IMG/VR virus record: IMGVR_UViG_2724678985_000012
Source of the DNA: a virus
Lineage: Duplodnaviria; Heunggongvirae; Uroviricota; Caudoviricetes
DNA length: 64,000 nt
Direction: 5' to 3' (one strand)
Under the pieces are notes generated by a model. The model saw only the letters and a program-made list of their open reading frames with translations. It did not search any database and was not told the DNA's origin. The position numbers and the translations under genes are program-made. The first letter of the stretch is position 1. Every line of letters starts with the position of its first letter. Shown one piece after another: positions 1 to 64,000 of the stretch.

Positions 1-134
1 GCACGCGGAACAGTTAAAACAATCCTCCTTAGTGGTTAAGTCAAACATCCCGGCGTTAATTGTTAACTGGTTAACGTCACCTGGAGGCACCAGGCACCGC
101 AGCTTTTTTATTCGGTAAATAATGGAGTGAGAGG

Positions 135-1178
135 ATGCAGAACAATCCGAACAAATGTCGAACGCTATGGGTGCGGTTATATATTTATGTCGTCCTCTGT
201 TTGATTGTGTCACTGGTTCTGTATGTTTGGCTTTTGCCAAATATGATCTCATCTGACAGCACAATACTTGTATTGTTGGGAGTCCTTCTCGCGCTCATTT
301 ACCCGGCTTTTGCAGTAGTCTTTTTTCGTGAAAAAACCAGGAAATTGATTAATGAAAAAACGTTGATTAGTGCAGCGATTATTTTTGGTTCTTTATGTCT
401 GACCGGATGCGATCGGGTAGAGCCAGGTAACGTAGGGATCAAAGTAAATAAGCTGGGGGATGATAAAGGTATCGGTGAAGTAGTTGGCGTTGGTCGCTAC
501 TGGACAGGCTTGAATACTGAAGTTTATATCTTCCCGACCTTTAAGCAAATGAAGACATACGATGAGCCGTTCAGCTTCCAGATGAGCGACGGAACAACCA
601 TTGGTTACCACATCGGCGTAGCCTACAAGGTTGATCCAGCAAAAGTCACAACGGTATTTCAGACCTATCGCAAAGGTGTAGATGATATTACTGATACCGA
701 TCTACGCCAGAAGGTTGCAGATGCTCTGAACCGGTTAGCCAGCAAAATGACCACCGACAAATTTATCGACGGTGGCAAATCTGAATTGCTTGATGCAGCC
801 CTTAAAGACATTCAGGAAGAAATGACGCCCATCGGTATTCAGGTAATGAGCCTCTCATATGTGGGCAAGCCGGAGTACCCGCCAACCGTTATCGACAGCA
901 TTAATGCCAAAGTCACGGCGAACCAGAAAACTCTGCAACGCGAGCAGGAAGTCAAGCAACGCGAAGCAGAAGCCAACATGCTGCGCGCAGAAGCTGCTGG
1001 ACAGGCCGATGCCATTCGCACAAAAGCCCAGGCTGAAGCTGATGCCATTCGTTTACGCGGTGAGGCTCTGCGCCAGAACCCCGGCGTTATGGAGTTGGAA
1101 GCGATCAACAAATGGAACGGAACGCTACCGCAGTATATGACCAGTAATACCGCTGTTCCGTTTGTTCCGGTGAAATAA
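135..1178 (+). CDS. SPFH/band-7 (HflK/C, QmcA-like) membrane protein, possibly lipoprotein
   Basis: 347-aa ORF; N-terminal hydrophobic segments, lipobox-like LTGC, Ala/Gln-rich coiled-coil C-terminus typical of SPFH proteins. RBS before ATG 135; alternative TTG start at 345 with AGGA RBS would give a classical lipoprotein signal. Confidence 0.6.
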   Translation: MQNNPNKCRTLWVRLYIYVVLCLIVSLVLYVWLLPNMISSDSTILVLLGVLLALIYPAFAVVFFREKTRKLINEKTLISAAIIFGSLCLTGCDRVEPGNVGIKVNKLGDDKGIGEVVGVGRYWTGLNTEVYIFPTFKQMKTYDEPFSFQMSDGTTIGYHIGVAYKVDPAKVTTVFQTYRKGVDDITDTDLRQKVADALNRLASKMTTDKFIDGGKSELLDAALKDIQEEMTPIGIQVMSLSYVGKPEYPPTVIDSINAKVTANQKTLQREQEVKQREAEANMLRAEAAGQADAIRTKAQAEADAIRLRGEALRQNPGVMELEAINKWNGTLPQYMTSNTAVPFVPVK

Positions 1179-1191
1179 CCAAATAGATAAC

Positions 1192-1323
1192 ATGATGGAA
1201 TTTTGGACGTTTGCCGACAAGAACCCTTGGTGGACATTTTTATTTCTGCTGGTGGTTGCATATGGGGTCGAGCAAGCAGCAAAAGCCTTACGCGGTCCTG
1301 GCAAAAAGCGTAAGCGGAATTAA
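1192..1323 (+). CDS. Small hydrophobic peptide (43 aa) between SPFH gene and tRNA
   Basis: Hand-translated ORF MMEFWTFADKNPWWTFLFLLVVAYGVEQAAKALRGPGKKRKRN; one TM-like segment and basic tail; below the ORF-track size cutoff. Confidence 0.3.
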   Translation: MMEFWTFADKNPWWTFLFLLVVAYGVEQAAKALRGPGKKRKRN

Positions 1324-1332
1324 CAGTAATCT

Positions 1333-1408
1333 GGCCCTTTAGCTCAGTGGTTAGAGCTGGCGACTCATAATCGCACGGTCACCGGTTCAAGTCCGGTAGG
1401 GGCCACCA
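1333..1408 (+). tRNA. tRNA with CAU anticodon (tRNA-Ile2/lysidine type or tRNA-Met)
   Basis: 76-nt cloverleaf: 7-bp acceptor stem GGCCCTT/AGGGGCC, D-loop AGTGGTTAG, anticodon loop CTCATAA, T-arm GGTTCAAGTCC, encoded 3' CCA. Resembles enterobacterial ileX-type tRNA from memory. Confidence 0.85.
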
Positions 1409-1862
1409 TATTTGGTTGTAACACGGCGTCTGGCACATGCGTCGTTAGCGGTCTGGTGACGTTAAAGGGGTATCTTTGACTCTTGCTCAGGCAAACGGAC
1501 CAGGTAGCCGGAATGTGCAAGCCCCGATAACAGTGGCGGACCGAGGACTCACCATCCTGGCGATTCGGTGTGACAGCCGGAAGAGCACGGCGCACAACAG
1601 GAAAAGGCGTTTAATTAGCGTGAGCGCCGTTTCCGTTGTGGTAATTGCGGCTATGCGCTCGTGACGAAGCCATTTTTATTCACTACGTTCTGATAAGTGA
1701 CGTCGCCAGGAGTGGCTAACCTGGCAGGTGGAGGCACCACCGCCACAACTCCTTTCAATTCATCATATAGCCGCTCAGGCTGTACCCCTTAATTAATACG
1801 AATTTACGACATCACTACCGGCACTTCCGGGGGATAGTCGCGCGTGTAAAAAAGGAGACGTT

Positions 1863-2438
1863 ATGTTAATGGCGAACGATAACGCATATGCAGAAGAAGA
1901 TCTCATTTTGAGTGACTTCATAGGGAAGCGGGAACGCTGGACCCAAAAGCGAGAGGAACTTTACGCCTCATTAGTTCGCAAAGGCGTCAATATCGAAACC
2001 GCACAGAGCGGCGATATGACAGTGGTAAGCGTTGGATTGCACGGTGTAAGCGTGTCAGCAATCAATCATGAGCCATACGTTGCGTTATCCGAGTCAATGG
2101 TAAGGTTAGTTAAGTTCCTGAAGTACACAGAAGCGAATAATGTAATCATTGGCAAAAAGAATATCCCTTTTTCCTCGGCTTTTTACTGGATGATGAAAGG
2201 GCTTGATGCCCGGCGGACATCATGGCCTAAAGGGAGCTATATATCGATGTTCCGTGGCAGCATTGGCAGCAAAGAAAAGCTCTTCGAATTCTTGCCGGAA
2301 GAGGCATTCGATATTGTGGAAGGGTGCGATGTGATGGTGATGCCTCGCCTGGTAATGATGAATGGGGATTTACAGGCGCAGACAGACTGGTTTGCAACTG
2401 GTGTGGATATTATCGCGACTGACTGGGAGGCTTTCTGA
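1863..2438 (+). CDS. Hypothetical protein with DUF2829-like motifs
   Basis: 191 aa; FSSAFYWMMKGLDARRTSW and C-terminal DW motifs weakly resemble DUF2829. Confidence 0.45.
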   Translation: MLMANDNAYAEEDLILSDFIGKRERWTQKREELYASLVRKGVNIETAQSGDMTVVSVGLHGVSVSAINHEPYVALSESMVRLVKFLKYTEANNVIIGKKNIPFSSAFYWMMKGLDARRTSWPKGSYISMFRGSIGSKEKLFEFLPEEAFDIVEGCDVMVMPRLVMMNGDLQAQTDWFATGVDIIATDWEAF

Positions 2439-2830
2439 TGTACGGGACTACCAAATTAAGCACTCAACAGGCCACCAATATGGAGTGGTCTATCGCTAAC
2501 TGTAAGATCGTGTCATGCAATGCCACGCGTACTGATGTGGGCCATAAAAGCACTATAACAGGCTATCTAGTAATGACCACCAGGGGGATGAGGGTTAGAT
2601 TTCGCTGGAAAGCAGAGCAAGTAACGCCATTCAGAGAGCCATCAATGCCGCTGCAGGTTGAGCAGGATTATCTATGTTTACCAGAAATAGATGGAGGAAT
2701 GCTGGTGGAGTCTGATGGTAGTAAGGCTGATTTTGAAGCCAATTTGAAGCTGGCACAGGCCGTAATCAATAGTTATCGCGGAAAGTGGATCGCAAAAGTG
2801 AAACATGTTGTTCGTTTGTCTCGCTGGTAG
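2438..2830 (+). CDS. Hypothetical protein
   Basis: 130-aa ORF overlapping upstream stop (ATGA coupling). Confidence 0.4.
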   Translation: MYGTTKLSTQQATNMEWSIANCKIVSCNATRTDVGHKSTITGYLVMTTRGMRVRFRWKAEQVTPFREPSMPLQVEQDYLCLPEIDGGMLVESDGSKADFEANLKLAQAVINSYRGKWIAKVKHVVRLSRW

Positions 2831-2938
2831 CGTTAGGTATTTAATATTAATTTTCTAATATAATCATCTTTTTACCAGTCTATACAGTTTTAACATTCTC
2901 ATTATCATCCCCTCGGTCATTTCCTGCCCGGGGGATTA

Positions 2939-3331
2939 ATGGAACAAATCAGCAGCGCAGAAATTGCGGATATCATGATCAGGGCTGACTGCTATCTGAC
3001 AGTCACTGAAATTACCACTCTCGCCAAAGAAAAATACCCTCATCTCCATGTTTCACGAGTAAGTGTAACTAACATCATTCGTCATTTTGTTCGTTCAAGC
3101 AGGGCAATCTGTGAGCTGGATGATCGTGTGTATCCACGAAAATACTGGCTACATGGTCTGAACGGATATCAGTTCAAGGTGCGCGGGCGCACGCCTGAAT
3201 ACGGTAGCTTACTGGTTAAAAACTGTAGCAGGAAATCAGTCGAACAGGCGCGAAAAGAGCAACGAGAGCTGGTGGACATGGCGAATAAGCTGTGGAATGC
3301 CGCCGTTAAAAAGCGTGGTGTTGCTTTATGA
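2939..3331 (+). CDS. Putative DNA-binding protein at the position of P1 late promoter activator Lpa
   Basis: 130 aa, immediately upstream of and overlapping pacA; HTH-like segment; operator-like motif at 2847-2860 upstream. Confidence 0.4.
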   Translation: MEQISSAEIADIMIRADCYLTVTEITTLAKEKYPHLHVSRVSVTNIIRHFVRSSRAICELDDRVYPRKYWLHGLNGYQFKVRGRTPEYGSLLVKNCSRKSVEQARKEQRELVDMANKLWNAAVKKRGVAL

Positions 3332-4692
3332 GTCTGGTTAATTGGGAGGAGCACCGCGCCCGCTTTATAGCGTTGCGTGAAGAAAAAGGGATCACTGTAA
3401 AGGAATACTGTGAGGAGCATGGCCTTAGCTTCAATACAGCCAGAAAGCATCTCAATATGAAAAAAAATGAGGTGCGGTCGCAGGTAAAGACAACAAAAAA
3501 AAGCACCAAATCACCTGAAAAAAAACGGGCGGGAAGAGCAACAAAAAAGCTGGAAGAGGGTGCAGAAAAAACAAAATTTACAGAAATTGACAATTCGCAG
3601 GGCGCAGGTTCTTTCCGAAGTATGCCGAGAAAGAAAACTTCGGATCATGAAAATAATGCAAATAATAACAATGAGATAAAAGAATCTGTCAGGAGATCAT
3701 TGCGCGAAAAAATGGCGAAAATGATCCCCGAAGAAGATAAAAGCGCCCCAAAAATTGAGGGATCTTCAGCAATGATCCCTGGCGGTGCTGTGCAACGTGC
3801 CACATTGCCCACTACGAATGTGGCTCGCGACATGATGAAGAACGGCGCAGAAGAACACCTGCGGTTAGCAATTCAAATGGCGCAAGAGCGCGCACTTCAG
3901 TATCAAAGCATTGTTGATCAGGAGGCCGAACGTCTACAGGCGGAAATAGACGCCTTGGGCGATAAAGAGCCAGAAGGAATGCACCCTGGGCAGCGCCTTC
4001 TCGGTCTAATCAGTGACGCGGCCTACTACATGAATGATTTTATCAGTAGGTTGGCAGCTATATATCAGTCCGAACAAAAGCTGCGACAGGGGGATGAAAA
4101 GCTTCGTCAGAGCGCTCGCCAGCAAGCATTCAAAGAGGCTGAGGCCAGAGAAAAACTCGAATTAGCACGCCTACAGGCCGAACAGCGTGGCAAAGAGATT
4201 GAATATCGCATTGGCGCTGACGCACGCGCTGCCAGAGTTATCGCCGCCGCTATACGTATGCGTGAGCGCGAGGAACTGGATGATATCGGTGTTGCTGAAT
4301 ACATCGAGCGCCAGGGGGTCAGCGTCCCGGCTATCCTCGCGGCGCGCGCGGCGAAAGCTATCACTCTTCTCGAACCACCTGTTTCTGACGTCAATGATGT
4401 TGATGATGAACAGCTGGACAAAGAGGCAAGGGAGTTTGCAACGCTTCAGGCTAACCATCCGCAATGGCTGGCAGAGCGCCGGGCGGATGTGGCAACCATT
4501 GTTGAAGAATTGGGGTGCGGAGATTACGACCGCAATGGCGAGCGTAAAGCTGGAGAATTCGAGGCCAACGACGAAGAGCTGGATATTGACCCTTCGGCAA
4601 CGGCTGAAATTTACGGTGATTATGATGCATCTGATGCAGGGTATGACGCCGGAGATGATGATATCGCGATAGAACCGCCGGAGGATGATTAA
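3328..4692 (+). CDS. pacA: PacA-like terminase small subunit
   Basis: 454 aa, coupled to downstream PacB; acidic C-terminus; contains GATC-hexamer cluster. Confidence 0.65.
   Translation: MSLVNWEEHRARFIALREEKGITVKEYCEEHGLSFNTARKHLNMKKNEVRSQVKTTKKSTKSPEKKRAGRATKKLEEGAEKTKFTEIDNSQGAGSFRSMPRKKTSDHENNANNNNEIKESVRRSLREKMAKMIPEEDKSAPKIEGSSAMIPGGAVQRATLPTTNVARDMMKNGAEEHLRLAIQMAQERALQYQSIVDQEAERLQAEIDALGDKEPEGMHPGQRLLGLISDAAYYMNDFISRLAAIYQSEQKLRQGDEKLRQSARQQAFKEAEAREKLELARLQAEQRGKEIEYRIGADARAARVIAAAIRMREREELDDIGVAEYIERQGVSVPAILAARAAKAITLLEPPVSDVNDVDDEQLDKEAREFATLQANHPQWLAERRADVATIVEELGCGDYDRNGERKAGEFEANDEELDIDPSATAEIYGDYDASDAGYDAGDDDIAIEPPEDD
3641..3780. other. pac-like packaging site candidate: clustered GATC hexamers in two opposed groups
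   Basis: GATC at 3644, 3696, 3723, 3761, 3774; GATCAT elements on one side, TGATCC/GATCT on the other, as in the P1 pac site inside pacA. Confidence 0.5.
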
Positions 4693-6200
4693 TGGCTGGC
4701 GGGCGCAAGATTAAATGCGTCACCAGCGATCCACGCTGGCGCGATATGGTAATCAAATACCGCTACAACTTTACCCAGGCTGTTGTCGATATTTTTGGGA
4801 TGTTCCCCTCCCACCAGCAGCAGCAGATCATTCAGTCAGTGCAGGAAACGGGGAGTAGGACGACCGTCACGTCCGGACACGGAACGGGGAAGTCGTCCCT
4901 TACCGCGATGTTGCTGTTGATTTTTATGATCCTGTTCCCCGATGCCCGTGTCATCATTGTTGCTAACAAGATAGGCCAGGTAAAAACAGGCGTATTCAAA
5001 TACGTTAAACAGTATTGGGCGAATGCAGTTAAGCGTCATGGGTGGTTGCAGACCTATTTTGTCCTCTCTGACACCATGTTTTATGAGCGCTCCCGTAAGG
5101 GGATTTGGGAAGTTCTCTGCAAAGGTTATCGACTCGGCAACGAAGAAGCGCTGGCGGGGGAACACGCGGCACATTTGCTTCTAATTCTGGACGAAGCATC
5201 TGGTATATCTGATAAGGCGATCGGCGTAATGACCGGTGCTCTTACTGAAGAAGATAACCGGATGTTGATGCTATCCCAGCCAACAAGGCCAAGTGGTTAT
5301 TTCTACGATTCGCACCATTCTCAAGCAAAAACCCCAGACAACCCGAAAGGGATCTGGACAGCAATTGTTCTTAACTCGGAAGAATCACCGTTCGTCACAC
5401 CACAATTCATCAAGCAGAAGCTTCTGGAATATGGCGGGCGCGATTCTATTGAGTACATGGTCAAGGTGCTTGGTCAGTTCCCACGAGAAATTAACGGCTA
5501 TTTGCTTGGTCGTGATGAATGCGATCGCGCTGCTCGCCGCAAGGTGTTGTTGGAGAAAAACTGGGGATGGGTGGCAACGGCTGACGTTGGTAATGGGCGA
5601 GATAAGTCGGTCCTCAACATCTGCAAAGTATCTGGTCACAGGGATAAGCGGCGCGTTGTTAACTTTAAGGTAATGGAGATGCCTGGCACTATGGACCCAT
5701 TGGCCTTTGCTGACTTCATATATAACGAATGTACGCCGGAAAAATACCCGAATATAACAATCGCGGTTGATGCTGATGGTTTTGGTTCTGATACGTGTGC
5801 GCAGTTGGTGCGTCGTGGTGCGAACCCGGTACGTATTCGGTGGGGAAAACCCATGTTTGCGAACAAAGACAGGGAGCGATTTGTTAATCAGCGTGCCTAC
5901 GCAAATATTATGGCGCGAGATGCCATAAAGTCAGGGCGTATGCGGATAGACAGTGACCCTAAAACGGCAGAGCAAGCGTCAAAAATCCCCTTTTTACTGA
6001 ATGAAGAAGGGAAAATGGCGATGATGCGCAAAGAGCACATGCGGCAAAAGCTAAACATCAAATCGCCTGACCGATGGGATACCTACTGCTTCACTATGCT
6101 GGTGGACTATGTGCCTGCTAATGAAGATATTGGTGCCGAAATGGCAACTTTCCGAGATCAGGTTCTGGCGGATATCGAAATGCCGGATCTGGATATATAA
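4692..6200 (+). CDS. pacB: PacB-like terminase large subunit
   Basis: 502 aa; Walker A SGHGTGKS; terminase-like architecture; start overlaps pacA stop. Confidence 0.8.
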   Translation: MAGGRKIKCVTSDPRWRDMVIKYRYNFTQAVVDIFGMFPSHQQQQIIQSVQETGSRTTVTSGHGTGKSSLTAMLLLIFMILFPDARVIIVANKIGQVKTGVFKYVKQYWANAVKRHGWLQTYFVLSDTMFYERSRKGIWEVLCKGYRLGNEEALAGEHAAHLLLILDEASGISDKAIGVMTGALTEEDNRMLMLSQPTRPSGYFYDSHHSQAKTPDNPKGIWTAIVLNSEESPFVTPQFIKQKLLEYGGRDSIEYMVKVLGQFPREINGYLLGRDECDRAARRKVLLEKNWGWVATADVGNGRDKSVLNICKVSGHRDKRRVVNFKVMEMPGTMDPLAFADFIYNECTPEKYPNITIAVDADGFGSDTCAQLVRRGANPVRIRWGKPMFANKDRERFVNQRAYANIMARDAIKSGRMRIDSDPKTAEQASKIPFLLNEEGKMAMMRKEHMRQKLNIKSPDRWDTYCFTMLVDYVPANEDIGAEMATFRDQVLADIEMPDLDI

Positions 6201-6224
6201 AGCCCCGCGATGCGGGGCCGGTTG
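6201..6224. terminator. Bidirectional stem-loop between convergent pacB and repressor genes
   Basis: GCCCCGC-GAT-GCGGGGC hairpin with flanking A/T-rich runs. Confidence 0.45.
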
Positions 6225-6227
6225 TGA

Positions 6228-7265
6228 TTACCAGAGCTTCGCGGCGTACTGCGTTTGGGGGAATGTGTATCCGTAACGTTCTTCGATTGCTTTGCCGTAT
6301 TTTTTACGAGCTTCATTCAGTTTAATGCCGGTCAGGTCGTCTCCAGAGGCCATCATTACGTCTAACAATTCCAGATCCATTTTATCCAGCCTTGCCATTG
6401 CTTCACGTGATGTACGTATCTTACGTTCAATGATATGGCGAATAGCCGGATCGGCATCCTCCAGCATCTTAGCGGATTTCTGCTTAAGGCTTTCATTGCG
6501 AATATCGATGTTCCTTAAGATGTACGACTTCGCAACGTAGCTTGGCTGGTGTTTTTCCAGGTCACGAACACGATATAAGTTAAAATCGCCGAGAAGGCTG
6601 CAAGGTACCGATTCGACGCCAGAATAAATTGTAATGCTCCGGCGTTCACCAACATTATTGACAACGGGGATCGTTGTCTTCGGTAGTCTTGCGAAAACCA
6701 ATGCGCCATGTGCGCCAACTCTAAAGCGAGAAAGGGCATTGCTGCCTTCGATGTTTGTTGTCAGCACAACATCTGTATATGCCTCTTTACGCGCCCGGTA
6801 GATCTCGCCTTCAGGCTCAGCTTCAAAGAAGCGCTGTTCTTCTTCAAGAGCACCTACGATTTGAGAAAAAACCCTATTTTTCAGGCTTTTCTTTATGATT
6901 TTGTCGTATTTTTTTAGCAATTGTTCACGTGTAAATGTACGTGTTGTTGTAGCGCTTTGCACAACGACATGCGTGCTTTGATTGGTGTCCTCAATGATGA
7001 ATGGGATCGGAGAATATACAGACTCAACAATGTTCGACGCTTTGCCGTCGGCATCGCGGCACATGTCAACGAAGGCTTTCCATTCAGCAAGACATTTTTC
7101 AGCTTCTTCTAATATGTTTTGGTCATGCGTTAATGCAACATGGCGGAATTCCTCGCCAGCATAACTGGTATCATGGAAAACAGAGTTTGCGACCACCAGC
7201 TCTTTCCACCGTTCAGCGGTTTGCAGGAACCGTTTGTACTCTTTCTCGATCGACTTCTTACTCAT
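6228..7265 (-). CDS. Putative immunity repressor (C1-like by position and operator context)
   Basis: 345 aa between pacB and lox/cre, where P1 carries c1; operator-like motif 15 bp upstream of its start. Sequence identity to C1 not verified. Confidence 0.4.
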   Translation of the reverse strand: MSKKSIEKEYKRFLQTAERWKELVVANSVFHDTSYAGEEFRHVALTHDQNILEEAEKCLAEWKAFVDMCRDADGKASNIVESVYSPIPFIIEDTNQSTHVVVQSATTTRTFTREQLLKKYDKIIKKSLKNRVFSQIVGALEEEQRFFEAEPEGEIYRARKEAYTDVVLTTNIEGSNALSRFRVGAHGALVFARLPKTTIPVVNNVGERRSITIYSGVESVPCSLLGDFNLYRVRDLEKHQPSYVAKSYILRNIDIRNESLKQKSAKMLEDADPAIRHIIERKIRTSREAMARLDKMDLELLDVMMASGDDLTGIKLNEARKKYGKAIEERYGYTFPQTQYAAKLW

Positions 7266-7279
7266 TATTCCTACTCGAT

Positions 7280-7294
7280 TTAGTTTTCTAACAT
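7280..7294 (+). promoter_or_regulatory. C1-type operator-like site (TTAGTTTTCTAACAT)
   Basis: Exact copy of the dispersed motif; second inverted copy with one mismatch at 7364-7378. Confidence 0.5.
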
Positions 7295-7474
7295 AAAATT
7301 ACTATGACAAATTTATGTCGAATAACAGAGTGAGTAAAGGATCGAACTGTGATTTTTTGTCATCAATTTTAGAAAACCAACCGTAGAAACCACACTTCGC
7401 AAATTAAAGACCATGAAGGCAACGTGTTACTGGTCATCATCAATCTATGATGGATTTAAAAAAATCGGCATTTT

Positions 7475-7508
7475 ATAACTTTAAATAATTGGCATTATTT
7501 AAAGTTAA
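7475..7508. other. lox-like recombination site (13-bp inverted arms, 8-bp spacer)
   Basis: ATAACTTTAAATA-ATTGGCAT-TATTTAAAGTTAa; outer ATAACTT identical to loxP arms, inner arm bases differ; 150 bp upstream of cre. Confidence 0.8.
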
Positions 7509-7516
7509 GCTATAAT
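7489..7516 (+). promoter_or_regulatory. Sigma70-like promoter overlapping lox spacer, directed toward cre
   Basis: TTGGCA, 16-bp spacer, TATAAT. Confidence 0.4.
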
Positions 7517-7659
7517 CATGGGTGGATGATCAGTGTTGACATCACTGAAAATACGTGCCTCGAATCAAAGGTTTGAATCTTGAAAATTAACTTATAGCTA
7601 CCCTGTCATTTTTATATTTTTCGCGTAGCGTCATCTGTATATAGAGGTTAAATAGTTTC

Positions 7660-8688
7660 ATGAGTGAATTAATTATCTCTGGCAGCTCCAGTGGTTTTCT
7701 GCGCAACATTGGCAAAGAGTACCAGGAGGCCGCAGAAAACTTTATGCGGTTCATGAATGACCAGGGGGCTTACGCGCCTAATACTTTGCGCGATCTCCGG
7801 TTAGTGTTTCACTCCTGGGCGAGATGGTGTCACGCTCGCCAGCTCGCCTGGTTCCCGATCTCTCCAGAGATGGCCCGCGAGTATTTTCTTCAGCTGCATG
7901 ATGCTGATCTGGCTTCGACCACCATTGATAAGCACTACGCCATGCTGAACATGCTGCTTTCGCATTGTGGCCTTCCGCCACTTTCGGATGATAAAAGTGT
8001 TTCTCTGGCTATGCGGCGCATCCGGCGTGAAGCGGCAACGGAAAAAGGCGAACGAACAGGCCAGGCTATACCGCTGCGGTGGGACGATCTGAAACTGCTC
8101 GACGTCCTGTTGTCCAGGTCAGAACGGCTGGTGGACCTGCGCAACCGGGCTTTTCTCTTTGTTGCATACAATACGCTGATGCGCATGTCTGAAATCTCGC
8201 GTATTCGTGTAGGAGATCTGGACCAAACAGGTGACACTGTCACGCTACATATTTCACACACGAAGACAATAACGACCGCCGCCGGGCTTGATAAGGTGCT
8301 TTCCCGTCGCACTACTGCTGTGCTGAATGACTGGCTGGATGTTTCCGGGCTTCGTGAACATCCTGACGCGGTGCTGTTCCCGCCGATACACCGTAGCAAT
8401 AAGGCCAGGATTACGACAACGCCCCTTACTGCACCTGCAATGGAGAAAATATTTAGTGACGCCTGGGTGTTGCTGAATAAAAGAGATGCCACTCCAAACA
8501 AGGGGAGATACCGGACGTGGACCGGGCATAGTGCTCGTGTCGGGGCTGCTATCGATATGGCAGAAAAGCAGGTGTCTATGGTGGAGATCATGCAGGAAGG
8601 AACCTGGAAGAAACCGGAAACACTTATGCGGTATCTGCGCCGTGGCGGCGTGTCTGTGGGGGCTAATAGCCGCCTGATGGATTCATAA
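7660..8688 (+). CDS. cre: Cre-like tyrosine site-specific recombinase
   Basis: 342 aa; alignable along its length to P1 Cre from memory (WFP, AFL..AYNTL.R..EI.RIRV.D, HSARVGAA.DMA, C-terminal Tyr in MRYLRR). Confidence 0.9.
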   Translation: MSELIISGSSSGFLRNIGKEYQEAAENFMRFMNDQGAYAPNTLRDLRLVFHSWARWCHARQLAWFPISPEMAREYFLQLHDADLASTTIDKHYAMLNMLLSHCGLPPLSDDKSVSLAMRRIRREAATEKGERTGQAIPLRWDDLKLLDVLLSRSERLVDLRNRAFLFVAYNTLMRMSEISRIRVGDLDQTGDTVTLHISHTKTITTAAGLDKVLSRRTTAVLNDWLDVSGLREHPDAVLFPPIHRSNKARITTTPLTAPAMEKIFSDAWVLLNKRDATPNKGRYRTWTGHSARVGAAIDMAEKQVSMVEIMQEGTWKKPETLMRYLRRGGVSVGANSRLMDS

Positions 8689-8761
8689 ATTAAATTTCTA
8701 ACACATCTTTTTAGATTGTTATCTTTGCTGTAAAGTACCCTCGCCTATTTCGGAGGGTGCT

Positions 8762-9106
8762 TTGCAGAGTCAAATCACGGAATCAAGACGCTTTAAGGTG
8801 GATGGTTACACCGTAACCTTCGCCGCTGGTGTTAAGAACAGTCATGCTGTCGTTGTGTTCGGCATCATGACCGGGCTTGAGGCCGTCCCTGTGTTTACCC
8901 TCGAAAAAAACTGGCGAAATCTGGAGGAAGCAGAAAGCTACGTCCGGAAAGTAACCATCATTGCCGCCGAAAAACTCCTGGCCCACTATCAGGAAAATTA
9001 TCGCACTATGGTCGAGAAGATTAATCTCGCTTTCACTCGCCCCACTACCGGCTTTATTGCACCGGATACTAATGCAGGTCGCTATCCTGCAAGGGGGCGT
9101 CGGTGA
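8762..9106 (+). CDS. Hypothetical protein (TTG start)
   Basis: 114-aa ORF with GGAGGG RBS; first gene of operon downstream of cre. Confidence 0.35.
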   Translation: MQSQITESRRFKVDGYTVTFAAGVKNSHAVVVFGIMTGLEAVPVFTLEKNWRNLEEAESYVRKVTIIAAEKLLAHYQENYRTMVEKINLAFTRPTTGFIAPDTNAGRYPARGRR

Positions 9107-9579
9107 AAACTTATTACACATCTCTGAATTGTTACCCGTCTTCCTATCCAGAATTATCCGGGAAGCTGTTAGCTCTATTAGCTAAAGCACCTACGGAATG
9201 GTTTAAGCCAGTCGTTATCAATCCACACTTCCTGGATTACGGATCTGTTCGCACTCGTAACGAACTCAAAAACCTACTGGCGCATGGATTCATTCGACAC
9301 CGTGCCGGGAAAGGCTATCAGTTAGCGATTGCGCCAGAAGAGGCCGTGCGGCTATTCGCATATCGTGACAGCCAGACAAAAGCTCGGGTAATAGCTCAAA
9401 TACTTCATAACGGCAGCACCTATGCCCGCCAGTTTGGCGGCGACACGTCGCAGTTCTTGCGGGCGGTGCGATCGCTGGAGGAGCAAGGAGTTATTGAAAG
9501 TTCCTGTCTTCCTGTTCCTACCGTTCCACATATCAAACGTCGGGTTTACACCTTCACGCAGAGAGCTAAAAAACAATGA
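9103..9579 (+). CDS. Hypothetical protein
   Basis: 158-aa ORF coupled to flanking genes. Confidence 0.4.
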   Translation: MKTYYTSLNCYPSSYPELSGKLLALLAKAPTEWFKPVVINPHFLDYGSVRTRNELKNLLAHGFIRHRAGKGYQLAIAPEEAVRLFAYRDSQTKARVIAQILHNGSTYARQFGGDTSQFLRAVRSLEEQGVIESSCLPVPTVPHIKRRVYTFTQRAKKQ

Positions 9580-10070
9580 TTTACGTAAAAGTGAAACGCC
9601 TACATCCGGCAGCAAAACTTCCAGCTTATGCCACCTCCGGATCGGCGGCGATGGATTTTGAGGCTGTTGAAATAAAACCATGCGTCGATAGCAATGGTGC
9701 AATTTCCTCAAGCTGGTGGGTGTATACCGGACTGGCTATGGAGATCCCGCCCGGCTGGTGTCTGAAACTCTATCCGCGATCCGGATTGGGCTGCAAAAAA
9801 CATACTCGCCTGGCTAACTGCGTAGGAATTATCGACTCCGATTATCGCGGCGAAATCATGGCAAAACTGATTACTGATCCCGGCGGGGAAGGCGTTTGTC
9901 TCAAGCCTGGAATGGCTGTCATGCAAGGAATTTTTGAACGAGTTGAACAAGTCTCACTAGTCGAGGTTGAGGAACTCAACGAAACGGAACGTGGTGCTGG
10001 TGGCTTTGGTAGCACATCGGAAGGCCACTTTGAAATTAAGCGTTCACCGCTTCAGTACGAAAAGTTATAA
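9576..10070 (+). CDS. dut: dUTPase (dUTP pyrophosphatase)
   Basis: 164 aa; motifs AAMDF, GIIDSDYRGE, C-terminal glycine-rich GGFGSTS. Confidence 0.8.
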   Translation: MIYVKVKRLHPAAKLPAYATSGSAAMDFEAVEIKPCVDSNGAISSSWWVYTGLAMEIPPGWCLKLYPRSGLGCKKHTRLANCVGIIDSDYRGEIMAKLITDPGGEGVCLKPGMAVMQGIFERVEQVSLVEVEELNETERGAGGFGSTSEGHFEIKRSPLQYEKL

Positions 10071-10084
10071 GCAGAGAAAAGACT

Positions 10085-10762
10085 ATGAATAACATGGCAA
10101 CGAAAGAGCTTTTTAAGTTCCTTCCCAAATACAAAGCTCACAAAAACGTTAGTGCATCGAAAATCAAAAATGTTGTTATTTTCGGAGTAACTGATGCCCC
10201 ACTTTGGGGCTGCATCGAACTCGTTGAACCAAAAGGGGCAACAGTTTGTGTTGACGCAATGTTTTTACAAAAACACCGACCAAAAACTGGCGGGTATCTG
10301 ATCGTTTATGAAAACGGTTATCTGTTCTATGCCCCGGAGAAACCATTTGAGGAACGCTATGGCCTGGTTAACGACGCCTCCAAAAATGGAACCACGGTCA
10401 TCATTACGGATGACAACGGCGTGATGATTAATCTTACCGGGAGCGTAACTATTTCTGCTGGTGGCATCACCACCCAGCAAGAAGAAATCGACCTTGAAGC
10501 AGCCGACTTTTCTGACGCGCTGATGTGGCTGAAGGATGGCAAGAAAGTTGCTCGACGCGGGTGGAACGGCGAAAACCAATTCTGCTGGCTGGTTCCTGAA
10601 GGACAGTACCCGGCACGAATGGAAGCCATTAAGGGATATTTCCCCGGCGACCTCGTTCCGTATGGTGCTTATTTCGCCTTAAAAAATGCACAAGGTGTAG
10701 TTGTTCCGTGGGTTCCTTCTGTAGGCGACTTACTGGCATGTGACTGGTTTGTAGTGGAGTGA
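10085..10762 (+). CDS. DUF2829-domain protein (Tad2-like fold candidate) with N-terminal extension
   Basis: 225 aa; C-terminal DFSDALMWLKDGKKVARRGWNGEN ... DLLACDW matches DUF2829 signature as recalled. Confidence 0.5.
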   Translation: MNNMATKELFKFLPKYKAHKNVSASKIKNVVIFGVTDAPLWGCIELVEPKGATVCVDAMFLQKHRPKTGGYLIVYENGYLFYAPEKPFEERYGLVNDASKNGTTVIITDDNGVMINLTGSVTISAGGITTQQEEIDLEAADFSDALMWLKDGKKVARRGWNGENQFCWLVPEGQYPARMEAIKGYFPGDLVPYGAYFALKNAQGVVVPWVPSVGDLLACDWFVVE

Positions 10763-10768
10763 TTTGAC

Positions 10769-11545
10769 ATGGAAAGCACCAAAACAATTCAATACCGCTT
10801 GCGTAATGGCCTGCTGGTGGCTGTTAACGCCGACATGTCACTGCCGTTTGACACGATTGAACGCACTATCATGACGTATCTCGGCTTTAATGAAGAGCTG
10901 AATGAAGAGCATGGCGTAGCTATATGGAGTGATGCAGACAGCGGCGTTCGTCGTTACATCACCGCCAGGGGCAAAGACTACTCTCTGGAAGAACTGTTTA
11001 CCCTTGCGCAGTCTTTCGAATGTGTAGCATTAGACCTGTTTAATGATCCTGCTATAGCGCAACGACTTATACGCGAGCTTGGGCTATCCGTTACACCAAT
11101 TATCTTTAAAAATGGCAGCCTGACTGGCACATGGCGCGTAGAACGCATCTCAAACTACCTTCCATATAACCGACAGTTAAATGGAGTAATCTCCGGCGTT
11201 AATCAGCCCGTAGCGTGTGAAAATGTAAACCTGGTTGTCGCTGTTTTGGCAACCGCATGTCGTGTTATCGGTTTGGCTAAACAGGCATTTATTCATTTCC
11301 CAAATGGTGCAGAAGGTAGCGCAGAGATTATCGCGTGTGATTTCGAATTTACCTGGATGCTACGCGAATATCTGGACCAAACAGTATTCCGTGCCGAAGA
11401 ACTGGATATGTATATCACGTCAACGATTCCAGACGATGTGCGAGCTGAAGCAATCGCTATAGCCAGGGCGAAATGCCGTGCGGCGATTGCAGAACGGGCC
11501 AAAGAAGAACAGTCCAATGATACAGCGGCAGAAGAGGTGAAATAA
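10769..11545 (+). CDS. Hypothetical protein
   Basis: 258-aa ORF ending at strong terminator. Confidence 0.45.
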   Translation: MESTKTIQYRLRNGLLVAVNADMSLPFDTIERTIMTYLGFNEELNEEHGVAIWSDADSGVRRYITARGKDYSLEELFTLAQSFECVALDLFNDPAIAQRLIRELGLSVTPIIFKNGSLTGTWRVERISNYLPYNRQLNGVISGVNQPVACENVNLVVAVLATACRVIGLAKQAFIHFPNGAEGSAEIIACDFEFTWMLREYLDQTVFRAEELDMYITSTIPDDVRAEAIAIARAKCRAAIAERAKEEQSNDTAAEEVK

Positions 11546-11546
11546 C

Positions 11547-11579
11547 AAAAAGCCCGCTTGGTATGGCGGGCTTCTTTTC
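11547..11579. terminator. Rho-independent terminator (bidirectional-like)
   Basis: AGCCCGC-ttggtatg-GCGGGCT followed by TCTTTTC, A-run upstream. Confidence 0.7.
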
Positions 11580-11796
11580 AAATACTGGAAGCACTTTGCC
11601 TGCTACCAAGCATTCTCTGTTTAAGCACAACCATTTCCTGACGGCATAACACAGCAATAGCGGTCCTGGCGCCAATTTGCTTACCAATCAGGTATTGCTT
11701 TACCTCGCGGCGACTCACGCCATCAAGAAGCATCTTTAACGCTTCACGGGACAATTTGTTGTATCTACGTGCCATTAATCTACTCCGCGGAACCAT
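11578..11796 (-). CDS. Possible small HTH protein downstream of doc
   Basis: 72-aa ORF with HTH-like [22 protein letters not shown]; overlaps doc 3' end; weak. Confidence 0.25.
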
Positions 11797-12160
11797 ACAA
11801 TCTACGTAACGTGTCGGCGACAGAAGATACAGATATCTCTCCGGTCGCAGCCCCTACGGTAAGGTCTGCCAGTTCAGGTGAATCAAATACCTGCACCCCG
11901 TTACGGCGTAGAAATAGCAGCGCACTGTTTAGCGCGGTACGCTTATTGGCATCATTGAATATATGCCCTCTCGCCGTAGCCACCAGGTAGGTGGCGGAGA
12001 CTTCGAAAAGGTCGGTGATCTCTTCGTAGGCAACTCTGGCCTGAACTCTCCCGATAATGGCCTCTGCCCTACCCGGATCTGACATGCCCGGCAGTCCGCC
12101 GTAGCGGCTTATATTCGCATCATGAAGCGCAATAAGTTCTTCCGGTGATATATGCCTCAT
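11780..12160 (-). CDS. doc: Doc toxin (Fic-fold kinase, death on curing)
   Basis: 126 aa, essentially P1 Doc as recalled ([22 protein letters not shown]...). Confidence 0.95.
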
Positions 12161-12381
12161 TATCGGTTAACCAGTTCCTTGTTGGTGGAATCCAGAGTGT
12201 CAAACAGAGATGCAAATTCGGCATCCAGCGCCGCTTTTTTGTAGGCTTCGAAAGTAGCCTTGCTGACAATTACTGCTGGCTCACGGCCTCTGCGGGTGAT
12301 TTCAACCTCTTCCCCGGCTTCAACATTGTTGAGCACTTCAGAAAAGTTGCCGCGCGCGGTACGGAAGTTAATGGATTGCAT
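12160..12381 (-). CDS. phd: Phd antitoxin
   Basis: [12 protein letters not shown]...ELVNR matches P1 Phd; ORF track adds two N-terminal residues (to 12387); stop overlaps doc start. Confidence 0.95.
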
Positions 12382-12453
12382 AAACACCTCGTGTACTCAT
12401 TATGTGTACACAATTATAAACCTCACAGGCATAAAGCACCAGCACTTTGCAGC

Positions 12454-12830
12454 TTAAATAACCGGACAATCATCAAACTCCCCACTTCGGGCATCATTGA
12501 TGACATGAGTGATCACACCAAAAACAGCATTACTTCCCGTGCATCCATCGTCATCTACTGGTAACGCCTCTTTCTTCCCGGTGCTTAAATCCTCCAGGTG
12601 CTGGCGCGGATACTTCCTGTATCTCTTTATGCGATATTCACCCTCCATAGCGCACACAAGCAGCGAACCATCAACTGGAGTAAGCGAAGAATCAACCACC
12701 AGCATATTCCCTCACGGTGATGGCTATCAGCTGCCCGCATGAAGTAGGTTGCTGATGGATGCCTGATTAGTTGCTGATCAAGAGAAATTCGGCTTTCAAC
12801 ATAATCCGCCGCAGGAGAAGGGAAGCCCAT
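12454..12830 (-). pseudogene. humD: humD (UmuD'-like S24 peptidase) interrupted by a frameshift
   Basis: N-terminal part (FPSPAADYVE...HPSATYFMRA) in ORF 12627..12830, C-terminal part (LVVDS...GEYRIKRY...VFGVITHV) in a different frame 12454..12705; about five residues missing at the junction. Confidence 0.6.
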
Positions 12831-12859
12831 AGCGTTTTCACCTCAATAATACTGTTCAT

Positions 12860-12879
12860 TTATACAGTATACATTAAAT
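12860..12879. promoter_or_regulatory. LexA box (SOS operator)
   Basis: TACTGTTCATTTATACAGTA fits CTGT-N8-ACAG, about 30 bp upstream of humD start. Confidence 0.65.
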
Positions 12880-13099
12880 GGACACCTTTGGTGCAAACGC
12901 GTTACGTACATCAACCACCGCTGATGATTTTGTGCTCTTTGCTACTATTCATCACCAACGGATCAGCGTAACCTCGTTGCCAATCAGTTAATAAGGAATT
13001 GGCTATGCCTAATCGCATTCCTCTCGATCCTGTATTGCCCAAAAATTTTGACTGCACTCCTAACGAGAAACATTTTAAAATAAAGCTCGCCGGTCATCA

Positions 13100-13456
13100 T
13101 TAACTCCTACATTCAGGGCAAGAGTTCCCTTCCGCAAAATAGGGGAAACTGCTATCAAGCTCATCACACCATCTGCGATGGTCGTAGCACCAAAACGCCT
13201 CCCACGGTACACGGAAATACTTCATCCACCAGGACACTCGATCAGGTATATCTGCTGGTGGCAGCTCTTCTGGCAATAATTTGCCTGATAATTCCCTTTC
13301 CGCCCGCGCCAGCATTCCTTTTAGACTCGCATTTTCTTTTTCAAGAATCTCTACGCGAGCCTGTAACTCAGCTTTCGTTGGCATGGCCCGCCTCATGTTT
13401 ATCAGCCACCAGCGGCAATAAAGCCTTAGCCATTTCATGAACCAACATGGCATCAA
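13100..13456 (-). CDS. Hypothetical protein (likely shorter, start near 13384-13396)
   Basis: 118-aa ORF overlapping upstream gene; coiled-coil segment then Cys/Trp-rich tail. Confidence 0.3.
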   Translation of the reverse strand: MMPCWFMKWLRLYCRWWLINMRRAMPTKAELQARVEILEKENASLKGMLARAERELSGKLLPEELPPADIPDRVSWWMKYFRVPWEAFWCYDHRRWCDELDSSFPYFAEGNSCPECRS

Positions 13457-14135
13457 TGACGCCTAGCGTATGGCCCGGCTTAATCTTTAATGCGGCCTCA
13501 AGATAGCCTCTTTCCAGAGTGGTTTTTACGCTTTTCCTAGGCGCTTGTTGGGAACCATCCGGAAGAACCGGATGGTTCCCAGCCTCATAAGCTACCCGCA
13601 ACCAGTGCATGAATGTTTCCGCAGACACACAACCGCAGTCCACATCGATTTCCCCGCGTTGCTGCTCCAGCCATTGCTCAAAATCTAACTTGTAAGCCTT
13701 ACTTTCAGACTTGACTTTCTGAGACGCTATGCGAGCTGCTTCATACTGTTCACGAGTGACAACCGATGTAAACGCACTGCGATCAAGGTCACTGATATCG
13801 CAAATAATGCCATCAATGGAATAATTCTTTGATGATTGGTAATTTTTATGGCGCGTACCAAAAAGAACCGTAGCGCGACTACTACCTGGCATCGTAATGG
13901 ATAGATGGCAAAAATCTTTTCCATCAGGCCATCCATGCCCCTTAGATAATTCCTTCACTAACAAGTCAATCAGTGTCATAGCTTTACCATCCTTGCAAGG
14001 CGCTAAAGCTATTTTGGCAAGTTCCAATACTTCATCTGCTGTGTATCCAGCACCGTGACCATACATTTCGATACGGGAAATAATATCTGAAATACGCTCT
14101 TTAGTGATTCTTGTCATAGTTTTATTTCCTTGCAT
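13368..14135 (-). CDS. Hypothetical protein
   Basis: 255-aa ORF in minus-strand accessory operon. Confidence 0.45.
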   Translation of the reverse strand: MQGNKTMTRITKERISDIISRIEMYGHGAGYTADEVLELAKIALAPCKDGKAMTLIDLLVKELSKGHGWPDGKDFCHLSITMPGSSRATVLFGTRHKNYQSSKNYSIDGIICDISDLDRSAFTSVVTREQYEAARIASQKVKSESKAYKLDFEQWLEQQRGEIDVDCGCVSAETFMHWLRVAYEAGNHPVLPDGSQQAPRKSVKTTLERGYLEAALKIKPGHTLGVIDAMLVHEMAKALLPLVADKHEAGHANES

Positions 14136-14323
14136 GGTTCGCCTTTACGGCAAACAGCTACACGGTCATTTCTTACATTAACCACAGTCACCGTTCCGTC
14201 ATCGCATTGAATAACGATGAAAGGGTGTTCATTCTCTTTTGTGCAATGTTGCTGTTCCCCTGCTGTAACAGTGAGGGGAATTAATAAAATAATAATTACT
14301 GCGAATTTACTAAATGTTGCCAT
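14114..14323 (-). CDS. Small secreted protein (signal peptide)
   Basis: 69 aa; N-terminal hydrophobic signal-like segment, four Cys. Confidence 0.3.
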   Translation of the reverse strand: MATFSKFAVIIILLIPLTVTAGEQQHCTKENEHPFIVIQCDDGTVTVVNVRNDRVAVCRKGEPCKEIKL

Positions 14324-14347
14324 AGCAATCTTTCTTTCTGTTTTTCA

Positions 14348-14641
14348 TTATGGTTGAATCCAGTTATCTTCAATAGCAATGCTTAATCTTTGTAACCATT
14401 CTGCTAATTTCAGCATTGCTTCTCTTTCGCTTAAACCACACGGAAAATCATCAAGCGATATTGTTGGCTTGAAGTTTCCTAAATTATCCATTTCGACGGT
14501 CAGATTTTGCTCCAGCACGGTATTTCTTACGCGGCTATTGTGCCGAAGCAAATATACTGAACGTGATTTATTGGTTTTGTGGTCGAAAGTATATTCGGTA
14601 AGTATCATCTGGCTTCCGCCATGATTATTACCGCGCCACAT
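14348..14641 (-). CDS. Hypothetical protein
   Basis: 97-aa ORF. Confidence 0.35.
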   Translation of the reverse strand: MWRGNNHGGSQMILTEYTFDHKTNKSRSVYLLRHNSRVRNTVLEQNLTVEMDNLGNFKPTISLDDFPCGLSEREAMLKLAEWLQRLSIAIEDNWIQP

Positions 14642-14664
14642 AATTACTCCGTGTTAATTGAAAT

Positions 14665-14967
14665 TTAGCTATTAATCTTCACTTTTATCGCGAACACCTT
14701 TACCGGTTTATCACCGAAGTGCGGATGTGTGATTGTTTTTATTTCATATCCGTTATACGGGACGTCAATTCTGCGACTGAAGTCTTCGCGCTTCGGATAT
14801 CCCTTTGTGATAATCAGGCGGTCATACTTACGGTTAACGAGGCGCTTATTCCAGTAGTCATTACACAGGCGATACTCTTCCGTTTTCTCCCCTCGAATCA
14901 TGGCATCGAAGTATTCACCTTTAACGGCAAGTTGCAGGTTAGCCATTACCTCACCTCCAGTCTCCAT
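14665..14967 (-). CDS. ASCH-like domain protein
   Basis: 100 aa; GEKTEEYR resembles ASCH GxKxxExR motif. Confidence 0.4.
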   Translation of the reverse strand: METGGEVMANLQLAVKGEYFDAMIRGEKTEEYRLCNDYWNKRLVNRKYDRLIITKGYPKREDFSRRIDVPYNGYEIKTITHPHFGDKPVKVFAIKVKINS

Positions 14968-15206
14968 ACCGCCTGACCAATCCGGCTGGCATGGGTATCT
15001 TTGGATACTGTTCCGTCTTTAGCCAGCTCCATAAGAATTTTGCGCAAATCTGCCGAACGCCATTCTTCATCAGGAAATTCCTTCTCCATTGCCAACCGCA
15101 GATTCCAGGTTGCCATCCTGAATGGATATTCCCCGCCGAGAGCTTTATCTTGCAGGGCAGCCCGGGAACGCATCACCTGCAAAACCTTCTCTTTTACATC
15201 CATCAT
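14946..15206 (-). CDS. Hypothetical protein
   Basis: 86-aa ORF, coupled to neighbours. Confidence 0.35.
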   Translation of the reverse strand: MMDVKEKVLQVMRSRAALQDKALGGEYPFRMATWNLRLAMEKEFPDEEWRSADLRKILMELAKDGTVSKDTHASRIGQAVWRLEVR

Positions 15207-15778
15207 TTCGCCTCCTGCGGCGGTTCCGGTAGCGGCATCCAGTGAGTTGCTTGCTCAATACCATTACCCGGCTTAATCGTTGCATCTCCGCGCCGAAAGG
15301 TGCTTCCGGTATAGCGTGCGGAGCATATTAGCGGTTCAACCAGAGAGCTATCGAAATTCACCGAAATAAGCACGTTCTGGTTCTTTTCAGGCATCCGCTC
15401 ACTACAGCTTATCCAACCATCCGGAGTTACCGGCACTGGCTGGGCGGTGTAAAGTGGAACAACTCGCCCTCCCCATTGCTTAACACTACTCTCAGCGAAC
15501 ACTAAATGCTCAGTCCGATAATACCCAGGGGCATCAATATCTTTTCTTTCGCTATCCCACATGTAAACCACCGGTTCTGCTTCCAGTGATGCCAGTGCAA
15601 TTCGTGCCAGCTCACGCACAACTTCAGGGGGCGCGTAACGGTCATTCAGGTCATCCCACAGGCGTAGCATGTTATCGCTACCAGGGTGAACATCCTCGTT
15701 AGTTCCGGCAAGCGCACTAATAACCTCATCGGCTGCTTCAATAATTTTCTGTGCCTGTTCTCTGGTAATAGTGGTCAT
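15203..15778 (-). CDS. Hypothetical protein with DUF551-like C-terminus
   Basis: 191 aa; C-terminal WISCSERMPE...THWMPLPEPP typical of lambdoid DUF551 proteins. Confidence 0.45.
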   Translation of the reverse strand: MTTITREQAQKIIEAADEVISALAGTNEDVHPGSDNMLRLWDDLNDRYAPPEVVRELARIALASLEAEPVVYMWDSERKDIDAPGYYRTEHLVFAESSVKQWGGRVVPLYTAQPVPVTPDGWISCSERMPEKNQNVLISVNFDSSLVEPLICSARYTGSTFRRGDATIKPGNGIEQATHWMPLPEPPQEAK

Positions 15779-16056
15779 TTGTTAATCCTTAAAACTTTAT
15801 GCCCTGGCGCAAAAGCACGTGTTTTGTCTTTGCTTATTCGCCAGCCATCCTTACGTGCCTCTTTTGCACAGCCAGCCCATGACGTACCGATATATTCACC
15901 GAAGTCTGGTACTGGATATACACCTTCCGTACACTGGCGGCAGTCACAATAGAGATGCATGGTGTAACTTGCGGCAATAGCCATATCACTCTCCTTTAGT
16001 ACGCAAGTGGTTTTTCCAGCGGTTTTGCGCCGCGCTGGGCTTTTTGCAAAAACCAC
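15775..16056 (-). CDS. Hypothetical Cys-rich small protein
   Basis: 93-aa ORF; competes with overlapping ORF 15986..16267. Confidence 0.3.
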   Translation of the reverse strand: MVFAKSPARRKTAGKTTCVLKESDMAIAASYTMHLYCDCRQCTEGVYPVPDFGEYIGTSWAGCAKEARKDGWRISKDKTRAFAPGHKVLRINK

Positions 16057-16160
16057 AATCCATCATCCCGTAATATTTCATCAACCCCATCCGTCGGTTG
16101 CTGAGTCTCACCCACTGCCAGACGCTAGGGGCGTTTCTACGAACTAACAGAATCTTTGCT

Positions 16161-16727
16161 TTACGGTTTTTCATCGTTTTGCTCTCCTGCGTCTCCTTTG
16201 ATGCAAATGCCAGCGACGCGTGGCACATTAACTTCCACGATGCGCACAGTTGGTTTGTACATCTCAATCGCTGTCAGCCAGTCAGCGCCGGTCATATGCT
16301 TTTCTGCATCGCCATTAGTCCATTGAACCGGCACACCAATAGCTTTCATCGCAATTTCTATTTCCCCGGCGATGGCGCTTTTTCCGCAACCAGTAAAACC
16401 AGAAACAACGACAAGAACTTCGCCTTTGGCTGGTTTTATTTCCCGTGCTTCCAGTTCTGCAATGCGCTTCTCTGCGGCTTCCAGCTCAACACGCAGCTTC
16501 CCTACCGTTAGCGCAATTTCCTCGTTCTCCTGGTCGCGGCGTTTGATGTATTGCTGGTTTCTTTCCCGTTCATCCAACAATGCCAGCGCGATATCTGGCG
16601 AAAAGTGCTTCATAAAATCGTTAAGCGCATTAATTCGCTGATCGAAAGGCATTACAGGTGCTTCACCAGCAATTTTTGTTTTTTCAGCGATTTCACGAAG
16701 TTTTTGATAGTCAATTTTGTTTGTCAT
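16161..16727 (-). CDS. Ead/Ea22-like coiled-coil protein
   Basis: 188 aa; coiled coil ELEAAEKRIAELEAR shared with two paralogs downstream. Confidence 0.45.
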   Translation of the reverse strand: MTNKIDYQKLREIAEKTKIAGEAPVMPFDQRINALNDFMKHFSPDIALALLDERERNQQYIKRRDQENEEIALTVGKLRVELEAAEKRIAELEAREIKPAKGEVLVVVSGFTGCGKSAIAGEIEIAMKAIGVPVQWTNGDAEKHMTGADWLTAIEMYKPTVRIVEVNVPRVAGICIKGDAGEQNDEKP

Positions 16728-17602
16728 ACCACTACCTCTTCGAATTTCAACTCCAATTGGTCACCCCAGATTTCACATGATTCGGAACACGAACCAGTAT
16801 CAAACCGCTTGGCCTGCACCATCGCCTGATACAAATTTCTGTAGTCGCTGTCGGCATACATTCTGGCAATCCCGTCAAGCGTCAGGTGACCACGGTACAT
16901 AACGTCTTTACCTGTTCTGCGATGACCATCCCTGACGTGTTTGCCTGTAACCAGTTCATTAAAAACCCGCATCAGACCAGGTTCGTCTTTACATGCAAGC
17001 CCCAGCTTTTGCGTTGACTTTTTGATGCAAAAAACACAGTTCCCGAGGTGCTCCGGGATTTGCAAATCAAAAGGTTGTTTTCGCCACCACCGAATAACAT
17101 CCGACTTATCAAAATCTGACAGTTCTGCAAGATACCGGACGCCCGGTTTCGGTTTCAGCCTACGGTGTTCGTCCGCACGAATACCCAGCCATGTGATGTA
17201 ATTCCCTCGCCCAAAATGGTCATCGCAATATTTCGTGAAAGGGGTGAGTTTTAGCCTGTCAGTACAGAACGCGCCGCCGATGTAAGGCGTACCGTACTTT
17301 TTAACCATGTCCATAAACGGTTTAAGCACCGGCATTCGCGTCTGAATATCCTTTGGTTCCCATTCCGTATAACCATTTGGCTGCCCAAGTTCTGGATTTA
17401 TATCGACCTGCAACACCGTTAGCGGTACGTTCCAGAACTTCACAACCTCACGAATAAAGCGATACGTCAGAGGATGTTCACAGCCGGTATCCATAAAAAT
17501 GAAATGGACGCTAGCGCCAGCTTTTCGCTGTGCTTCCATCAGATGAACGAGATAAGCCGATGTTCGTCCACCTGAAAAGCTGACAACTTGATGCATACTC
17601 AC
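16724..17602 (-). CDS. PAPS reductase-like (PP-loop ATP pyrophosphatase family) protein
   Basis: 292 aa; N-terminal SFSGGRTS PP-loop motif; common lambdoid accessory gene. Confidence 0.7.
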   Translation of the reverse strand: MSMHQVVSFSGGRTSAYLVHLMEAQRKAGASVHFIFMDTGCEHPLTYRFIREVVKFWNVPLTVLQVDINPELGQPNGYTEWEPKDIQTRMPVLKPFMDMVKKYGTPYIGGAFCTDRLKLTPFTKYCDDHFGRGNYITWLGIRADEHRRLKPKPGVRYLAELSDFDKSDVIRWWRKQPFDLQIPEHLGNCVFCIKKSTQKLGLACKDEPGLMRVFNELVTGKHVRDGHRRTGKDVMYRGHLTLDGIARMYADSDYRNLYQAMVQAKRFDTGSCSESCEIWGDQLELKFEEVVV

Positions 17603-17605
17603 GGT

Positions 17606-18298
17606 TTATTCCTGAACGCGCTTAAACTCGATTACCCATACCCACGGGTTAGATAGCCAGTTATCCTGCCCGTAAATACTGCGCCAGATATCACCAAAAC
17701 CAACGCGATAAACAGCTTCCGGCGGCGTAATTTTGTACATCGCCGGAGATGCGCCTTCTGCTTTAGCATCTGCCTCGCTCATATCACGCAGCCGTTCCAC
17801 ACGCACGTCGGTAATTTCCAGCAAAATACGCGAAGCCCAGCGCGGCATGTGAATTGATGGACGCCACCCGCCATCAAACTTTTCATTCACAGTGTGAGGT
17901 TTCCAGTCGACATCATCGGGTATCGACCACAAACCGTAATCACCAGGCTTTTGCTCACAACTGGCCCGATAAATCCTTGCTGCGTTCTTCTCATCGCCAC
18001 GACAAAGGTTGTCGTTCCAGTCCACACTGCAACCATCCTCATTGCCTAATATCGCCCACGCCTCACGGACCCATATGCGATCACCAACGTTACCGAACGG
18101 GCATAAACCATGTTCAGGTGCATCCATAACGTGGGTATAGACACCATTGCGTTTCTTTGTCGGTTTACGGATAACTAGGCAGTTATCGGCCCTGACATTT
18201 TTTACAGGTCGGCGAGTCTGCGTCTTCCTTCCTTCGAGGATGGCCCTGACCATCTCATCGTTAAAAATCATCCCGCGTTCTTTCATTTTTTGATCCAC
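17606..18298 (-). CDS. ASCH-like domain protein
   Basis: 230 aa; N-terminal ILEGRKTQTRR motif. Confidence 0.4.
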   Translation of the reverse strand: MDQKMKERGMIFNDEMVRAILEGRKTQTRRPVKNVRADNCLVIRKPTKKRNGVYTHVMDAPEHGLCPFGNVGDRIWVREAWAILGNEDGCSVDWNDNLCRGDEKNAARIYRASCEQKPGDYGLWSIPDDVDWKPHTVNEKFDGGWRPSIHMPRWASRILLEITDVRVERLRDMSEADAKAEGASPAMYKITPPEAVYRVGFGDIWRSIYGQDNWLSNPWVWVIEFKRVQE

Positions 18299-18302
18299 CT
18301 CA

Positions 18303-19298
18303 TCAGTTATTGAACGTGATCACTCCGCGCTCGATGGCGAAGTCAAAAAGCTGGTTAGCGGCTACGTAAAGGCGTATGCCATGTGCTTTTTCCCATGCCC
18401 GAACATCGTTTTCTGCGCTTCTGGCGCAGTCATCGCAAAGAGGAACAGCCCAGCGGTCGTGTTCGTTTAACGAGCGGGCGCGGTACATGAACGGGTGGTT
18501 AACTTTGCCACCGCATCCGATGCACGGACGAGAAACCACAAACCGGAGATAAGCCGGGCTTTTACCGAGGACCGCTTTTGGTCGGCGCATATAAAGCAGG
18601 CCGGAATCCTCATCTACAGACAGGTTGACGATCTGCTCTGCGGTTATGTCCACCAGCTCGCGGGTACTGTGCTCCCAGGTGATATCTGATTCTTTCAGCG
18701 TACCGGTAGGGATTTCAGTTTTTGGCTGACAAAATGCAATGCGACCAGCTTCATCAGGCAGTTCGTCTTTAAGATTCCGGCGAATGGCCCAAAAGGTGAG
18801 TTCAACCATGCTCAGATCGCGATCCGGCGGAAGTTTTAACTCGCTGGCAGCCCAGTTCATAATCCAGTTGGCGCGATTCCGTGACAGTTGGTCTTCCAGC
18901 TTGCCGTATCCCTTCATCATGTATTCCGCATCATGCTTCCAGCACAGGCGAACGGCAGAACCGTTATAGAAATGGGTGGTTAGCTGGTGGCTGCAATCGC
19001 GCTTATCATGCGCCTGGCAATCGTGAATGTTGGTGCTAACCCAGTGAACGAGAGAATCCTCACCACCTAACGCGTTAAATACACGCTCACTTTGAAAAAA
19101 GGGTGCCAGTGACTGGTTGGCAACCAGTGAATAATTCAGGTCAACGACACCATCAGGGGTGTTTTCAGCCTGTTCACGCGGCAATGGGGATATAAGAAAA
19201 CGGCGTCCTGCGCCGATGTAATTGCTGGTGGGCTTATCTACAGGAAAGACAGCCACACCAGTTTCATTTACGACATATGGGGTGATTATTGCACTCAT
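18303..19298 (-). CDS. DUF968-like Cys-rich prophage protein
   Basis: 331 aa; C-terminal CIGCGG...CDDC cluster typical of lambdoid nin-region proteins. Confidence 0.45.
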   Translation of the reverse strand: MSAIITPYVVNETGVAVFPVDKPTSNYIGAGRRFLISPLPREQAENTPDGVVDLNYSLVANQSLAPFFQSERVFNALGGEDSLVHWVSTNIHDCQAHDKRDCSHQLTTHFYNGSAVRLCWKHDAEYMMKGYGKLEDQLSRNRANWIMNWAASELKLPPDRDLSMVELTFWAIRRNLKDELPDEAGRIAFCQPKTEIPTGTLKESDITWEHSTRELVDITAEQIVNLSVDEDSGLLYMRRPKAVLGKSPAYLRFVVSRPCIGCGGKVNHPFMYRARSLNEHDRWAVPLCDDCARSAENDVRAWEKAHGIRLYVAANQLFDFAIERGVITFNN

Positions 19299-19340
19299 AA
19301 TGCATACCGACTCTGTTTTGTTCCGATCGGTAAAATAATA

Positions 19341-19355
19341 TGTTAGAAAACTAAA
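19341..19355 (-). promoter_or_regulatory. C1-type operator-like site (reverse orientation)
   Basis: TGTTAGAAAACTAAA, exact reverse complement of the motif; second partial copy at 19361-19368; upstream of minus-strand operon starting 19298. Confidence 0.5.
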
Positions 19356-19396
19356 ATCAATGTTCTAACGTGATTTTGAGTGCGTAAATGATTTGA

Positions 19397-20089
19397 TCAG
19401 ACTTTAAGCTGCCCTCCCTTCACCTGCATTAGCGTCAGATTTCCGCAAAAAACCGCGCCCGTGTCTATGTAGTGCTGATTCCAGTATGCTTTTGGTCTTC
19501 GTACCGGTGTGTGCCCAAAGATAAAGCGATCTGCGCCTGTGATTTCTCCACCAATGCCATCTATCGAATCACCGACGCGACTGCGCGACCAGACAACATC
19601 AAAAAGCGACACATCCTTACCGAACTGGTACTCTCCACCTGGATAGTCGGCATGGGCTATAACGATAGTTTCATGCCCGGCGTTCAACTCAATGATATAT
19701 GGCAGACGCTTTACCAGCTCCACCAGCGCCTTGGCTAATATTTCCTGATCAGTGTCCAGCATGAAGAACCATTGTCCGCCATTCATTAGCCAGTTATTCA
19801 CGTTGCCATCAGGACTTAACGCATCAAGCATCAACCGCTCATGGTTCCCCATTACTGCCCTGAACCAGGGCATCTGCAATAGTTCCAGACATTCGACATT
19901 TTCAGTACCGCGATCGATAAGGTCGCCAACCGATATCAGTAAATCCTGCGCCGGGTCAAAATCCACACGATGGAGTTCGGACATCAGTCTGGTGTAGCAA
20001 CCATGCAGATCACCAACAACCCATATGTTTCTATAGCCAGAACCATCAATACGGCTATATAAATTCACTTCATGCAGAGCCTGGGTCAT
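19397..20089 (-). CDS. Ser/Thr protein phosphatase (lambda NinI / PrpA-like metallophosphatase)
   Basis: 230 aa; GDLHG, GDLIDRG, GNHE motifs. Confidence 0.8.
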
Positions 20090-20397
20090 GCGGCAACCTT
20101 CTCACGCAGCCAGATACAAACCGGACCATCTTCAGTGTCATGAATAGAGCCAACAAACCAGCCTTCACCCTCTGGTCGCTCCGGTTCCCAGGCGGCAATA
20201 TCGGGACCAGCTGCGTCCAGATCAAAATCATCTTCATCCATACTGCGAATAGTCCACTGAAGATTATTTTCCTTCATCCAGGCGTCAAATTCCTCAGTGG
20301 AAATATATTCACGACCTGCGCAAAACTTCTCATACTCCGGATGTGTCCAGCAGCCATATTCATCACGTTCTACCGGCATTTCTTTAATGATGCTCAC
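20086..20397 (-). CDS. Hypothetical protein
   Basis: 103-aa ORF coupled to neighbours. Confidence 0.4.
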
Positions 20398-20618
20398 TCT
20401 TCATCCTCCAAGTCGGCAACGGCCTCCATCACATCAGAACCGCGAATAACCTCAAAAGCACGGCAGGCCATTTCAAACACCTGTTGTTCTTGCGGATGCG
20501 GTGACTCCCAATACTTAAAACCAGGTCGATGCTCGTAACCCATCATGGAATAAAAATCGCCAGCAAGTTCAATCGCGGCATCAACAAGTTCGCGATTTGT
20601 CATCGTCTGTTCTGTCAT
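20394..20618 (-). CDS. Hypothetical small acidic protein
   Basis: 74-aa ORF. Confidence 0.4.
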   Translation of the reverse strand: MTEQTMTNRELVDAAIELAGDFYSMMGYEHRPGFKYWESPHPQEQQVFEMACRAFEVIRGSDVMEAVADLEDEE

Positions 20619-20890
20619 TTGGTTTTCTCCTGTCTGAACATCACTATCATCAGGTCGCCTTTTGTCGCTATTCTGGCTGTTGTGCCTGGTTCAATGCGGC
20701 TAAGCTCAAATGCGTCATAGAACGCTTCTAATGCCTTCTGGCGTAGTTCCTGTTTGCGCCGTTTTTTCCACTCTTTTAGGAAAATGGAACCCAGCCATCG
20801 CCAGGTACGGGACATGATGTAAAGCCAACCGAAAAGTGCCAGACCGGTATTTAGGGCCGTATCGATTGTTATCGTGGTGTCGATATTCAC
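20615..20890 (-). CDS. Hypothetical small membrane protein
   Basis: 91 aa with one TM-like segment. Confidence 0.4.
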   Translation of the reverse strand: MNIDTTITIDTALNTGLALFGWLYIMSRTWRWLGSIFLKEWKKRRKQELRQKALEAFYDAFELSRIEPGTTARIATKGDLMIVMFRQEKTK

Positions 20891-21135
20891 TGTGGTGGCT
20901 CCTGCTTTTCTGCCTTCAATACCATGCGAGAACCATCATCCAGCTCCCAATTAATTTCACCGCCTTCAGCCATGACTAGATGCCAAACGAGTTGTGCGGC
21001 CTCGTTGGTTACATCACGACCGCGATCATTGCCGACACGACGTTTTGTTCCATCCCCTAAGTCACGCATTTTTGCCAACACGATGGTTTTTGATAGCGGT
21101 GAAAAACCAAGCTGTAGTCGTGCGGAATTACTCAC
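20887..21135 (-). CDS. Hypothetical protein
   Basis: 82-aa ORF. Confidence 0.4.
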   Translation of the reverse strand: MSNSARLQLGFSPLSKTIVLAKMRDLGDGTKRRVGNDRGRDVTNEAAQLVWHLVMAEGGEINWELDDGSRMVLKAEKQEPPQ

Positions 21136-21896
21136 TGTTTGCCTCCTTTTCCAAGCTGGGCGGCGATATCTTCGAGAACGCCATCAGAGAATGAGCGGTC
21201 AAAATCGCCTTCCGGCGCATTAGCCATAAACTCAGTAGAGGTAAGAATCATCCGGGCAATATCCGCGGCGTTCTTCGCAGTATCATCAATAAAACCAGCT
21301 TCCCAGGCAGCCAGCATTCTGTTCGCCACAAAGTAAGCGCCCTCCTTGCGTGCTTCAGTCTTCACTTCAGCCAGGAAAGCATCGGTGGCTGGTGTTTGCG
21401 GCATCCCTCCATCTGTTGCGCAGATATACGCATCAGATATTTCATCCTGCTCGCCATCAAACACGTAGCAACTCTGTGCGATGAATTTATTCAGCCCCGC
21501 ATTCTCCGCCGCCAGCGCCGCGCGATTACCCTCCAGCTCTGCAATGCGCTGTTTTGCGGTATCAAGTTCAATCGATAATTTTTCCAACTGCTCTTTATGC
21601 TTCTTGTATTCCTGATATGCGTGCCAGGACTGACCTTTGCGCACACTATCAGTAATATCAGTAATCTGTTCTGGTGTTAGCGTAGTCAGTGGCTGTGCTG
21701 GGAAAATCAGCACTTTCCCGGAATCCCAATCAAAACCAGCGTGAATTGACTGAACCTCAACTGAGGGTGTTGAACCAATGCTGCCAGGCGAATGAACAAC
21801 GATCGTTACATCCATATCGCGACGATGGCTGTGGTTGTTGGACAAAATACGATTCACCAACTCAGAAAATTTGGAGAATTTCATGCGGAGCCTCAA
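21132..21896 (-). CDS. Ead/Ea22-like protein
   Basis: 254 aa; coiled coil plus C-terminal TPATDAFLAE motif shared with ORF 22300..22788. Confidence 0.45.
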   Translation of the reverse strand: MRLRMKFSKFSELVNRILSNNHSHRRDMDVTIVVHSPGSIGSTPSVEVQSIHAGFDWDSGKVLIFPAQPLTTLTPEQITDITDSVRKGQSWHAYQEYKKHKEQLEKLSIELDTAKQRIAELEGNRAALAAENAGLNKFIAQSCYVFDGEQDEISDAYICATDGGMPQTPATDAFLAEVKTEARKEGAYFVANRMLAAWEAGFIDDTAKNAADIARMILTSTEFMANAPEGDFDRSFSDGVLEDIAAQLGKGGKQ

Positions 21897-22336
21897 TATG
21901 CAAAATAGACCGTTGCCACGCCGTTATAGTGATCAAACGATACGGCGTTTACTTCATAGCTGGCAGGGAGCTTCGAGCCGAGAACATATCCGGGCCACGT
22001 TTTCCATGGAATTTCTCTACTCTCACTATCCCCATATACCGTACATCCAAGTGAACCTACAGCCTCGTCAGAACGTTTGCCGCATGTTATGAAACCTATA
22101 TTTTTCTTGCCGGTCTTAATGGCGATTGGGTGAACACTGGCTGATGCATTGGCAGCACGCTGTGACTGTTGGTTTGCGATATTCGCAGAGTTCGCAGCAG
22201 CTACAGCAGCCGTGGTCGCGGCGGTAGATGCCACAATAACTGCTGAAGCCTGCGCCTGTTGGGTAATGGTCAGCAATGCCGCCACAAAAATCATCCTCTT
22301 CACTTGCCAGCTCCTTTGCGAATCTGTTCCGCCCAT
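21893..22336 (-). CDS. Secreted protein (signal peptide)
   Basis: 147 aa; MIFVAALLTITQQAQASA signal-like segment. Confidence 0.4.
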   Translation of the reverse strand: MGGTDSQRSWQVKRMIFVAALLTITQQAQASAVIVASTAATTAAVAAANSANIANQQSQRAANASASVHPIAIKTGKKNIGFITCGKRSDEAVGSLGCTVYGDSESREIPWKTWPGYVLGSKLPASYEVNAVSFDHYNGVATVYFAY

Positions 22337-22788
22337 TCTTCAAGGGATTTCTCCGCATATTCACCAGACAGGCCATCAATCGGATGCGCTTCATTAGCCA
22401 ACTCTTCTTTCGCTGACAAAATCATGCGTGTAACGTCGAAAACTTCACGCAAAGACTTATTGATAAATCCGTGATTGAACGCAGCAGCAAGACGGCTTGC
22501 GGTATAGTTAATCCCCTCGTTGCGAGCCGCCGCACGAATTTCAGCCAGAAAAGCATCGGTGGCTGGAGTTTCGCTGTGGTGCAGGGCATCGTTGATAATC
22601 ATTGCAGCAACTCCGGCCTGCCCTGCATCCGTGACCGACACATGCTCAAGAGTTACAGCCATTGCATGTTTCAGCCCAGCATTCTCCGCCGCTAGCGCAG
22701 CACACGCTTTCTCAAGTCGGGAAATTTCCGTTACATACTCAGCGTTACGCTCTGCCAGTTGTGCGGGCGTTAAACCTTCAGACTTCAT
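22300..22788 (-). CDS. Ead/Ea22-like protein (paralog)
   Basis: 162 aa; shares coiled coil and TPATDAFLAE C-terminal block with 21132..21896. Confidence 0.45.
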   Translation of the reverse strand: MKSEGLTPAQLAERNAEYVTEISRLEKACAALAAENAGLKHAMAVTLEHVSVTDAGQAGVAAMIINDALHHSETPATDAFLAEIRAAARNEGINYTASRLAAAFNHGFINKSLREVFDVTRMILSAKEELANEAHPIDGLSGEYAEKSLEEWAEQIRKGAGK

Positions 22789-23095
22789 ACACTCTCCTTT
22801 CGAAATAAACGTACTGATTAATCATGCCCAGGGGCATTTCGAGTTTTTCCGCGATCTCACGGCGGGGAACACCACACTGATGAAGCTGCCGTGCCAGTTC
22901 TATATCGCTCTGCCGGTATTTGGCTGACGGATGAAAGTCTCCTTTCAGAATCATGCTGATCCCCAACTCCCGCGCTTTAGTCCTGACGGCATCACCGGTA
23001 CGACCGATCAGCTTCCCAATACTCTCGACCGTCATAGTTCCGGCGCACTGGCGGAGTATCATGATTTCTGCCCTTCCCCATCCCCGCCAGCTCAC
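22778..23095 (-). CDS. Putative small HTH DNA-binding protein
   Basis: 105 aa with HTH-like segments. Confidence 0.4.
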   Translation of the reverse strand: MSWRGWGRAEIMILRQCAGTMTVESIGKLIGRTGDAVRTKARELGISMILKGDFHPSAKYRQSDIELARQLHQCGVPRREIAEKLEMPLGMINQYVYFERRVYEV

Positions 23096-23730
23096 GCAGA
23101 ACTCCTTCTAACCAAAAGAACGCCATCTTCAGAAACAACGTTGCAGGACTTCAGGTAATTCATTGCCTCTTTCGGTAATGGATTCTTTGGATCGGCGTTT
23201 GCCAGGGATTTCGATAACCTCATGATAAATTTGATCATTACCTTCTGGCGGAGCTTGTGCTCATGAGATAAAGAAAGGTAATAGGAAATGGTATGGGCTA
23301 AACGCTCACGAAGCTGTTCTGTGCCGTGATATACAGCAGCGATATCACGCAGTGCATTGACCAGTTCCCGGTAAATATGTGGAGCAACCTGGCATTCAAT
23401 GTTGGTTGGTGACTCATAAATTACAGTCAGCCCCAGCTTTTCAGCCAGCGCGTGCTCTGCACGAGCACCAACCGATTCTTCCCATCGATTGAGCAAATAG
23501 ATCGCATCAGCAGAACGCACCATTGCCAGGCAAATATCCATGTATTCACTCTGGCAAAGGCCACCAGGTAACACCGCTGGATTCAGAACGATATGCCCTT
23601 CAGCCATCAGCTCGATCGCTTTCGCATTAAACGCCGCACGGTTGTAATCTGGATAACCAGTCATCGGCCCCGCGATGTAAATTTTCAAAACACGTTTCAC
23701 CATCAAAATTTCCCCAAAATCGTGACGCAA
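23092..23730 (-). CDS. DUF4406-like (nucleoside deoxyribosyltransferase-fold) protein
   Basis: 212 aa; N-terminal KIYIAGPMTG...NPAV pattern. Confidence 0.45.
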   Translation of the reverse strand: MRHDFGEILMVKRVLKIYIAGPMTGYPDYNRAAFNAKAIELMAEGHIVLNPAVLPGGLCQSEYMDICLAMVRSADAIYLLNRWEESVGARAEHALAEKLGLTVIYESPTNIECQVAPHIYRELVNALRDIAAVYHGTEQLRERLAHTISYYLSLSHEHKLRQKVMIKFIMRLSKSLANADPKNPLPKEAMNYLKSCNVVSEDGVLLVRRSSA

Positions 23731-23975
23731 AACATAAGCACTGCGAAAAGCTCAATACCAAGTTCAAGTAGCGCCAACGCCCCGAAAAACAACACATAGA
23801 ACAGGCCAATCTCATTCACAGATGGCTGGTGGATCGCACTTAAAGCTATAAGCATCATGTCCTCCAAACAGTTATCAGGAATGATATTAATGTTTTGTAT
23901 TAGAAAATCAATTTTGAATATCTAACCATTTTGATCAATCATAGAAAAATCGCTGAAAAGTAAGAGGCTGCCATC

Positions 23976-24554
23976 ATGCAGAAACAGAGCTATTGGGAGA
24001 AACAGAGACAAAAAGCCATGCAAAAATTGGCTGACCCGGCCTGGCGAGAGGAACAAAGGGCAAAGCGCCTTCAACAAGCTCAACGCCAGCAGCAGCGAGC
24101 GAGAGAAAAAGCCGCATCGCCTGAATATCGGCAAAAAAAAATTGAAAAAGCAAAGCAATATGACCAGCGGAGAAAAGAGAAAGCTGTATCCGCTCCGTCC
24201 AAAAAAACACGCACGTCACGCGGCCTGAAGGGCAGATCACTCACAGCCGATGAACGCCGGATACAGACCGCTATCGGTACTCTCCCCTGCATTGCCTGCC
24301 ATATTCACGGGAAACATAGCCCAGTGGTATCCCTGCACCATATCTTCGGGAGAACGGCAGAGAACGCACATAAATATGTCCTCCCTTTGTGTAAATGGCA
24401 CCACCAGTACGCAGCGCCAGCCGAGGTCCGAGAACAATATCCCTGGCTGGTCCCTGTTCATGCTGATGGAAAAATAGGCGGAAAAGCAGATTTCATACGG
24501 CACAATGCCGATGAAATGGCGTTGTATCAGATGGCGATTGAATTGATAAATTAG
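23976..24554 (+). CDS. ref: Ref recombination enhancement function, HNH endonuclease
   Basis: 192 aa; C-terminal GLKGR..ERRI...LPCIAC..HG...VSLHH..GRTA....LPLC.WHHQ.AAPAEVRE.YPWLVPVHADG matches P1 Ref. Confidence 0.85.
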   Translation: MQKQSYWEKQRQKAMQKLADPAWREEQRAKRLQQAQRQQQRAREKAASPEYRQKKIEKAKQYDQRRKEKAVSAPSKKTRTSRGLKGRSLTADERRIQTAIGTLPCIACHIHGKHSPVVSLHHIFGRTAENAHKYVLPLCKWHHQYAAPAEVREQYPWLVPVHADGKIGGKADFIRHNADEMALYQMAIELIN

Positions 24555-24565
24555 TTTTCTAACAT
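24551..24565 (+). promoter_or_regulatory. C1-type operator-like site
   Basis: TTAGTTTTCTAACAT exact; degenerate copy upstream of ref at 23896-23911. Confidence 0.5.
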
Positions 24566-24885
24566 TTTAAGTTGAATTGTGAATTTCCCCGATGTACATT
24601 CACTACCGATTGGTACACCGGTCAACTTTTTGAGACAAACTGTTTAGTTTTTCGTATTATTGCCGCCGCCATACCTATGGCGGTGCAATATAGGTGGCTG
24701 AAAAGCCCCCGTTGACTCACGGTGTTCCAGCCTTTATTGCGCCGCCACCAGACCGTGGAACAGTCGATGGCGGCTCCGAAAGCAAGGAGTCACTACACTA
24801 TGAACAACTACAGTCTTTTCCCATCACTCGTCGTCCACCACTCACGCGATAATCTGCATTCTTTACTCGCGCCGGGGGTGTCAAA

Positions 24886-25053
24886 ATGACTGTTCGCTAC
24901 CTCAACTTTCAAATCAAGAACATTACTGGCGGTTGCTATGACTGGTTTGTCACTCTCGGAAAAGAAGTGATTACTGGTAAACTGGATGAAGTGAAAGCTA
25001 AAGCAATGGCCTACGCCTGCAAGCAAACCAGGAAGAAATCCGCCAAAGCATAA
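24886..25053 (+). CDS. Small ORF (55 aa) in immI-like leader
   Basis: Hand-translated MTVRYLNFQIKNITGGCYDWFVTLGKEVITGKLDEVKAKAMAYACKQTRKKSAKA; followed by hairpins and a strong terminator. Confidence 0.25.
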   Translation: MTVRYLNFQIKNITGGCYDWFVTLGKEVITGKLDEVKAKAMAYACKQTRKKSAKA

Positions 25054-25156
25054 AATACTGACTGTTGCGCCCTGGCATTATCGTGGGGTATATTTCTACG
25101 GCACCTTAGAAAAACGGGTGCCGGGATTGGAACCCCGGATAATGTCAAAGGCGACA

Positions 25157-25180
25157 CAGACGCCGAAAGCGTCTTTTTTT
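25157..25180 (+). terminator. Rho-independent terminator
   Basis: GACGC-cgaaa-GCGTC followed by T7 run. Confidence 0.75.
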
Positions 25181-25365
25181 GTGTCACGCCATCGCACAGC
25201 CATACGTAGCGTTTAGCTCAGAGATCAATGGTAGTGCTGGCTGGGCTGCCGAAAGGCAGGCCGGTTCCCTTTGACGCCGGTAGTTCCAACCCAGTCAGTG
25301 CTACCGCCATTGAGATTGGAACCTCACGCGGTAGCTCCTTAACTTAGTCAAAGGAGGCTGCCAAT

Positions 25366-25581
25366 ATGGCTACTATCCCTACCCCAACTCATTCTGAATT
25401 TATCTGGCGTTTCTATTCCTGCCAAAAACACCTGTATATCTGCGTCATGGCTGCTACCGAAGCAGAGGCGCGCTCATACCTTCCCGAAGAACCCTGCATT
25501 TTTGCTGCTCGCTTCACTCTTGATGCGATGGAGATCCTCAATTACTGGAATCTGCCGATGAACTGCGTGGAGGTGCACTGA
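25366..25581 (+). CDS. Icd-like (host cell division inhibitor) small protein
   Basis: 71 aa starting MATIPTPTHSEF with EAEAR...FAARF pattern recalled for Icd-like proteins; AGGAGG RBS. Confidence 0.5.
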   Translation: MATIPTPTHSEFIWRFYSCQKHLYICVMAATEAEARSYLPEEPCIFAARFTLDAMEILNYWNLPMNCVEVH

Positions 25582-26522
25582 TGAATCTGTCCATCTCTCA
25601 AAAAGCGACAATGACCAGTATTGAGATCGCGGAACTGGTGGGAAGTCGTCACTCTGATGTTAAACGCAGCATCGAAAGACTTGTTGCTAAAGGAGTTATC
25701 CAACATACGCCATTGGCTACAGTTGAGAATAATCAATCACTTAGCCCTAATAAATACACAAAAGCCTATTTCTTCGAAGGCGAACAAGGCAAGCGCGATA
25801 GTATTGTCGTCGTCGCGCAGCTCTCTCCCGAATTCACCGCCCGGCTGGTGGACCGCTGGCGCGAATTGGAGAATGCCCGGGTACAGTTAAAATCAAAAGC
25901 CGAAATTCTGGCTGAAATGGCGCAAATGCATCTTGAACATGAACGCCGGATCAACGCCGTAAATGCCCAGGTAGCCGAGGTATCGGCACAAGTGTCCAGG
26001 GTCGCTGAAACCGTTGAGCAAATCAAGAAAGGCAATATGCCGGAAGGCTACATTGGCTACCGCCAGCTGGCGGCAAAATGCGGCCTGACCGAAGCCAAAT
26101 GTCGCAACCTGGTCAACGCTTACCGGATTCCCACCGATACGCATGAGTTTTTAACTCCCGATGGTTTGCTTGCGCGACGCTCCATTGTGGCCCTGGCCCC
26201 CTTCCGGAAAGCCTTTAAGCAGGTGATGTCGGAGGCAGAACCACGCAATAAACGCTGGTATCATCCAAAGATGGGGATGTTTCAGGCAATCAACCATCCT
26301 GTGCCTGAAAGCCCAAAGGATAATCTGTCACTACATACCGCCAGAGAGAAGATCAGGACTGGATACGCAACAGTGTGTCGTCGTTCTTCCTGGCCTGAAG
26401 GTATATGGGTGTGGCCCGAAGGTGGATCACGAAAGCACTGGCGCACTATCCGGGATGGGAAAATCCATGCTATTGATTTAGCTCCAGAGGATGTTGTTGC
26501 TACGGACTGGATTGTTAGTTAA
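25581..26522 (+). CDS. Rha-family phage regulatory protein (possible antirepressor)
   Basis: 313 aa; N-terminal MTSIEIAELVGSRHSDVKRSIERL typical of Rha domain; coupled to icd-like ORF. Confidence 0.6.
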   Translation: MNLSISQKATMTSIEIAELVGSRHSDVKRSIERLVAKGVIQHTPLATVENNQSLSPNKYTKAYFFEGEQGKRDSIVVVAQLSPEFTARLVDRWRELENARVQLKSKAEILAEMAQMHLEHERRINAVNAQVAEVSAQVSRVAETVEQIKKGNMPEGYIGYRQLAAKCGLTEAKCRNLVNAYRIPTDTHEFLTPDGLLARRSIVALAPFRKAFKQVMSEAEPRNKRWYHPKMGMFQAINHPVPESPKDNLSLHTAREKIRTGYATVCRRSSWPEGIWVWPEGGSRKHWRTIRDGKIHAIDLAPEDVVATDWIVS

Positions 26523-26649
26523 TAGCTTTTGCCCCGGTCAGGCCGGGGCATGATACCAATAAATTGCATAACATAGTGTAGATTAGTAAAATAGCATACT
26601 CACACAGCTTTATAATTATTTGTTTTTTTACGTTAAAGGATGAATAACT

Positions 26650-27000
26650 TTGGCTACTAAAATTAACTTAGAAAATCCTCGGACAGGCGAGTCCATCTCA
26701 GGCTTTTATGGATTCTCCTGGACTACGTTCTTTTTTGGTGCCTTCCCGGCTTTGTTCAGGAAAGACTTTATAACTTTCATCGGGGTGTTCGTTGTGATGC
26801 TAATCCTGGCATTCCTCACTGCAGGAATTGGTCCTTGGGTAGCTTCACTTGTCTGGGCATTTATATACAATAAATATTTCACCGTAAATAAGATAAAACA
26901 AGGATTTGTATTTGCTGGCTCTCACACAGAAAATGAGTTAGCCGCCAGCAAACTTGGATTGGTCTTAAACCAAAACAACTGCAAAACTATTACCGAGTAA
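26650..27000 (+). CDS. Small inner-membrane protein (two TM segments)
   Basis: 116 aa, TTG start with AGGA RBS. Confidence 0.35.
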   Translation: MATKINLENPRTGESISGFYGFSWTTFFFGAFPALFRKDFITFIGVFVVMLILAFLTAGIGPWVASLVWAFIYNKYFTVNKIKQGFVFAGSHTENELAASKLGLVLNQNNCKTITE

Positions 27001-27002
27001 AA

Positions 27003-27037
27003 TTCAAAAAGCAGGCTTAGTCGTTAAGCCTGCTTTA
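27003..27037 (-). terminator. Rho-independent terminator for the minus-strand secreted-protein gene
   Basis: AAAGCAGGCTTAG-tcgt-TAAGCCTGCTTT; T-run on minus strand. Confidence 0.6.
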
Positions 27038-27041
27038 TCAA

Positions 27042-27962
27042 TTACGAATCTTGCTGGCAATTCAGAAACATAAATGCCCGCTTGTCCGTCAAATCAGTGA
27101 CATAATATTCTCTCGTTCCTGTAGGTTTTATTCTACGGGCATATACAAACTTATGTACCGGTTGTTTATCTCCATAACTCACTTCTGTCCTAAACTCATC
27201 AACCACGCTACCATCTTTTTCAGTTTCCTTTCTCACTAGCTGATTTTCTAATACAGGCTTTGATTCGTCCATGCCACTAAAAGCATCCTGACCTGTGCTG
27301 TTGCCTCGGTTTCCGCGTGGTAAATCCCATGAAAAATAAGTGCCATAGTCAGTAATCACACGATCCCATGTTCCGGAATCCCCCATATAGTTAGAACGCT
27401 CCCCCTTGTAAGTTACAGCCACCTTACAGGCATACGTTTCACCATTATTTTTTTTATCATGTCCAGCCATGCTCGCTGTAGTTGCAGGAGTTGCAGGGGA
27501 ATTATGAATAGATGCGCTTACATCATCTTGCGTTAATTCCTCAACTGGAGCAAATTCATATATGGGTGTGCCGAGGCTATTTAAATATAACTTATATCTA
27601 ACCCTAAGCGCACTTCCATCAGAGAATTCATACGTTCCCAGACATTGGAGCTTATTTTTTTCTCTTATCTCATTGATCTGATTATAAGCATCAATTACAG
27701 AGATTGCTTCCTGATCGTCCTTCAGCAGTTCATTATAATCATCGATTAACATCTGTCTGGTTTTAGGGGCATTGCAGTCAATTTTGCTAAAATCATAAGC
27801 AAAGGCAAATGTGGGAACAGAGAGAGCAACAACAGTAGCAAGTATTGTTGAGGAACTTCTTTTTCCATTTTTTATAAAAAACATTTCATTAACTCCATAC
27901 TTTACCATCTTAGCCGCGAGCGCGGTCCCTAAAACCCTTAACTTCACTGCACAGACCTTCAT
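27042..27962 (-). CDS. Secreted protein of unknown function
   Basis: 306-aa ORF; probable start at 27884 (MFFIKNGKRSS...) giving a signal peptide; AT-rich. Confidence 0.45.
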   Translation of the reverse strand: MKVCAVKLRVLGTALAAKMVKYGVNEMFFIKNGKRSSSTILATVVALSVPTFAFAYDFSKIDCNAPKTRQMLIDDYNELLKDDQEAISVIDAYNQINEIREKNKLQCLGTYEFSDGSALRVRYKLYLNSLGTPIYEFAPVEELTQDDVSASIHNSPATPATTASMAGHDKKNNGETYACKVAVTYKGERSNYMGDSGTWDRVITDYGTYFSWDLPRGNRGNSTGQDAFSGMDESKPVLENQLVRKETEKDGSVVDEFRTEVSYGDKQPVHKFVYARRIKPTGTREYYVTDLTDKRAFMFLNCQQDS

Positions 27963-28175
27963 GCAATCAAAATGACTTTTATGTTATAAAAATAATCAGC
28001 CAAATCAACATGATTTAGGCCAAATTTCGGTCAAAAAATAAAATCCACAAAAAGTGGTTGACACTATTTTGGAAATCACAAACTGCACATAATCCATCGC
28101 GCTAACGGCTCCCGTTGAAGGTTCTTTTGACGATTAACTTTCAGCCGAAGCGCGGTAGGGAGTCATAACGCCAAA

Positions 28176-28202
28176 GCAGGCCGCCATGTGCGGCCTTTTT
28201 TT
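28176..28202 (+). terminator. Leader hairpin-terminator upstream of gene 28230
   Basis: AGGCCGC-catgt-GCGGCCT followed by T7; no plus-strand gene immediately upstream. Confidence 0.5.
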
Positions 28203-28229
28203 GTATCCGTCATCCGTGGAGGAAGGACA

Positions 28230-28883
28230 ATGGAAAAGATCGCAATATTCAGCCTGACCACCAGCAAGCCTCAAATGCTCACTGCAATACTGAAAGACGG
28301 TGCTCTCATTATTAACGAAGTAAAACCCCTTCCTGCGTCAGCATTGGAGCAAAAGCAAAAAATTCCTCCAGCTATAGCAGCCCTGCGGAAAAGCAAATTT
28401 AAGGTTCTAGTAGACGAAATTACGCCAACGATCTCCGCTGGCACCGGAGCAAGCCAGGTGACTCTCAAGACCCGTCATGCCGATGGTAGAGCAGCAATCA
28501 TCGTTGGGATGGAAAGATACAGAGAGTTAAAACTCCAGAAACTATTATCCCTGCCGCAAAATAACAAAGGTGCTTTCGAAATCCCCGACTCTATCGTTGA
28601 TACCGAATACAACGGTAACGGAGAAGAAGTCTACAGGGTGAACTGGCAGGATATCAGGCCGGAGCATATTCTGATGATCCTGTGTTGCTACGCGACCGTA
28701 TACCACAACGTTGCCAGTGCGGATTACGTAGAGCAGATGACCGGTACAGTCGAGAAAGAGCAAAAAACAGGCATACTCGCTTCGTTCCTTTCCATTATTG
28801 GGCATGAAAAAGTTAAAGCAGGCACCTCCCAGCCAAAGTCACTGGCTGGGAAAGAAGTTGATGAAGATACCGTGATACTTTGA
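28230..28883 (+). CDS. Hypothetical protein
   Basis: 218 aa from MEKIAIF with GGAGGAAGG RBS (ORF track starts at 28188). Confidence 0.45.
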   Translation: MEKIAIFSLTTSKPQMLTAILKDGALIINEVKPLPASALEQKQKIPPAIAALRKSKFKVLVDEITPTISAGTGASQVTLKTRHADGRAAIIVGMERYRELKLQKLLSLPQNNKGAFEIPDSIVDTEYNGNGEEVYRVNWQDIRPEHILMILCCYATVYHNVASADYVEQMTGTVEKEQKTGILASFLSIIGHEKVKAGTSQPKSLAGKEVDEDTVIL

Positions 28884-29018
28884 TCACATTAGTAGCTTTG
28901 TTAACTCCCTCAATACCAGGTAGAAGAGTAACAAAAATATTGACGCCAGTATTTGAGTGGACAATGAAGCGTTCATAAACAGATCAATTAGCATTAATAA
29001 TTCGAAGATAACATCCAT
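28884..29018 (-). CDS. Small hydrophobic peptide (44 aa), membrane toxin/holin-like candidate
   Basis: Hand-translated MDVIFELLMLIDLFMNASLSTQILASIFLLLFYLVLRELTKLLM; GGAG RBS 9 nt upstream; below ORF-track cutoff. Confidence 0.3.
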   Translation of the reverse strand: MDVIFELLMLIDLFMNASLSTQILASIFLLLFYLVLRELTKLLM

Positions 29019-29211
29019 GTCATTCACTCCGCTTAATTTTTAATCTAATGCCAGCAAATGAAGCTGGCCCCCGCATAAAGATTAATGAAAGTCACTTGTC
29101 ACCAGTGAGGGGATTTATGAACCACATCCCCCTGAACTGGTGGCCTGTCTGTTTCTCGCATTTCACACCCTGCATACAGTTTCCACCAGGTTATGACTGA
29201 GAGGCTTTGTT

Positions 29212-29541
29212 ATGGGCTATAGCAGACTCGACGATAGGTATATTGAAGACGATATTTTTCGTGCGCTGTTTCACCAGGAAATGATTAAGCGGGTATCGGA
29301 GTATCACTCTGATAATTTCCAGTACACGATAAAGATTGATGAAGTATATCGTTCAGACCTTGCAGCCTACAGGGCGTATGGCAATGCAGATTTGCGCTGG
29401 GTATTCCGGGTGCTGGTGGGCCATGAGTCAGAAATGGAAGAAATGCCCGCCGGGACCACGTTAACTCTTCCTGATGTGGCATGGCTGAGGAACAAGATCC
29501 GTGATTACGCGAGCGCGGAACCGGAGATAGAAAATGCCTGA
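29212..29541 (+). CDS. Hypothetical protein
   Basis: 109-aa ORF coupled to downstream gene. Confidence 0.4.
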   Translation: MGYSRLDDRYIEDDIFRALFHQEMIKRVSEYHSDNFQYTIKIDEVYRSDLAAYRAYGNADLRWVFRVLVGHESEMEEMPAGTTLTLPDVAWLRNKIRDYASAEPEIENA

Positions 29542-30724
29542 TTTCCTGAAAAACCAGGACGGGCGCTATATCACTGACGGTCTGTCCTCTAAGGACTTCA
29601 CGCGTTTATTCGACCTTATCAGGAAAGAACAAACCCGTAAGCGCCGACAAGCTCACCGGACGCTGACGCCAGGCAGACTTAGGAACAAATCCGCCGAAGA
29701 TATTCTCAAGTTAGGGAAGAAAAAAGGCGGCACGTTCTTTACGCGAGACGATCTGAAAGGCTTCGAAAAGCTACGGAGTAAAACGCGCGAAAAATATGAC
29801 AGCAAGACGGCTGGCATCACATACGCCCAGCTGGTGGCATCCAGCCAGGCTATCGATATTAAGCGTGCAAATAACGCCGTGGATGACGGATCTGGTATCA
29901 AAAGAGCTACACCCGTATCTCTTCGCCACAATGTGATTAATATCCGCGTAGAAGCATCGGATATATCCGTCCACCAGCACCATATCGTCCGGATACGCTT
30001 TGAAGAATGGGATCAGATGGTTGATGATATCGCAGAAGACGATAAATCAGCTCTCAAAATCACTAAATCACTGTGCGCCGGGCGAGTGTCTTTCGATTGT
30101 GACTGTGGTCGTCATCAATACTGGTATCGTTACATCGCCACTGCGGGTAACTTTGCCCTGGCACCGCCAAAAGAATACGCCTATCCAAAAGTTCGCAACC
30201 CGAAGCTGCAAGGCGTCGCCTGTAAACACGTGATCCACTCAATGACGCGGTTACAGTCCGCCAGTTGGCAAATGAGTATTGCTCGTGCGCTACAAAAGGC
30301 TGCAACGCAAATTGCATTTGGTGACGATCGCCGCCGTACAACCAAACACTTCTCAAAAGAAGACGAGAAGGAGTTTAATCGCAATCGTAGCAGTAAAACG
30401 AACGTTGACGCTGCCAAGCGAGAATGGAGGCTCTATCAGAAGCGCCAGGCCGCTTTAAGCACAAAACTGGCAAAGGACAACGGCAAGATTGACAAGCTAC
30501 GTGACCAACTGACCAAGGCCAGAAAGTTGTCAGACGCACAGAAAAAACGGGCGGCAGCAAAAGAAGCGGCGTTGCAACGTGAGAAACAGAAAAACAAGGA
30601 GCTTCAGCAACGCCTGGCCGATCAGTTCGCACTGAAGAAGCAGGCGTTCATTGATGCGCTTGTCATGGCTGGAACACCACCAGCACAAGCTGAAAAAATG
30701 TTCATGGAGTACATAAAAAATTAA
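29534..30724 (+). CDS. Hypothetical protein with SWIM-like zinc finger and basic coiled-coil tail
   Basis: 396 aa; FDCDCGRH...CKHVIH fits CxCxnCxH; C-terminal Lys/Gln/Ala-rich coiled coil. Confidence 0.45.
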   Translation: MPDFLKNQDGRYITDGLSSKDFTRLFDLIRKEQTRKRRQAHRTLTPGRLRNKSAEDILKLGKKKGGTFFTRDDLKGFEKLRSKTREKYDSKTAGITYAQLVASSQAIDIKRANNAVDDGSGIKRATPVSLRHNVINIRVEASDISVHQHHIVRIRFEEWDQMVDDIAEDDKSALKITKSLCAGRVSFDCDCGRHQYWYRYIATAGNFALAPPKEYAYPKVRNPKLQGVACKHVIHSMTRLQSASWQMSIARALQKAATQIAFGDDRRRTTKHFSKEDEKEFNRNRSSKTNVDAAKREWRLYQKRQAALSTKLAKDNGKIDKLRDQLTKARKLSDAQKKRAAAKEAALQREKQKNKELQQRLADQFALKKQAFIDALVMAGTPPAQAEKMFMEYIKN

Positions 30725-30735
30725 CAAAGGTGGGT

Positions 30736-31470
30736 TTATCCCACCTTTTTATTAGCATCGCATTTAATTTTTTCAAGTGAATCAGAAAGCTTTGAGAGAA
30801 GCTCCTCAAGTGTTTCCCTGTCATTTGTATCACCCGAACGAAAAGATGAGTTTTTCACGGCGGTAAAAAATTCATAAAAATCATCCACCGAATTTAAGCT
30901 CTCACCTTTCTCTCTATATAATTTAATAATATGAATGATATCGCTATCCACACATTCAATCTGTTTCCTAATTTCTTTAAGCCGTTTTTCTAATGATTCA
31001 AGTTCTTCTTCTTCTTGTTCAATATACTTTTTAACGTCTCTCTGCTTCTTAATGGCTTTCTTAATATCACTGTTAATTGTCCTTATTTGTTCTTTTTTAT
31101 TTGCAATTTCATCTATTTTTCTTAATTTAGCATATAATGTGCTTGTCACCAAAGAAATTAACAGGGTTAACAGTGGCGCTAATATTGACGCCACAACACC
31201 ATAAATAAAAGGCAAAACAAAATGAGCTACGAACGATGGTAAAAAAAGATTCCCCAATAATGGGATCTTTTCCCCGACAAACACTATAGATAATGTATAC
31301 ATAACATCATCTTTTGACTTCAGTAATATAAATATGTCTCGCCAATTAGAAATTAAAAACGAAATAAAAATGTAGGCAAAAACCTTATTAAACAACTTAT
31401 CTTTTACAGCATCTTCTAACAGATTTTGGGTAGAGGAGTTTTCCTTTTCTATTGATGAATCAGCGCTCAT
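30736..31470 (-). CDS. Membrane protein with cytoplasmic coiled-coil domain (candidate effector)
   Basis: 244 aa; three to four N-terminal TM segments, Glu/Lys-rich coiled coil; very AT-rich; directly downstream of an HTH antitoxin-like gene. Confidence 0.5.
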   Translation of the reverse strand: MSADSSIEKENSSTQNLLEDAVKDKLFNKVFAYIFISFLISNWRDIFILLKSKDDVMYTLSIVFVGEKIPLLGNLFLPSFVAHFVLPFIYGVVASILAPLLTLLISLVTSTLYAKLRKIDEIANKKEQIRTINSDIKKAIKKQRDVKKYIEQEEEELESLEKRLKEIRKQIECVDSDIIHIIKLYREKGESLNSVDDFYEFFTAVKNSSFRSGDTNDRETLEELLSKLSDSLEKIKCDANKKVG

Positions 31471-31530
31471 ATAATTACCAAATATTTAAACATTGATTTT
31501 ATGTAAAAGCGGTCATCCAGACCGCAAAAC

Positions 31531-31890
31531 TTAAACACCAACCAGACTTTCCAGTGGAATACCAAACTGGGCATGTAAACGACGAATCATAGGTAACGTC
31601 AAATTTCGTGTCCCATTAAGCACTTCGTAAACACGGTTTGACTTACCAATTGCCGGTTCCAGATCCTTCACGGTCAGTCCTTGCTGTTCCATACGGAATT
31701 TAATGGCCTCAATAGGTGATGGTGGCTCAATTGGGTAATGTTTTTTCTCGTACTCCTCAATGAGAAGACACATAACCTCAAAGAAATCGCCTTCCGGTGT
31801 GTTCATTTCCGGTTCGTTATCGAACATCGGTTCGACCGCACGCAGTGCGGCCTCATAATCTTGTTCTGTACGGATAGGTTTAATGTTCAT
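31531..31890 (-). CDS. HigA-like HTH protein (E. coli K-12 HigA architecture), no adjacent RelE-type toxin
   Basis: 119 aa; N-terminal domain plus C-terminal HTH GLTVKDLEPAIGKSNRVYEVLNGTRNLTLPMIRRLHAQFGI as recalled for K-12 HigA. Confidence 0.55.
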   Translation of the reverse strand: MNIKPIRTEQDYEAALRAVEPMFDNEPEMNTPEGDFFEVMCLLIEEYEKKHYPIEPPSPIEAIKFRMEQQGLTVKDLEPAIGKSNRVYEVLNGTRNLTLPMIRRLHAQFGIPLESLVGV

Positions 31891-31899
31891 TAATTACAA

Positions 31900-31930
31900 A
31901 GGAAAGCCCACTTGCTAAGTGGGCTTTTTG
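31900..31930. terminator. Palindromic terminator separating higBA from the downstream two-gene unit
   Basis: AAAGCCCACTT-gcta-AGTGGGCTTT with T/A-rich flanks. Confidence 0.6.
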
Positions 31931-31946
31931 TATGTGTTTTACTATA

Positions 31947-32285
31947 TCAGGCTGCTTTTTTATTCAGGTTCCGCTGAGAAATAAATTTTTCAGCAGTATT
32001 GATACGACTTAACTCTTCCTGAACGCGCATATCATTTTCGACTTCCCACAGTTCTACTGCGGTCTGAAGATTAATCCAAAAATCTACAGAAGTATCGAAT
32101 GCTTTTGCCAGGCGATATGCCATATCCATCGTTAGCTTACGATTATTATTAACAAGAGCACTTACGGTGTTACGATGAACATGAAGTATTTCTGCTAACT
32201 CGTTGATCTTCAGCTCTAACGGCTCCAGGTATTCGTACAGCAGGATATCACCTACGGTCGTCGGTTTTCTGGTTGCCTGTTTCAT
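31947..32285 (-). CDS. higA: HigA antitoxin (HTH, HigA family)
   Basis: 112 aa; VGDILLYEYLEPL...LA..L.V.RNTVSALVN..R.LT.DMAYRLAKAF.TS..FW.NLQ matches HigA/VapI family. Confidence 0.75.
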   Translation of the reverse strand: MKQATRKPTTVGDILLYEYLEPLELKINELAEILHVHRNTVSALVNNNRKLTMDMAYRLAKAFDTSVDFWINLQTAVELWEVENDMRVQEELSRINTAEKFISQRNLNKKAA

Positions 32286-32355
32286 TTTTTGCCCTTACTA
32301 GCGTGCGTATTAAGTGGACTCTGGTCAGAACCCGGTCCGTAACCGGGTATCTGTT

Positions 32356-32658
32356 TTAGTATTTGTGAGGGTCGAGATACAAGTCCTCGGCCTTTCCGTT
32401 AACCCACTTAAAAATTAACCTATATTGCTTATTCACCCTTACTGATGAATAGCCATTTAGCTTCCCTGACAGTTCCTCATACCGATTACCTGGTGGTGAT
32501 CTTAAATCCTTACAGGTAGTTGCGGCATTGATAATGTCCAACTTCCGTGACAATGTCATATGAATATCAGGAGGTATCTTTCTATGTGGTGTTGAAAATT
32601 CAAAAAAATCATCAAGCCACGCATCCCTGAAATCCTTTATGTTAATTTTTTTGGTCAT
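32356..32658 (-). CDS. higB: HigB toxin (RelE/ParE superfamily, plasmid killer)
   Basis: 100 aa upstream of higA; C-terminal YRLIFKWVNGKAEDLYLDPH typical of HigB. Confidence 0.7.
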   Translation of the reverse strand: MTKKINIKDFRDAWLDDFFEFSTPHRKIPPDIHMTLSRKLDIINAATTCKDLRSPPGNRYEELSGKLNGYSSVRVNKQYRLIFKWVNGKAEDLYLDPHKY

Positions 32659-32808
32659 TAGTCATTTGATCCTCCGTGATGATTACCGAATGCCATAACT
32701 ATAGCGCACCGTTGCACTGTGCGCAAGTGCATTTTATGAATTCCCCCTCCTTCATCCAAAATCACAATCTCCCGAAAATCTTCCTTTCGATACCTGACAG
32801 ATCGACCT

Positions 32809-33612
32809 TTGAGGATGCTTATGGGCCGTTTTGACGAATGGTTTGCTGACGATGCAAACCTGGCAAGTAAGGAGTCAGAACATGACAGCACGCAGAGAGA
32901 AACGCCAGCGCCGATTGAAGCGAATGCAGGAGGCGCGCCGGAACATGGCAATACCGGTTCGGATTCATTCAGCATTCTGGAAGAGCAACCCGCCGCCAAA
33001 GCTGATAGCCATGATAATTTTGCTGATAGCAACGGTGGCCTTACTCCGGATGCTGGCGAATCAGATATAGCCATACTTCCATCTTCCCTGGCTGGCAGAG
33101 AACCGACTCCACAGTTAAAAGCACGCTATAACGGGCATAAAGCCTTTAACGACCAAATCCGCGCAGACTGGATGCTGATTATTGAATCCAGCCCAGACGC
33201 GTTTCAGGCTCTCTTATATCGACCAGATGTTGGCACATATGGGGTAGTCAGCGACGAAACAGGAGAAGAGTCATTCACTGAACTGGATAACAACCAACGC
33301 GAACTGACTTACCAGGAACCTGAAATCGTTTATGTGCTGGATAACCCTGACGGGCGTGACTCTTTCCATGCGATTGACGCAGACGGTGAGCAGGATGGCT
33401 TAACCGATGATGTTCTGATTCTGCGTATTGCAGCAAATAACGTCCCCGTCGGCTCAATTCTTGAATGGAATGAAGAGATGGTAAACGGCGTAGCCCGCCG
33501 CTGGTGGTACGTGCACCGTATTTTTAGCTACGGCACACAGCATGTTGGTTCGCTTTACTACTGCATACCTGCCAGAAATTTTGATACGACTCAAAACGGA
33601 GTGATCGAATGA
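32809..33612 (+). CDS. Acidic hypothetical protein
   Basis: 267 aa; first of four coupled plus-strand genes ending in a spike-like gene. Confidence 0.4.
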   Translation: MRMLMGRFDEWFADDANLASKESEHDSTQRETPAPIEANAGGAPEHGNTGSDSFSILEEQPAAKADSHDNFADSNGGLTPDAGESDIAILPSSLAGREPTPQLKARYNGHKAFNDQIRADWMLIIESSPDAFQALLYRPDVGTYGVVSDETGEESFTELDNNQRELTYQEPEIVYVLDNPDGRDSFHAIDADGEQDGLTDDVLILRIAANNVPVGSILEWNEEMVNGVARRWWYVHRIFSYGTQHVGSLYYCIPARNFDTTQNGVIE

Positions 33613-34376
33613 CTTCAAATAAAACCCTCCTGGCACGAACAGGTGAATGGCAAACCTCACGCACAGGAAAATTCCAGACCACGGGCTTTGAAAACGTGGA
33701 TAACGCGTTTGCTACGCTAATCAGCAATATCTTTTCTGATATCTTACTGGTGGCCCCCGCGCCGGAAGAAAAACGCTTTGCGTCATTCCTGAATCGTCCA
33801 CCAGCAGAGCGTGTCTATGTGGCCCGTTTCGACAATGCGATCGAGTTTCTTAAAGCAGTTCGTCGCGCAAATGCCGGGCAAGGGAGAAAACCTGAAAACC
33901 AGAACATTAACCGGGATGCTCTCCCCCTGGTCAATATCTCACGCACTATGGATATCAATTATATCAACGATGATCAGCAGATTGACCGCAAAAAAGTAGC
34001 CAGTTTTTGCGAACCGGATACCGGAATGCCTTTAGCAGAACTGGAATACACCCAGGCCATTCTGACGTATGACGTTACGTTAATGGCAACTGATAAAGCG
34101 ACCATGAGTCTGATGTGTAATTCGCTGGGCGCACGGCTTCGCCTGATGACAGGTACACAATTTGAAGCAACCACTCACCTTGTTCGTGTCCCGGTCCCGC
34201 TGATTTGCTCGATACAGGATGCCAAAGAAGTCGGCTTTACGGATGTTTCAGCACCAATTGGAGAAGAGCGTATTTATGCCACACAAGCGCCGATAAGTGT
34301 GATTGCAGACGTGATCACAGCATGGGAGTTGGACGCAAAACGTATTATTACCGAAACCTCGATATCTATGGGGTGA
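33609..34376 (+). CDS. Hypothetical protein (putative baseplate/tail assembly)
   Basis: 255 aa, coupled. Confidence 0.4.
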   Translation: MTSNKTLLARTGEWQTSRTGKFQTTGFENVDNAFATLISNIFSDILLVAPAPEEKRFASFLNRPPAERVYVARFDNAIEFLKAVRRANAGQGRKPENQNINRDALPLVNISRTMDINYINDDQQIDRKKVASFCEPDTGMPLAELEYTQAILTYDVTLMATDKATMSLMCNSLGARLRLMTGTQFEATTHLVRVPVPLICSIQDAKEVGFTDVSAPIGEERIYATQAPISVIADVITAWELDAKRIITETSISMG

Positions 34377-34379
34377 TAA

Positions 34380-35360
34380 GTGGCCCAGGAGTTACAACAA
34401 TATTTTCTACAGTCAGTGCTCATTAACGATAACAAAGTGCCACGAGACTGGATTTTTACCGCAGTATATGTAGAAAAAACCAGCCTCAAAGCCCCTTTGC
34501 TAAAACTGGAAATTCATGACGCTACCGGCACCGTAATTGATGACTGGAAAGCCAAATACGGTGCATCGCTGGTGGCTGAAATGGGCGATCCAAACGGTAA
34601 TGCAGGCACTTTTAAAACAGATTTCTTTGTTACGTCTGCAATGCTGGCTGGTGATGTTGTTACCGTTATTGCTGTCAGTGAAGACGTGCGCAGGTTTAAG
34701 ATCCCCTCCCCGCGCACAAATTTACATACCAACAAAACACCAGACGCTATATTCAAGGCATATTCCGGCAAACTTAAAATTACCAGCAGCGTGCTAAAAC
34801 GCGCAGTTACATATCATCTGAATGCTGGTGACAAACCGTCAAAAATGCTTTCGGAGATAGCGCGAGACAAAGGTGCATTGTGTTGGGTATGTCGGGGGGA
34901 ATTTAACTTTTACACCCTGGCTGATCTGATGAAGCAAACGCCATCATTTACCTACGAGGGGAATAACCCTAAAGCAGAATACACTTTGTCAAAAATGCGC
35001 CTACTCCAACAGGAACATGCGACAACAGCAAAGAATCAATATCGTTTTGTTGGGTATTCCATGACCGATGGCTACGTCGAATATGGCGATAGCTCACTCC
35101 CAGTGCGTTATATATCCGACTCTGATATGGAAACTCTTCGCAATATGCAGCTGTCTCTCGTCCCCAAAATGGATATAGAAGTCGCAGGCAATCCTGATAT
35201 AAAACCGGGGATGGTAATAGAGATTATCGTATACCGCTATGACCAGGAAAACCGCATTGATGAATCAATGCCCCGTAAGCTGATAGTAAAAAATGTTGCG
35301 CACTTTGAGGACCGCGTAGGCTACACAACACGAATGATATTGGGAGTGCCTAACAAATGA
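34380..35360 (+). CDS. Hypothetical protein (putative baseplate/tail assembly)
   Basis: 326 aa. Confidence 0.4.
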   Translation: MAQELQQYFLQSVLINDNKVPRDWIFTAVYVEKTSLKAPLLKLEIHDATGTVIDDWKAKYGASLVAEMGDPNGNAGTFKTDFFVTSAMLAGDVVTVIAVSEDVRRFKIPSPRTNLHTNKTPDAIFKAYSGKLKITSSVLKRAVTYHLNAGDKPSKMLSEIARDKGALCWVCRGEFNFYTLADLMKQTPSFTYEGNNPKAEYTLSKMRLLQQEHATTAKNQYRFVGYSMTDGYVEYGDSSLPVRYISDSDMETLRNMQLSLVPKMDIEVAGNPDIKPGMVIEIIVYRYDQENRIDESMPRKLIVKNVAHFEDRVGYTTRMILGVPNK

Positions 35361-36010
35361 AGCGTAGAGCGCAAATTGTTGGAACTGTGCACCCGGCAGG
35401 GCTTATGCGTGCTCAAGTCCGTGTTTTACCTGACTGGAATGGCGTTCCTGATGACGATCTACCCTGGGCGGAATACCTGTTACCCATCGGAAACGCTTTT
35501 GTACCCACAGTCAAAGGTGACCTGGTCTGGGTAGAGTTTCCTTATTTAGATGTTAACGGTCGAATAGACACCAGACGCCCAATGATAGTTGGTGCCGCTC
35601 AGGATGCACCGGGAGGAATTCCAAACGTTGCACCAGAAGCATCTGGCAAAGGCAACGGCTGGACGCCGCCGGAAGTAGATGGAGCACCTCCCCGCCCCCA
35701 AATCTCAGCAACGAAAGACTTCGTTATTCACCGCAACAATATTCTTGAAGTACGAACTGCTGGTGGCGGCTATGAAATTGCCAATACGGCAGCAGGCTCA
35801 AGGATTGGCATGAATGAGTCCGGGCAGATATATATCATTGGTCCGGCTGATGTAATCGTGAATGCAGGAGGGAGTGTTAACGTCAAATCAGCCAACAACA
35901 TCAATGTTAAAGGGGAAAATATTGCTGTCACCGCTAACGGAGACATAGCTTTCAAGGCAGGAGGAACCTTTCAGGCCACTGCTAGCAACTTCGATTTCAA
36001 GAAAGGATAG
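35357..36010 (+). CDS. Baseplate spike-like protein (gpV / gp45-type OB-fold plus beta-helix)
   Basis: 217 aa; N-terminal G.V......RV...DW...DL.W pattern and Gly/Asn-rich repetitive C-terminus. Confidence 0.45.
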   Translation: MKRRAQIVGTVHPAGLMRAQVRVLPDWNGVPDDDLPWAEYLLPIGNAFVPTVKGDLVWVEFPYLDVNGRIDTRRPMIVGAAQDAPGGIPNVAPEASGKGNGWTPPEVDGAPPRPQISATKDFVIHRNNILEVRTAGGGYEIANTAAGSRIGMNESGQIYIIGPADVIVNAGGSVNVKSANNINVKGENIAVTANGDIAFKAGGTFQATASNFDFKKG

Positions 36011-36020
36011 AAAATGCACC

Positions 36021-36063
36021 CATTTGTGTTAGATAATTAATATGTATTTTCTAACACAAATGG
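36021..36063. promoter_or_regulatory. Palindromic operator-like element upstream of rdgC
   Basis: CATTTGTGTTAGA ... TCTAACACAAATG, 13-bp inverted repeat with 17-bp spacer; arms contain the TCTAACA operator core. Confidence 0.45.
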
Positions 36064-36069
36064 TGAGAC

Positions 36070-36975
36070 ATGAGATCAGTCGCTTTCAAAAATATCTTCA
36101 TCTATCGTCTTTCACGCGAAGTTAGCTGGGATACTGCAGAAGTAAATGCAGCCCTTAGCAAGTTTGTGTTTACCCCATGCGGTTCTCAGGATATGGCTAA
36201 AGCTGGTTGGACCCCCGTTCTTGGCGACAACCTCACCCATGAATACCAAGGTTTTCTTCTGATACAGCATAAACGAGAGGAAAAAATCCTACCCTCTCAA
36301 GTGCTCAAAGAAGAGTTACAGAAAAAAATCCTGACACTTGAAGAAGAGCAAGACAGAAAGCTGAAGAAGACTGAAAAAGATTCGCTGAAGGATGAAGTGC
36401 TTCACTCTCTGCTTCCTCGTGCTTTCACGAGAAAATCAGTCGCTAAAATCCTGATAGACCGAAGCAATCATCTGGTTTTTGTCGAGGCCAGCAGTGCTAA
36501 AAAAGCAGAGGATCAGCTGGCTTTGTTACGGAAATCGCTTGGCAGCTTGCCCGTTGTCCCCTTCTCTCCGAAAGACCCATTAGAACTGACCATCACTGGC
36601 TGGATTAAAAATGGCTTCCCGAACGGTTTCCGTGCCGGTGAGGAAGCGACCTTAAAAGCATTGCTTGATGATGGCGGCGCGGTCCGCTGCAAAAAAGTGG
36701 ACCTGCTATCCGACGAGATCATGAGTCATATAGAAGCTGGTAAGGTTGCAACCACAGTTGCGGTTAACTGGCAAGACCGTGCATTTTTCAGACTGAATGA
36801 CGATATGAGTATCAAGGCTTTGTCGTTCAGCGACGAATTGTACGACCAGAACGACGATATTGATCGAGAGGATGTTGCGCAACGATTTGACGCTGACTTT
36901 ATCCTGTTTACTGCTGAATTATCCGCGATGTTCACTTCGCTGGTGGAGGCCGTTGGTGGTGAAGCAGAACGTTAA
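36070..36975 (+). CDS. rdgC: RdgC recombination-associated protein homolog
   Basis: 301 aa; alignable end to end with E. coli RdgC but clearly divergent. Confidence 0.85.
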
Positions 36976-36988
36976 CAATAGACCTCTG

Positions 36989-37639
36989 ATGGTGAGTCTT
37001 TGTGATTTCACGGGGAAAATGGTCGCCCCCTGGCTGGAGCATGGTATAGATGCTGTTATCGTCGATCCACAACACGCAGAGACCAGAGATGAGCTGATGC
37101 AATCAGGCGCAGTTCTGACACGTATCAGTGCGATTATCGATAGTGATGAAGTTTATGCTTTTCTCCGAAATAATTTACAACGTATTGTGTTTTTAGCTGG
37201 TTTTCCGCCGTGCACGGACCTTGCTGTTTCCGGTGCGCGCTGGTTTGCGCATAAGGCTGACAAAGATCCGTTTTTCCAGTTCAAAGCGATGCAGGTCGTC
37301 TGGCAGTGTTACGATATTGCAAAGATGATTGGTTGCCCGTACATGATTGAAAACCCGGTCAGCCAAATATCGACATTCTGGCGTAAACCTGATCACATCT
37401 TCCATCCTTACCACTTCACTGCATATTGCAAGGAAGACAATTACACCAAAAAAACATGCCTCTGGAGCGGGCAAGGCTTTGTCATGCCTGATGCCCTAAT
37501 GGACGAATCATTAGGCAAGCCAGATAACAGAATCCATACCGCGCCACCTGGACCTGAAAGGGCTAATTTTCGAAGTGCTACTCCGCATGGATTCGCAAAG
37601 GCAGTTTTCGAAGCGAATAAGGGGGTGCTCTATGAGTAA
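36989..37639 (+). CDS. Short C5-cytosine DNA methyltransferase-like protein
   Basis: about 217 aa from MVSLCDFTGK; motif I-like DFTGKM, motif IV GFPPC, motif VI ENPV; no obvious target-recognition domain. Confidence 0.4.
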   Translation: MVSLCDFTGKMVAPWLEHGIDAVIVDPQHAETRDELMQSGAVLTRISAIIDSDEVYAFLRNNLQRIVFLAGFPPCTDLAVSGARWFAHKADKDPFFQFKAMQVVWQCYDIAKMIGCPYMIENPVSQISTFWRKPDHIFHPYHFTAYCKEDNYTKKTCLWSGQGFVMPDALMDESLGKPDNRIHTAPPGPERANFRSATPHGFAKAVFEANKGVLYE

Positions 37640-38537
37640 ATCTATAGCAAGCATAGCCATAAAAAAACAGGATACGATGGCTGAAATTAGCTATATGCGC
37701 ACCATTCGGACTCCGGATGAATATGAGCGCCCGATCTTCAAATGGGTAGGCGGTAAATTCTCAGAGTTGCCTACAGTGCTTGAGCATCTACCACACGGCA
37801 AGCGGTTAATAGAACCATTCGTTGGTGGCGGTTCCGTATTTACAAATGCAGGATTTCACCACAACCTGCTTAATGATATTAACGGTGACCTGATTAACTT
37901 CTATCAGACATTGCAGCGAGAAGGACATTCGCTCGTCACGCTGTCATATAGTTTTTTCCAAAATTACAACAACGCTGACGCTTACCTCGAAGTGCGTGAG
38001 GCATTTAACAGAGGAAAGTATGACCAGCTACATCATGCTGCCGCCTTTTTGTACCTTAATCGGCACTGTTTTAATGGCGTAACGCGGTACAACCAAAATG
38101 GCGAGTTCAACGTGGGGTATGGCAAATACAAAGCGCCCTACTTCCCACATGCAGAGATGGAGGCATTTTTGGCTGATGACGTACTCAAAAACACGTCCTT
38201 TGTATCAGGTGACTTTGCTGGCGTCATCGAGGCGGCTGGTGAAGGCGATGTGATTTTTTGCGATCCGCCGTATGAACCGCTGCCGGATACAGAAGGGTTT
38301 ACCAGTTATTCAGGAAATAGCTTCCGTTTCGACGAACAGAAACGGCTGGTATCTCTATTGGTGGAAGCCCACCAGCGCGGCGCTAAGGTAGTGATAACAA
38401 ATAGTGGTGCGCCAAACATCCGTGAACTATATGAAGGAAACGGGTTTAAAGTACATCATATGGCAGCCAGACGGTCGGTTTCCTGCAAGGCGTCAACACG
38501 TGTAGTTGCTAACGATATAATTGCGATAATGAAGTAA
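37632..38537 (+). CDS. dam: Dam-family N6-adenine (GATC) DNA methyltransferase
   Basis: 302 aa from MSKSIAS; FKWVGGK, FVGGGSVF, NRHCFNG, CDPPYEP motifs; alignable with E. coli Dam. Confidence 0.85.
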   Translation: MSKSIASIAIKKQDTMAEISYMRTIRTPDEYERPIFKWVGGKFSELPTVLEHLPHGKRLIEPFVGGGSVFTNAGFHHNLLNDINGDLINFYQTLQREGHSLVTLSYSFFQNYNNADAYLEVREAFNRGKYDQLHHAAAFLYLNRHCFNGVTRYNQNGEFNVGYGKYKAPYFPHAEMEAFLADDVLKNTSFVSGDFAGVIEAAGEGDVIFCDPPYEPLPDTEGFTSYSGNSFRFDEQKRLVSLLVEAHQRGAKVVITNSGAPNIRELYEGNGFKVHHMAARRSVSCKASTRVVANDIIAIMK

Positions 38538-38569
38538 AAAACGCCGCAGTAGCGGCGTTTACTTTTTTA
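38538..38569 (+). terminator. Rho-independent terminator after dam
   Basis: AACGCCGC-agta-GCGGCGTT followed by TACTTTTTT. Confidence 0.7.
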
Positions 38570-38585
38570 TGTGGCGAAATACCTA

Positions 38586-40247
38586 TTAACCTAACTTCGC
38601 CCAGGTATCACGCAGCCCAACGGTGCGGTTAAATACCGGTTTTTCCGCCGTGGAATGGCGGCTGTCGAGGCAGAAATAACCTTCACGCTCAAACTGGAAT
38701 GCTTTACCCGCTACCGCTTCTTTCAGCGACGGTTCAGCAAAGCCCTGTTTGATCACCAGCGATTCCGGGTTAATCACCGACAGGAAATCATCCGCAGCAC
38801 CTGGGTTCGGTACACTGAACAGACGGTCGTACAGGCGAATTTCAACCGGCAGCGCATGGGCCGCGCTTACCCAGTGGATAACGCCTTTCACTTTACGACC
38901 ATCTGCCGGATCTTTGCTTAAAGTATCGGCATCGTAGGTACAGAAGATGGTGGTGATATTGCCTTCGGCATCTTTCTCCACGCGTTCAGCCTTAATGACG
39001 TAAGCATTACGCAGACGCACTTCTTTACCCAGCACCAGACGTTTGTACTGCTTGTTAGCTTCTTCGCGGAAATCGGCGCGGTCGATCCAAATCTCACCGC
39101 TAAACGGCACCTGACGGCTACCCATTTCCGGTTTGTTTGGATGGTTCGGCATGGTGACCATTTCGCCTTCGCCCTGGTAGTTTTCGATAACCAGTTTCAC
39201 CGGATCGATAACCGCCATTGCGCGCGGGGCATTTTCGTTGAGATCTTCACGGATGCAGGATTCCAGCGACGCCATCTCAATGGTGTTGTCCTGCTTGGTC
39301 ACGCCGATGCGTTTGCAGAACTCACGAATAGAAGCAGCAGTGTAACCACGACGACGCAGACCGGAAATGGTCGGCATACGCGGGTCATCCCAGCCTTCAA
39401 CGTGCTTGTCGGTTACCAGCTGGTTCAGCTTACGCTTGGACATCACGGTGTATTCCAGATTCAGGCGCGAGAATTCGTACTGGCGCGGATGAACAGGAAT
39501 GGTGATGTTGTCCAGTACCCAGTCATACAGACGACGGTTGTCCTGGAACTCAAGCGTACACAGAGAGTGCGTAATACCTTCCAGCGCATCGCTGATGCAG
39601 TGGGTGAAGTCGTACATCGGGTAGATGCACCACTTGTTGCCAGTCTGGTGGTGTTCAGCAAACTTAATACGGTACAGCACCGGGTCGCGCATCACGATAA
39701 ACGGCGAAGCCATGTCGATTTTCGCACGCAGGCAGGCTTTACCTTCTTCAAAACCACCGGCACGCATTTTTTCGAACAGCGCCAGGTTCTCTTCAACGCT
39801 GCGGTCGCGGTACGGGCTGTTTTTACCCGGCTGCGTCAGGGTGCCGCGGTATTCGCGGATCTGTTCCGGCGTCAGTTCGTCAACATACGCCAGTCCTTTG
39901 TTGATCAGTTCAACAGCATAGGCATGGAGTTTGTCAAAATAATCGGAGGAGTAACGGATGTTGCCAGACCAGTGAAAACCTAACCATTCAACGTCGTTTT
40001 TAATCGACTCGACGTACTCGATATCTTCTTTTACCGGGTTAGTGTCGTCGAAACGCAGGTTGCACTGGCCTTTATAGTCCTGGGCGATCCCGAAGTTCAG
40101 GCAGATAGATTTCGCATGACCAATATGCAGATAGCCATTCGGTTCCGGCGGGAAACGGGTATGTACTGTGGTGTGCTTACCACTGGCCAGATCTTCATCG
40201 ATGATCTGACGAATAAAGTTAGTCGGGCGGGCTTCTGCCTCACTCAT
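38586..40247 (-). CDS. glnS: Glutaminyl-tRNA synthetase, near-identical to enterobacterial chromosomal GlnS
   Basis: 553 aa; HIGH and VMSKR motifs; differs from E. coli GlnS (as recalled) at only a few positions. Confidence 0.95.
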
Positions 40248-40407
40248 TGTGGATTCCTCAAAGCGTAAACAACGTATAACAGCGTATGATCTTATAAGCC
40301 GAATAGGCTGACAACCACTAGTTGATTAGAAATTGCTTTCTATCGTTATTTCAATAATGAGCTTTTTCATGAAGCCCACTTTTGCGCATAAGTAAATTAA
40401 TGAAAAA

Positions 40408-40482
40408 TGGTACACAATTGGAACCAAAAAGGATGTAAAGGTACACCAAATTAGTGGTGTATTGGTGCACCTTTGGTTCAAG
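40408..40482. repeat. Repeat cluster (GGTACAC, TTGGAACCAAAAAGGATGTAAA, near-palindrome GGTGTATTGGTGCACC)
   Basis: AAAGGATGTAAA plus GGTACA block recurs at 44408-44428. Confidence 0.4.
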
Positions 40483-40515
40483 ACTTTTTAAGTTCTAAAA
40501 CCAACCTGAAAGACT

Positions 40516-40803
40516 TTATTTTGCTTCTTCAGACTCCGCTAACATGAGGATAGCATGGCGGATCATATTCAATTTGCTGCGATTATGCTTTTTACTTAAC
40601 GCATCAAGTACCTGGTACTCGTATTCATTGAAACCAACACGAATAGATTTAAAATCACGTGGAGCGTCCTTATCGAGCACTTTGTTGTCTTCTGGTTGCT
40701 CACCCGGCACCAAATCAGCCTTACTTGCAAAATCCTCAATTCGGCGTTCAAGATCGGGGTCTTTTACTTCGGGGGCTTTTACCGATTTACGAGGCTTAAT
40801 CAC
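40516..40803 (-). CDS. ParG-like small centromere-binding partition protein
   Basis: 95 aa, downstream of and overlapping parA; basic N-terminus, RHH-like C-terminus. Confidence 0.5.
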   Translation of the reverse strand: MIKPRKSVKAPEVKDPDLERRIEDFASKADLVPGEQPEDNKVLDKDAPRDFKSIRVGFNEYEYQVLDALSKKHNRSKLNMIRHAILMLAESEEAK

Positions 40804-41437
40804 TTAATAACTCCTTAACCAACATCTGGATTTCACCTTTAGCTTTCCCGTTGTCCATCTCAACAACGCCCTTCCCTTCAGCCATGCAATCGCGGTAAAC
40901 CTTACGATCACGAATGATGGTTTTCAGCAACTTCAGTTGCGGATATTCAGCCAGGTACTCTTTGGCCTCATTGGTTTCATTCACAACCGGATTGGATGGG
41001 GCCATTGTTAAGACTGCGAACGCCTTAATGCTAGGATTAGGCATCAGGTCCAAAGCCTCTTCAAACACTTCAACAAAGTGTGCCAGCGTGTCTAAATCTG
41101 GTTGAGATGGTCTGAATGGGACCAACACAATATCTGCAGCGGTTATGCCTGTACGCATCTCTTTGCTATCGCGCCCGGCTGTATCAACAACAACAAATTC
41201 ATAACGCTTATCCAGATCGAGAAGTGTTTCTCGAATATTACCAAACTTCTGGACACAATGAATAACAGGAGAAACCTCTGCCGTGTTACGGTCAGCTGCC
41301 CAGCGGGCAGCTGTTCCTTGCTTGTCTGCATCTAGTAACACTACATCCTTATTTGCGCGGGCAAGCTCCGCACAGATGTTTACGCTTGTGGTTGATTTTC
41401 CACAGCCACCTTTTTGGCTGACTACCAATATAATCAT
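40796..41437 (-). CDS. parA: ParA/ParF-type partition ATPase
   Basis: Deviant Walker A KGGCGKST; start taken at MIILVVSQKGG (ORF track extends to 41467). Confidence 0.8.
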   Translation of the reverse strand: MIILVVSQKGGCGKSTTSVNICAELARANKDVVLLDADKQGTAARWAADRNTAEVSPVIHCVQKFGNIRETLLDLDKRYEFVVVDTAGRDSKEMRTGITAADIVLVPFRPSQPDLDTLAHFVEVFEEALDLMPNPSIKAFAVLTMAPSNPVVNETNEAKEYLAEYPQLKLLKTIIRDRKVYRDCMAEGKGVVEMDNGKAKGEIQMLVKELLSD

Positions 41438-41467
41438 ATCCGTTCCTCGGTGTGATTTTGGTATCAA

Positions 41468-41670
41468 AACGGTTCCAGATAAGAGCCTTCTTGATGCGGG
41501 ACAGGCTCTATAATGGAGTCATGAATGTTTGGCAAAGTATAACATCAATCAGACCAAATACACCTTATATTGCATCCTATTTAACACGAAATCAGCCCCA
41601 AATTGGAACCAGATACAAAATTGCATCATAACAGCACCTAACTGGTTCCAGATTAACACCAATTAGACAC
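41468..41670. repeat. Centromere/operator-like repeats GG(T/A)(T/A)CCAGAT upstream of parA
   Basis: GGTTCCAGAT at 41471, GGAACCAGAT at 41605, GGTTCCAGAT at 41644. Confidence 0.4.
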
Positions 41671-41724
41671 CATTAAGGCATAAAAAAGGCTGCAATTTGC
41701 AGCCTTAAACCAGCACATTTTCTG

Positions 41725-42069
41725 TCAATCAGGTAGAGAGTCAGCCAGATTGCGCGCCGACGCGCTTTTGGCAACAACTTGCTCCTTCACTGGCTCAATG
41801 GAGGCAGGGCGCTCCTCAACCGCAGCTGGTAGTTCCAGGAAGGATGCCAGCATTTTTCGGATCAGCTCCGGGTTATTGTCTTCGGTCAGCAGGGAAGCCA
41901 GTAATCCTGGAAGCCTGCTATCGACTTCTCCCAGCGCAAGCCCTGCCAACAATGCGGTTCTTGCCATATCGCTATGTTTTTTTATCTTCTCGCTCGCCGC
42001 CTTTTCATTGGCATAAGCCTCTGGGCGAAGATAAATCATCACTTTCTTACGTTCCTGAGACATGGACAT
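41725..42069 (-). CDS. parR: ParR-like centromere-binding protein
   Basis: 114 aa immediately downstream of parM. Confidence 0.5.
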   Translation of the reverse strand: MSMSQERKKVMIYLRPEAYANEKAASEKIKKHSDMARTALLAGLALGEVDSRLPGLLASLLTEDNNPELIRKMLASFLELPAAVEERPASIEPVKEQVVAKSASARNLADSLPD

Positions 42070-42076
42070 TACCTCG

Positions 42077-43057
42077 TTAACCGATTGCTTTCAGGCCATG
42101 AACAAGAGCAAGTTGCGGGTCATCCGCCACGAAGAAACGGTCATCACGAATATTAACTTGCTCGCGAATTGCATCTGCCACCAGCGGTGCGCCACCACCG
42201 ATCACCATGACATGCGTATATCCTTTAAAGTCGCCAATCACATCAAGAACGCGGGTACGCAGACGGTCAATGCTTGCGGCAATGGCCTTTTTCACATCAC
42301 CAATCGCTGATGGGTCATTGATATTGTCGTTCAGATAATCTTCATCGTGGCGGTTAATAATGAGCTGATCAACATTGTAATTTGACGTTTCGGTATTGGC
42401 CCTTGCAAGTGCTTGCCTTACTTCCCTGGTGACCAGTGATACACCAAGATTCGAATCGCCAAAAACACGGGAAACTGCCGTCATTTGCCCGGCGACCATT
42501 GAAACATCAAGGGTAGTTCCACCCAAATCGACGATAAGAACAGAATGGGCAGGGTTCAGATTGTCGCACAGGCCAATTCCTGCCGGAATAGACTCCGGTC
42601 GTACCGTAACTTTCTTAATCGTGAACACATTGCCTTTATTCAGCGTGACGGGGCGCATAAGACTGGCTTTCTTGCGCTCGATGTTATCGAGATTGTATTG
42701 CGCGTCGTCGTCGTAAAACTCCGCCAGAGGCAGCGTGACCACAATTTCTACTTCCTGCGGCTCAATGCCACTTGTCAGCAGGGCATGGTGAACAGCCAGG
42801 ACGTTAAGCGGGCTGTATTGCCATTCCACATTATTCGTCGGCAGAACATCTGGCGATATCAAGTCGTATGAATACTTTTCGTCGTCAATGACATAGTTAA
42901 ACGGCTTGCCAGCACCAAATGTTGCTGACCATCCGCGCTTAAAGCTGTTAGGACTGATGTGAGTGCGAGTTTCCCCGTCGTGCTCCCACAGCATTTTGAT
43001 ATTGGTTGAACCATCATCGATAAAAATGCGCATCTTCTTGCTCCACTTCTGAGACAC
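42077..43057 (-). CDS. parM: ParM/StbA actin-like segregation ATPase
   Basis: MRIFIDDGSTNIK actin-fold phosphate-1 motif; probable start at 43033. Confidence 0.85.
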   Translation of the reverse strand: MSQKWSKKMRIFIDDGSTNIKMLWEHDGETRTHISPNSFKRGWSATFGAGKPFNYVIDDEKYSYDLISPDVLPTNNVEWQYSPLNVLAVHHALLTSGIEPQEVEIVVTLPLAEFYDDDAQYNLDNIERKKASLMRPVTLNKGNVFTIKKVTVRPESIPAGIGLCDNLNPAHSVLIVDLGGTTLDVSMVAGQMTAVSRVFGDSNLGVSLVTREVRQALARANTETSNYNVDQLIINRHDEDYLNDNINDPSAIGDVKKAIAASIDRLRTRVLDVIGDFKGYTHVMVIGGGAPLVADAIREQVNIRDDRFFVADDPQLALVHGLKAIG

Positions 43058-43058
43058 A

Positions 43059-43215
43059 TTTGAGAATCAAAATGTAATTTTAAAAGAGAAGCACCCAAAA
43101 ATCCACACCAAACGAGACAAAAAAAGAGCGCTTGTTGAGTTTATTTTGAGAATATCTTAATCACCCACTGAATGATGGCCTGATAGTGAGATTTATTTGA
43201 GAATGAATTGAGAAT
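43059..43215. repeat. parC-like centromere iterons (TTTGAGAAT)
   Basis: Copies at 43059, 43145, 43196 and 43207 upstream of parM. Confidence 0.5.
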
Positions 43216-43300
43216 ACAAAAATATTCCGAAATTTAACTCTCCGTTTGAATGACGAAATAACAAAGTGATGACAATAGGAGGATAACCAGGAGGTGAAGA

Positions 43301-43585
43301 ATGAGCGCAATAGCCACCAGCGACACCCTTTGTTCTGGTCACGGAGGATTTCCGCCGCGACTGGTAGCTGAAACCGTTCCCTGGTTCACCGTTAACGGTA
43401 AGCCAGTTGTTGTAGATGGTGCCATGTTTCCCAGTCACACTGACGGTAACAGTGCACACCCAGGGGCAGCTGTATCGACGCGAGTATGGTTTTCGATAGG
43501 TGGAAAGGGAGTTGTCTGTGTAGGCGATCCGCTTTCTTGTGGTTCTGTTATCGCCAACGGCGAGGATATTTTTCAGGTTGCATAA
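43301..43585 (+). CDS. PAAR-like spike-tip protein
   Basis: 94 aa; Gly/Cys/His-rich beta-rich sequence with HPGAA motif; AGGAGG RBS. Confidence 0.45.
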   Translation: MSAIATSDTLCSGHGGFPPRLVAETVPWFTVNGKPVVVDGAMFPSHTDGNSAHPGAAVSTRVWFSIGGKGVVCVGDPLSCGSVIANGEDIFQVA

Positions 43586-44388
43586 TGCTTGATTCAATAG
43601 GTGAAGTTAAAGCCTTCAAAATTCTGTCAGATGCCGGTATCTCTACACCAGAATCTATAACCATAAGCCGGGCAGCTTCTGTAAAAGCCTCATCGCTCGC
43701 CAGCGCCATACAGGGAATAGTTCACGCCGATAAAACCTATCCTGATTCTGTTTCGGCCTGGACTACTCAATTGCTTGGCTTTTCTGAACAGCTCAATGAG
43801 GCCAGCAAAGCGTCTTCATTACTGGCTGATTCTCTTTCCCCATACACCAAGCCATCAGAGCTGTTACAGATGAAGATTGGCTGGGAATGCTACGCAAAAG
43901 GTAACGAGCTGACCCCCATACCTGCTTTCGCCCTTGTTGAGGGAATGGGGAATGTTTCCATTCCGCAATCTCTAACGGACGCATTGACGGCGCTAAAACT
44001 TGATGCTCTGAAAACCGCCATGAACGCCATTAACGCAAAAATTGAAGCTGCCGGAAGTGCTGGTGGTGATAGCAATGGTGGGCAGGGTGGTACTGGGGGC
44101 GCTCAGGCTCCAGTCATTACTCAGGATGAAATTGATGCTTTACGGGAAGCAGTGACAGCCGCCGAAGTTTTACTCTCCGAAATTAACTCAGCAAGTGAGA
44201 GTGTCGTAGCCCTTGCAGGTCGCATTAAAACGTCAACCACTCAGGCAACCAAAGGTTTAGAGAACGCTGTCGCCATCACGTTAACTGGTTCTCTACTGGA
44301 TGATGCAGTAATGAGTCCGGCAATCAGTTTAATCATGCCACAAGGCGTTATCGACGCACTCCAAACGAACACCAAAAAGGAACCATAG
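43585..44388 (+). CDS. Hypothetical protein
   Basis: 268 aa from MLDSIGEV; start overlaps PAAR stop (TAATG). Confidence 0.4.
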   Translation: MLDSIGEVKAFKILSDAGISTPESITISRAASVKASSLASAIQGIVHADKTYPDSVSAWTTQLLGFSEQLNEASKASSLLADSLSPYTKPSELLQMKIGWECYAKGNELTPIPAFALVEGMGNVSIPQSLTDALTALKLDALKTAMNAINAKIEAAGSAGGDSNGGQGGTGGAQAPVITQDEIDALREAVTAAEVLLSEINSASESVVALAGRIKTSTTQATKGLENAVAITLTGSLLDDAVMSPAISLIMPQGVIDALQTNTKKEP

Positions 44389-44446
44389 CAACACCACTTA
44401 GGAACACAAAAGGATGTAAATTGGTACATGTTTAACACCAAAAAAA

Positions 44447-44920
44447 ATGAACCTGAAGAGGATGGTTTTGAAAAAGATAATTTTGATTGTAATTGCGCTT
44501 TTAGCCATTTCTGGAATTTACCGAACAACGACGGCAGTTATCGAACACATCAGGTATGTCCGATCGCTTGAAGACTCAAAATCACAACTGGAAAGCACGA
44601 ACAACACGCTTTCTACCGCATTACAGTTAAGTGAGAACGCTCGCTCAGCCATGCTGACCGAAAACGAAAGAATTAAAGCACTGGAAAAGGAGTACCAGCG
44701 CAAAACAGCAGAACTGAATGCCAACCTAATCAAACAACGGGAGGAAAGCCAGAATGAAATCACTCGCCTTGAAAATGCGTTACGCCGTGCTGGGATTAAC
44801 GATGTGCGTGTGCCTGATGACGTTATCAGGATGCAGCGGGAACGGGCAAAAGCCATCAACCAGCGTGCCAGTGAAAATTACCGTAGAAGCCACCAGCAAG
44901 CCGCAGGCAAATCTGATTGA
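44447..44920 (+). CDS. Rz-like inner-membrane spanin
   Basis: 157 aa; N-terminal TM anchor then coiled coil. Confidence 0.55.
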   Translation: MNLKRMVLKKIILIVIALLAISGIYRTTTAVIEHIRYVRSLEDSKSQLESTNNTLSTALQLSENARSAMLTENERIKALEKEYQRKTAELNANLIKQREESQNEITRLENALRRAGINDVRVPDDVIRMQRERAKAINQRASENYRRSHQQAAGKSD

Positions 44921-45086
44921 TTACTCCCCTTGTTTAGTGCCAGAAGACACGCCAGTGCTGTTAAACAAGTATCCGACATACGCTGAACAGCTATTCAGCA
45001 CGATCGACGAATGCAACCAACGAAACGCACTGAATAACCAAAGAAACAGGGAGATTTGGGAAGGGAAGGGGGATCAAGGCTCCTGA
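44775..45086 (+). CDS. Rz1-like outer-membrane lipoprotein spanin, embedded in +1 frame of Rz
   Basis: Lipobox LSGC, Pro-rich; overlaps the 3' half of Rz ORF. Confidence 0.55.
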   Translation: MRYAVLGLTMCVCLMTLSGCSGNGQKPSTSVPVKITVEATSKPQANLIDYSPCLVPEDTPVLLNKYPTYAEQLFSTIDECNQRNALNNQRNREIWEGKGDQGS

Positions 45087-45532
45087 AGCCAGATGTCCTG
45101 GCTGTCAGCTTCTTCGAAACCGTGACAGACGTTAAAGTCACTCAAACGATACTGACGCTGACGGCCCCTATTTCGCTCATGCCAATGCATATATCCACCA
45201 GCAAATGCCAGCGGACAATCGCTATAGTCTATGTAACCAATACCATTCCCCAAACGTGCTTCGCGCGCACCAGCTTTCCAGGACAGTAGAAAAGAGTCAC
45301 GATCCGCCAGCATAACAACAAAATCGTCCGGATCTCCGATACAGTGAAGAATACCTGCCTTACATAACTGCTTGAGCGCTTTTGACTGGCTCAGGATGTC
45401 TTCTCCGTAATACTGAAAACAATCATCAACAACAGCGGGATAGCCTGCCGGGGGATTCAGGCTGGTTGGTATAGCTGACGCGATCGCCAGCATTAAGCGA
45501 TATTGTGTTTTTGATGGGTTAACGTGACTCAT
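45074..45532 (-). CDS. Hypothetical protein
   Basis: 152-aa ORF. Confidence 0.4.
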   Translation of the reverse strand: MSHVNPSKTQYRLMLAIASAIPTSLNPPAGYPAVVDDCFQYYGEDILSQSKALKQLCKAGILHCIGDPDDFVVMLADRDSFLLSWKAGAREARLGNGIGYIDYSDCPLAFAGGYMHWHERNRGRQRQYRLSDFNVCHGFEEADSQDIWLQEP

Positions 45533-45548
45533 TTTGTCCCTTGTTTAC

Positions 45549-45941
45549 TCATTGTCGCCATGCATTTTTTAACTCAGGAATATCTGCCATTTCAATTAAC
45601 TTGCGAAGTCCAGCACTGACTTTCCCATTGCCAACCATAGCAAGCCAATCTCTTACAGCTTTCGGCATGTAGAGCGTTGCAGTTACCGGCTCTTCAACCC
45701 TGGCAGGACATCCGCATACAGGCCATTTAATTGATTCCATAACTTCGGATGCCGGGGTGAGGGCGGGGACATTGAGTATATCTCTACCAGAAAACTGGAT
45801 AACGATCCGTTCAGCGAGCGAGAGTATCTCACTTTCGGCAAGAATTGATGCCAACTGCGCCTCAACAAGAAAGCGACTTGTTGTGTTCAGAGAGTGGCTC
45901 TTAGCGCCATTTTTATACGAAACAAAGATTCGATACGCCAT
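45549..45941 (-). CDS. Hypothetical protein (operator-controlled)
   Basis: 130-aa ORF with operator-like site just upstream. Confidence 0.4.
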   Translation of the reverse strand: MAYRIFVSYKNGAKSHSLNTTSRFLVEAQLASILAESEILSLAERIVIQFSGRDILNVPALTPASEVMESIKWPVCGCPARVEEPVTATLYMPKAVRDWLAMVGNGKVSAGLRKLIEMADIPELKNAWRQ

Positions 45942-45956
45942 AACTCTAATGATTTG

Positions 45957-45971
45957 TGTTAGAAAACTAAA
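45957..45971 (-). promoter_or_regulatory. C1-type operator-like site (reverse orientation)
   Basis: TGTTAGAAAACTAAA exact reverse complement of motif. Confidence 0.5.
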
Positions 45972-46099
45972 ATTAAATCACATAACAACATGCGTGTTAA
46001 TAGATTTTATTTTACTAAACCTATTGACTAAATCACAAAGTAGGTATTGTTAGCCCGTCAAAAGAACCTTCACGCCGCGCCCGAATTTAGGGCTTAACC

Positions 46100-47797
46100 G
46101 TGAATAAAAACATTCAGCCAGCTCGTGATCGCGAGCGCGAGATTATGAATCGGGCGGCAAGCGTCATGGCTATGACCGTCGATCCGACCACCGATGCAGC
46201 AGGCAACATGATTGCTGACCAGGCAGTAATGATGGAAAACCTGGATAAAGCAATCCAGAAAGTGCCTATGTTTGAAGGCGTAAATCCAGAGGTCGCTCGT
46301 CAGATCACTGGTGGGTGGGCTATGTCTCTGCATGAGTATAAACGTCAACATGGTCATTACCCGGCAAGTGACATCCTGGCGAACGCACACATGGCTCTTG
46401 AACGCCTGATGACTGAATGTGCCAGTGATACCCATGAAGGCACGGGTAAGGCAATGTTTGAGTCTGTCGCGCAATCAATGCGTAGCTCTGACGGCGTAAT
46501 GAAAGTTGCTCAATATGCTGCTCTAATTCTGCCTGCCTCTCTGGGCGCTGCTACCAGTGATGCCTGTACTTTTGTTCCTTGTGATCGTGACGAGTCAAAT
46601 ATTTATGAACTGGTCAACGTAGCAGGCACAAAATTCGGCACCTTCAAACAAGGTGACGAACTGAATATGCAGTCAGCTGGTGTTTATTCTCAAATGAAGC
46701 GCCTGTATACCCTTTCCACTAAAGGGGATGGCAGCACCAAAACCTTCCAGTTCGACATCCAAAATTTTGAGGGACAATCCTGCCCGCTTCGCGCTGGTTA
46801 TAACAAACTGCTGATCAACCGCAAACCGTCCAAAGTTGACGACGGCGATGGCAACCTTTATTTCAATGCTAAAGACAGCAAAGGTAATGCTTTCTCAGCG
46901 ACTGCCAAAGTTGCCTATGACACTGGTGTCATTGACATTACATTTACCCAGGCTCCGCCAGAAGGTACTGAAATTGCTGTTCAGGTCGAAATTAACATCG
47001 AGCGCAATCCAAGCCTGATTCCTGTGATCAACCAGGCTATGCGTAAGTACGAAGTTCGTCCGTCCCAGTACGTAATTGCTTCCGAACACACGGTAATGTC
47101 CGCATCCGATTTAAGCCGTGAGCACGGCCTTGAATTAGCGGCACTTCAGTTCTCCGCGATGCGTAACTGGATCTCCCATGAAACCGACATCATGCGTCTG
47201 CGCACCCTGGTATTCCATACCGTTTATGGTCGTGAATTTGATGTGGCTCTGCCGGAAGCTCAAAACTATGAGTCCTGGGTCGGCCTCCTGCGTCACGTAG
47301 TAAACGCTCTGTCTCAGGAAATGGCAAATCGTACCCTGACAACGGGGATTCGTGGCGGCTTTGCTGGTGGTGACGCCGCGAACTTCCTGCGCTCTCTGCC
47401 TCCACAGCACTTCCAGATCGCACCAGGTTACGTTCAGTCGCCGTATGTACAGTACATCGGCACCCTGTTTGGCACGATTCGTATTTACGAAGTGCCGCAA
47501 CCTGTCTGTGAGCAATTCCAGGCACAGGGATATGACTTCGGGCTGGATGACATCTTCTTCTATGGGCGTGGCGAAGGCATCGGTAAAGCCGGTCTGATTG
47601 CTGGTGATGCAGTCCCAGCAATCCCTTACGTGCACGAAACCAATCCGTCTCTCGTTAACCGTACCACTCTCTGGGGCAGTGCCATCAACGAAGTGCATCC
47701 TCGCAACGGTGAAAACTACTTCACCCGCCTGCGTCTGACTCGTGCCAAAGAAGGTGCTATCGACATGCTGACAGGCAAGGTTAACGAAAAAAAGTGA
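46100..47797 (+). CDS. Virion structural protein, probable major head protein (P1 gp23-like by position)
   Basis: 565 aa; first gene of structural operon, followed by Ig-like decoration gene and sheath-like gene; assignment by synteny. Confidence 0.45.
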   Translation: MNKNIQPARDREREIMNRAASVMAMTVDPTTDAAGNMIADQAVMMENLDKAIQKVPMFEGVNPEVARQITGGWAMSLHEYKRQHGHYPASDILANAHMALERLMTECASDTHEGTGKAMFESVAQSMRSSDGVMKVAQYAALILPASLGAATSDACTFVPCDRDESNIYELVNVAGTKFGTFKQGDELNMQSAGVYSQMKRLYTLSTKGDGSTKTFQFDIQNFEGQSCPLRAGYNKLLINRKPSKVDDGDGNLYFNAKDSKGNAFSATAKVAYDTGVIDITFTQAPPEGTEIAVQVEINIERNPSLIPVINQAMRKYEVRPSQYVIASEHTVMSASDLSREHGLELAALQFSAMRNWISHETDIMRLRTLVFHTVYGREFDVALPEAQNYESWVGLLRHVVNALSQEMANRTLTTGIRGGFAGGDAANFLRSLPPQHFQIAPGYVQSPYVQYIGTLFGTIRIYEVPQPVCEQFQAQGYDFGLDDIFFYGRGEGIGKAGLIAGDAVPAIPYVHETNPSLVNRTTLWGSAINEVHPRNGENYFTRLRLTRAKEGAIDMLTGKVNEKK

Positions 47798-47944
47798 TGG
47801 TGGCGAACGTGTCGGTATCACCAACGTCACTTGACGTAGATGAAGGTGAAACTATCGCCGCGAACACTTCAAAGGCACAGAAAAAAACAAAGCAGAAGTA
47901 AGGCAAAAACACGCCCCTGAATAAGGGGCGTTCAGGAGAAAAGA

Positions 47945-48223
47945 ATGGCAAACATTCAAGTAACTATCACGCCATCTGACGCAACAGACAAATCTTTCAC
48001 TGTTGAGTCAGATCACCCTGAAATTGTCCAGGTTGATGGCACTACATGTACCGCTCTTAAGGCCGGGCAGGCAGTGCTGACAATCAAAACAAATGACGGC
48101 AATAAAACCGCACAGTGCACAGTCACTGTTAGGGAGGCACCTAAAAGCGTAAGCGCCGTCAGTGTTGAACCAACTACGAAAGAAGTAACCGTAGGCGACA
48201 ACTTCACGGTAAGCGAATCCTGA
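47945..48223 (+). CDS. Ig-like (Big_2-type) domain protein, possible decoration protein
   Basis: 92 aa; beta-rich Thr/Val pattern; AGGAG RBS. Confidence 0.45.
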   Translation: MANIQVTITPSDATDKSFTVESDHPEIVQVDGTTCTALKAGQAVLTIKTNDGNKTAQCTVTVREAPKSVSAVSVEPTTKEVTVGDNFTVSES

Positions 48224-48290
48224 TCAGAGGCTGCCCATTAACCGTGGGTAGCCTTGCCTCGTTCTCTCGCTTTAGAGGATAAGAACCAGC

Positions 48291-49949
48291 ATGAATAAGA
48301 TTAGTTTTTCGGTAGGGCAGGCAGCTGGCGTTGCTGTAATGTCAGTCAATGCTGACGCTACCCTCACCAATACCAGCGGTGGCGCTTCCGTCTTTGCTGG
48401 GCTTGTAATATCGCGTCGTGGCGCACCGGGTAAGGTACTGAAAGTTGACGATACGACTTATCAAAGCGTATTAGGTTCACCGATTCACCCTCGCCTGGGC
48501 GCGGCATTTGAACCATACCGCCACGTGGAGCGTGCAGTAAAAGGCGGTTCTGGATATGTCGTTCGAGTTTGCGCTAAAGACATGAAGGTACCGGGTATTT
48601 CTGTTTCCGTTGTGGGCAGAGCAAAAGCGGCAAAGGCGAGTAAAGAACTTTCCGTTGAACCAACTGAAACCACAGTAAATCCAGGTGACACATTAAGCGT
48701 TGGTGTTGCTTCAACAGTAACGACTCAATCAGAGGTCTTCACACCAAAAGAGACGCCTCAGATAAAAGGTGATGAGAAAGCATTATTCTTCATCAAAGAT
48801 GGTGATGCATCTCAAAATCGCACGTTATCACTAACCCGCGATAATGAAGAAAGCGAACTCTTTACGCTGACGCTGAAAGAAAAACAAACTGATGGGTCCA
48901 TTGAGGTACTGGAAAGCCACCAGGTGTCCTTCAATCCAGAAGGCACTAACGACATGGGCCAACCTGCATGGATTCCGACACTGCTTGAAAGCCAGTCCAC
49001 TCGCATTGGTGCCGTGCTGGCAGATGATGCAGAAGCATCTGCTGCTCAACTCATTTTTGAGGATGTAGCTTTTGAAGGTGGTACTGATGGCGATCTGTCC
49101 ACAATTAACACTGAAGACTATCTGGAAGCATTAAAGGTTCTCGAAGCTTCAGAGGTTAATTACACCGCATTGCTGTCACTGGGTTGTTATGACGCATCCG
49201 CCTTAGCCGCAATCAAAAAGCTGGCTGAAGATGTTCGCGTAGACATGTTCTATGACCTGAAGGGCAACCAGACACCTGAAAACGCTATTTCAGAAGCGAA
49301 AAGCCATAGTTTTGGCGGCTCACATCAACCAAGCCGTTACTACTTCCCGCTTTCCTGCCGAGATACCTTCACTGGGATGAATGTCGTCTATGGCATTAGT
49401 TGCGACGCATTCGTAGCGAAAGCAAAAGGAGTTGCGCTGGTACCGGATGTTGGTGGTTGGCATTACGCACCCGCAGGTATATCACGCGCAATTATTGATC
49501 GACAGAACATTGCCCGAATTCCAAATATCGGTGCAGTTGATCGTGAAGCGTTCGTTCTTGCGCGCATTAATCCAGTTTCAGTTGCTGCTGACGGGTCCGT
49601 TTACATTGACGACTCTTTAACAACTTACAGCAAAAACAACTATCTGCGATTCCAGCATGTGTCTTCCTTGATGAACGCCATCGCCAGAAATTTCTATGAC
49701 GTAGCTCAGGCGATTAAGCACGAACCGGATGGCATTACCAAAGAAACGCTCATGAAAGCAATGACTGAATTGCTTGACCGTTACGTTGCAGCCGGTGCGC
49801 TGGTTACTCCACGTGACAAATCCCAGGGCGAAGATCCATATGTTGTTCAGGTTGTCCAAAAGGACATCGATCTGTGGGAAGTGTCCTGGTCTGTTTGTCC
49901 GACCGGTACAGCTCGCCGAATCGTCGGTAAGCCAATTCTGATGCGCTGA
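48291..49949 (+). CDS. Virion structural protein, probable tail sheath (P1 gp22-like by position)
   Basis: 552 aa; Ig-like insertion near residues 118-140; assignment by synteny. Confidence 0.45.
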   Translation: MNKISFSVGQAAGVAVMSVNADATLTNTSGGASVFAGLVISRRGAPGKVLKVDDTTYQSVLGSPIHPRLGAAFEPYRHVERAVKGGSGYVVRVCAKDMKVPGISVSVVGRAKAAKASKELSVEPTETTVNPGDTLSVGVASTVTTQSEVFTPKETPQIKGDEKALFFIKDGDASQNRTLSLTRDNEESELFTLTLKEKQTDGSIEVLESHQVSFNPEGTNDMGQPAWIPTLLESQSTRIGAVLADDAEASAAQLIFEDVAFEGGTDGDLSTINTEDYLEALKVLEASEVNYTALLSLGCYDASALAAIKKLAEDVRVDMFYDLKGNQTPENAISEAKSHSFGGSHQPSRYYFPLSCRDTFTGMNVVYGISCDAFVAKAKGVALVPDVGGWHYAPAGISRAIIDRQNIARIPNIGAVDREAFVLARINPVSVAADGSVYIDDSLTTYSKNNYLRFQHVSSLMNAIARNFYDVAQAIKHEPDGITKETLMKAMTELLDRYVAAGALVTPRDKSQGEDPYVVQVVQKDIDLWEVSWSVCPTGTARRIVGKPILMR

Positions 49950-49987
49950 TTTATAACCCCCCGCTAAATGATGCGGGGGAAAGAGGT

Positions 49988-50728
49988 TTGAATATGAAAA
50001 ATTATACTGCTGATCCTTTTATGCGTGCGATTTTCGGTTCTGGCTGCTTTGAAAGCGGTGATAAATCCACGCAGGACAATAATGATAACGCCATGCTGGA
50101 AAGCGCAGGACAGAAAGGGAAGGACACTCAACCAAAGCCCAAAGACGACATTGAAACCGCAATGATGGAAGCGGTTGAATCCCGTGCACAAGGTGATATG
50201 CGCAGCCTGGCAGCTTCCATGCTTGCTGGTTGGGTTGAAGATGGTGATCCGGAGGCTGACTCATTTGATGCATTAGCAATCACTATGGCTGGTCTGGCTG
50301 ATATCGATGAAGACACCGATTTCACCGATGAGCAAATCGATGCTTATAACGATGCTCTCGCAGCTCTTGCTGATGCAGCTGTTGCGCTTGGCGCTGATCA
50401 GGACGATGTAACCGAAATGATCGACGATGAAGATGACTCAGCTGCCGAACGTGTTTATGACGCTCTTTCCGAAAGCGACACCGACATGATGGAAACAGCT
50501 ATTGCCATTTACACCGTTGCTGGTGGTGATAGCGCAATGCTGGAAGCGGTACGTAAAAAAGTGGTTCGTGATGGCAAGGTTACCATCATCCGTAAACGCC
50601 CGCGTCCTCGCCGCATGACGTCATTGCAAAAACAGGCGCTGAAAAAAGCACGCCGCAAAGCACATACATCCGTAGCGAATATCAACCGCAAAAAATCAAT
50701 GCGCATTCGCAAAAAACGCGGTTTGTAA
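49988..50728 (+). CDS. Highly acidic structural protein with basic C-terminus
   Basis: 246 aa; Asp/Glu-rich with Arg/Lys tail. Confidence 0.4.
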   Translation: MNMKNYTADPFMRAIFGSGCFESGDKSTQDNNDNAMLESAGQKGKDTQPKPKDDIETAMMEAVESRAQGDMRSLAASMLAGWVEDGDPEADSFDALAITMAGLADIDEDTDFTDEQIDAYNDALAALADAAVALGADQDDVTEMIDDEDDSAAERVYDALSESDTDMMETAIAIYTVAGGDSAMLEAVRKKVVRDGKVTIIRKRPRPRRMTSLQKQALKKARRKAHTSVANINRKKSMRIRKKRGL

Positions 50729-50777
50729 GTGACATAGGCCGCCTGCAAAGGTGGCCTCTACCTGGGAGAAATAGCGT

Positions 50778-51368
50778 TTGATTTGCGGCGCGATAATGCC
50801 TGACGGAATAAGTCCGTTAATGAAGGTTTATATCCTCTCTTCAGAGGATATGGTCGTCGGTTATATCGGTGAAGGATCTACCGCAGAACTGTCATCAATG
50901 TGGCAATCACCATTTGAAAACCAGTCAGTAGGAGGTTTGCTTGGCGGTATTAGCGCTGCGGCTGGCTCTCTTGCAGATACGCTTCAGACCGCAACCGGCG
51001 TAACAACAAAAACCCTCTTCAACTCAATGCTTGTTTGGGAAGGTCAGCAACCGCCTGAATTTAATCTGGTAATTGATTTCATGGCGACAACGAACGCGCA
51101 ACTTGAAGTGAACGCAGCCATTACAGCATTGCTGAAGATGGAATCGCCGGAACTGAACAATGTAGCGCCATTCGGTCGTCGCCCGGAGACAGTAACGTTA
51201 AACATAGGTAGGAACATAGCCCTTACCGACGTTGTTATCAAAAGCGTGAGTTACCAACTGGACGCCCCGCGCACACCGGAAGGCTATTTCACTCATAACA
51301 CGGTAACCCTGCAATGCAGCGGTAACACATCGATCAACCGTAGCAATATCTCATCTGTTTTTGTGTAG
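50778..51368 (+). CDS. Hypothetical structural protein
   Basis: 196-aa ORF. Confidence 0.4.
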   Translation: MICGAIMPDGISPLMKVYILSSEDMVVGYIGEGSTAELSSMWQSPFENQSVGGLLGGISAAAGSLADTLQTATGVTTKTLFNSMLVWEGQQPPEFNLVIDFMATTNAQLEVNAAITALLKMESPELNNVAPFGRRPETVTLNIGRNIALTDVVIKSVSYQLDAPRTPEGYFTHNTVTLQCSGNTSINRSNISSVFV

Positions 51369-51376
51369 GAGTATTT

Positions 51377-51868
51377 ATGTCCGGTTTTGCAAATACAAAA
51401 GCCGATATGGCCTTTCTAAAATCCCGGTTTAATAAAAACCTGGCTGCAGGCGAAAAACTTATTGGTTCTGAATATTGGATGACCATTAAGGGTTACGAAC
51501 ATCTGTCTGTACTAGTTCGTACAGCTCAGTTACCAGAAATGACACGTGAAGATGTGGAGGATTACGCCCCTGGTGGCATGAAATTCAACCAGCACGGACC
51601 ATTACGCAACTCTGGTGAATTTCAGGTCACATGCGCGGAAACTATCGAAGGCGCAGTTCTCGCCGCTGTAAAACAGATGGTATACGGAAAAGAATATCTG
51701 GAAATTACCTTACAGGCGGCGGCTGAATCGAATAGCGGTAACCATAAAGGTCTGATCCGCACATATTCTCATTGCAAAGTGTATTCCGACGCCGTGGACT
51801 TCTCATCCGAAGACGTAACGGCGGTCGTTAAACCTTCTCTGCGCATTGTTTACAACTGGGCGGAATAA
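51377..51868 (+). CDS. Hypothetical structural protein (tail tube candidate)
   Basis: 163 aa; size and position consistent with tube. Confidence 0.35.
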   Translation: MSGFANTKADMAFLKSRFNKNLAAGEKLIGSEYWMTIKGYEHLSVLVRTAQLPEMTREDVEDYAPGGMKFNQHGPLRNSGEFQVTCAETIEGAVLAAVKQMVYGKEYLEITLQAAAESNSGNHKGLIRTYSHCKVYSDAVDFSSEDVTAVVKPSLRIVYNWAE

Positions 51869-51922
51869 TCCCTATCCCGCCCTTGTGGCGGGAACATCCT
51901 TGTTATTGAGTTGTAGGCAACA

Positions 51923-52474
51923 ATGACACCAATTGAATTATTAGAAAGCGTTAAAGAGCGATTTAATCCACTGCTTGTGCGTGAAGAAGAAACGTTGAAA
52001 GCATTCCTGATCAAAGCTCTGACCACGTATCAGGACAGGGCAGGGGTAGTGAAAACGTTAAAACTTGAAAAAGCTGGTGGTACTGCAATTCCGTTGCCAG
52101 AAGATTATCTCTCTCTGGTTCATGTTACCGACAACAACGGCCTGTTGGTCTATTCGGATGAATTATCCGGATTTATTGAATTAGAGCTAACAGGTTCAGA
52201 ACGCTGGCCTTTACGAATGCTGTATCTGGTTAACCTACGCGACAGAAAGCTGGATGAATGGCAAGTGCCTCCTGCAATCATTGGAATGCTGGAGGAATAT
52301 CTAGAGGCGCTTATCAATGTAAGAAATGTCGCTCGGCAGCGTAGAGCGTCCATCGACGGGAAATTTGACTACTCCGATCTGCCCGATGAAGCCACGCTAT
52401 ATGCCCGCGTGCAGGAGATTGAGGAAAAAATGTCCTCAAACCGGGCCATTATTCCGGGGGCTACCATTTTTTAA
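51923..52474 (+). CDS. Hypothetical structural protein
   Basis: 183-aa ORF. Confidence 0.4.
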   Translation: MTPIELLESVKERFNPLLVREEETLKAFLIKALTTYQDRAGVVKTLKLEKAGGTAIPLPEDYLSLVHVTDNNGLLVYSDELSGFIELELTGSERWPLRMLYLVNLRDRKLDEWQVPPAIIGMLEEYLEALINVRNVARQRRASIDGKFDYSDLPDEATLYARVQEIEEKMSSNRAIIPGATIF

Positions 52475-52489
52475 CGCTGGAGGCGCAGA

Positions 52490-53197
52490 GTGAGTATTTT
52501 CAGCAGCGTTGGTAGAACGTTGACCACCGCATTGTCATTTAACACGAAATCATTCACCAGCAACCTCATTAGCGACATTCTTGATAAAGCCATATCAGGC
52601 GGCGGGGTAAGCGGGAATTACAGTAGCGATATTGCCTACGGGAAAAATATTGTTGCTGCCGCTATGCGTATCCGTTACGCCCAGGGGTGGCAGTGGACCG
52701 TTGAAGTGGATGGTCTGAACGGCTTCGATATGTTCGTGAAGGATATCACCTACAGCAGTGGGAACATCGAGACAGAAAGCAAGGTGATCGGCAGCGTAGA
52801 ATTCAGCAAGCCAACCTATGTTAGCGCCGGACCGGTCACTATGACCGTGAGGGATACCGAAGATGGCAAGATCATGGACTGGTTCAAAGAGCGTCGTTCT
52901 CGTGTAACAAATCCTGATGGAACAATAAACCTTCCTCCTGAATATCTGATGAAAATCCGTGTCTACCGGGTGACTCAGGACGGCGGAAAAGAACTGGAAG
53001 AAGAAATGCGCGTATTTCCTACGCAACTTGGGGAAATCACACGCTCACGTGATCAGGTGTCAGAGTTCTTGTCATACCCAATCACTTTCCATAAATACAC
53101 ATCCGCAGGCTCAGGTGTTTCTGCTTTGGTCAACGGTGCCGCTGGCATGGCTACAAGTGCGTTAAAGGGGGCTGTGAGTGGAGTAATCAAATTCTGA
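52490..53197 (+). CDS. Hypothetical structural protein
   Basis: 235-aa ORF. Confidence 0.4.
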   Translation: MSIFSSVGRTLTTALSFNTKSFTSNLISDILDKAISGGGVSGNYSSDIAYGKNIVAAAMRIRYAQGWQWTVEVDGLNGFDMFVKDITYSSGNIETESKVIGSVEFSKPTYVSAGPVTMTVRDTEDGKIMDWFKERRSRVTNPDGTINLPPEYLMKIRVYRVTQDGGKELEEEMRVFPTQLGEITRSRDQVSEFLSYPITFHKYTSAGSGVSALVNGAAGMATSALKGAVSGVIKF

Positions 53198-53286
53198 ATA
53201 GCTTTAATTATGTGTGCTGGAGGGTTGCTCATTTCCCGCCAGCACCCACGCCCTCAACGATAGCGGGTAGGGAAGGTAGCGCAATT

Positions 53287-53582
53287 TTGAGGGCATTTTT
53301 TACATCATCAATTCATCTGTAATGAAGGCATTCTTTACACATTTCAATAATATCAATCAGTTAACACAGTGAATGATAATAAAAAAGCGCAATAAGAATG
53401 CACGATACGCACGATATTGGTTGAGGGCGATTTTTACATAGTCCTTACATATCAATACGTTATATAAAAACACAACTTGCTAATAACAAGATACATGCAA
53501 TTAAGATGTAAAAATTGCCCTCAATTGCCGATCGTTAAGGGCAAATTCTACACCTTGAGAGGGGTGTAAAAATTGCCCTTAA
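53287..53582. repeat. Iteron array downstream of repA (incA-like)
   Basis: Five copies of about 19 bp TGAGGGC(A/G)ATTTTTACA(T/C)C in both orientations. Confidence 0.7.
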
Positions 53583-54367
53583 GACTGCTGATAGGTAAAT
53601 TTTATCCTGGTAACTTTGCCGCCTTCCGTCACCTCTGAGAAGACTATTTTCATTTTTGTATTTTTTTCAATCTCTGCTACAGCCTTCGTTAAAAAACTTC
53701 TCTTAAATTCGGCATACCGCTGATAGCTTTTTGGTAACCCATAACGCTCCCGCATCCATTCGACGCCAAGTATGGCAAAGCCGCTTCCATCATCCTTCCT
53801 GTACTGGCATAAGGACTCATAAAGCCGCATAGAATAAGGATTTGTAAGGCGAGATACTTCGGTAAAATTCAGCCTTGTGAATCTCTTATCAAGCAGAGTA
53901 AAAAACGGCATGAGATATGGATTAAGATGAATAATGTAAGTCCCGCGCCGTGGTGAATAGGCATCCTTAATCATCCAAGGATAAGACTCATAACTGTCTT
54001 CTGATTCGGTCGATTCATCAGGGTTATATATCGTAACTTTCTTCTCGCTAAGCCCTGAAATGGCCTTACGAATATCCTTGCTGGCTTCAGCAGAGGGCAA
54101 ATTATACATCTCTGCATATTCGTTGACCGTCAACTCACAGGCACCTGAACCAAGAACGCCATCCTTAGAAGCATAGCGAAGTCTTCCCACCACAATAAAC
54201 AACAGTCGCTTTTGGTCGCGAGTCAGGTGATAAGCAGCCTCCGTGATCTCATTGGCTTGTGCCAAACTACGACTAATAGGTGTCGCTGACTCAATCAGGC
54301 TGACGGCTTTTGCTGTTAATTCCGCTCTGTTCATAACCCTGTGTGATCCTTCAAATGGTGAGGGCAA
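53579..54367 (-). CDS. repA: RepA plasmid replication initiator
   Basis: 262 aa flanked on both sides by iteron arrays with AT-rich region and DnaA-box-like site upstream. Confidence 0.7.
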   Translation of the reverse strand: MPSPFEGSHRVMNRAELTAKAVSLIESATPISRSLAQANEITEAAYHLTRDQKRLLFIVVGRLRYASKDGVLGSGACELTVNEYAEMYNLPSAEASKDIRKAISGLSEKKVTIYNPDESTESEDSYESYPWMIKDAYSPRRGTYIIHLNPYLMPFFTLLDKRFTRLNFTEVSRLTNPYSMRLYESLCQYRKDDGSGFAILGVEWMRERYGLPKSYQRYAEFKRSFLTKAVAEIEKNTKMKIVFSEVTEGGKVTRIKFTYQQS

Positions 54368-54617
54368 TTTTTACATCACTTTGAGGGCAATTACTACACC
54401 TTTTGAGGGCAAATCTTACACCTTTTGAGGGCAAATCTTACACCGATCGTATTTAATTGAGGGCAAATCTTACACCAGCCTCCTCTACAGCCCGCGCCAC
54501 TACTGGCTCCAGCGACGCCTAAAAAGGATCTAAAAAGGATTAAAAATGGAAAAAGGTTTATAAAAATACTCTGTGGATATGTGAGTAGCGTCACTTAAGG
54601 TGTAAAAATCACCCTCA
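54359..54617. repeat. Origin-type iteron array upstream of repA with AT-rich region and DnaA-box-like site
   Basis: Five direct TGAGGGCAA(A/T)TnTTACACC copies at 54359-54476, one inverted at 54599-54617; TAAAAAGGAT repeats; TGTGGATAT at 54572-54580; GATC sites. Confidence 0.7.
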
Positions 54618-54722
54618 ATAATCGCTTCTCGACCGGCAAAGATCTTCATTCAATCCCCATCGCAAATCACACACTCCCTATCCTCTGGAAAATGAACAGA
54701 TACCTGCTTTTCGGAGGAATAC

Positions 54723-55544
54723 TTGAACATTCCAAAATTCCCATTGCCTTCCCGTCCTGAGACAGAAATTCAGTTCCACGCCCCTACCGTGAAGGATGCG
54801 CTGAAATATTCTGACCTGAACCCGGCAGAAGATGAGGCAACTACTACAGAGTACCTTAACTCTATGCAGGATGGTGAAATTAACGACAGTGCTAACTGGA
54901 CAGTTCAGGATCGCAGAACTGCTCTTTGGTGGATATTTGTTAATTCGCGCCCCGATGCAGTAATGACCTACTCCTATGAGTGCAGTCACTGCGGTAATAC
55001 GCATCATGCAGATATTAACCTGAGCGACCTGGCCCAAACAGTAGAAATACTCACCGTACCTCCTTACGTGAAAACCAACGTACCAGTAAATGGAGTACCA
55101 ACAGACTGGATACTTAAACCATTAACCGGGAAAGGCGCGGAACTCCTTGAACGAATGCGAGCGTCACTTCCTGATATGAAAAGCCCCGAATACAGTGCTG
55201 GCGTGGCACGGATGCGGATTGCTGAACTGGCTTTATGCACGGCGCTTGAAGACGATCCGGAGGACTTCACGCAGGCCGCTAACCGACGCTTTGACATTAT
55301 TGAAAGCATGGCGCTTGAAACCGAGTTTACACCGCTTGTGGCTCGCATACAGCTTATGCAAAAAGACCTACGCCACGGCCTGAAAATGTCTATTGAGAGA
55401 GGCGCAAGCCGACTGATCCTGCCTCCGCAACATTGCAAAAACGCTAAGGAGGGTGCAGATGTGACAACCACACTGTACGTCCCCTTTCTCAATAGAGAGT
55501 TTATCCCATCAATTAGATCTGAATGGATGGCTAACCATTATTAA
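54723..55544 (+). CDS. Hypothetical protein
   Basis: 273-aa ORF upstream of tape-measure-like gene. Confidence 0.4.
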   Translation: MNIPKFPLPSRPETEIQFHAPTVKDALKYSDLNPAEDEATTTEYLNSMQDGEINDSANWTVQDRRTALWWIFVNSRPDAVMTYSYECSHCGNTHHADINLSDLAQTVEILTVPPYVKTNVPVNGVPTDWILKPLTGKGAELLERMRASLPDMKSPEYSAGVARMRIAELALCTALEDDPEDFTQAANRRFDIIESMALETEFTPLVARIQLMQKDLRHGLKMSIERGASRLILPPQHCKNAKEGADVTTTLYVPFLNREFIPSIRSEWMANHY

Positions 55545-55558
55545 CAACCTGACTCTAT

Positions 55559-58500
55559 ATGGATATCAGCCCGTTAGCGACGTTGAACAATTACCGCAAT
55601 GGCGAGCACTCCATATGTCAAAAGCCCTGGAAGAAAAATACAAAGCTCAAGCTGGGAAACGTTGATCGCGCTGGTAAAAGAGAGGTTATTTTGAAAGAAA
55701 ATAAAGACCGTATCGCAATAATTGACGCTATTCAGGAAGCGAGCACAAACGAACTTAAAGCTCTTGCTGAGGTAAAAGACGCCATTCTTTCTGGGGCAAG
55801 CACCATAACTCAACAGGACGAAAGGCAAGGCAGAGTTAGCAACAGACTATCACGCAGGCGTAAAGACTACGAGCAAAGTACATCTGATAGCGTTAGAGAT
55901 GTCCAAACTAACCCATATAAAAAACGTCTCCCTGCTAAAAAGGAGAGGGCACCGATAAACCAAACCGTGGACCGCTCTATCGTTGCAACGAACACACCAG
56001 AAAGTGTTCGCTCTGTGCAATCACGTCAGACCATCCGAAAATCGGACGGTTTTATACCAGTAGCTGCTAATTCAGCACCTCTTGAACCACAATCCCCTCA
56101 AAGTCTAAAAGGCCCGCTGCGGGATAGTAATGGACGTTTTGTATCCCAAAAAAGCAATGAGGATGTAGCCAGAAAAAAAGAATTGCAGAACGCACGTAAA
56201 GCCGACGCAAAATTACAAGCTGGCTTTCTCAGAAAGCTAGGTTCCATTATGGGGGTAGATGGCAATCAGTCTTCCAGTGAAGAGTCTTTAACAAATGCAG
56301 CTGGTGTCGGTGCTGGTGGGCCGTTATGGATGGCGGCTCGTGGCATGTACGACATAACTAAAGAGATCACAGGTAAAGCAGAATCTCTTAAAGAATGGGT
56401 AGAAAAGGGGAAAAAAGAAACATCAACCTCGAAAGCGATATCACCAGTAATTACTTATCCGGCGGCGGTGAATTCTCAAAAATCAACATCTGCAAAAGCG
56501 TTCAATAACGCTGTTGAGACAAAATCCGCACAAGCAGTAGAAGAGCAAACCAAAATCCTTCAGACCAATGACAACAAAATAATTGATGGTCTGGAAAATG
56601 TTTCTGACGAGATAGTTAAGCTTCGGAAATCAGTGTCTTCTGGAAATAAGTTCGGCTTAAGTGATCTCTGGAAAAATCGAGCAAGCAGAAGAAATAAAAT
56701 CAATATTGGTGATCGGGCGGGAAAAAATAAACGGAACAAATCGAAAAGGAAAGGCCGCAATCTTGGGAAAAAAGCACTCTCCGTTGGCGAAAAAGTTGCT
56801 GCCGGTAGCGCTGCAGCTGGCACTGGTGTCGGAACAGCCAAAGCAGTTAAAAATAAGATCAGCAAACCCAAAGATGTAAGCACTATCAGCGATACATCAA
56901 AGGGGATTGCAAAGGAAACAAAAAATACTGCTAAGGCCGTGAAGTCAGCTGGTGTTGTGGCTGAAGATACTACCATTAAAACCGGCGAAGCCATTGCAAA
57001 GAAAAAAACTGAATCTGTAGCCCTCAAAAGTGCTGCAAAAATAGGTGTTAAATCAGCAGCATCCACAGCGGCAAGAGCGGTCCCTATCATCGGTTCGCTG
57101 GCAATGGCTGGATATGACGCCATAGATGGTTACACAGATACAGAGGCGCAAAAGGCAGCCTTTGGTTTAAGTGACGATGATGCTGTATCCGAACAGCAAA
57201 AAACGGCTTACGCAACAGCTAATGTGCTCGATATGGGGGGCTTGGTGTCGGGCGCAACAAACTTGATAGGGAAAGGAATTTCTGCGCTAGGATTTGAAAG
57301 AGCTGGTGAAAAACTTCAGAATTTTGATACCGGAGATATTGCTCGTGGTGTTAACGGTGCAGTAGATATCACCAAATCTGTTTTTGGTAGCCTTAAGGAT
57401 ACATTTTTATCCACTGACGAAAACACGAAACAAGTAAAAAAAGCGGTTGAGGATGGCACCAAGAAGACCGTCGATGCGATTCATTCTTTAGGTGAGCAGC
57501 TACAAGGCGGGCGTGATGGTGAAGATGGTGTTGGTGAGCACGGGTATACTTCCCCGGCTGAATTTAATGCCCCTGCCAGCAACACCATTGCAGCGGATCT
57601 GAATATTGGTGGCAGCAACGCTAAAAACCGCAATTACCGGAATAATAACCTCGGCAACCTTGTTTTCGCTAATCAGGAAGGGGCGGCGCTGGAAGCACCA
57701 AATGCAAAAGGTGAACAACGTTTTGCGCGATTTAACACGCCTGAAGAAGGGATCAGGGCGCTGGCAAACCAGGTGTCAAGCTATTACAACGGCACCAGCG
57801 CCGCCGCTGGGTATCAGAAGCTACAGACGGTATCCAGTATTATTTCCAAATGGGCACCCCCAAAGGAGAACAATACTAATCAATATATTGATAACGTCAG
57901 CAAATATCTTGGCGTCTCGCCTAATGAAAAAATAGACGTCAGCAACCCAGAGGTTATGACGCAATTAGTTCGTGCAATAGCGACGAAAGAAGGTGGAAAC
58001 CCGGCGGTTAACAATGAGTTCATAAAGAATGCTCTTGGGGCATTTAACACAAACACTGGTCGATGGGAGGGACAATTCTCTGACGAAACATTGGCGCGGA
58101 TTAATAAAATTCAGAAAGAAAATGGTGGTCAGCTAATTGCCCGCGATTCGCAATATAGTGTTGGTCGCAAGGTAAAATATGCTAATGGAAAATCTCCAGC
58201 TCAACCAGTTTTGAATGCCGTTCCGACAGCAACACAACAGCCAATTGAGGTTGCACAACATGCCCAGGCAGTCAAAAAGCCACAAAAAACAGGCAATCAA
58301 TCGCAACCGATTAATCCAGAGAATGTTGATGTTAATACTGGCTCGCCATCAAGTCTGCTTGAGAGATTAATCGCTATAAATGACAGCGGGGTAGGTAATT
58401 TATTTGGAGGTGCGGCTACCAGCCTTGCTGGTACAAGCCTTGGCCTGATTAAGGATTTTGCGTCGGCGACTTCGTTTGGTTCTATATCTTCGCTTTCCGA

Positions 58501-59341
58501 AAAAGCGAAAGGAATGGATCAGGCTCTTACTGAAAAGATATCCAGCTTAACCGGTAAATCTTTTGGATTTCAAAAAGCAAGCCAGGTAACTGATATAAGA
58601 GACGCTTTACAAAAAAGACCAAAAGCTGAACGCGATATGCCTTCAGTGGATCTTCTTTCCGGTGTTTCTTCGGCAAGTGAGAGTGAAAAAATCTCTGTAA
58701 ACTCAAGGGGGATTCCAGTTTATGACAATGGATACAAGGTAATTGATGGTGAAGATAAGGGGGTGCTTGGCTCTTTGTTTGACTCGTCATTAACAGGTCT
58801 GAAACGTATTAGCTCTGCTGTGTTACCTGCAATTGGCGATAACGTTTCACAACTTATTGGTGGGGTAGATGGCACAGGCATTGTTAATGATTTGGTTTAT
58901 CAGGCTACTGGGCAGAACTCAACAATTGCCAGGGCTATTAGCCCGCTTACCAAGAGCGCCGGTAGTTGGCTGAATAATGGTATTCAACAAACCGCAGATA
59001 GCATTAGAGGTATATCAAACGAAGCCAATAATGCCATATTTGGCTCTGCGTCAGCCGTGCAAGAACCTTTTCTTGCTATGCCACCACAGCTTCCTACTGT
59101 AACAGATCTCGCACGAAGCGGAATAAGACAACCATTAACTACTGACACTATAAATAACGATCCTGCTATGTTGAAGGCGCTGGATAACATCTGCTCTATC
59201 CTGAACGACCTTCTGAATGTGAACAAGAACAATACAAAAGGCGATCCGGATAAGGTTGTCAAAACATCGCAGCCGCAACCGCGACCACGTGCTAGCACAA
59301 CTATTAATGACCCGTCGCTGGATGCTCTGCTTGAGGATTAA
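55559..59341 (+). CDS. Large tail tape-measure / injection protein (P1 Sit-like)
   Basis: 1260 aa; low-complexity Ala/Lys/Ser-rich central region with Gly-rich segments; upstream of baseplate and fibre genes. Confidence 0.5.
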   Translation: MDISPLATLNNYRNGEHSICQKPWKKNTKLKLGNVDRAGKREVILKENKDRIAIIDAIQEASTNELKALAEVKDAILSGASTITQQDERQGRVSNRLSRRRKDYEQSTSDSVRDVQTNPYKKRLPAKKERAPINQTVDRSIVATNTPESVRSVQSRQTIRKSDGFIPVAANSAPLEPQSPQSLKGPLRDSNGRFVSQKSNEDVARKKELQNARKADAKLQAGFLRKLGSIMGVDGNQSSSEESLTNAAGVGAGGPLWMAARGMYDITKEITGKAESLKEWVEKGKKETSTSKAISPVITYPAAVNSQKSTSAKAFNNAVETKSAQAVEEQTKILQTNDNKIIDGLENVSDEIVKLRKSVSSGNKFGLSDLWKNRASRRNKINIGDRAGKNKRNKSKRKGRNLGKKALSVGEKVAAGSAAAGTGVGTAKAVKNKISKPKDVSTISDTSKGIAKETKNTAKAVKSAGVVAEDTTIKTGEAIAKKKTESVALKSAAKIGVKSAASTAARAVPIIGSLAMAGYDAIDGYTDTEAQKAAFGLSDDDAVSEQQKTAYATANVLDMGGLVSGATNLIGKGISALGFERAGEKLQNFDTGDIARGVNGAVDITKSVFGSLKDTFLSTDENTKQVKKAVEDGTKKTVDAIHSLGEQLQGGRDGEDGVGEHGYTSPAEFNAPASNTIAADLNIGGSNAKNRNYRNNNLGNLVFANQEGAALEAPNAKGEQRFARFNTPEEGIRALANQVSSYYNGTSAAAGYQKLQTVSSIISKWAPPKENNTNQYIDNVSKYLGVSPNEKIDVSNPEVMTQLVRAIATKEGGNPAVNNEFIKNALGAFNTNTGRWEGQFSDETLARINKIQKENGGQLIARDSQYSVGRKVKYANGKSPAQPVLNAVPTATQQPIEVAQHAQAVKKPQKTGNQSQPINPENVDVNTGSPSSLLERLIAINDSGVGNLFGGAATSLAGTSLGLIKDFASATSFGSISSLSEKAKGMDQALTEKISSLTGKSFGFQKASQVTDIRDALQKRPKAERDMPSVDLLSGVSSASESEKISVNSRGIPVYDNGYKVIDGEDKGVLGSLFDSSLTGLKRISSAVLPAIGDNVSQLIGGVDGTGIVNDLVYQATGQNSTIARAISPLTKSAGSWLNNGIQQTADSIRGISNEANNAIFGSASAVQEPFLAMPPQLPTVTDLARSGIRQPLTTDTINNDPAMLKALDNICSILNDLLNVNKNNTKGDPDKVVKTSQPQPRPRASTTINDPSLDALLED

Positions 59342-59346
59342 TACAG

Positions 59347-59721
59347 ATGCTTTATGAAATAGACGCAAGACTTCAAACGAATGAGAGCGGTGTCATTATT
59401 GCAGAAGGAAGTACCGCAGCATGGATGGCCCGACTTGACGAGTGGCTACGAACCCCTGAAGGGAGTGTTTATGGTTTACCCTCTTGGGGGAATCCAATGG
59501 AAGAATTTAAGCATGAACCATTCGGCTCTGAAACTTCGCACATAGTTGAAGTGGCTATTGAAGGGAGAATGATGAAAAAACTACGACAAGACTTGCCAGG
59601 TTTGGATGTGGAGGGGATTCGTTGCACATCAATTTCTGAAGATTCTTTATTAATTAGTTTTTATGCGAAAGGTGGGAGCATGGATATTGTTATGCAGAAA
59701 TCAAGTGGGGTGGGCGCGTGA
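59347..59721 (+). CDS. Small baseplate protein candidate
   Basis: 124 aa, coupled to downstream baseplate-like gene. Confidence 0.35.
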   Translation: MLYEIDARLQTNESGVIIAEGSTAAWMARLDEWLRTPEGSVYGLPSWGNPMEEFKHEPFGSETSHIVEVAIEGRMMKKLRQDLPGLDVEGIRCTSISEDSLLISFYAKGGSMDIVMQKSSGVGA

Positions 59722-61148
59722 CGATTACAGAATTACTGGACAAATTTAACGCTAAGTTAAATGAAAACACATGGTGGTCACGATTTGTAAATAGTCAGTT
59801 TGTGCAGATGCACGCTATATTCGGATCACAGCTTATTTATATTGCCCGTACATTTGCAAGCCGCGGCCTCACTGAGGGACTTATTTCAACGGCTACGCGC
59901 CGCTCAAGTATTTTAGCGGTTGCTGAAGACCGTAGTTACGTAGGGCGATTTGTTAGTGCTTCATACGGAACAACGTCTATAACTAATAAAACTGATCGGG
60001 ATATTACGTTACCAGCCGGGGCTGAATTGCTTGCCAATGACCAAACACCTTTGGCAATTATTAACAGTGTTGTAATTCCTGCTGGAGGAACTGTTTCTGG
60101 CGTAGAAACTAAACAGCATGAAGCTGTTAGCGTTACATTTGATATTGAGAAGGAAACTTTATTTCTGACATTGTTGCTTTCCAGAGAGTTAACAAAAGAA
60201 GTCTCCAGTCTGGATGTTTATGTTATTACAGATGGCGTAGAAGAAAAATGGACATATAACCCATTATTTAGAATGTCCAGAGACAAGAGTAAGCACTATT
60301 CATTGGCATATAAACCTACAGAACAACTTGGAGTCAAGTTTGGTGATGGTTCTATGGGTATGATGCCTCCAGCAGGCTGTCAGGTTCGAATCGATGTTAT
60401 GGCTAGCCTTGGCGACTATACTTTGGCTGAAGGACAAAAGTTAGAACCGGCTGGAAATATCGCTCAATATGTGGAGTCACTAGAGTTTAAAACTGATTCG
60501 ATCATTACCGGTGGTAGTGGTATGGAAACTACAGAAGAAACTCGAAATCGTGCTCAGTATTATGTTGCATACGATGAACAAGTGGTATGGGGCGGTGATT
60601 ATCGCCAATTCATTCAGAATGTTGTTCATGGAACTTCATGGTTGAACGTTTGGGGCGAAGCGTTACAAGAGAAAATAACTGGGTTTGACGTTCGAAACAT
60701 CAACAAGATTTTCTTTTGCGGACATAAGCCAGGTGTAAGCCAGGCTCAGCTAAAATCAGAAATACTGAAAGCTCTAGAGAATGTTCCAAATGAGTTGAAC
60801 AAGCGGTTTGAGTATGTAGATACAAATGAACAACCATTTACTATAAAATTTACAGGTATTGCACGTAAAAATGTTCTGATAGACGACGCTCAAAATGCTA
60901 TTAAAGCAGCGTTGGAAGATAATTTTGGTCGTGATTCGTCATCATTCAGTTTATTACTACAGAGTGATGATGATTCTCAGCAATGTTATGCACAGGTAAA
61001 AGTTAAAGATATTTGGCGAGTAATAGAGTCGCTGGATATGTTTCTCTCTTATGACATAACAATACAAAATATGAAAGATGCAGTTTACTTTAATGACTTC
61101 ATTTATCTTGACGTGAAATCTTCAACGTTCAGTATTTCTTACCCGTAA
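59718..61148 (+). CDS. Baseplate protein candidate (J-like)
   Basis: 476 aa between tape-measure and fibre genes. Confidence 0.4.
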   Translation: MTITELLDKFNAKLNENTWWSRFVNSQFVQMHAIFGSQLIYIARTFASRGLTEGLISTATRRSSILAVAEDRSYVGRFVSASYGTTSITNKTDRDITLPAGAELLANDQTPLAIINSVVIPAGGTVSGVETKQHEAVSVTFDIEKETLFLTLLLSRELTKEVSSLDVYVITDGVEEKWTYNPLFRMSRDKSKHYSLAYKPTEQLGVKFGDGSMGMMPPAGCQVRIDVMASLGDYTLAEGQKLEPAGNIAQYVESLEFKTDSIITGGSGMETTEETRNRAQYYVAYDEQVVWGGDYRQFIQNVVHGTSWLNVWGEALQEKITGFDVRNINKIFFCGHKPGVSQAQLKSEILKALENVPNELNKRFEYVDTNEQPFTIKFTGIARKNVLIDDAQNAIKAALEDNFGRDSSSFSLLLQSDDDSQQCYAQVKVKDIWRVIESLDMFLSYDITIQNMKDAVYFNDFIYLDVKSSTFSISYP

Positions 61149-61158
61149 TGAGGTTAGC

Positions 61159-62004
61159 ATGAAAGATAATTGGCTTAAGGAACGATTAACTAAAGTAAAA
61201 CAGGATTCACATCTCTGGAGTGCATTTATAGACGCTTTACAGGATGTCTGGAATGAGGCAGTAGAACCAATATTAACAAGAATAAGTAATAGAAAATCCT
61301 TCTTCACTATGGACAGTGAGGATATGGATGCCCGCATTGCTGAATACGGGCGTTTTTTCGTTATCACTGAAAAAGATAAGGCTCGTAGGCCAATGCTGCT
61401 GGCACAACGTTTAGATGAAGTGCACTTTAAAGGCACTATCTTGCCAATTGAGCAGACATTCTGGCGTGAATTCGGTTGTATTCCTGTTAGTTGGGAACCG
61501 CTGTATGCACCTGTAAATATAGAAAAACACCCCTATGGTTCATATTTTGCGACCGAAATAGAAATACCTACGGCACAGGCTCAATTCGGTGAGTTCTTCC
61601 TGACATCAAGGGGGCTGGTCGTTGTTGATCAGAACAAGCTATATCGCTCATATGGAGAGCAGGATAAAGAAGCCGCTGTACAGAAATTGTTATCTGACTT
61701 CGAAACAGTAATAGCCCCTTTATTGCCATTGCATATTGTTTTTGATGGCGTCTCGTTTCGGCTTAGTGCTGTATTCCCTGAAGTGGCAGAAATACTAAAT
61801 TGCTTGTCTACGGATGTTTCGGTAATTGAAGGTGTTTATGTTACTGAGAGTATGGCTGATATGCTATCCCGTAGTGATACCTCCTGCCAGGTAGACAATA
61901 TTTCTCTTAACGCCATACCGAACCGAACGGCAGAAAAGCAATTACATCTTGATGTAACCCCACTCGATGCGTGGCCTTTGGATTACCACCTTCAACCTGT
62001 TTAA
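61159..62004 (+). CDS. Tail/baseplate protein candidate
   Basis: 281-aa ORF. Confidence 0.4.
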   Translation: MKDNWLKERLTKVKQDSHLWSAFIDALQDVWNEAVEPILTRISNRKSFFTMDSEDMDARIAEYGRFFVITEKDKARRPMLLAQRLDEVHFKGTILPIEQTFWREFGCIPVSWEPLYAPVNIEKHPYGSYFATEIEIPTAQAQFGEFFLTSRGLVVVDQNKLYRSYGEQDKEAAVQKLLSDFETVIAPLLPLHIVFDGVSFRLSAVFPEVAEILNCLSTDVSVIEGVYVTESMADMLSRSDTSCQVDNISLNAIPNRTAEKQLHLDVTPLDAWPLDYHLQPV

Positions 62005-62098
62005 TAATTCTTCCCCCGCATTTGGGGGAAGAACAACGGAAATCACAAACTGAGCATACTCTCCTTTGGTTCATTGCTTATGAAGGAGCTATGTTCGT

Positions 62099-62545
62099 AT
62101 GGCTGAAAATTTAAAGGCAAGAGATGGTAACCGCCTGTATAAGGCGCAATTGCTTTCCTACTATTATTCACGCCGCGCAGAGTCGGCGATCGGCAAAGGT
62201 GCGCGTTTTGTTATCTCTAAGGCGTATTGGTGCAAATCTAGTCTGGTAACTGCTAATGGTGCAGGAGGCTGGAATATAGCGGACATTCCACTCGATTTTA
62301 AATTGAGTGACGCTCAACAGTTTGCCGTGTCCGATCTGATATTATCCAGCGTGGATGGGATTATCACTATCAATGCAGCCTTCCCTCAAGAAAGAATGCC
62401 GGATAACACGCCTTACGACTTTAACACGCTTGTGCTTGTTGATGCTGAGGAACAGGCTTTTGGTGTGCTTTGCACCCAGCAAGATACCCTCTATAAAGGT
62501 AAACGTTACAGTATTCTCATGACAATCGAGCAAGTTGAGGGTTGA
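62099..62545 (+). CDS. Tail protein candidate
   Basis: 148 aa; stop overlaps fibre start. Confidence 0.4.
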   Translation: MAENLKARDGNRLYKAQLLSYYYSRRAESAIGKGARFVISKAYWCKSSLVTANGAGGWNIADIPLDFKLSDAQQFAVSDLILSSVDGIITINAAFPQERMPDNTPYDFNTLVLVDAEEQAFGVLCTQQDTLYKGKRYSILMTIEQVEG

Positions 62546-62547
62546 TT

Positions 62548-64000
62548 ATGGGGGCTGATAAAACGAACAACATAATGACACTATCCTCTGGTGTCTCACA
62601 GCCTTTGCTTGCTGATGTTCAATATTTCGAACTCTATAGTAGTTCGGCTCTTAACAGAAAACTAAAAAATATTGTTTTGCCTGGCTTTTACTGTGGATTT
62701 GAACCAGTTCCCGGCACAGGGTTGAGCGTCCGTATAACTTCTGAAAATTCAGAAGGTAAAGGGGCTGCTTCAGTAGATGTAAATAATGTTCAGATATCCG
62801 TTCAGCAAATAGAAGATGTGACTGTCTCGGTAAAGGCAGGGGCTACCAACATTATTGTGCTGGAAGCCAATTTTGAACATGGTGTAAAAACGACACAGGT
62901 AGATAGCACATCTTCTGTCAGTGCTGCAAGAATTTACGCGCGTACGGACAATACTATTGGGCAGAATCAAATTGAATTATGTCGAGTTATCGTGCCTAGC
63001 GGCGCAACGGCTGTGACTAAAGAAATGATTGTGCTTAAATACCGGGTTAACCGTGCTGTTGGTGTCGAATTCTCTAATGAAATAAGCAGTACAGAAGAAA
63101 GAAAAGCGGCTACACCTCTGGCTGTCAAAACTCTCCATGATTTGGTTGATACAAAAGCTCCGCTCGATAGTCCGCATCTGTCAGGTACGCCGACTTCGCC
63201 AACACCTGAACCCGGTACAAAAAACACACAGATCGCAAATGCGGCCTTTGTCTATGCAGCTATAAATGCGCTTATCAATGGTGCTCCGGGAACGATGGAC
63301 ACGCTGAAAGAAATTGCAGCAGCCATCAATAACGACCCAAAATTCAGCGAAACTATCAATAACGCACTGGCTCTTAAAGCTCCTTTGGCAAGCCCTGTGT
63401 TCACAGGTACGCCGACAGCGCCTACGGCCTCACAAGGCACAAATAGCACGCAGATTGCAAATACAGCCTTTGTTAAGGAAGCCATAACGGCACTTATCAA
63501 CGGTGCACCTGGCACACTGGATACGCTTAAAGAAATAGCTGCTGCGATCAATAACGACCCGAATTTCAGCACAACTATCAATAATGCCCTGGCTCTCAAA
63601 GCGCCTTTGGCAAGCCCTGCATTAACGGGTGTCCCTACTGCGCCGACCGCCGCACAGGGCACAAATAATACGCAGATTGCTACGACCGCTTATGTAAGAG
63701 CTGCCATTTCCGCATTGGTTGGTTCATCACCAGAAGCTCTTGATACCCTGAATGAGCTTGCCGCAGCACTTGGCAATGACCCGAACTTTGCGACAACAAT
63801 GACAAATGCGCTGGCAGGCAAACAGCCTCTGGATGCAACTTTAACCGCGCTTGCTGCCCTTGCGACTGGTGCAAACAAACTGCCTTATTTCACCGGTAAG
63901 GATACGGTAGCGCAGACTGATTTAACGTCAGTCGGTCGCGATATTCTGGCTAAAACAAGCACACTGGCCGTTATCCAATACCTTGGTTTAAGAGAACTCG
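62548..64000 (+). CDS. Tail fibre protein (P1 S / Mu S-type), 5' partial; runs off window
   Basis: ATG at 62548, open to window end; contains repeated tail-fibre motif ..TQIANTAFV..AI.ALINGAPG.LDTLKEIAAAINNDP.F. Confidence 0.7.
   Translation, partial: MGADKTNNIMTLSSGVSQPLLADVQYFELYSSSALNRKLKNIVLPGFYCGFEPVPGTGLSVRITSENSEGKGAASVDVNNVQISVQQIEDVTVSVKAGATNIIVLEANFEHGVKTTQVDSTSSVSAARIYARTDNTIGQNQIELCRVIVPSGATAVTKEMIVLKYRVNRAVGVEFSNEISSTEERKAATPLAVKTLHDLVDTKAPLDSPHLSGTPTSPTPEPGTKNTQIANAAFVYAAINALINGAPGTMDTLKEIAAAINNDPKFSETINNALALKAPLASPVFTGTPTAPTASQGTNSTQIANTAFVKEAITALINGAPGTLDTLKEIAAAINNDPNFSTTINNALALKAPLASPALTGVPTAPTAAQGTNNTQIATTAYVRAAISALVGSSPEALDTLNELAAALGNDPNFATTMTNALAGKQPLDATLTALAALATGANKLPYFTGKDTVAQTDLTSVGRDILAKTSTLAVIQYLGLREL
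63238..63770 (+). repeat. Three tandem ~180-bp (about 59-aa) repeats within the tail-fibre gene
   Basis: Repeated block NAAFV..AI.ALINGAPGT.DTLKEIAAAINNDP.FS.TINNALALKAPLASP; third copy more divergent. Confidence 0.6.

Follow-up and report, generated by a model that had tools for sequence, protein, structure and literature searches.

A glutaminyl-tRNA synthetase gene of host type on a D6-like phage-plasmid: its origin, mosaicism and possible role

How does a temperate phage-plasmid come to carry a near copy of an essential housekeeping gene that its host already has, and what could keep the copy there? The question is raised by a 64,000-nucleotide stretch of viral DNA (IMG/VR record IMGVR_UViG_2724678985_000012, here called the window), the minus strand of which has an ATG-initiated ORF for a 553-amino acid glutaminyl-tRNA synthetase (GlnRS), the product of glnS. 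That glnS is cargo on D6-type phage-plasmids is already known. In the record of phage D6 the product of orf62 (ASR76354.1) bears the annotation "glutaminyl-tRNA synthetase, similar to E. coli GlnS". The gene, with function unknown, is reported for all D6-like genomes in a paper of 2019 (PMC6799933), which credits the first observation of D6 glnS to the D6 genome paper (Gilcrease & Casjens 2018, as cited there). Its authors drew a parallel to cysS on a plasmid of S. Typhimurium D23580 and proposed that the gene serves host fitness or helps to maintain the plasmid, and they also raised the possibility of a selfish element. With the gene already documented on elements of this type, its presence in itself therefore adds nothing new. 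What goes beyond the accessible literature is how far the captured piece reaches, the case against its recent capture from E. coli, the apparently one-way mosaic conversion, the definition of a presence/absence unit, and negative tests for loss of the host copy and for integration.

The gene, its neighbours and its replicon

The window gene specifies a functional-looking, canonical GlnRS that is ordinary in sequence. Against the TIGR00440 glnS equivalog profile the protein scores 1068.7 bits (cutoff 425.8) with positions 1-524 of 524 matched, and the crystal structures of E. coli GlnRS (1o0b, 1gtr, 1qtq and others) are full-length alignment partners. Both signatures of class I aminoacyl-tRNA synthetases are present, HIGH at residue 41 and VMSKR, the GlnRS equivalent of KMSKS, at residue 268. 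Differences from the K-12 enzyme amount to five substitutions (V97I, Q106K, I112V, L276Q and D510E) and an altered C-terminus, which ends AKLG where that of K-12 ends AKVGE. The substitutions are confined to naturally variable alignment columns: among 80 gammaproteobacterial chromosomal GlnRS sequences 226 columns are invariant, taken here to stand for the family-invariant residues of the catalytic core and of the contacts with the tRNA acceptor and anticodon, and none of the 226 is changed in the window protein.

On one side the gene converges on that for a D12-class N6-adenine DNA methyltransferase, with which it has a bidirectional terminator hairpin in common, one also kept in a divergent E. 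fergusonii plasmid. On the other side is a co-directional array of plasmid maintenance genes, beginning with orf61 and a ParA-type ATPase that has PF13614/PF01656 domains (Table 1). Neither nagE nor chiP, the neighbours of glnS in the chromosome, is beside the window gene. In the present arrangement the GATC of the captured glnS promoter adjoins the element's own dam gene, a juxtaposition that may carry regulatory meaning.

Table 1. Features at and around glnS in the window
Feature	Position	Strand	Basis
glnS coding sequence, canonical glutaminyl-tRNA synthetase	38586..40247	-	ORF, TIGR00440, PDB match, invariant columns
Native sigma-70 promoter of glnS: -35 TTGTCA (40314-40309), 17-nt spacer, -10 GATCAT (40291-40286)	40286..40314	-	Promoter scan
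GATC (Dam site) within the -10 hexamer	40288..40291		Read from sequence
Shine-Dalgarno GAGGAA, 6 nt 5' of ATG; same as in chromosomal leader	40254..40259	-	Read from sequence
Approximate extent of Escherichia-chromosome homology	38563..40340	-	Alignments with K-12 and E. ruysiae
Bidirectional intrinsic-terminator hairpin (AAACGCCGC-AGTA-GCGGCGTTT), common to convergent dam and glnS	38539..38560		Terminator scan, both strands
D12-class N6-adenine DNA methyltransferase (dam/dmt-like), convergent with glnS	37575..38537	+	PF02086 E=2e-56; D6 orf63 annotation
orf61, ParA-type ATPase, stbB, parM/stbA; co-directional with glnS	40516..43057	-	ORFs, Pfam, D6/RefSeq annotation
Presence/absence unit, 1,993 nt: hairpin, glnS, promoter, ~270 nt upstream spacer	38525..40517		blastn of L128 against the window

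The replicon is D6-like throughout the window, that is, a phage-plasmid related to P1. Window positions 43000-64000 are covered completely by phage D6 (MF356679) at 98.5% identity, D6 record AY753669 matches the pac/c1 region at 98.8% identity, and the 17.6 kb around glnS are syntenic with D6. Full-length glnS is found in 113 PLSDB plasmids from E. coli, Salmonella, Shigella and E. fergusonii, the closest of which, where checked, are non-mobilizable, about 90-95 kb in size and assigned to rep_cluster_1704. In a set of 5,426 complete E. coli genomes the gene is on a plasmid 81 times, and the element is present in about 1.5-2% of these genomes (81-101/5,426). More than 110 plasmids, each assembled independently, have the same junctions on either side of glnS as the window and the D6 genome, the latter obtained from virions, and this recurrence excludes an assembly chimera. 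Of the other "viral" GlnRS contigs in IMG/VR, one (L090) proved to be host DNA with fimbrial gene flanks.

Most of the original prediction, which had been made from the letters of the window, is borne out by these data. It had described an intact GlnS of host type with only a few differences from that of E. coli, as profile, structure alignment and motifs confirm; it had placed the gene between dam with its terminator and the partition genes and away from nagE and chiP, as do the ORFs, Pfam matches and terminator scan; and it had viewed the gene as phage-plasmid cargo, which is upheld by the synteny with D6, by the survey of related plasmids and by the recurrent junctions, the last disposing of the misassembly that it had named as a danger. 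Two of its proposals, a recent capture and a link to a tRNA gene of the same element, fared less well and are taken up below.

The captured piece and its age

Homology to the Escherichia chromosome starts about 70-95 nt 5' of the ATG and stops about 20 nt beyond the stop codon, its boundaries being uncertain by about 25 nt, and the chromosomal REP/terminator is outside it. The promoter region of the plasmid gene is collinear with the region upstream of chromosomal glnS, and both promoter hexamers are kept in D6, in pTB423 and in the divergent E. fergusonii plasmid pEF-4. Chromosomal glnS is derepressed in dam mutants and on mutation of the Dam sites in its promoter (Plumbridge & Soll 1987, as cited in PMC12369378), and the Dam effect is reproduced in the latter paper by RNA-seq. 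The GATC within the captured promoter suggests that the plasmid copy may be under Dam control also.

Flanking repeats in 38300-40700 are short and at chance level only, which does not point to transposon- or IS-borne cargo, and the immediate neighbours are dam and partition genes, with no transposase or integrase beside glnS. Neither the repeat search over that interval nor the adjoining genes hint at a capture mechanism.

The original prediction took the capture to be recent. Against this are the synonymous divergence from the host gene, the absence of a plasmid-type block from chromosomes and junctions that are common to deep lineages. When synonymous and non-synonymous differences from three E. 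coli chromosomal alleles are counted, as had been suggested at the outset, dS is 0.166-0.197; by the same measure alleles within E. coli are 0.05-0.07 apart, and those of E. coli and E. ruysiae 0.256. The corresponding dN/dS is 0.02-0.03 (comparisons involving the window gene, 0.013-0.034; among 21 plasmid copies, 0.024). At the nucleotide level the window gene is a clearly Escherichia-type allele, 95-96% identical to E. coli and E. ruysiae glnS and 84-88% identical to the gene in Salmonella, Citrobacter, Enterobacter and Klebsiella. A 211-nt block of plasmid type (39798-40008; matches with at most 8 mismatches) is found in 67 E. coli records, all of them plasmids, and is missing from all of the about 5,428 glnS copies on E. 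coli chromosomes. Because dS is high and the block is on no chromosome, the donor is not a sampled E. coli.

E. ruysiae was considered as the donor and rejected: among the matches listed it has 99% amino acid identity, yet with 95.2% nucleotide identity it is no closer than E. coli. No Escherichia species other than E. ruysiae is among the matches listed in the species-representative scan. The GlnRS proteins of E. coli and E. ruysiae themselves differ by only 3 residues, and the near-identity at protein level reflects extreme purifying selection on GlnRS.

The 5' and 3' junctions are identical in D6, pTB423 and the E. fergusonii plasmid pEF-4, and so are shared by lineages between which the neighbouring parA-like gene has a dS of about 1.1-1.2. 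Such identity argues for a single capture event. Taken together, the sequences point to a capture that is old, that happened once and whose donor was not a sampled E. coli chromosome.

Exchange with the chromosome and retention on the element

A table of variable sites for 21 plasmid or viral-contig copies and 5 chromosomal copies reveals chromosomal-type blocks inside plasmid-type sequence. In D6 and in pYU39_89, a plasmid from Salmonella, the affinity switches near nt 827 of the gene: of the informative sites, 31 of 33 on the 5' side agree with the window and 31 of 35 on the 3' side agree with K-12 (Fisher p=1e-12, 62 breakpoints tested). For other copies p ranges from 1e-10 to 8e-3 before correction for the ~54-63 breakpoints tested, and the Hudson-Kaplan minimum number of recombination events, Rm, among plasmid copies is 38. 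A polishing artefact is an unlikely source of the mosaic, since the virion-derived D6 and pYU39_89 share the pattern. In accordance with the mosaicism, glnS is more diverged between the window and D6 (dS 0.11) than are backbone genes (dS 0.02-0.07). The relation is reversed in comparisons with pTB423 and pEF-4, where glnS dS is 0.23-0.27 and that of the adjacent parA-like gene about 1.1-1.2; this low divergence from deep lineages fits homogenisation to Escherichia chromosomal alleles, exchange of the module between plasmids, or both. The search for the plasmid-type block in about 5,428 chromosomal copies detected no flow of plasmid alleles to the chromosome, and gene flow appears to be one-way, from chromosome to plasmid. 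The locus records chromosome-to-plasmid gene conversion and is therefore a natural marker by which recombination of phage-plasmids with host genomes can be measured and the past hosts of a plasmid reconstructed.

Conversion of this kind is also what a neutral hitchhiker would need, and that reading, though rather unlikely, is a serious rival. According to it the gene was captured by chance and brings no benefit; it stays intact through continual conversion by the chromosomal copy, which is under selection, and persists on a plasmid that toxin-antitoxin (TA) modules retain in any case. Apart from the pervasiveness of the conversion, the third-position GC content of the gene speaks for it: at 0.61 it is host-like, without drift to the 0.46 +/- 0.06 of the other ORFs of the element, as expected if host sequence is re-imported. 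The selfish-element possibility raised in PMC6799933 is in the same vein. Harder to reconcile with neutrality are the copies in Salmonella hosts, which are intact too even though the chromosomal gene there, only ~84% identical, is expected to be a poor repair template. Further, promoter hexamers and RBS are kept even in lineages whose spacer around them is no longer recognisably similar, and there is no credible pseudogene among the ~113 full-length plasmid copies.

Apparent frameshifts occur in three unannotated plasmid copies, of which two (L119 and L120) were inspected and NZ_CP027382.1 was left out. The two have scattered 1-nt indels, mostly in CCWGG motifs or homopolymers, in sparsely annotated records, and these are most likely sequencing errors. 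Low-frequency variants private to plasmids comprise 30 synonymous and 3 non-synonymous changes. The low dN/dS is no clean proof of selection after capture, as it is partly inherited from the donor and partly imported with chromosomal patches.

About one-fifth of the plasmids with a related partition region are without glnS, and such plasmids, being viable and common, are a further point for the neutral reading; the gene is accordingly dispensable for the phage-plasmid lifestyle. In a close relative, pPSS-08-1_2, with flanks 90.7% and 97.4% identical to those of the window, an unrelated 158-nt spacer replaces the whole presence/absence unit, while two other relatives lacking the gene (L124 and L125) have dam-to-orf61 spacers of ~135 nt. 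The spacer of glnS-less relatives being unrelated in sequence, the insertion point is not definable to the nucleotide.

A chromosome-like segment of 1.7 kb could alternatively serve as a portable homology handle, allowing integration or exchange at the host glnS. Recombination with the chromosome demonstrably occurs, and one metagenome contig, OFLS01000123.1, joins the chiP flank, plasmid-type glnS and plasmid par genes; if the contig is real, the locus may occasionally serve as an integration site. Its switch, however, is exactly at the last 56-nt stretch common to both replicons, as in an assembly chimera. All 101 partition-region matches in complete E. coli genomes lie outside the chromosome, no chromosome has the plasmid-type block, and a mere handle would have no use for an intact ORF, promoter and RBS. 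For E. coli isolates this role is already largely refuted, and overall it is extremely improbable.

The state of the host copy bears on yet another possibility, an addiction of the type considered for pBT1 cysS, in which plasmid glnS takes over, the chromosomal gene is silenced or lost and loss of the plasmid becomes lethal. The position of glnS within a plasmid-maintenance module is in keeping with this, as is the analogy drawn in PMC6799933, there citing Canals et al. 2019 on the plasmid cysS of D23580. However, a match covering at least 80% of glnS is present in 5,425 of 5,426 complete E. coli genomes, and the places of these matches are 5,428 chromosomal and 81 on plasmids, leaving at most a handful of genomes without a chromosomal copy. 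In KOr024, which has a D6-like plasmid, chromosomal glnS encodes the K-12 protein and the 200 nt upstream are identical to those of K-12, so that at the DNA level this host copy is neither lost nor altered. Continuing conversion from chromosome to plasmid in addition needs an intact chromosomal copy in the same cell. With the chromosomal gene staying intact, addiction via loss of the host gene is unsupported, and we consider addiction of this type quite unlikely.

A probable second supply of GlnRS and its known counterparts

The options are thereby narrowed to ones in which the enzyme is canonical, the host copy is kept and, in complete E. coli genomes, there is no integration through glnS. 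The account that we regard as probable is that a functional GlnRS, captured once, provides a second supply linked to the element, is expressed in the plasmid-prophage state and is repeatedly overwritten by host alleles. On this account a copy of glnS from a chromosome of Escherichia type would have entered, a single time, the spacer that separates the dam and partition genes, as a tight single-gene piece with its own sigma-70 promoter, GATC in the -10 included, and its own RBS. Transcription would end at the hairpin that also terminates dam. Expression is most likely in the plasmid-prophage state, as glnS is at the end of a co-directional array of plasmid-maintenance genes. The plasmid copy would supply extra GlnRS on top of that from the intact chromosomal gene, and might act as insurance or boost charging of tRNA-Gln in lysogens, including those of non-E. 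coli hosts such as Salmonella. Since the copy stays ~96% identical to the host gene, host alleles would repeatedly overwrite patches of it via RecA-type recombination, which makes every plasmid glnS allele a mosaic.

Large phages are reported to carry translation-related genes, aminoacyl-tRNA synthetases among them, and this background invites the idea, in line with the translation buffering or counter-defence of the original prediction, that the extra GlnRS gives lytic support by boosting charging during replication, or shields the infected cell from a factor that hits GlnRS or the charging of tRNA-Gln. To our knowledge no GlnRS-directed defence has been described. Also, at every conserved position the protein has the residue of host GlnRS, and it would for that reason be as sensitive to an inhibitor as is the host enzyme. 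The original prediction had linked glnS to a tRNA gene at 1333-1408. By ARAGORN that gene, the only one for a tRNA in the window, specifies tRNA-Met (CAT), and the same search found no tRNA-Gln in the window, so synthetase and tRNA are not a cognate pair there and the link is unsupported. D6-like elements do have several tRNA genes, those reported for pYU39_89 being for Asn, Thr, Ser and Met (PMC6799933), which lends the idea some appeal. Glutamine usage in 49 ORFs of the element is 3.8% and not elevated, and the promoter is of housekeeping type with no recognisable phage promoter; nor does a scan of the whole window with one P1 C1-type operator consensus, at up to 3 mismatches, give a match, a result that does not bear on lysogenic versus lytic control. 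Counter-defence or lytic support is accordingly judged highly unlikely. It is improbable, too, that the plasmid enzyme is actively selected for something beyond dosage, whether regulation of charging, with the captured GATC promoter tuned by the Dam methylase of the element itself, or protection against a factor directed at GlnRS or tRNA-Gln, the locus possibly acting in addition as a conduit for homologous exchange with an essential gene of the chromosome.

For an element-linked second supply the nearest counterparts are D6 orf62 and the glnS of pYU39_89, which occupy the same locus as the window gene and share its junctions, with dam/dmt to one side and orf61/parA-like/stbB/stbA to the other. 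The alleles themselves differ: nucleotide identity of the window gene is 97.5% to that of D6 and up to 99.9% to those of plasmids such as CP058021.1, its 3' half is of plasmid type where D6 and pYU39_89 are K-12-like from about nt 827, and L276Q is in the window GlnRS and not in that of D6. The chromosomal GlnRS of E. coli (1gtr, 1qtq, 1o0b; TIGR00440) is of the same family and length as the window protein, and its gene has the same promoter, leader, RBS and -10 GATC. In contrast to the window copy, which is on a phage-plasmid and without the REP/terminator, the chromosomal gene is situated between nagE and chiP and has that element.

The cysS gene of pBT1 from S. Typhimurium D23580 is likewise a plasmid duplicate of a gene for an essential aminoacyl-tRNA synthetase and, in the account of Canals et al. 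2019 given in PMC6799933, is a proposed maintenance device with chromosomal cysS strongly down-regulated. Unlike that case, chromosomal glnS is present in essentially all genomes and, at the DNA level in the one pair examined, is intact with its promoter unchanged. Huge or jumbo phages and giant viruses have translation enzymes that are virus-borne as well, but their synthetases are divergent and are accompanied by large sets of tRNA and translation genes in genomes of more than 200 kb. With no cognate tRNA in the window, the gene described here is instead a single one, nearly identical to that of the host, on a temperate phage-plasmid of 92 kb, one of the few such elements that stably carry a near-host copy of an essential housekeeping gene.

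glnS on other plasmids and relatives without it

The Enterobacter ludwigii plasmid is unrelated to the window element, and its glnS, which has dinQ, two genes for site-specific integrases and one large SNF2-related gene as flanks, is 86.7% identical to the window copy, comparable to the 86.3% for one chromosomal Enterobacter copy; it looks like a separate, independent plasmid capture of the gene. The glnS of pEF-4, whose host is E. fergusonii, has numerous private synonymous variants, and these, together with the C-terminus of its 554-aa product (...AKVEG*), suggest conversion by an E. fergusonii chromosomal allele. In the three related phage-plasmids without glnS the gap between dam and orf61 is just 135-158 nt. 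One of these, L125, is 92-94% identical to the window in parA-like and orf61, as against 70-84% for the glnS-bearing plasmids pTB423 and pEF-4, and so presence of glnS does not track backbone relatedness.

Two further plasmid records, L119 (NZ_CP031917.1) and L120 (CP042632.1), are thinly annotated, and their glnS regions have 1-base indels concentrated at CCWGG (Dcm) motifs plus one homopolymer. Long-read basecalling typically errs in this way where bases are methylated, and any pseudogene called from these assemblies should be viewed with caution.

Features of the window and of the compared loci (window or locus positions)
Feature	Record	Position	Remarks
tRNA	window	1333-1408	tRNA-Met (CAT) by ARAGORN
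Dam-family methylase gene of the element	window	37575-38537	
GATC in -10 hexamer of captured glnS promoter	window	40288-40291	
Iterated GGTGCACC / GGTACAC-type motifs	window	~40405-40480	between glnS promoter and orf61 end
Hairpin GGTGTATTGGTGCACC	window	40456-40471	within iterated-motif region
glnS	E. ludwigii plasmid (L110), NZ_CP116349.1	4001-5668	133.6 kb
glnS	E. fergusonii plasmid pEF-4 (L107), NZ_CP137859.1	2501-4165	
Chromosomal flank, glnS and plasmid genes	metagenome contig (L129), OFLS01000123.1	1017-11635	45,166 nt
Related phage-plasmid without glnS	L124, NZ_CP085065.1		
Related phage-plasmid without glnS	L125, NZ_LR890273.1		
Related phage-plasmid without glnS	L128, NZ_AP027678.1		

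A contig joining chromosomal flank and plasmid genes

The metagenome contig has a chromosomal flank, fldA-fur-chiQ-chiP (98.1% to K-12), on the same contig as a glnS that is mostly plasmid-type with a chromosome-type C-terminus, and past glnS come the plasmid genes orf61, parA-like, stbB and parM, with 98.4% identity to window 38590-45337. The switch point, at gene nt ~1590-1605, is immediately ahead of a 56-nt stretch identical between both replicons, and a de Bruijn-graph chimera is the probable origin of the junction. Should the junction be genuine, this would be the first integrated D6-like element.

A probable accessory region and the window tRNA

D6 covers, in one place, only 46% of window 1-25000, parts of this stretch (~11600-20023) match P1 and RCS47 at 94-95%, and 552 phage records, including about 220 Stx-converting phages, match some part of the region; together these point to a mosaic accessory region that is variable among D6-like elements. 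The sole tRNA of the window is the one at 1333-1408. In P1 a tRNA with a CAU anticodon is regarded as a lysidine-modified tRNA-Ile, so the true identity of the window tRNA may be different from the ARAGORN call. Under neither identity is it a GlnRS partner.

Sequences around the glnS promoter

The iterated motifs upstream of the glnS promoter could serve the ParA-type/orf61 partition pair as its centromere or operator; at the equivalent position relatives without glnS have different repeats. The GATC of the captured promoter is ~1.7 kb away from the element's own methylase gene, and in chromosomal glnS the GATC of the -10 hexamer is a known mediator of repression by Dam (PMC12369378).
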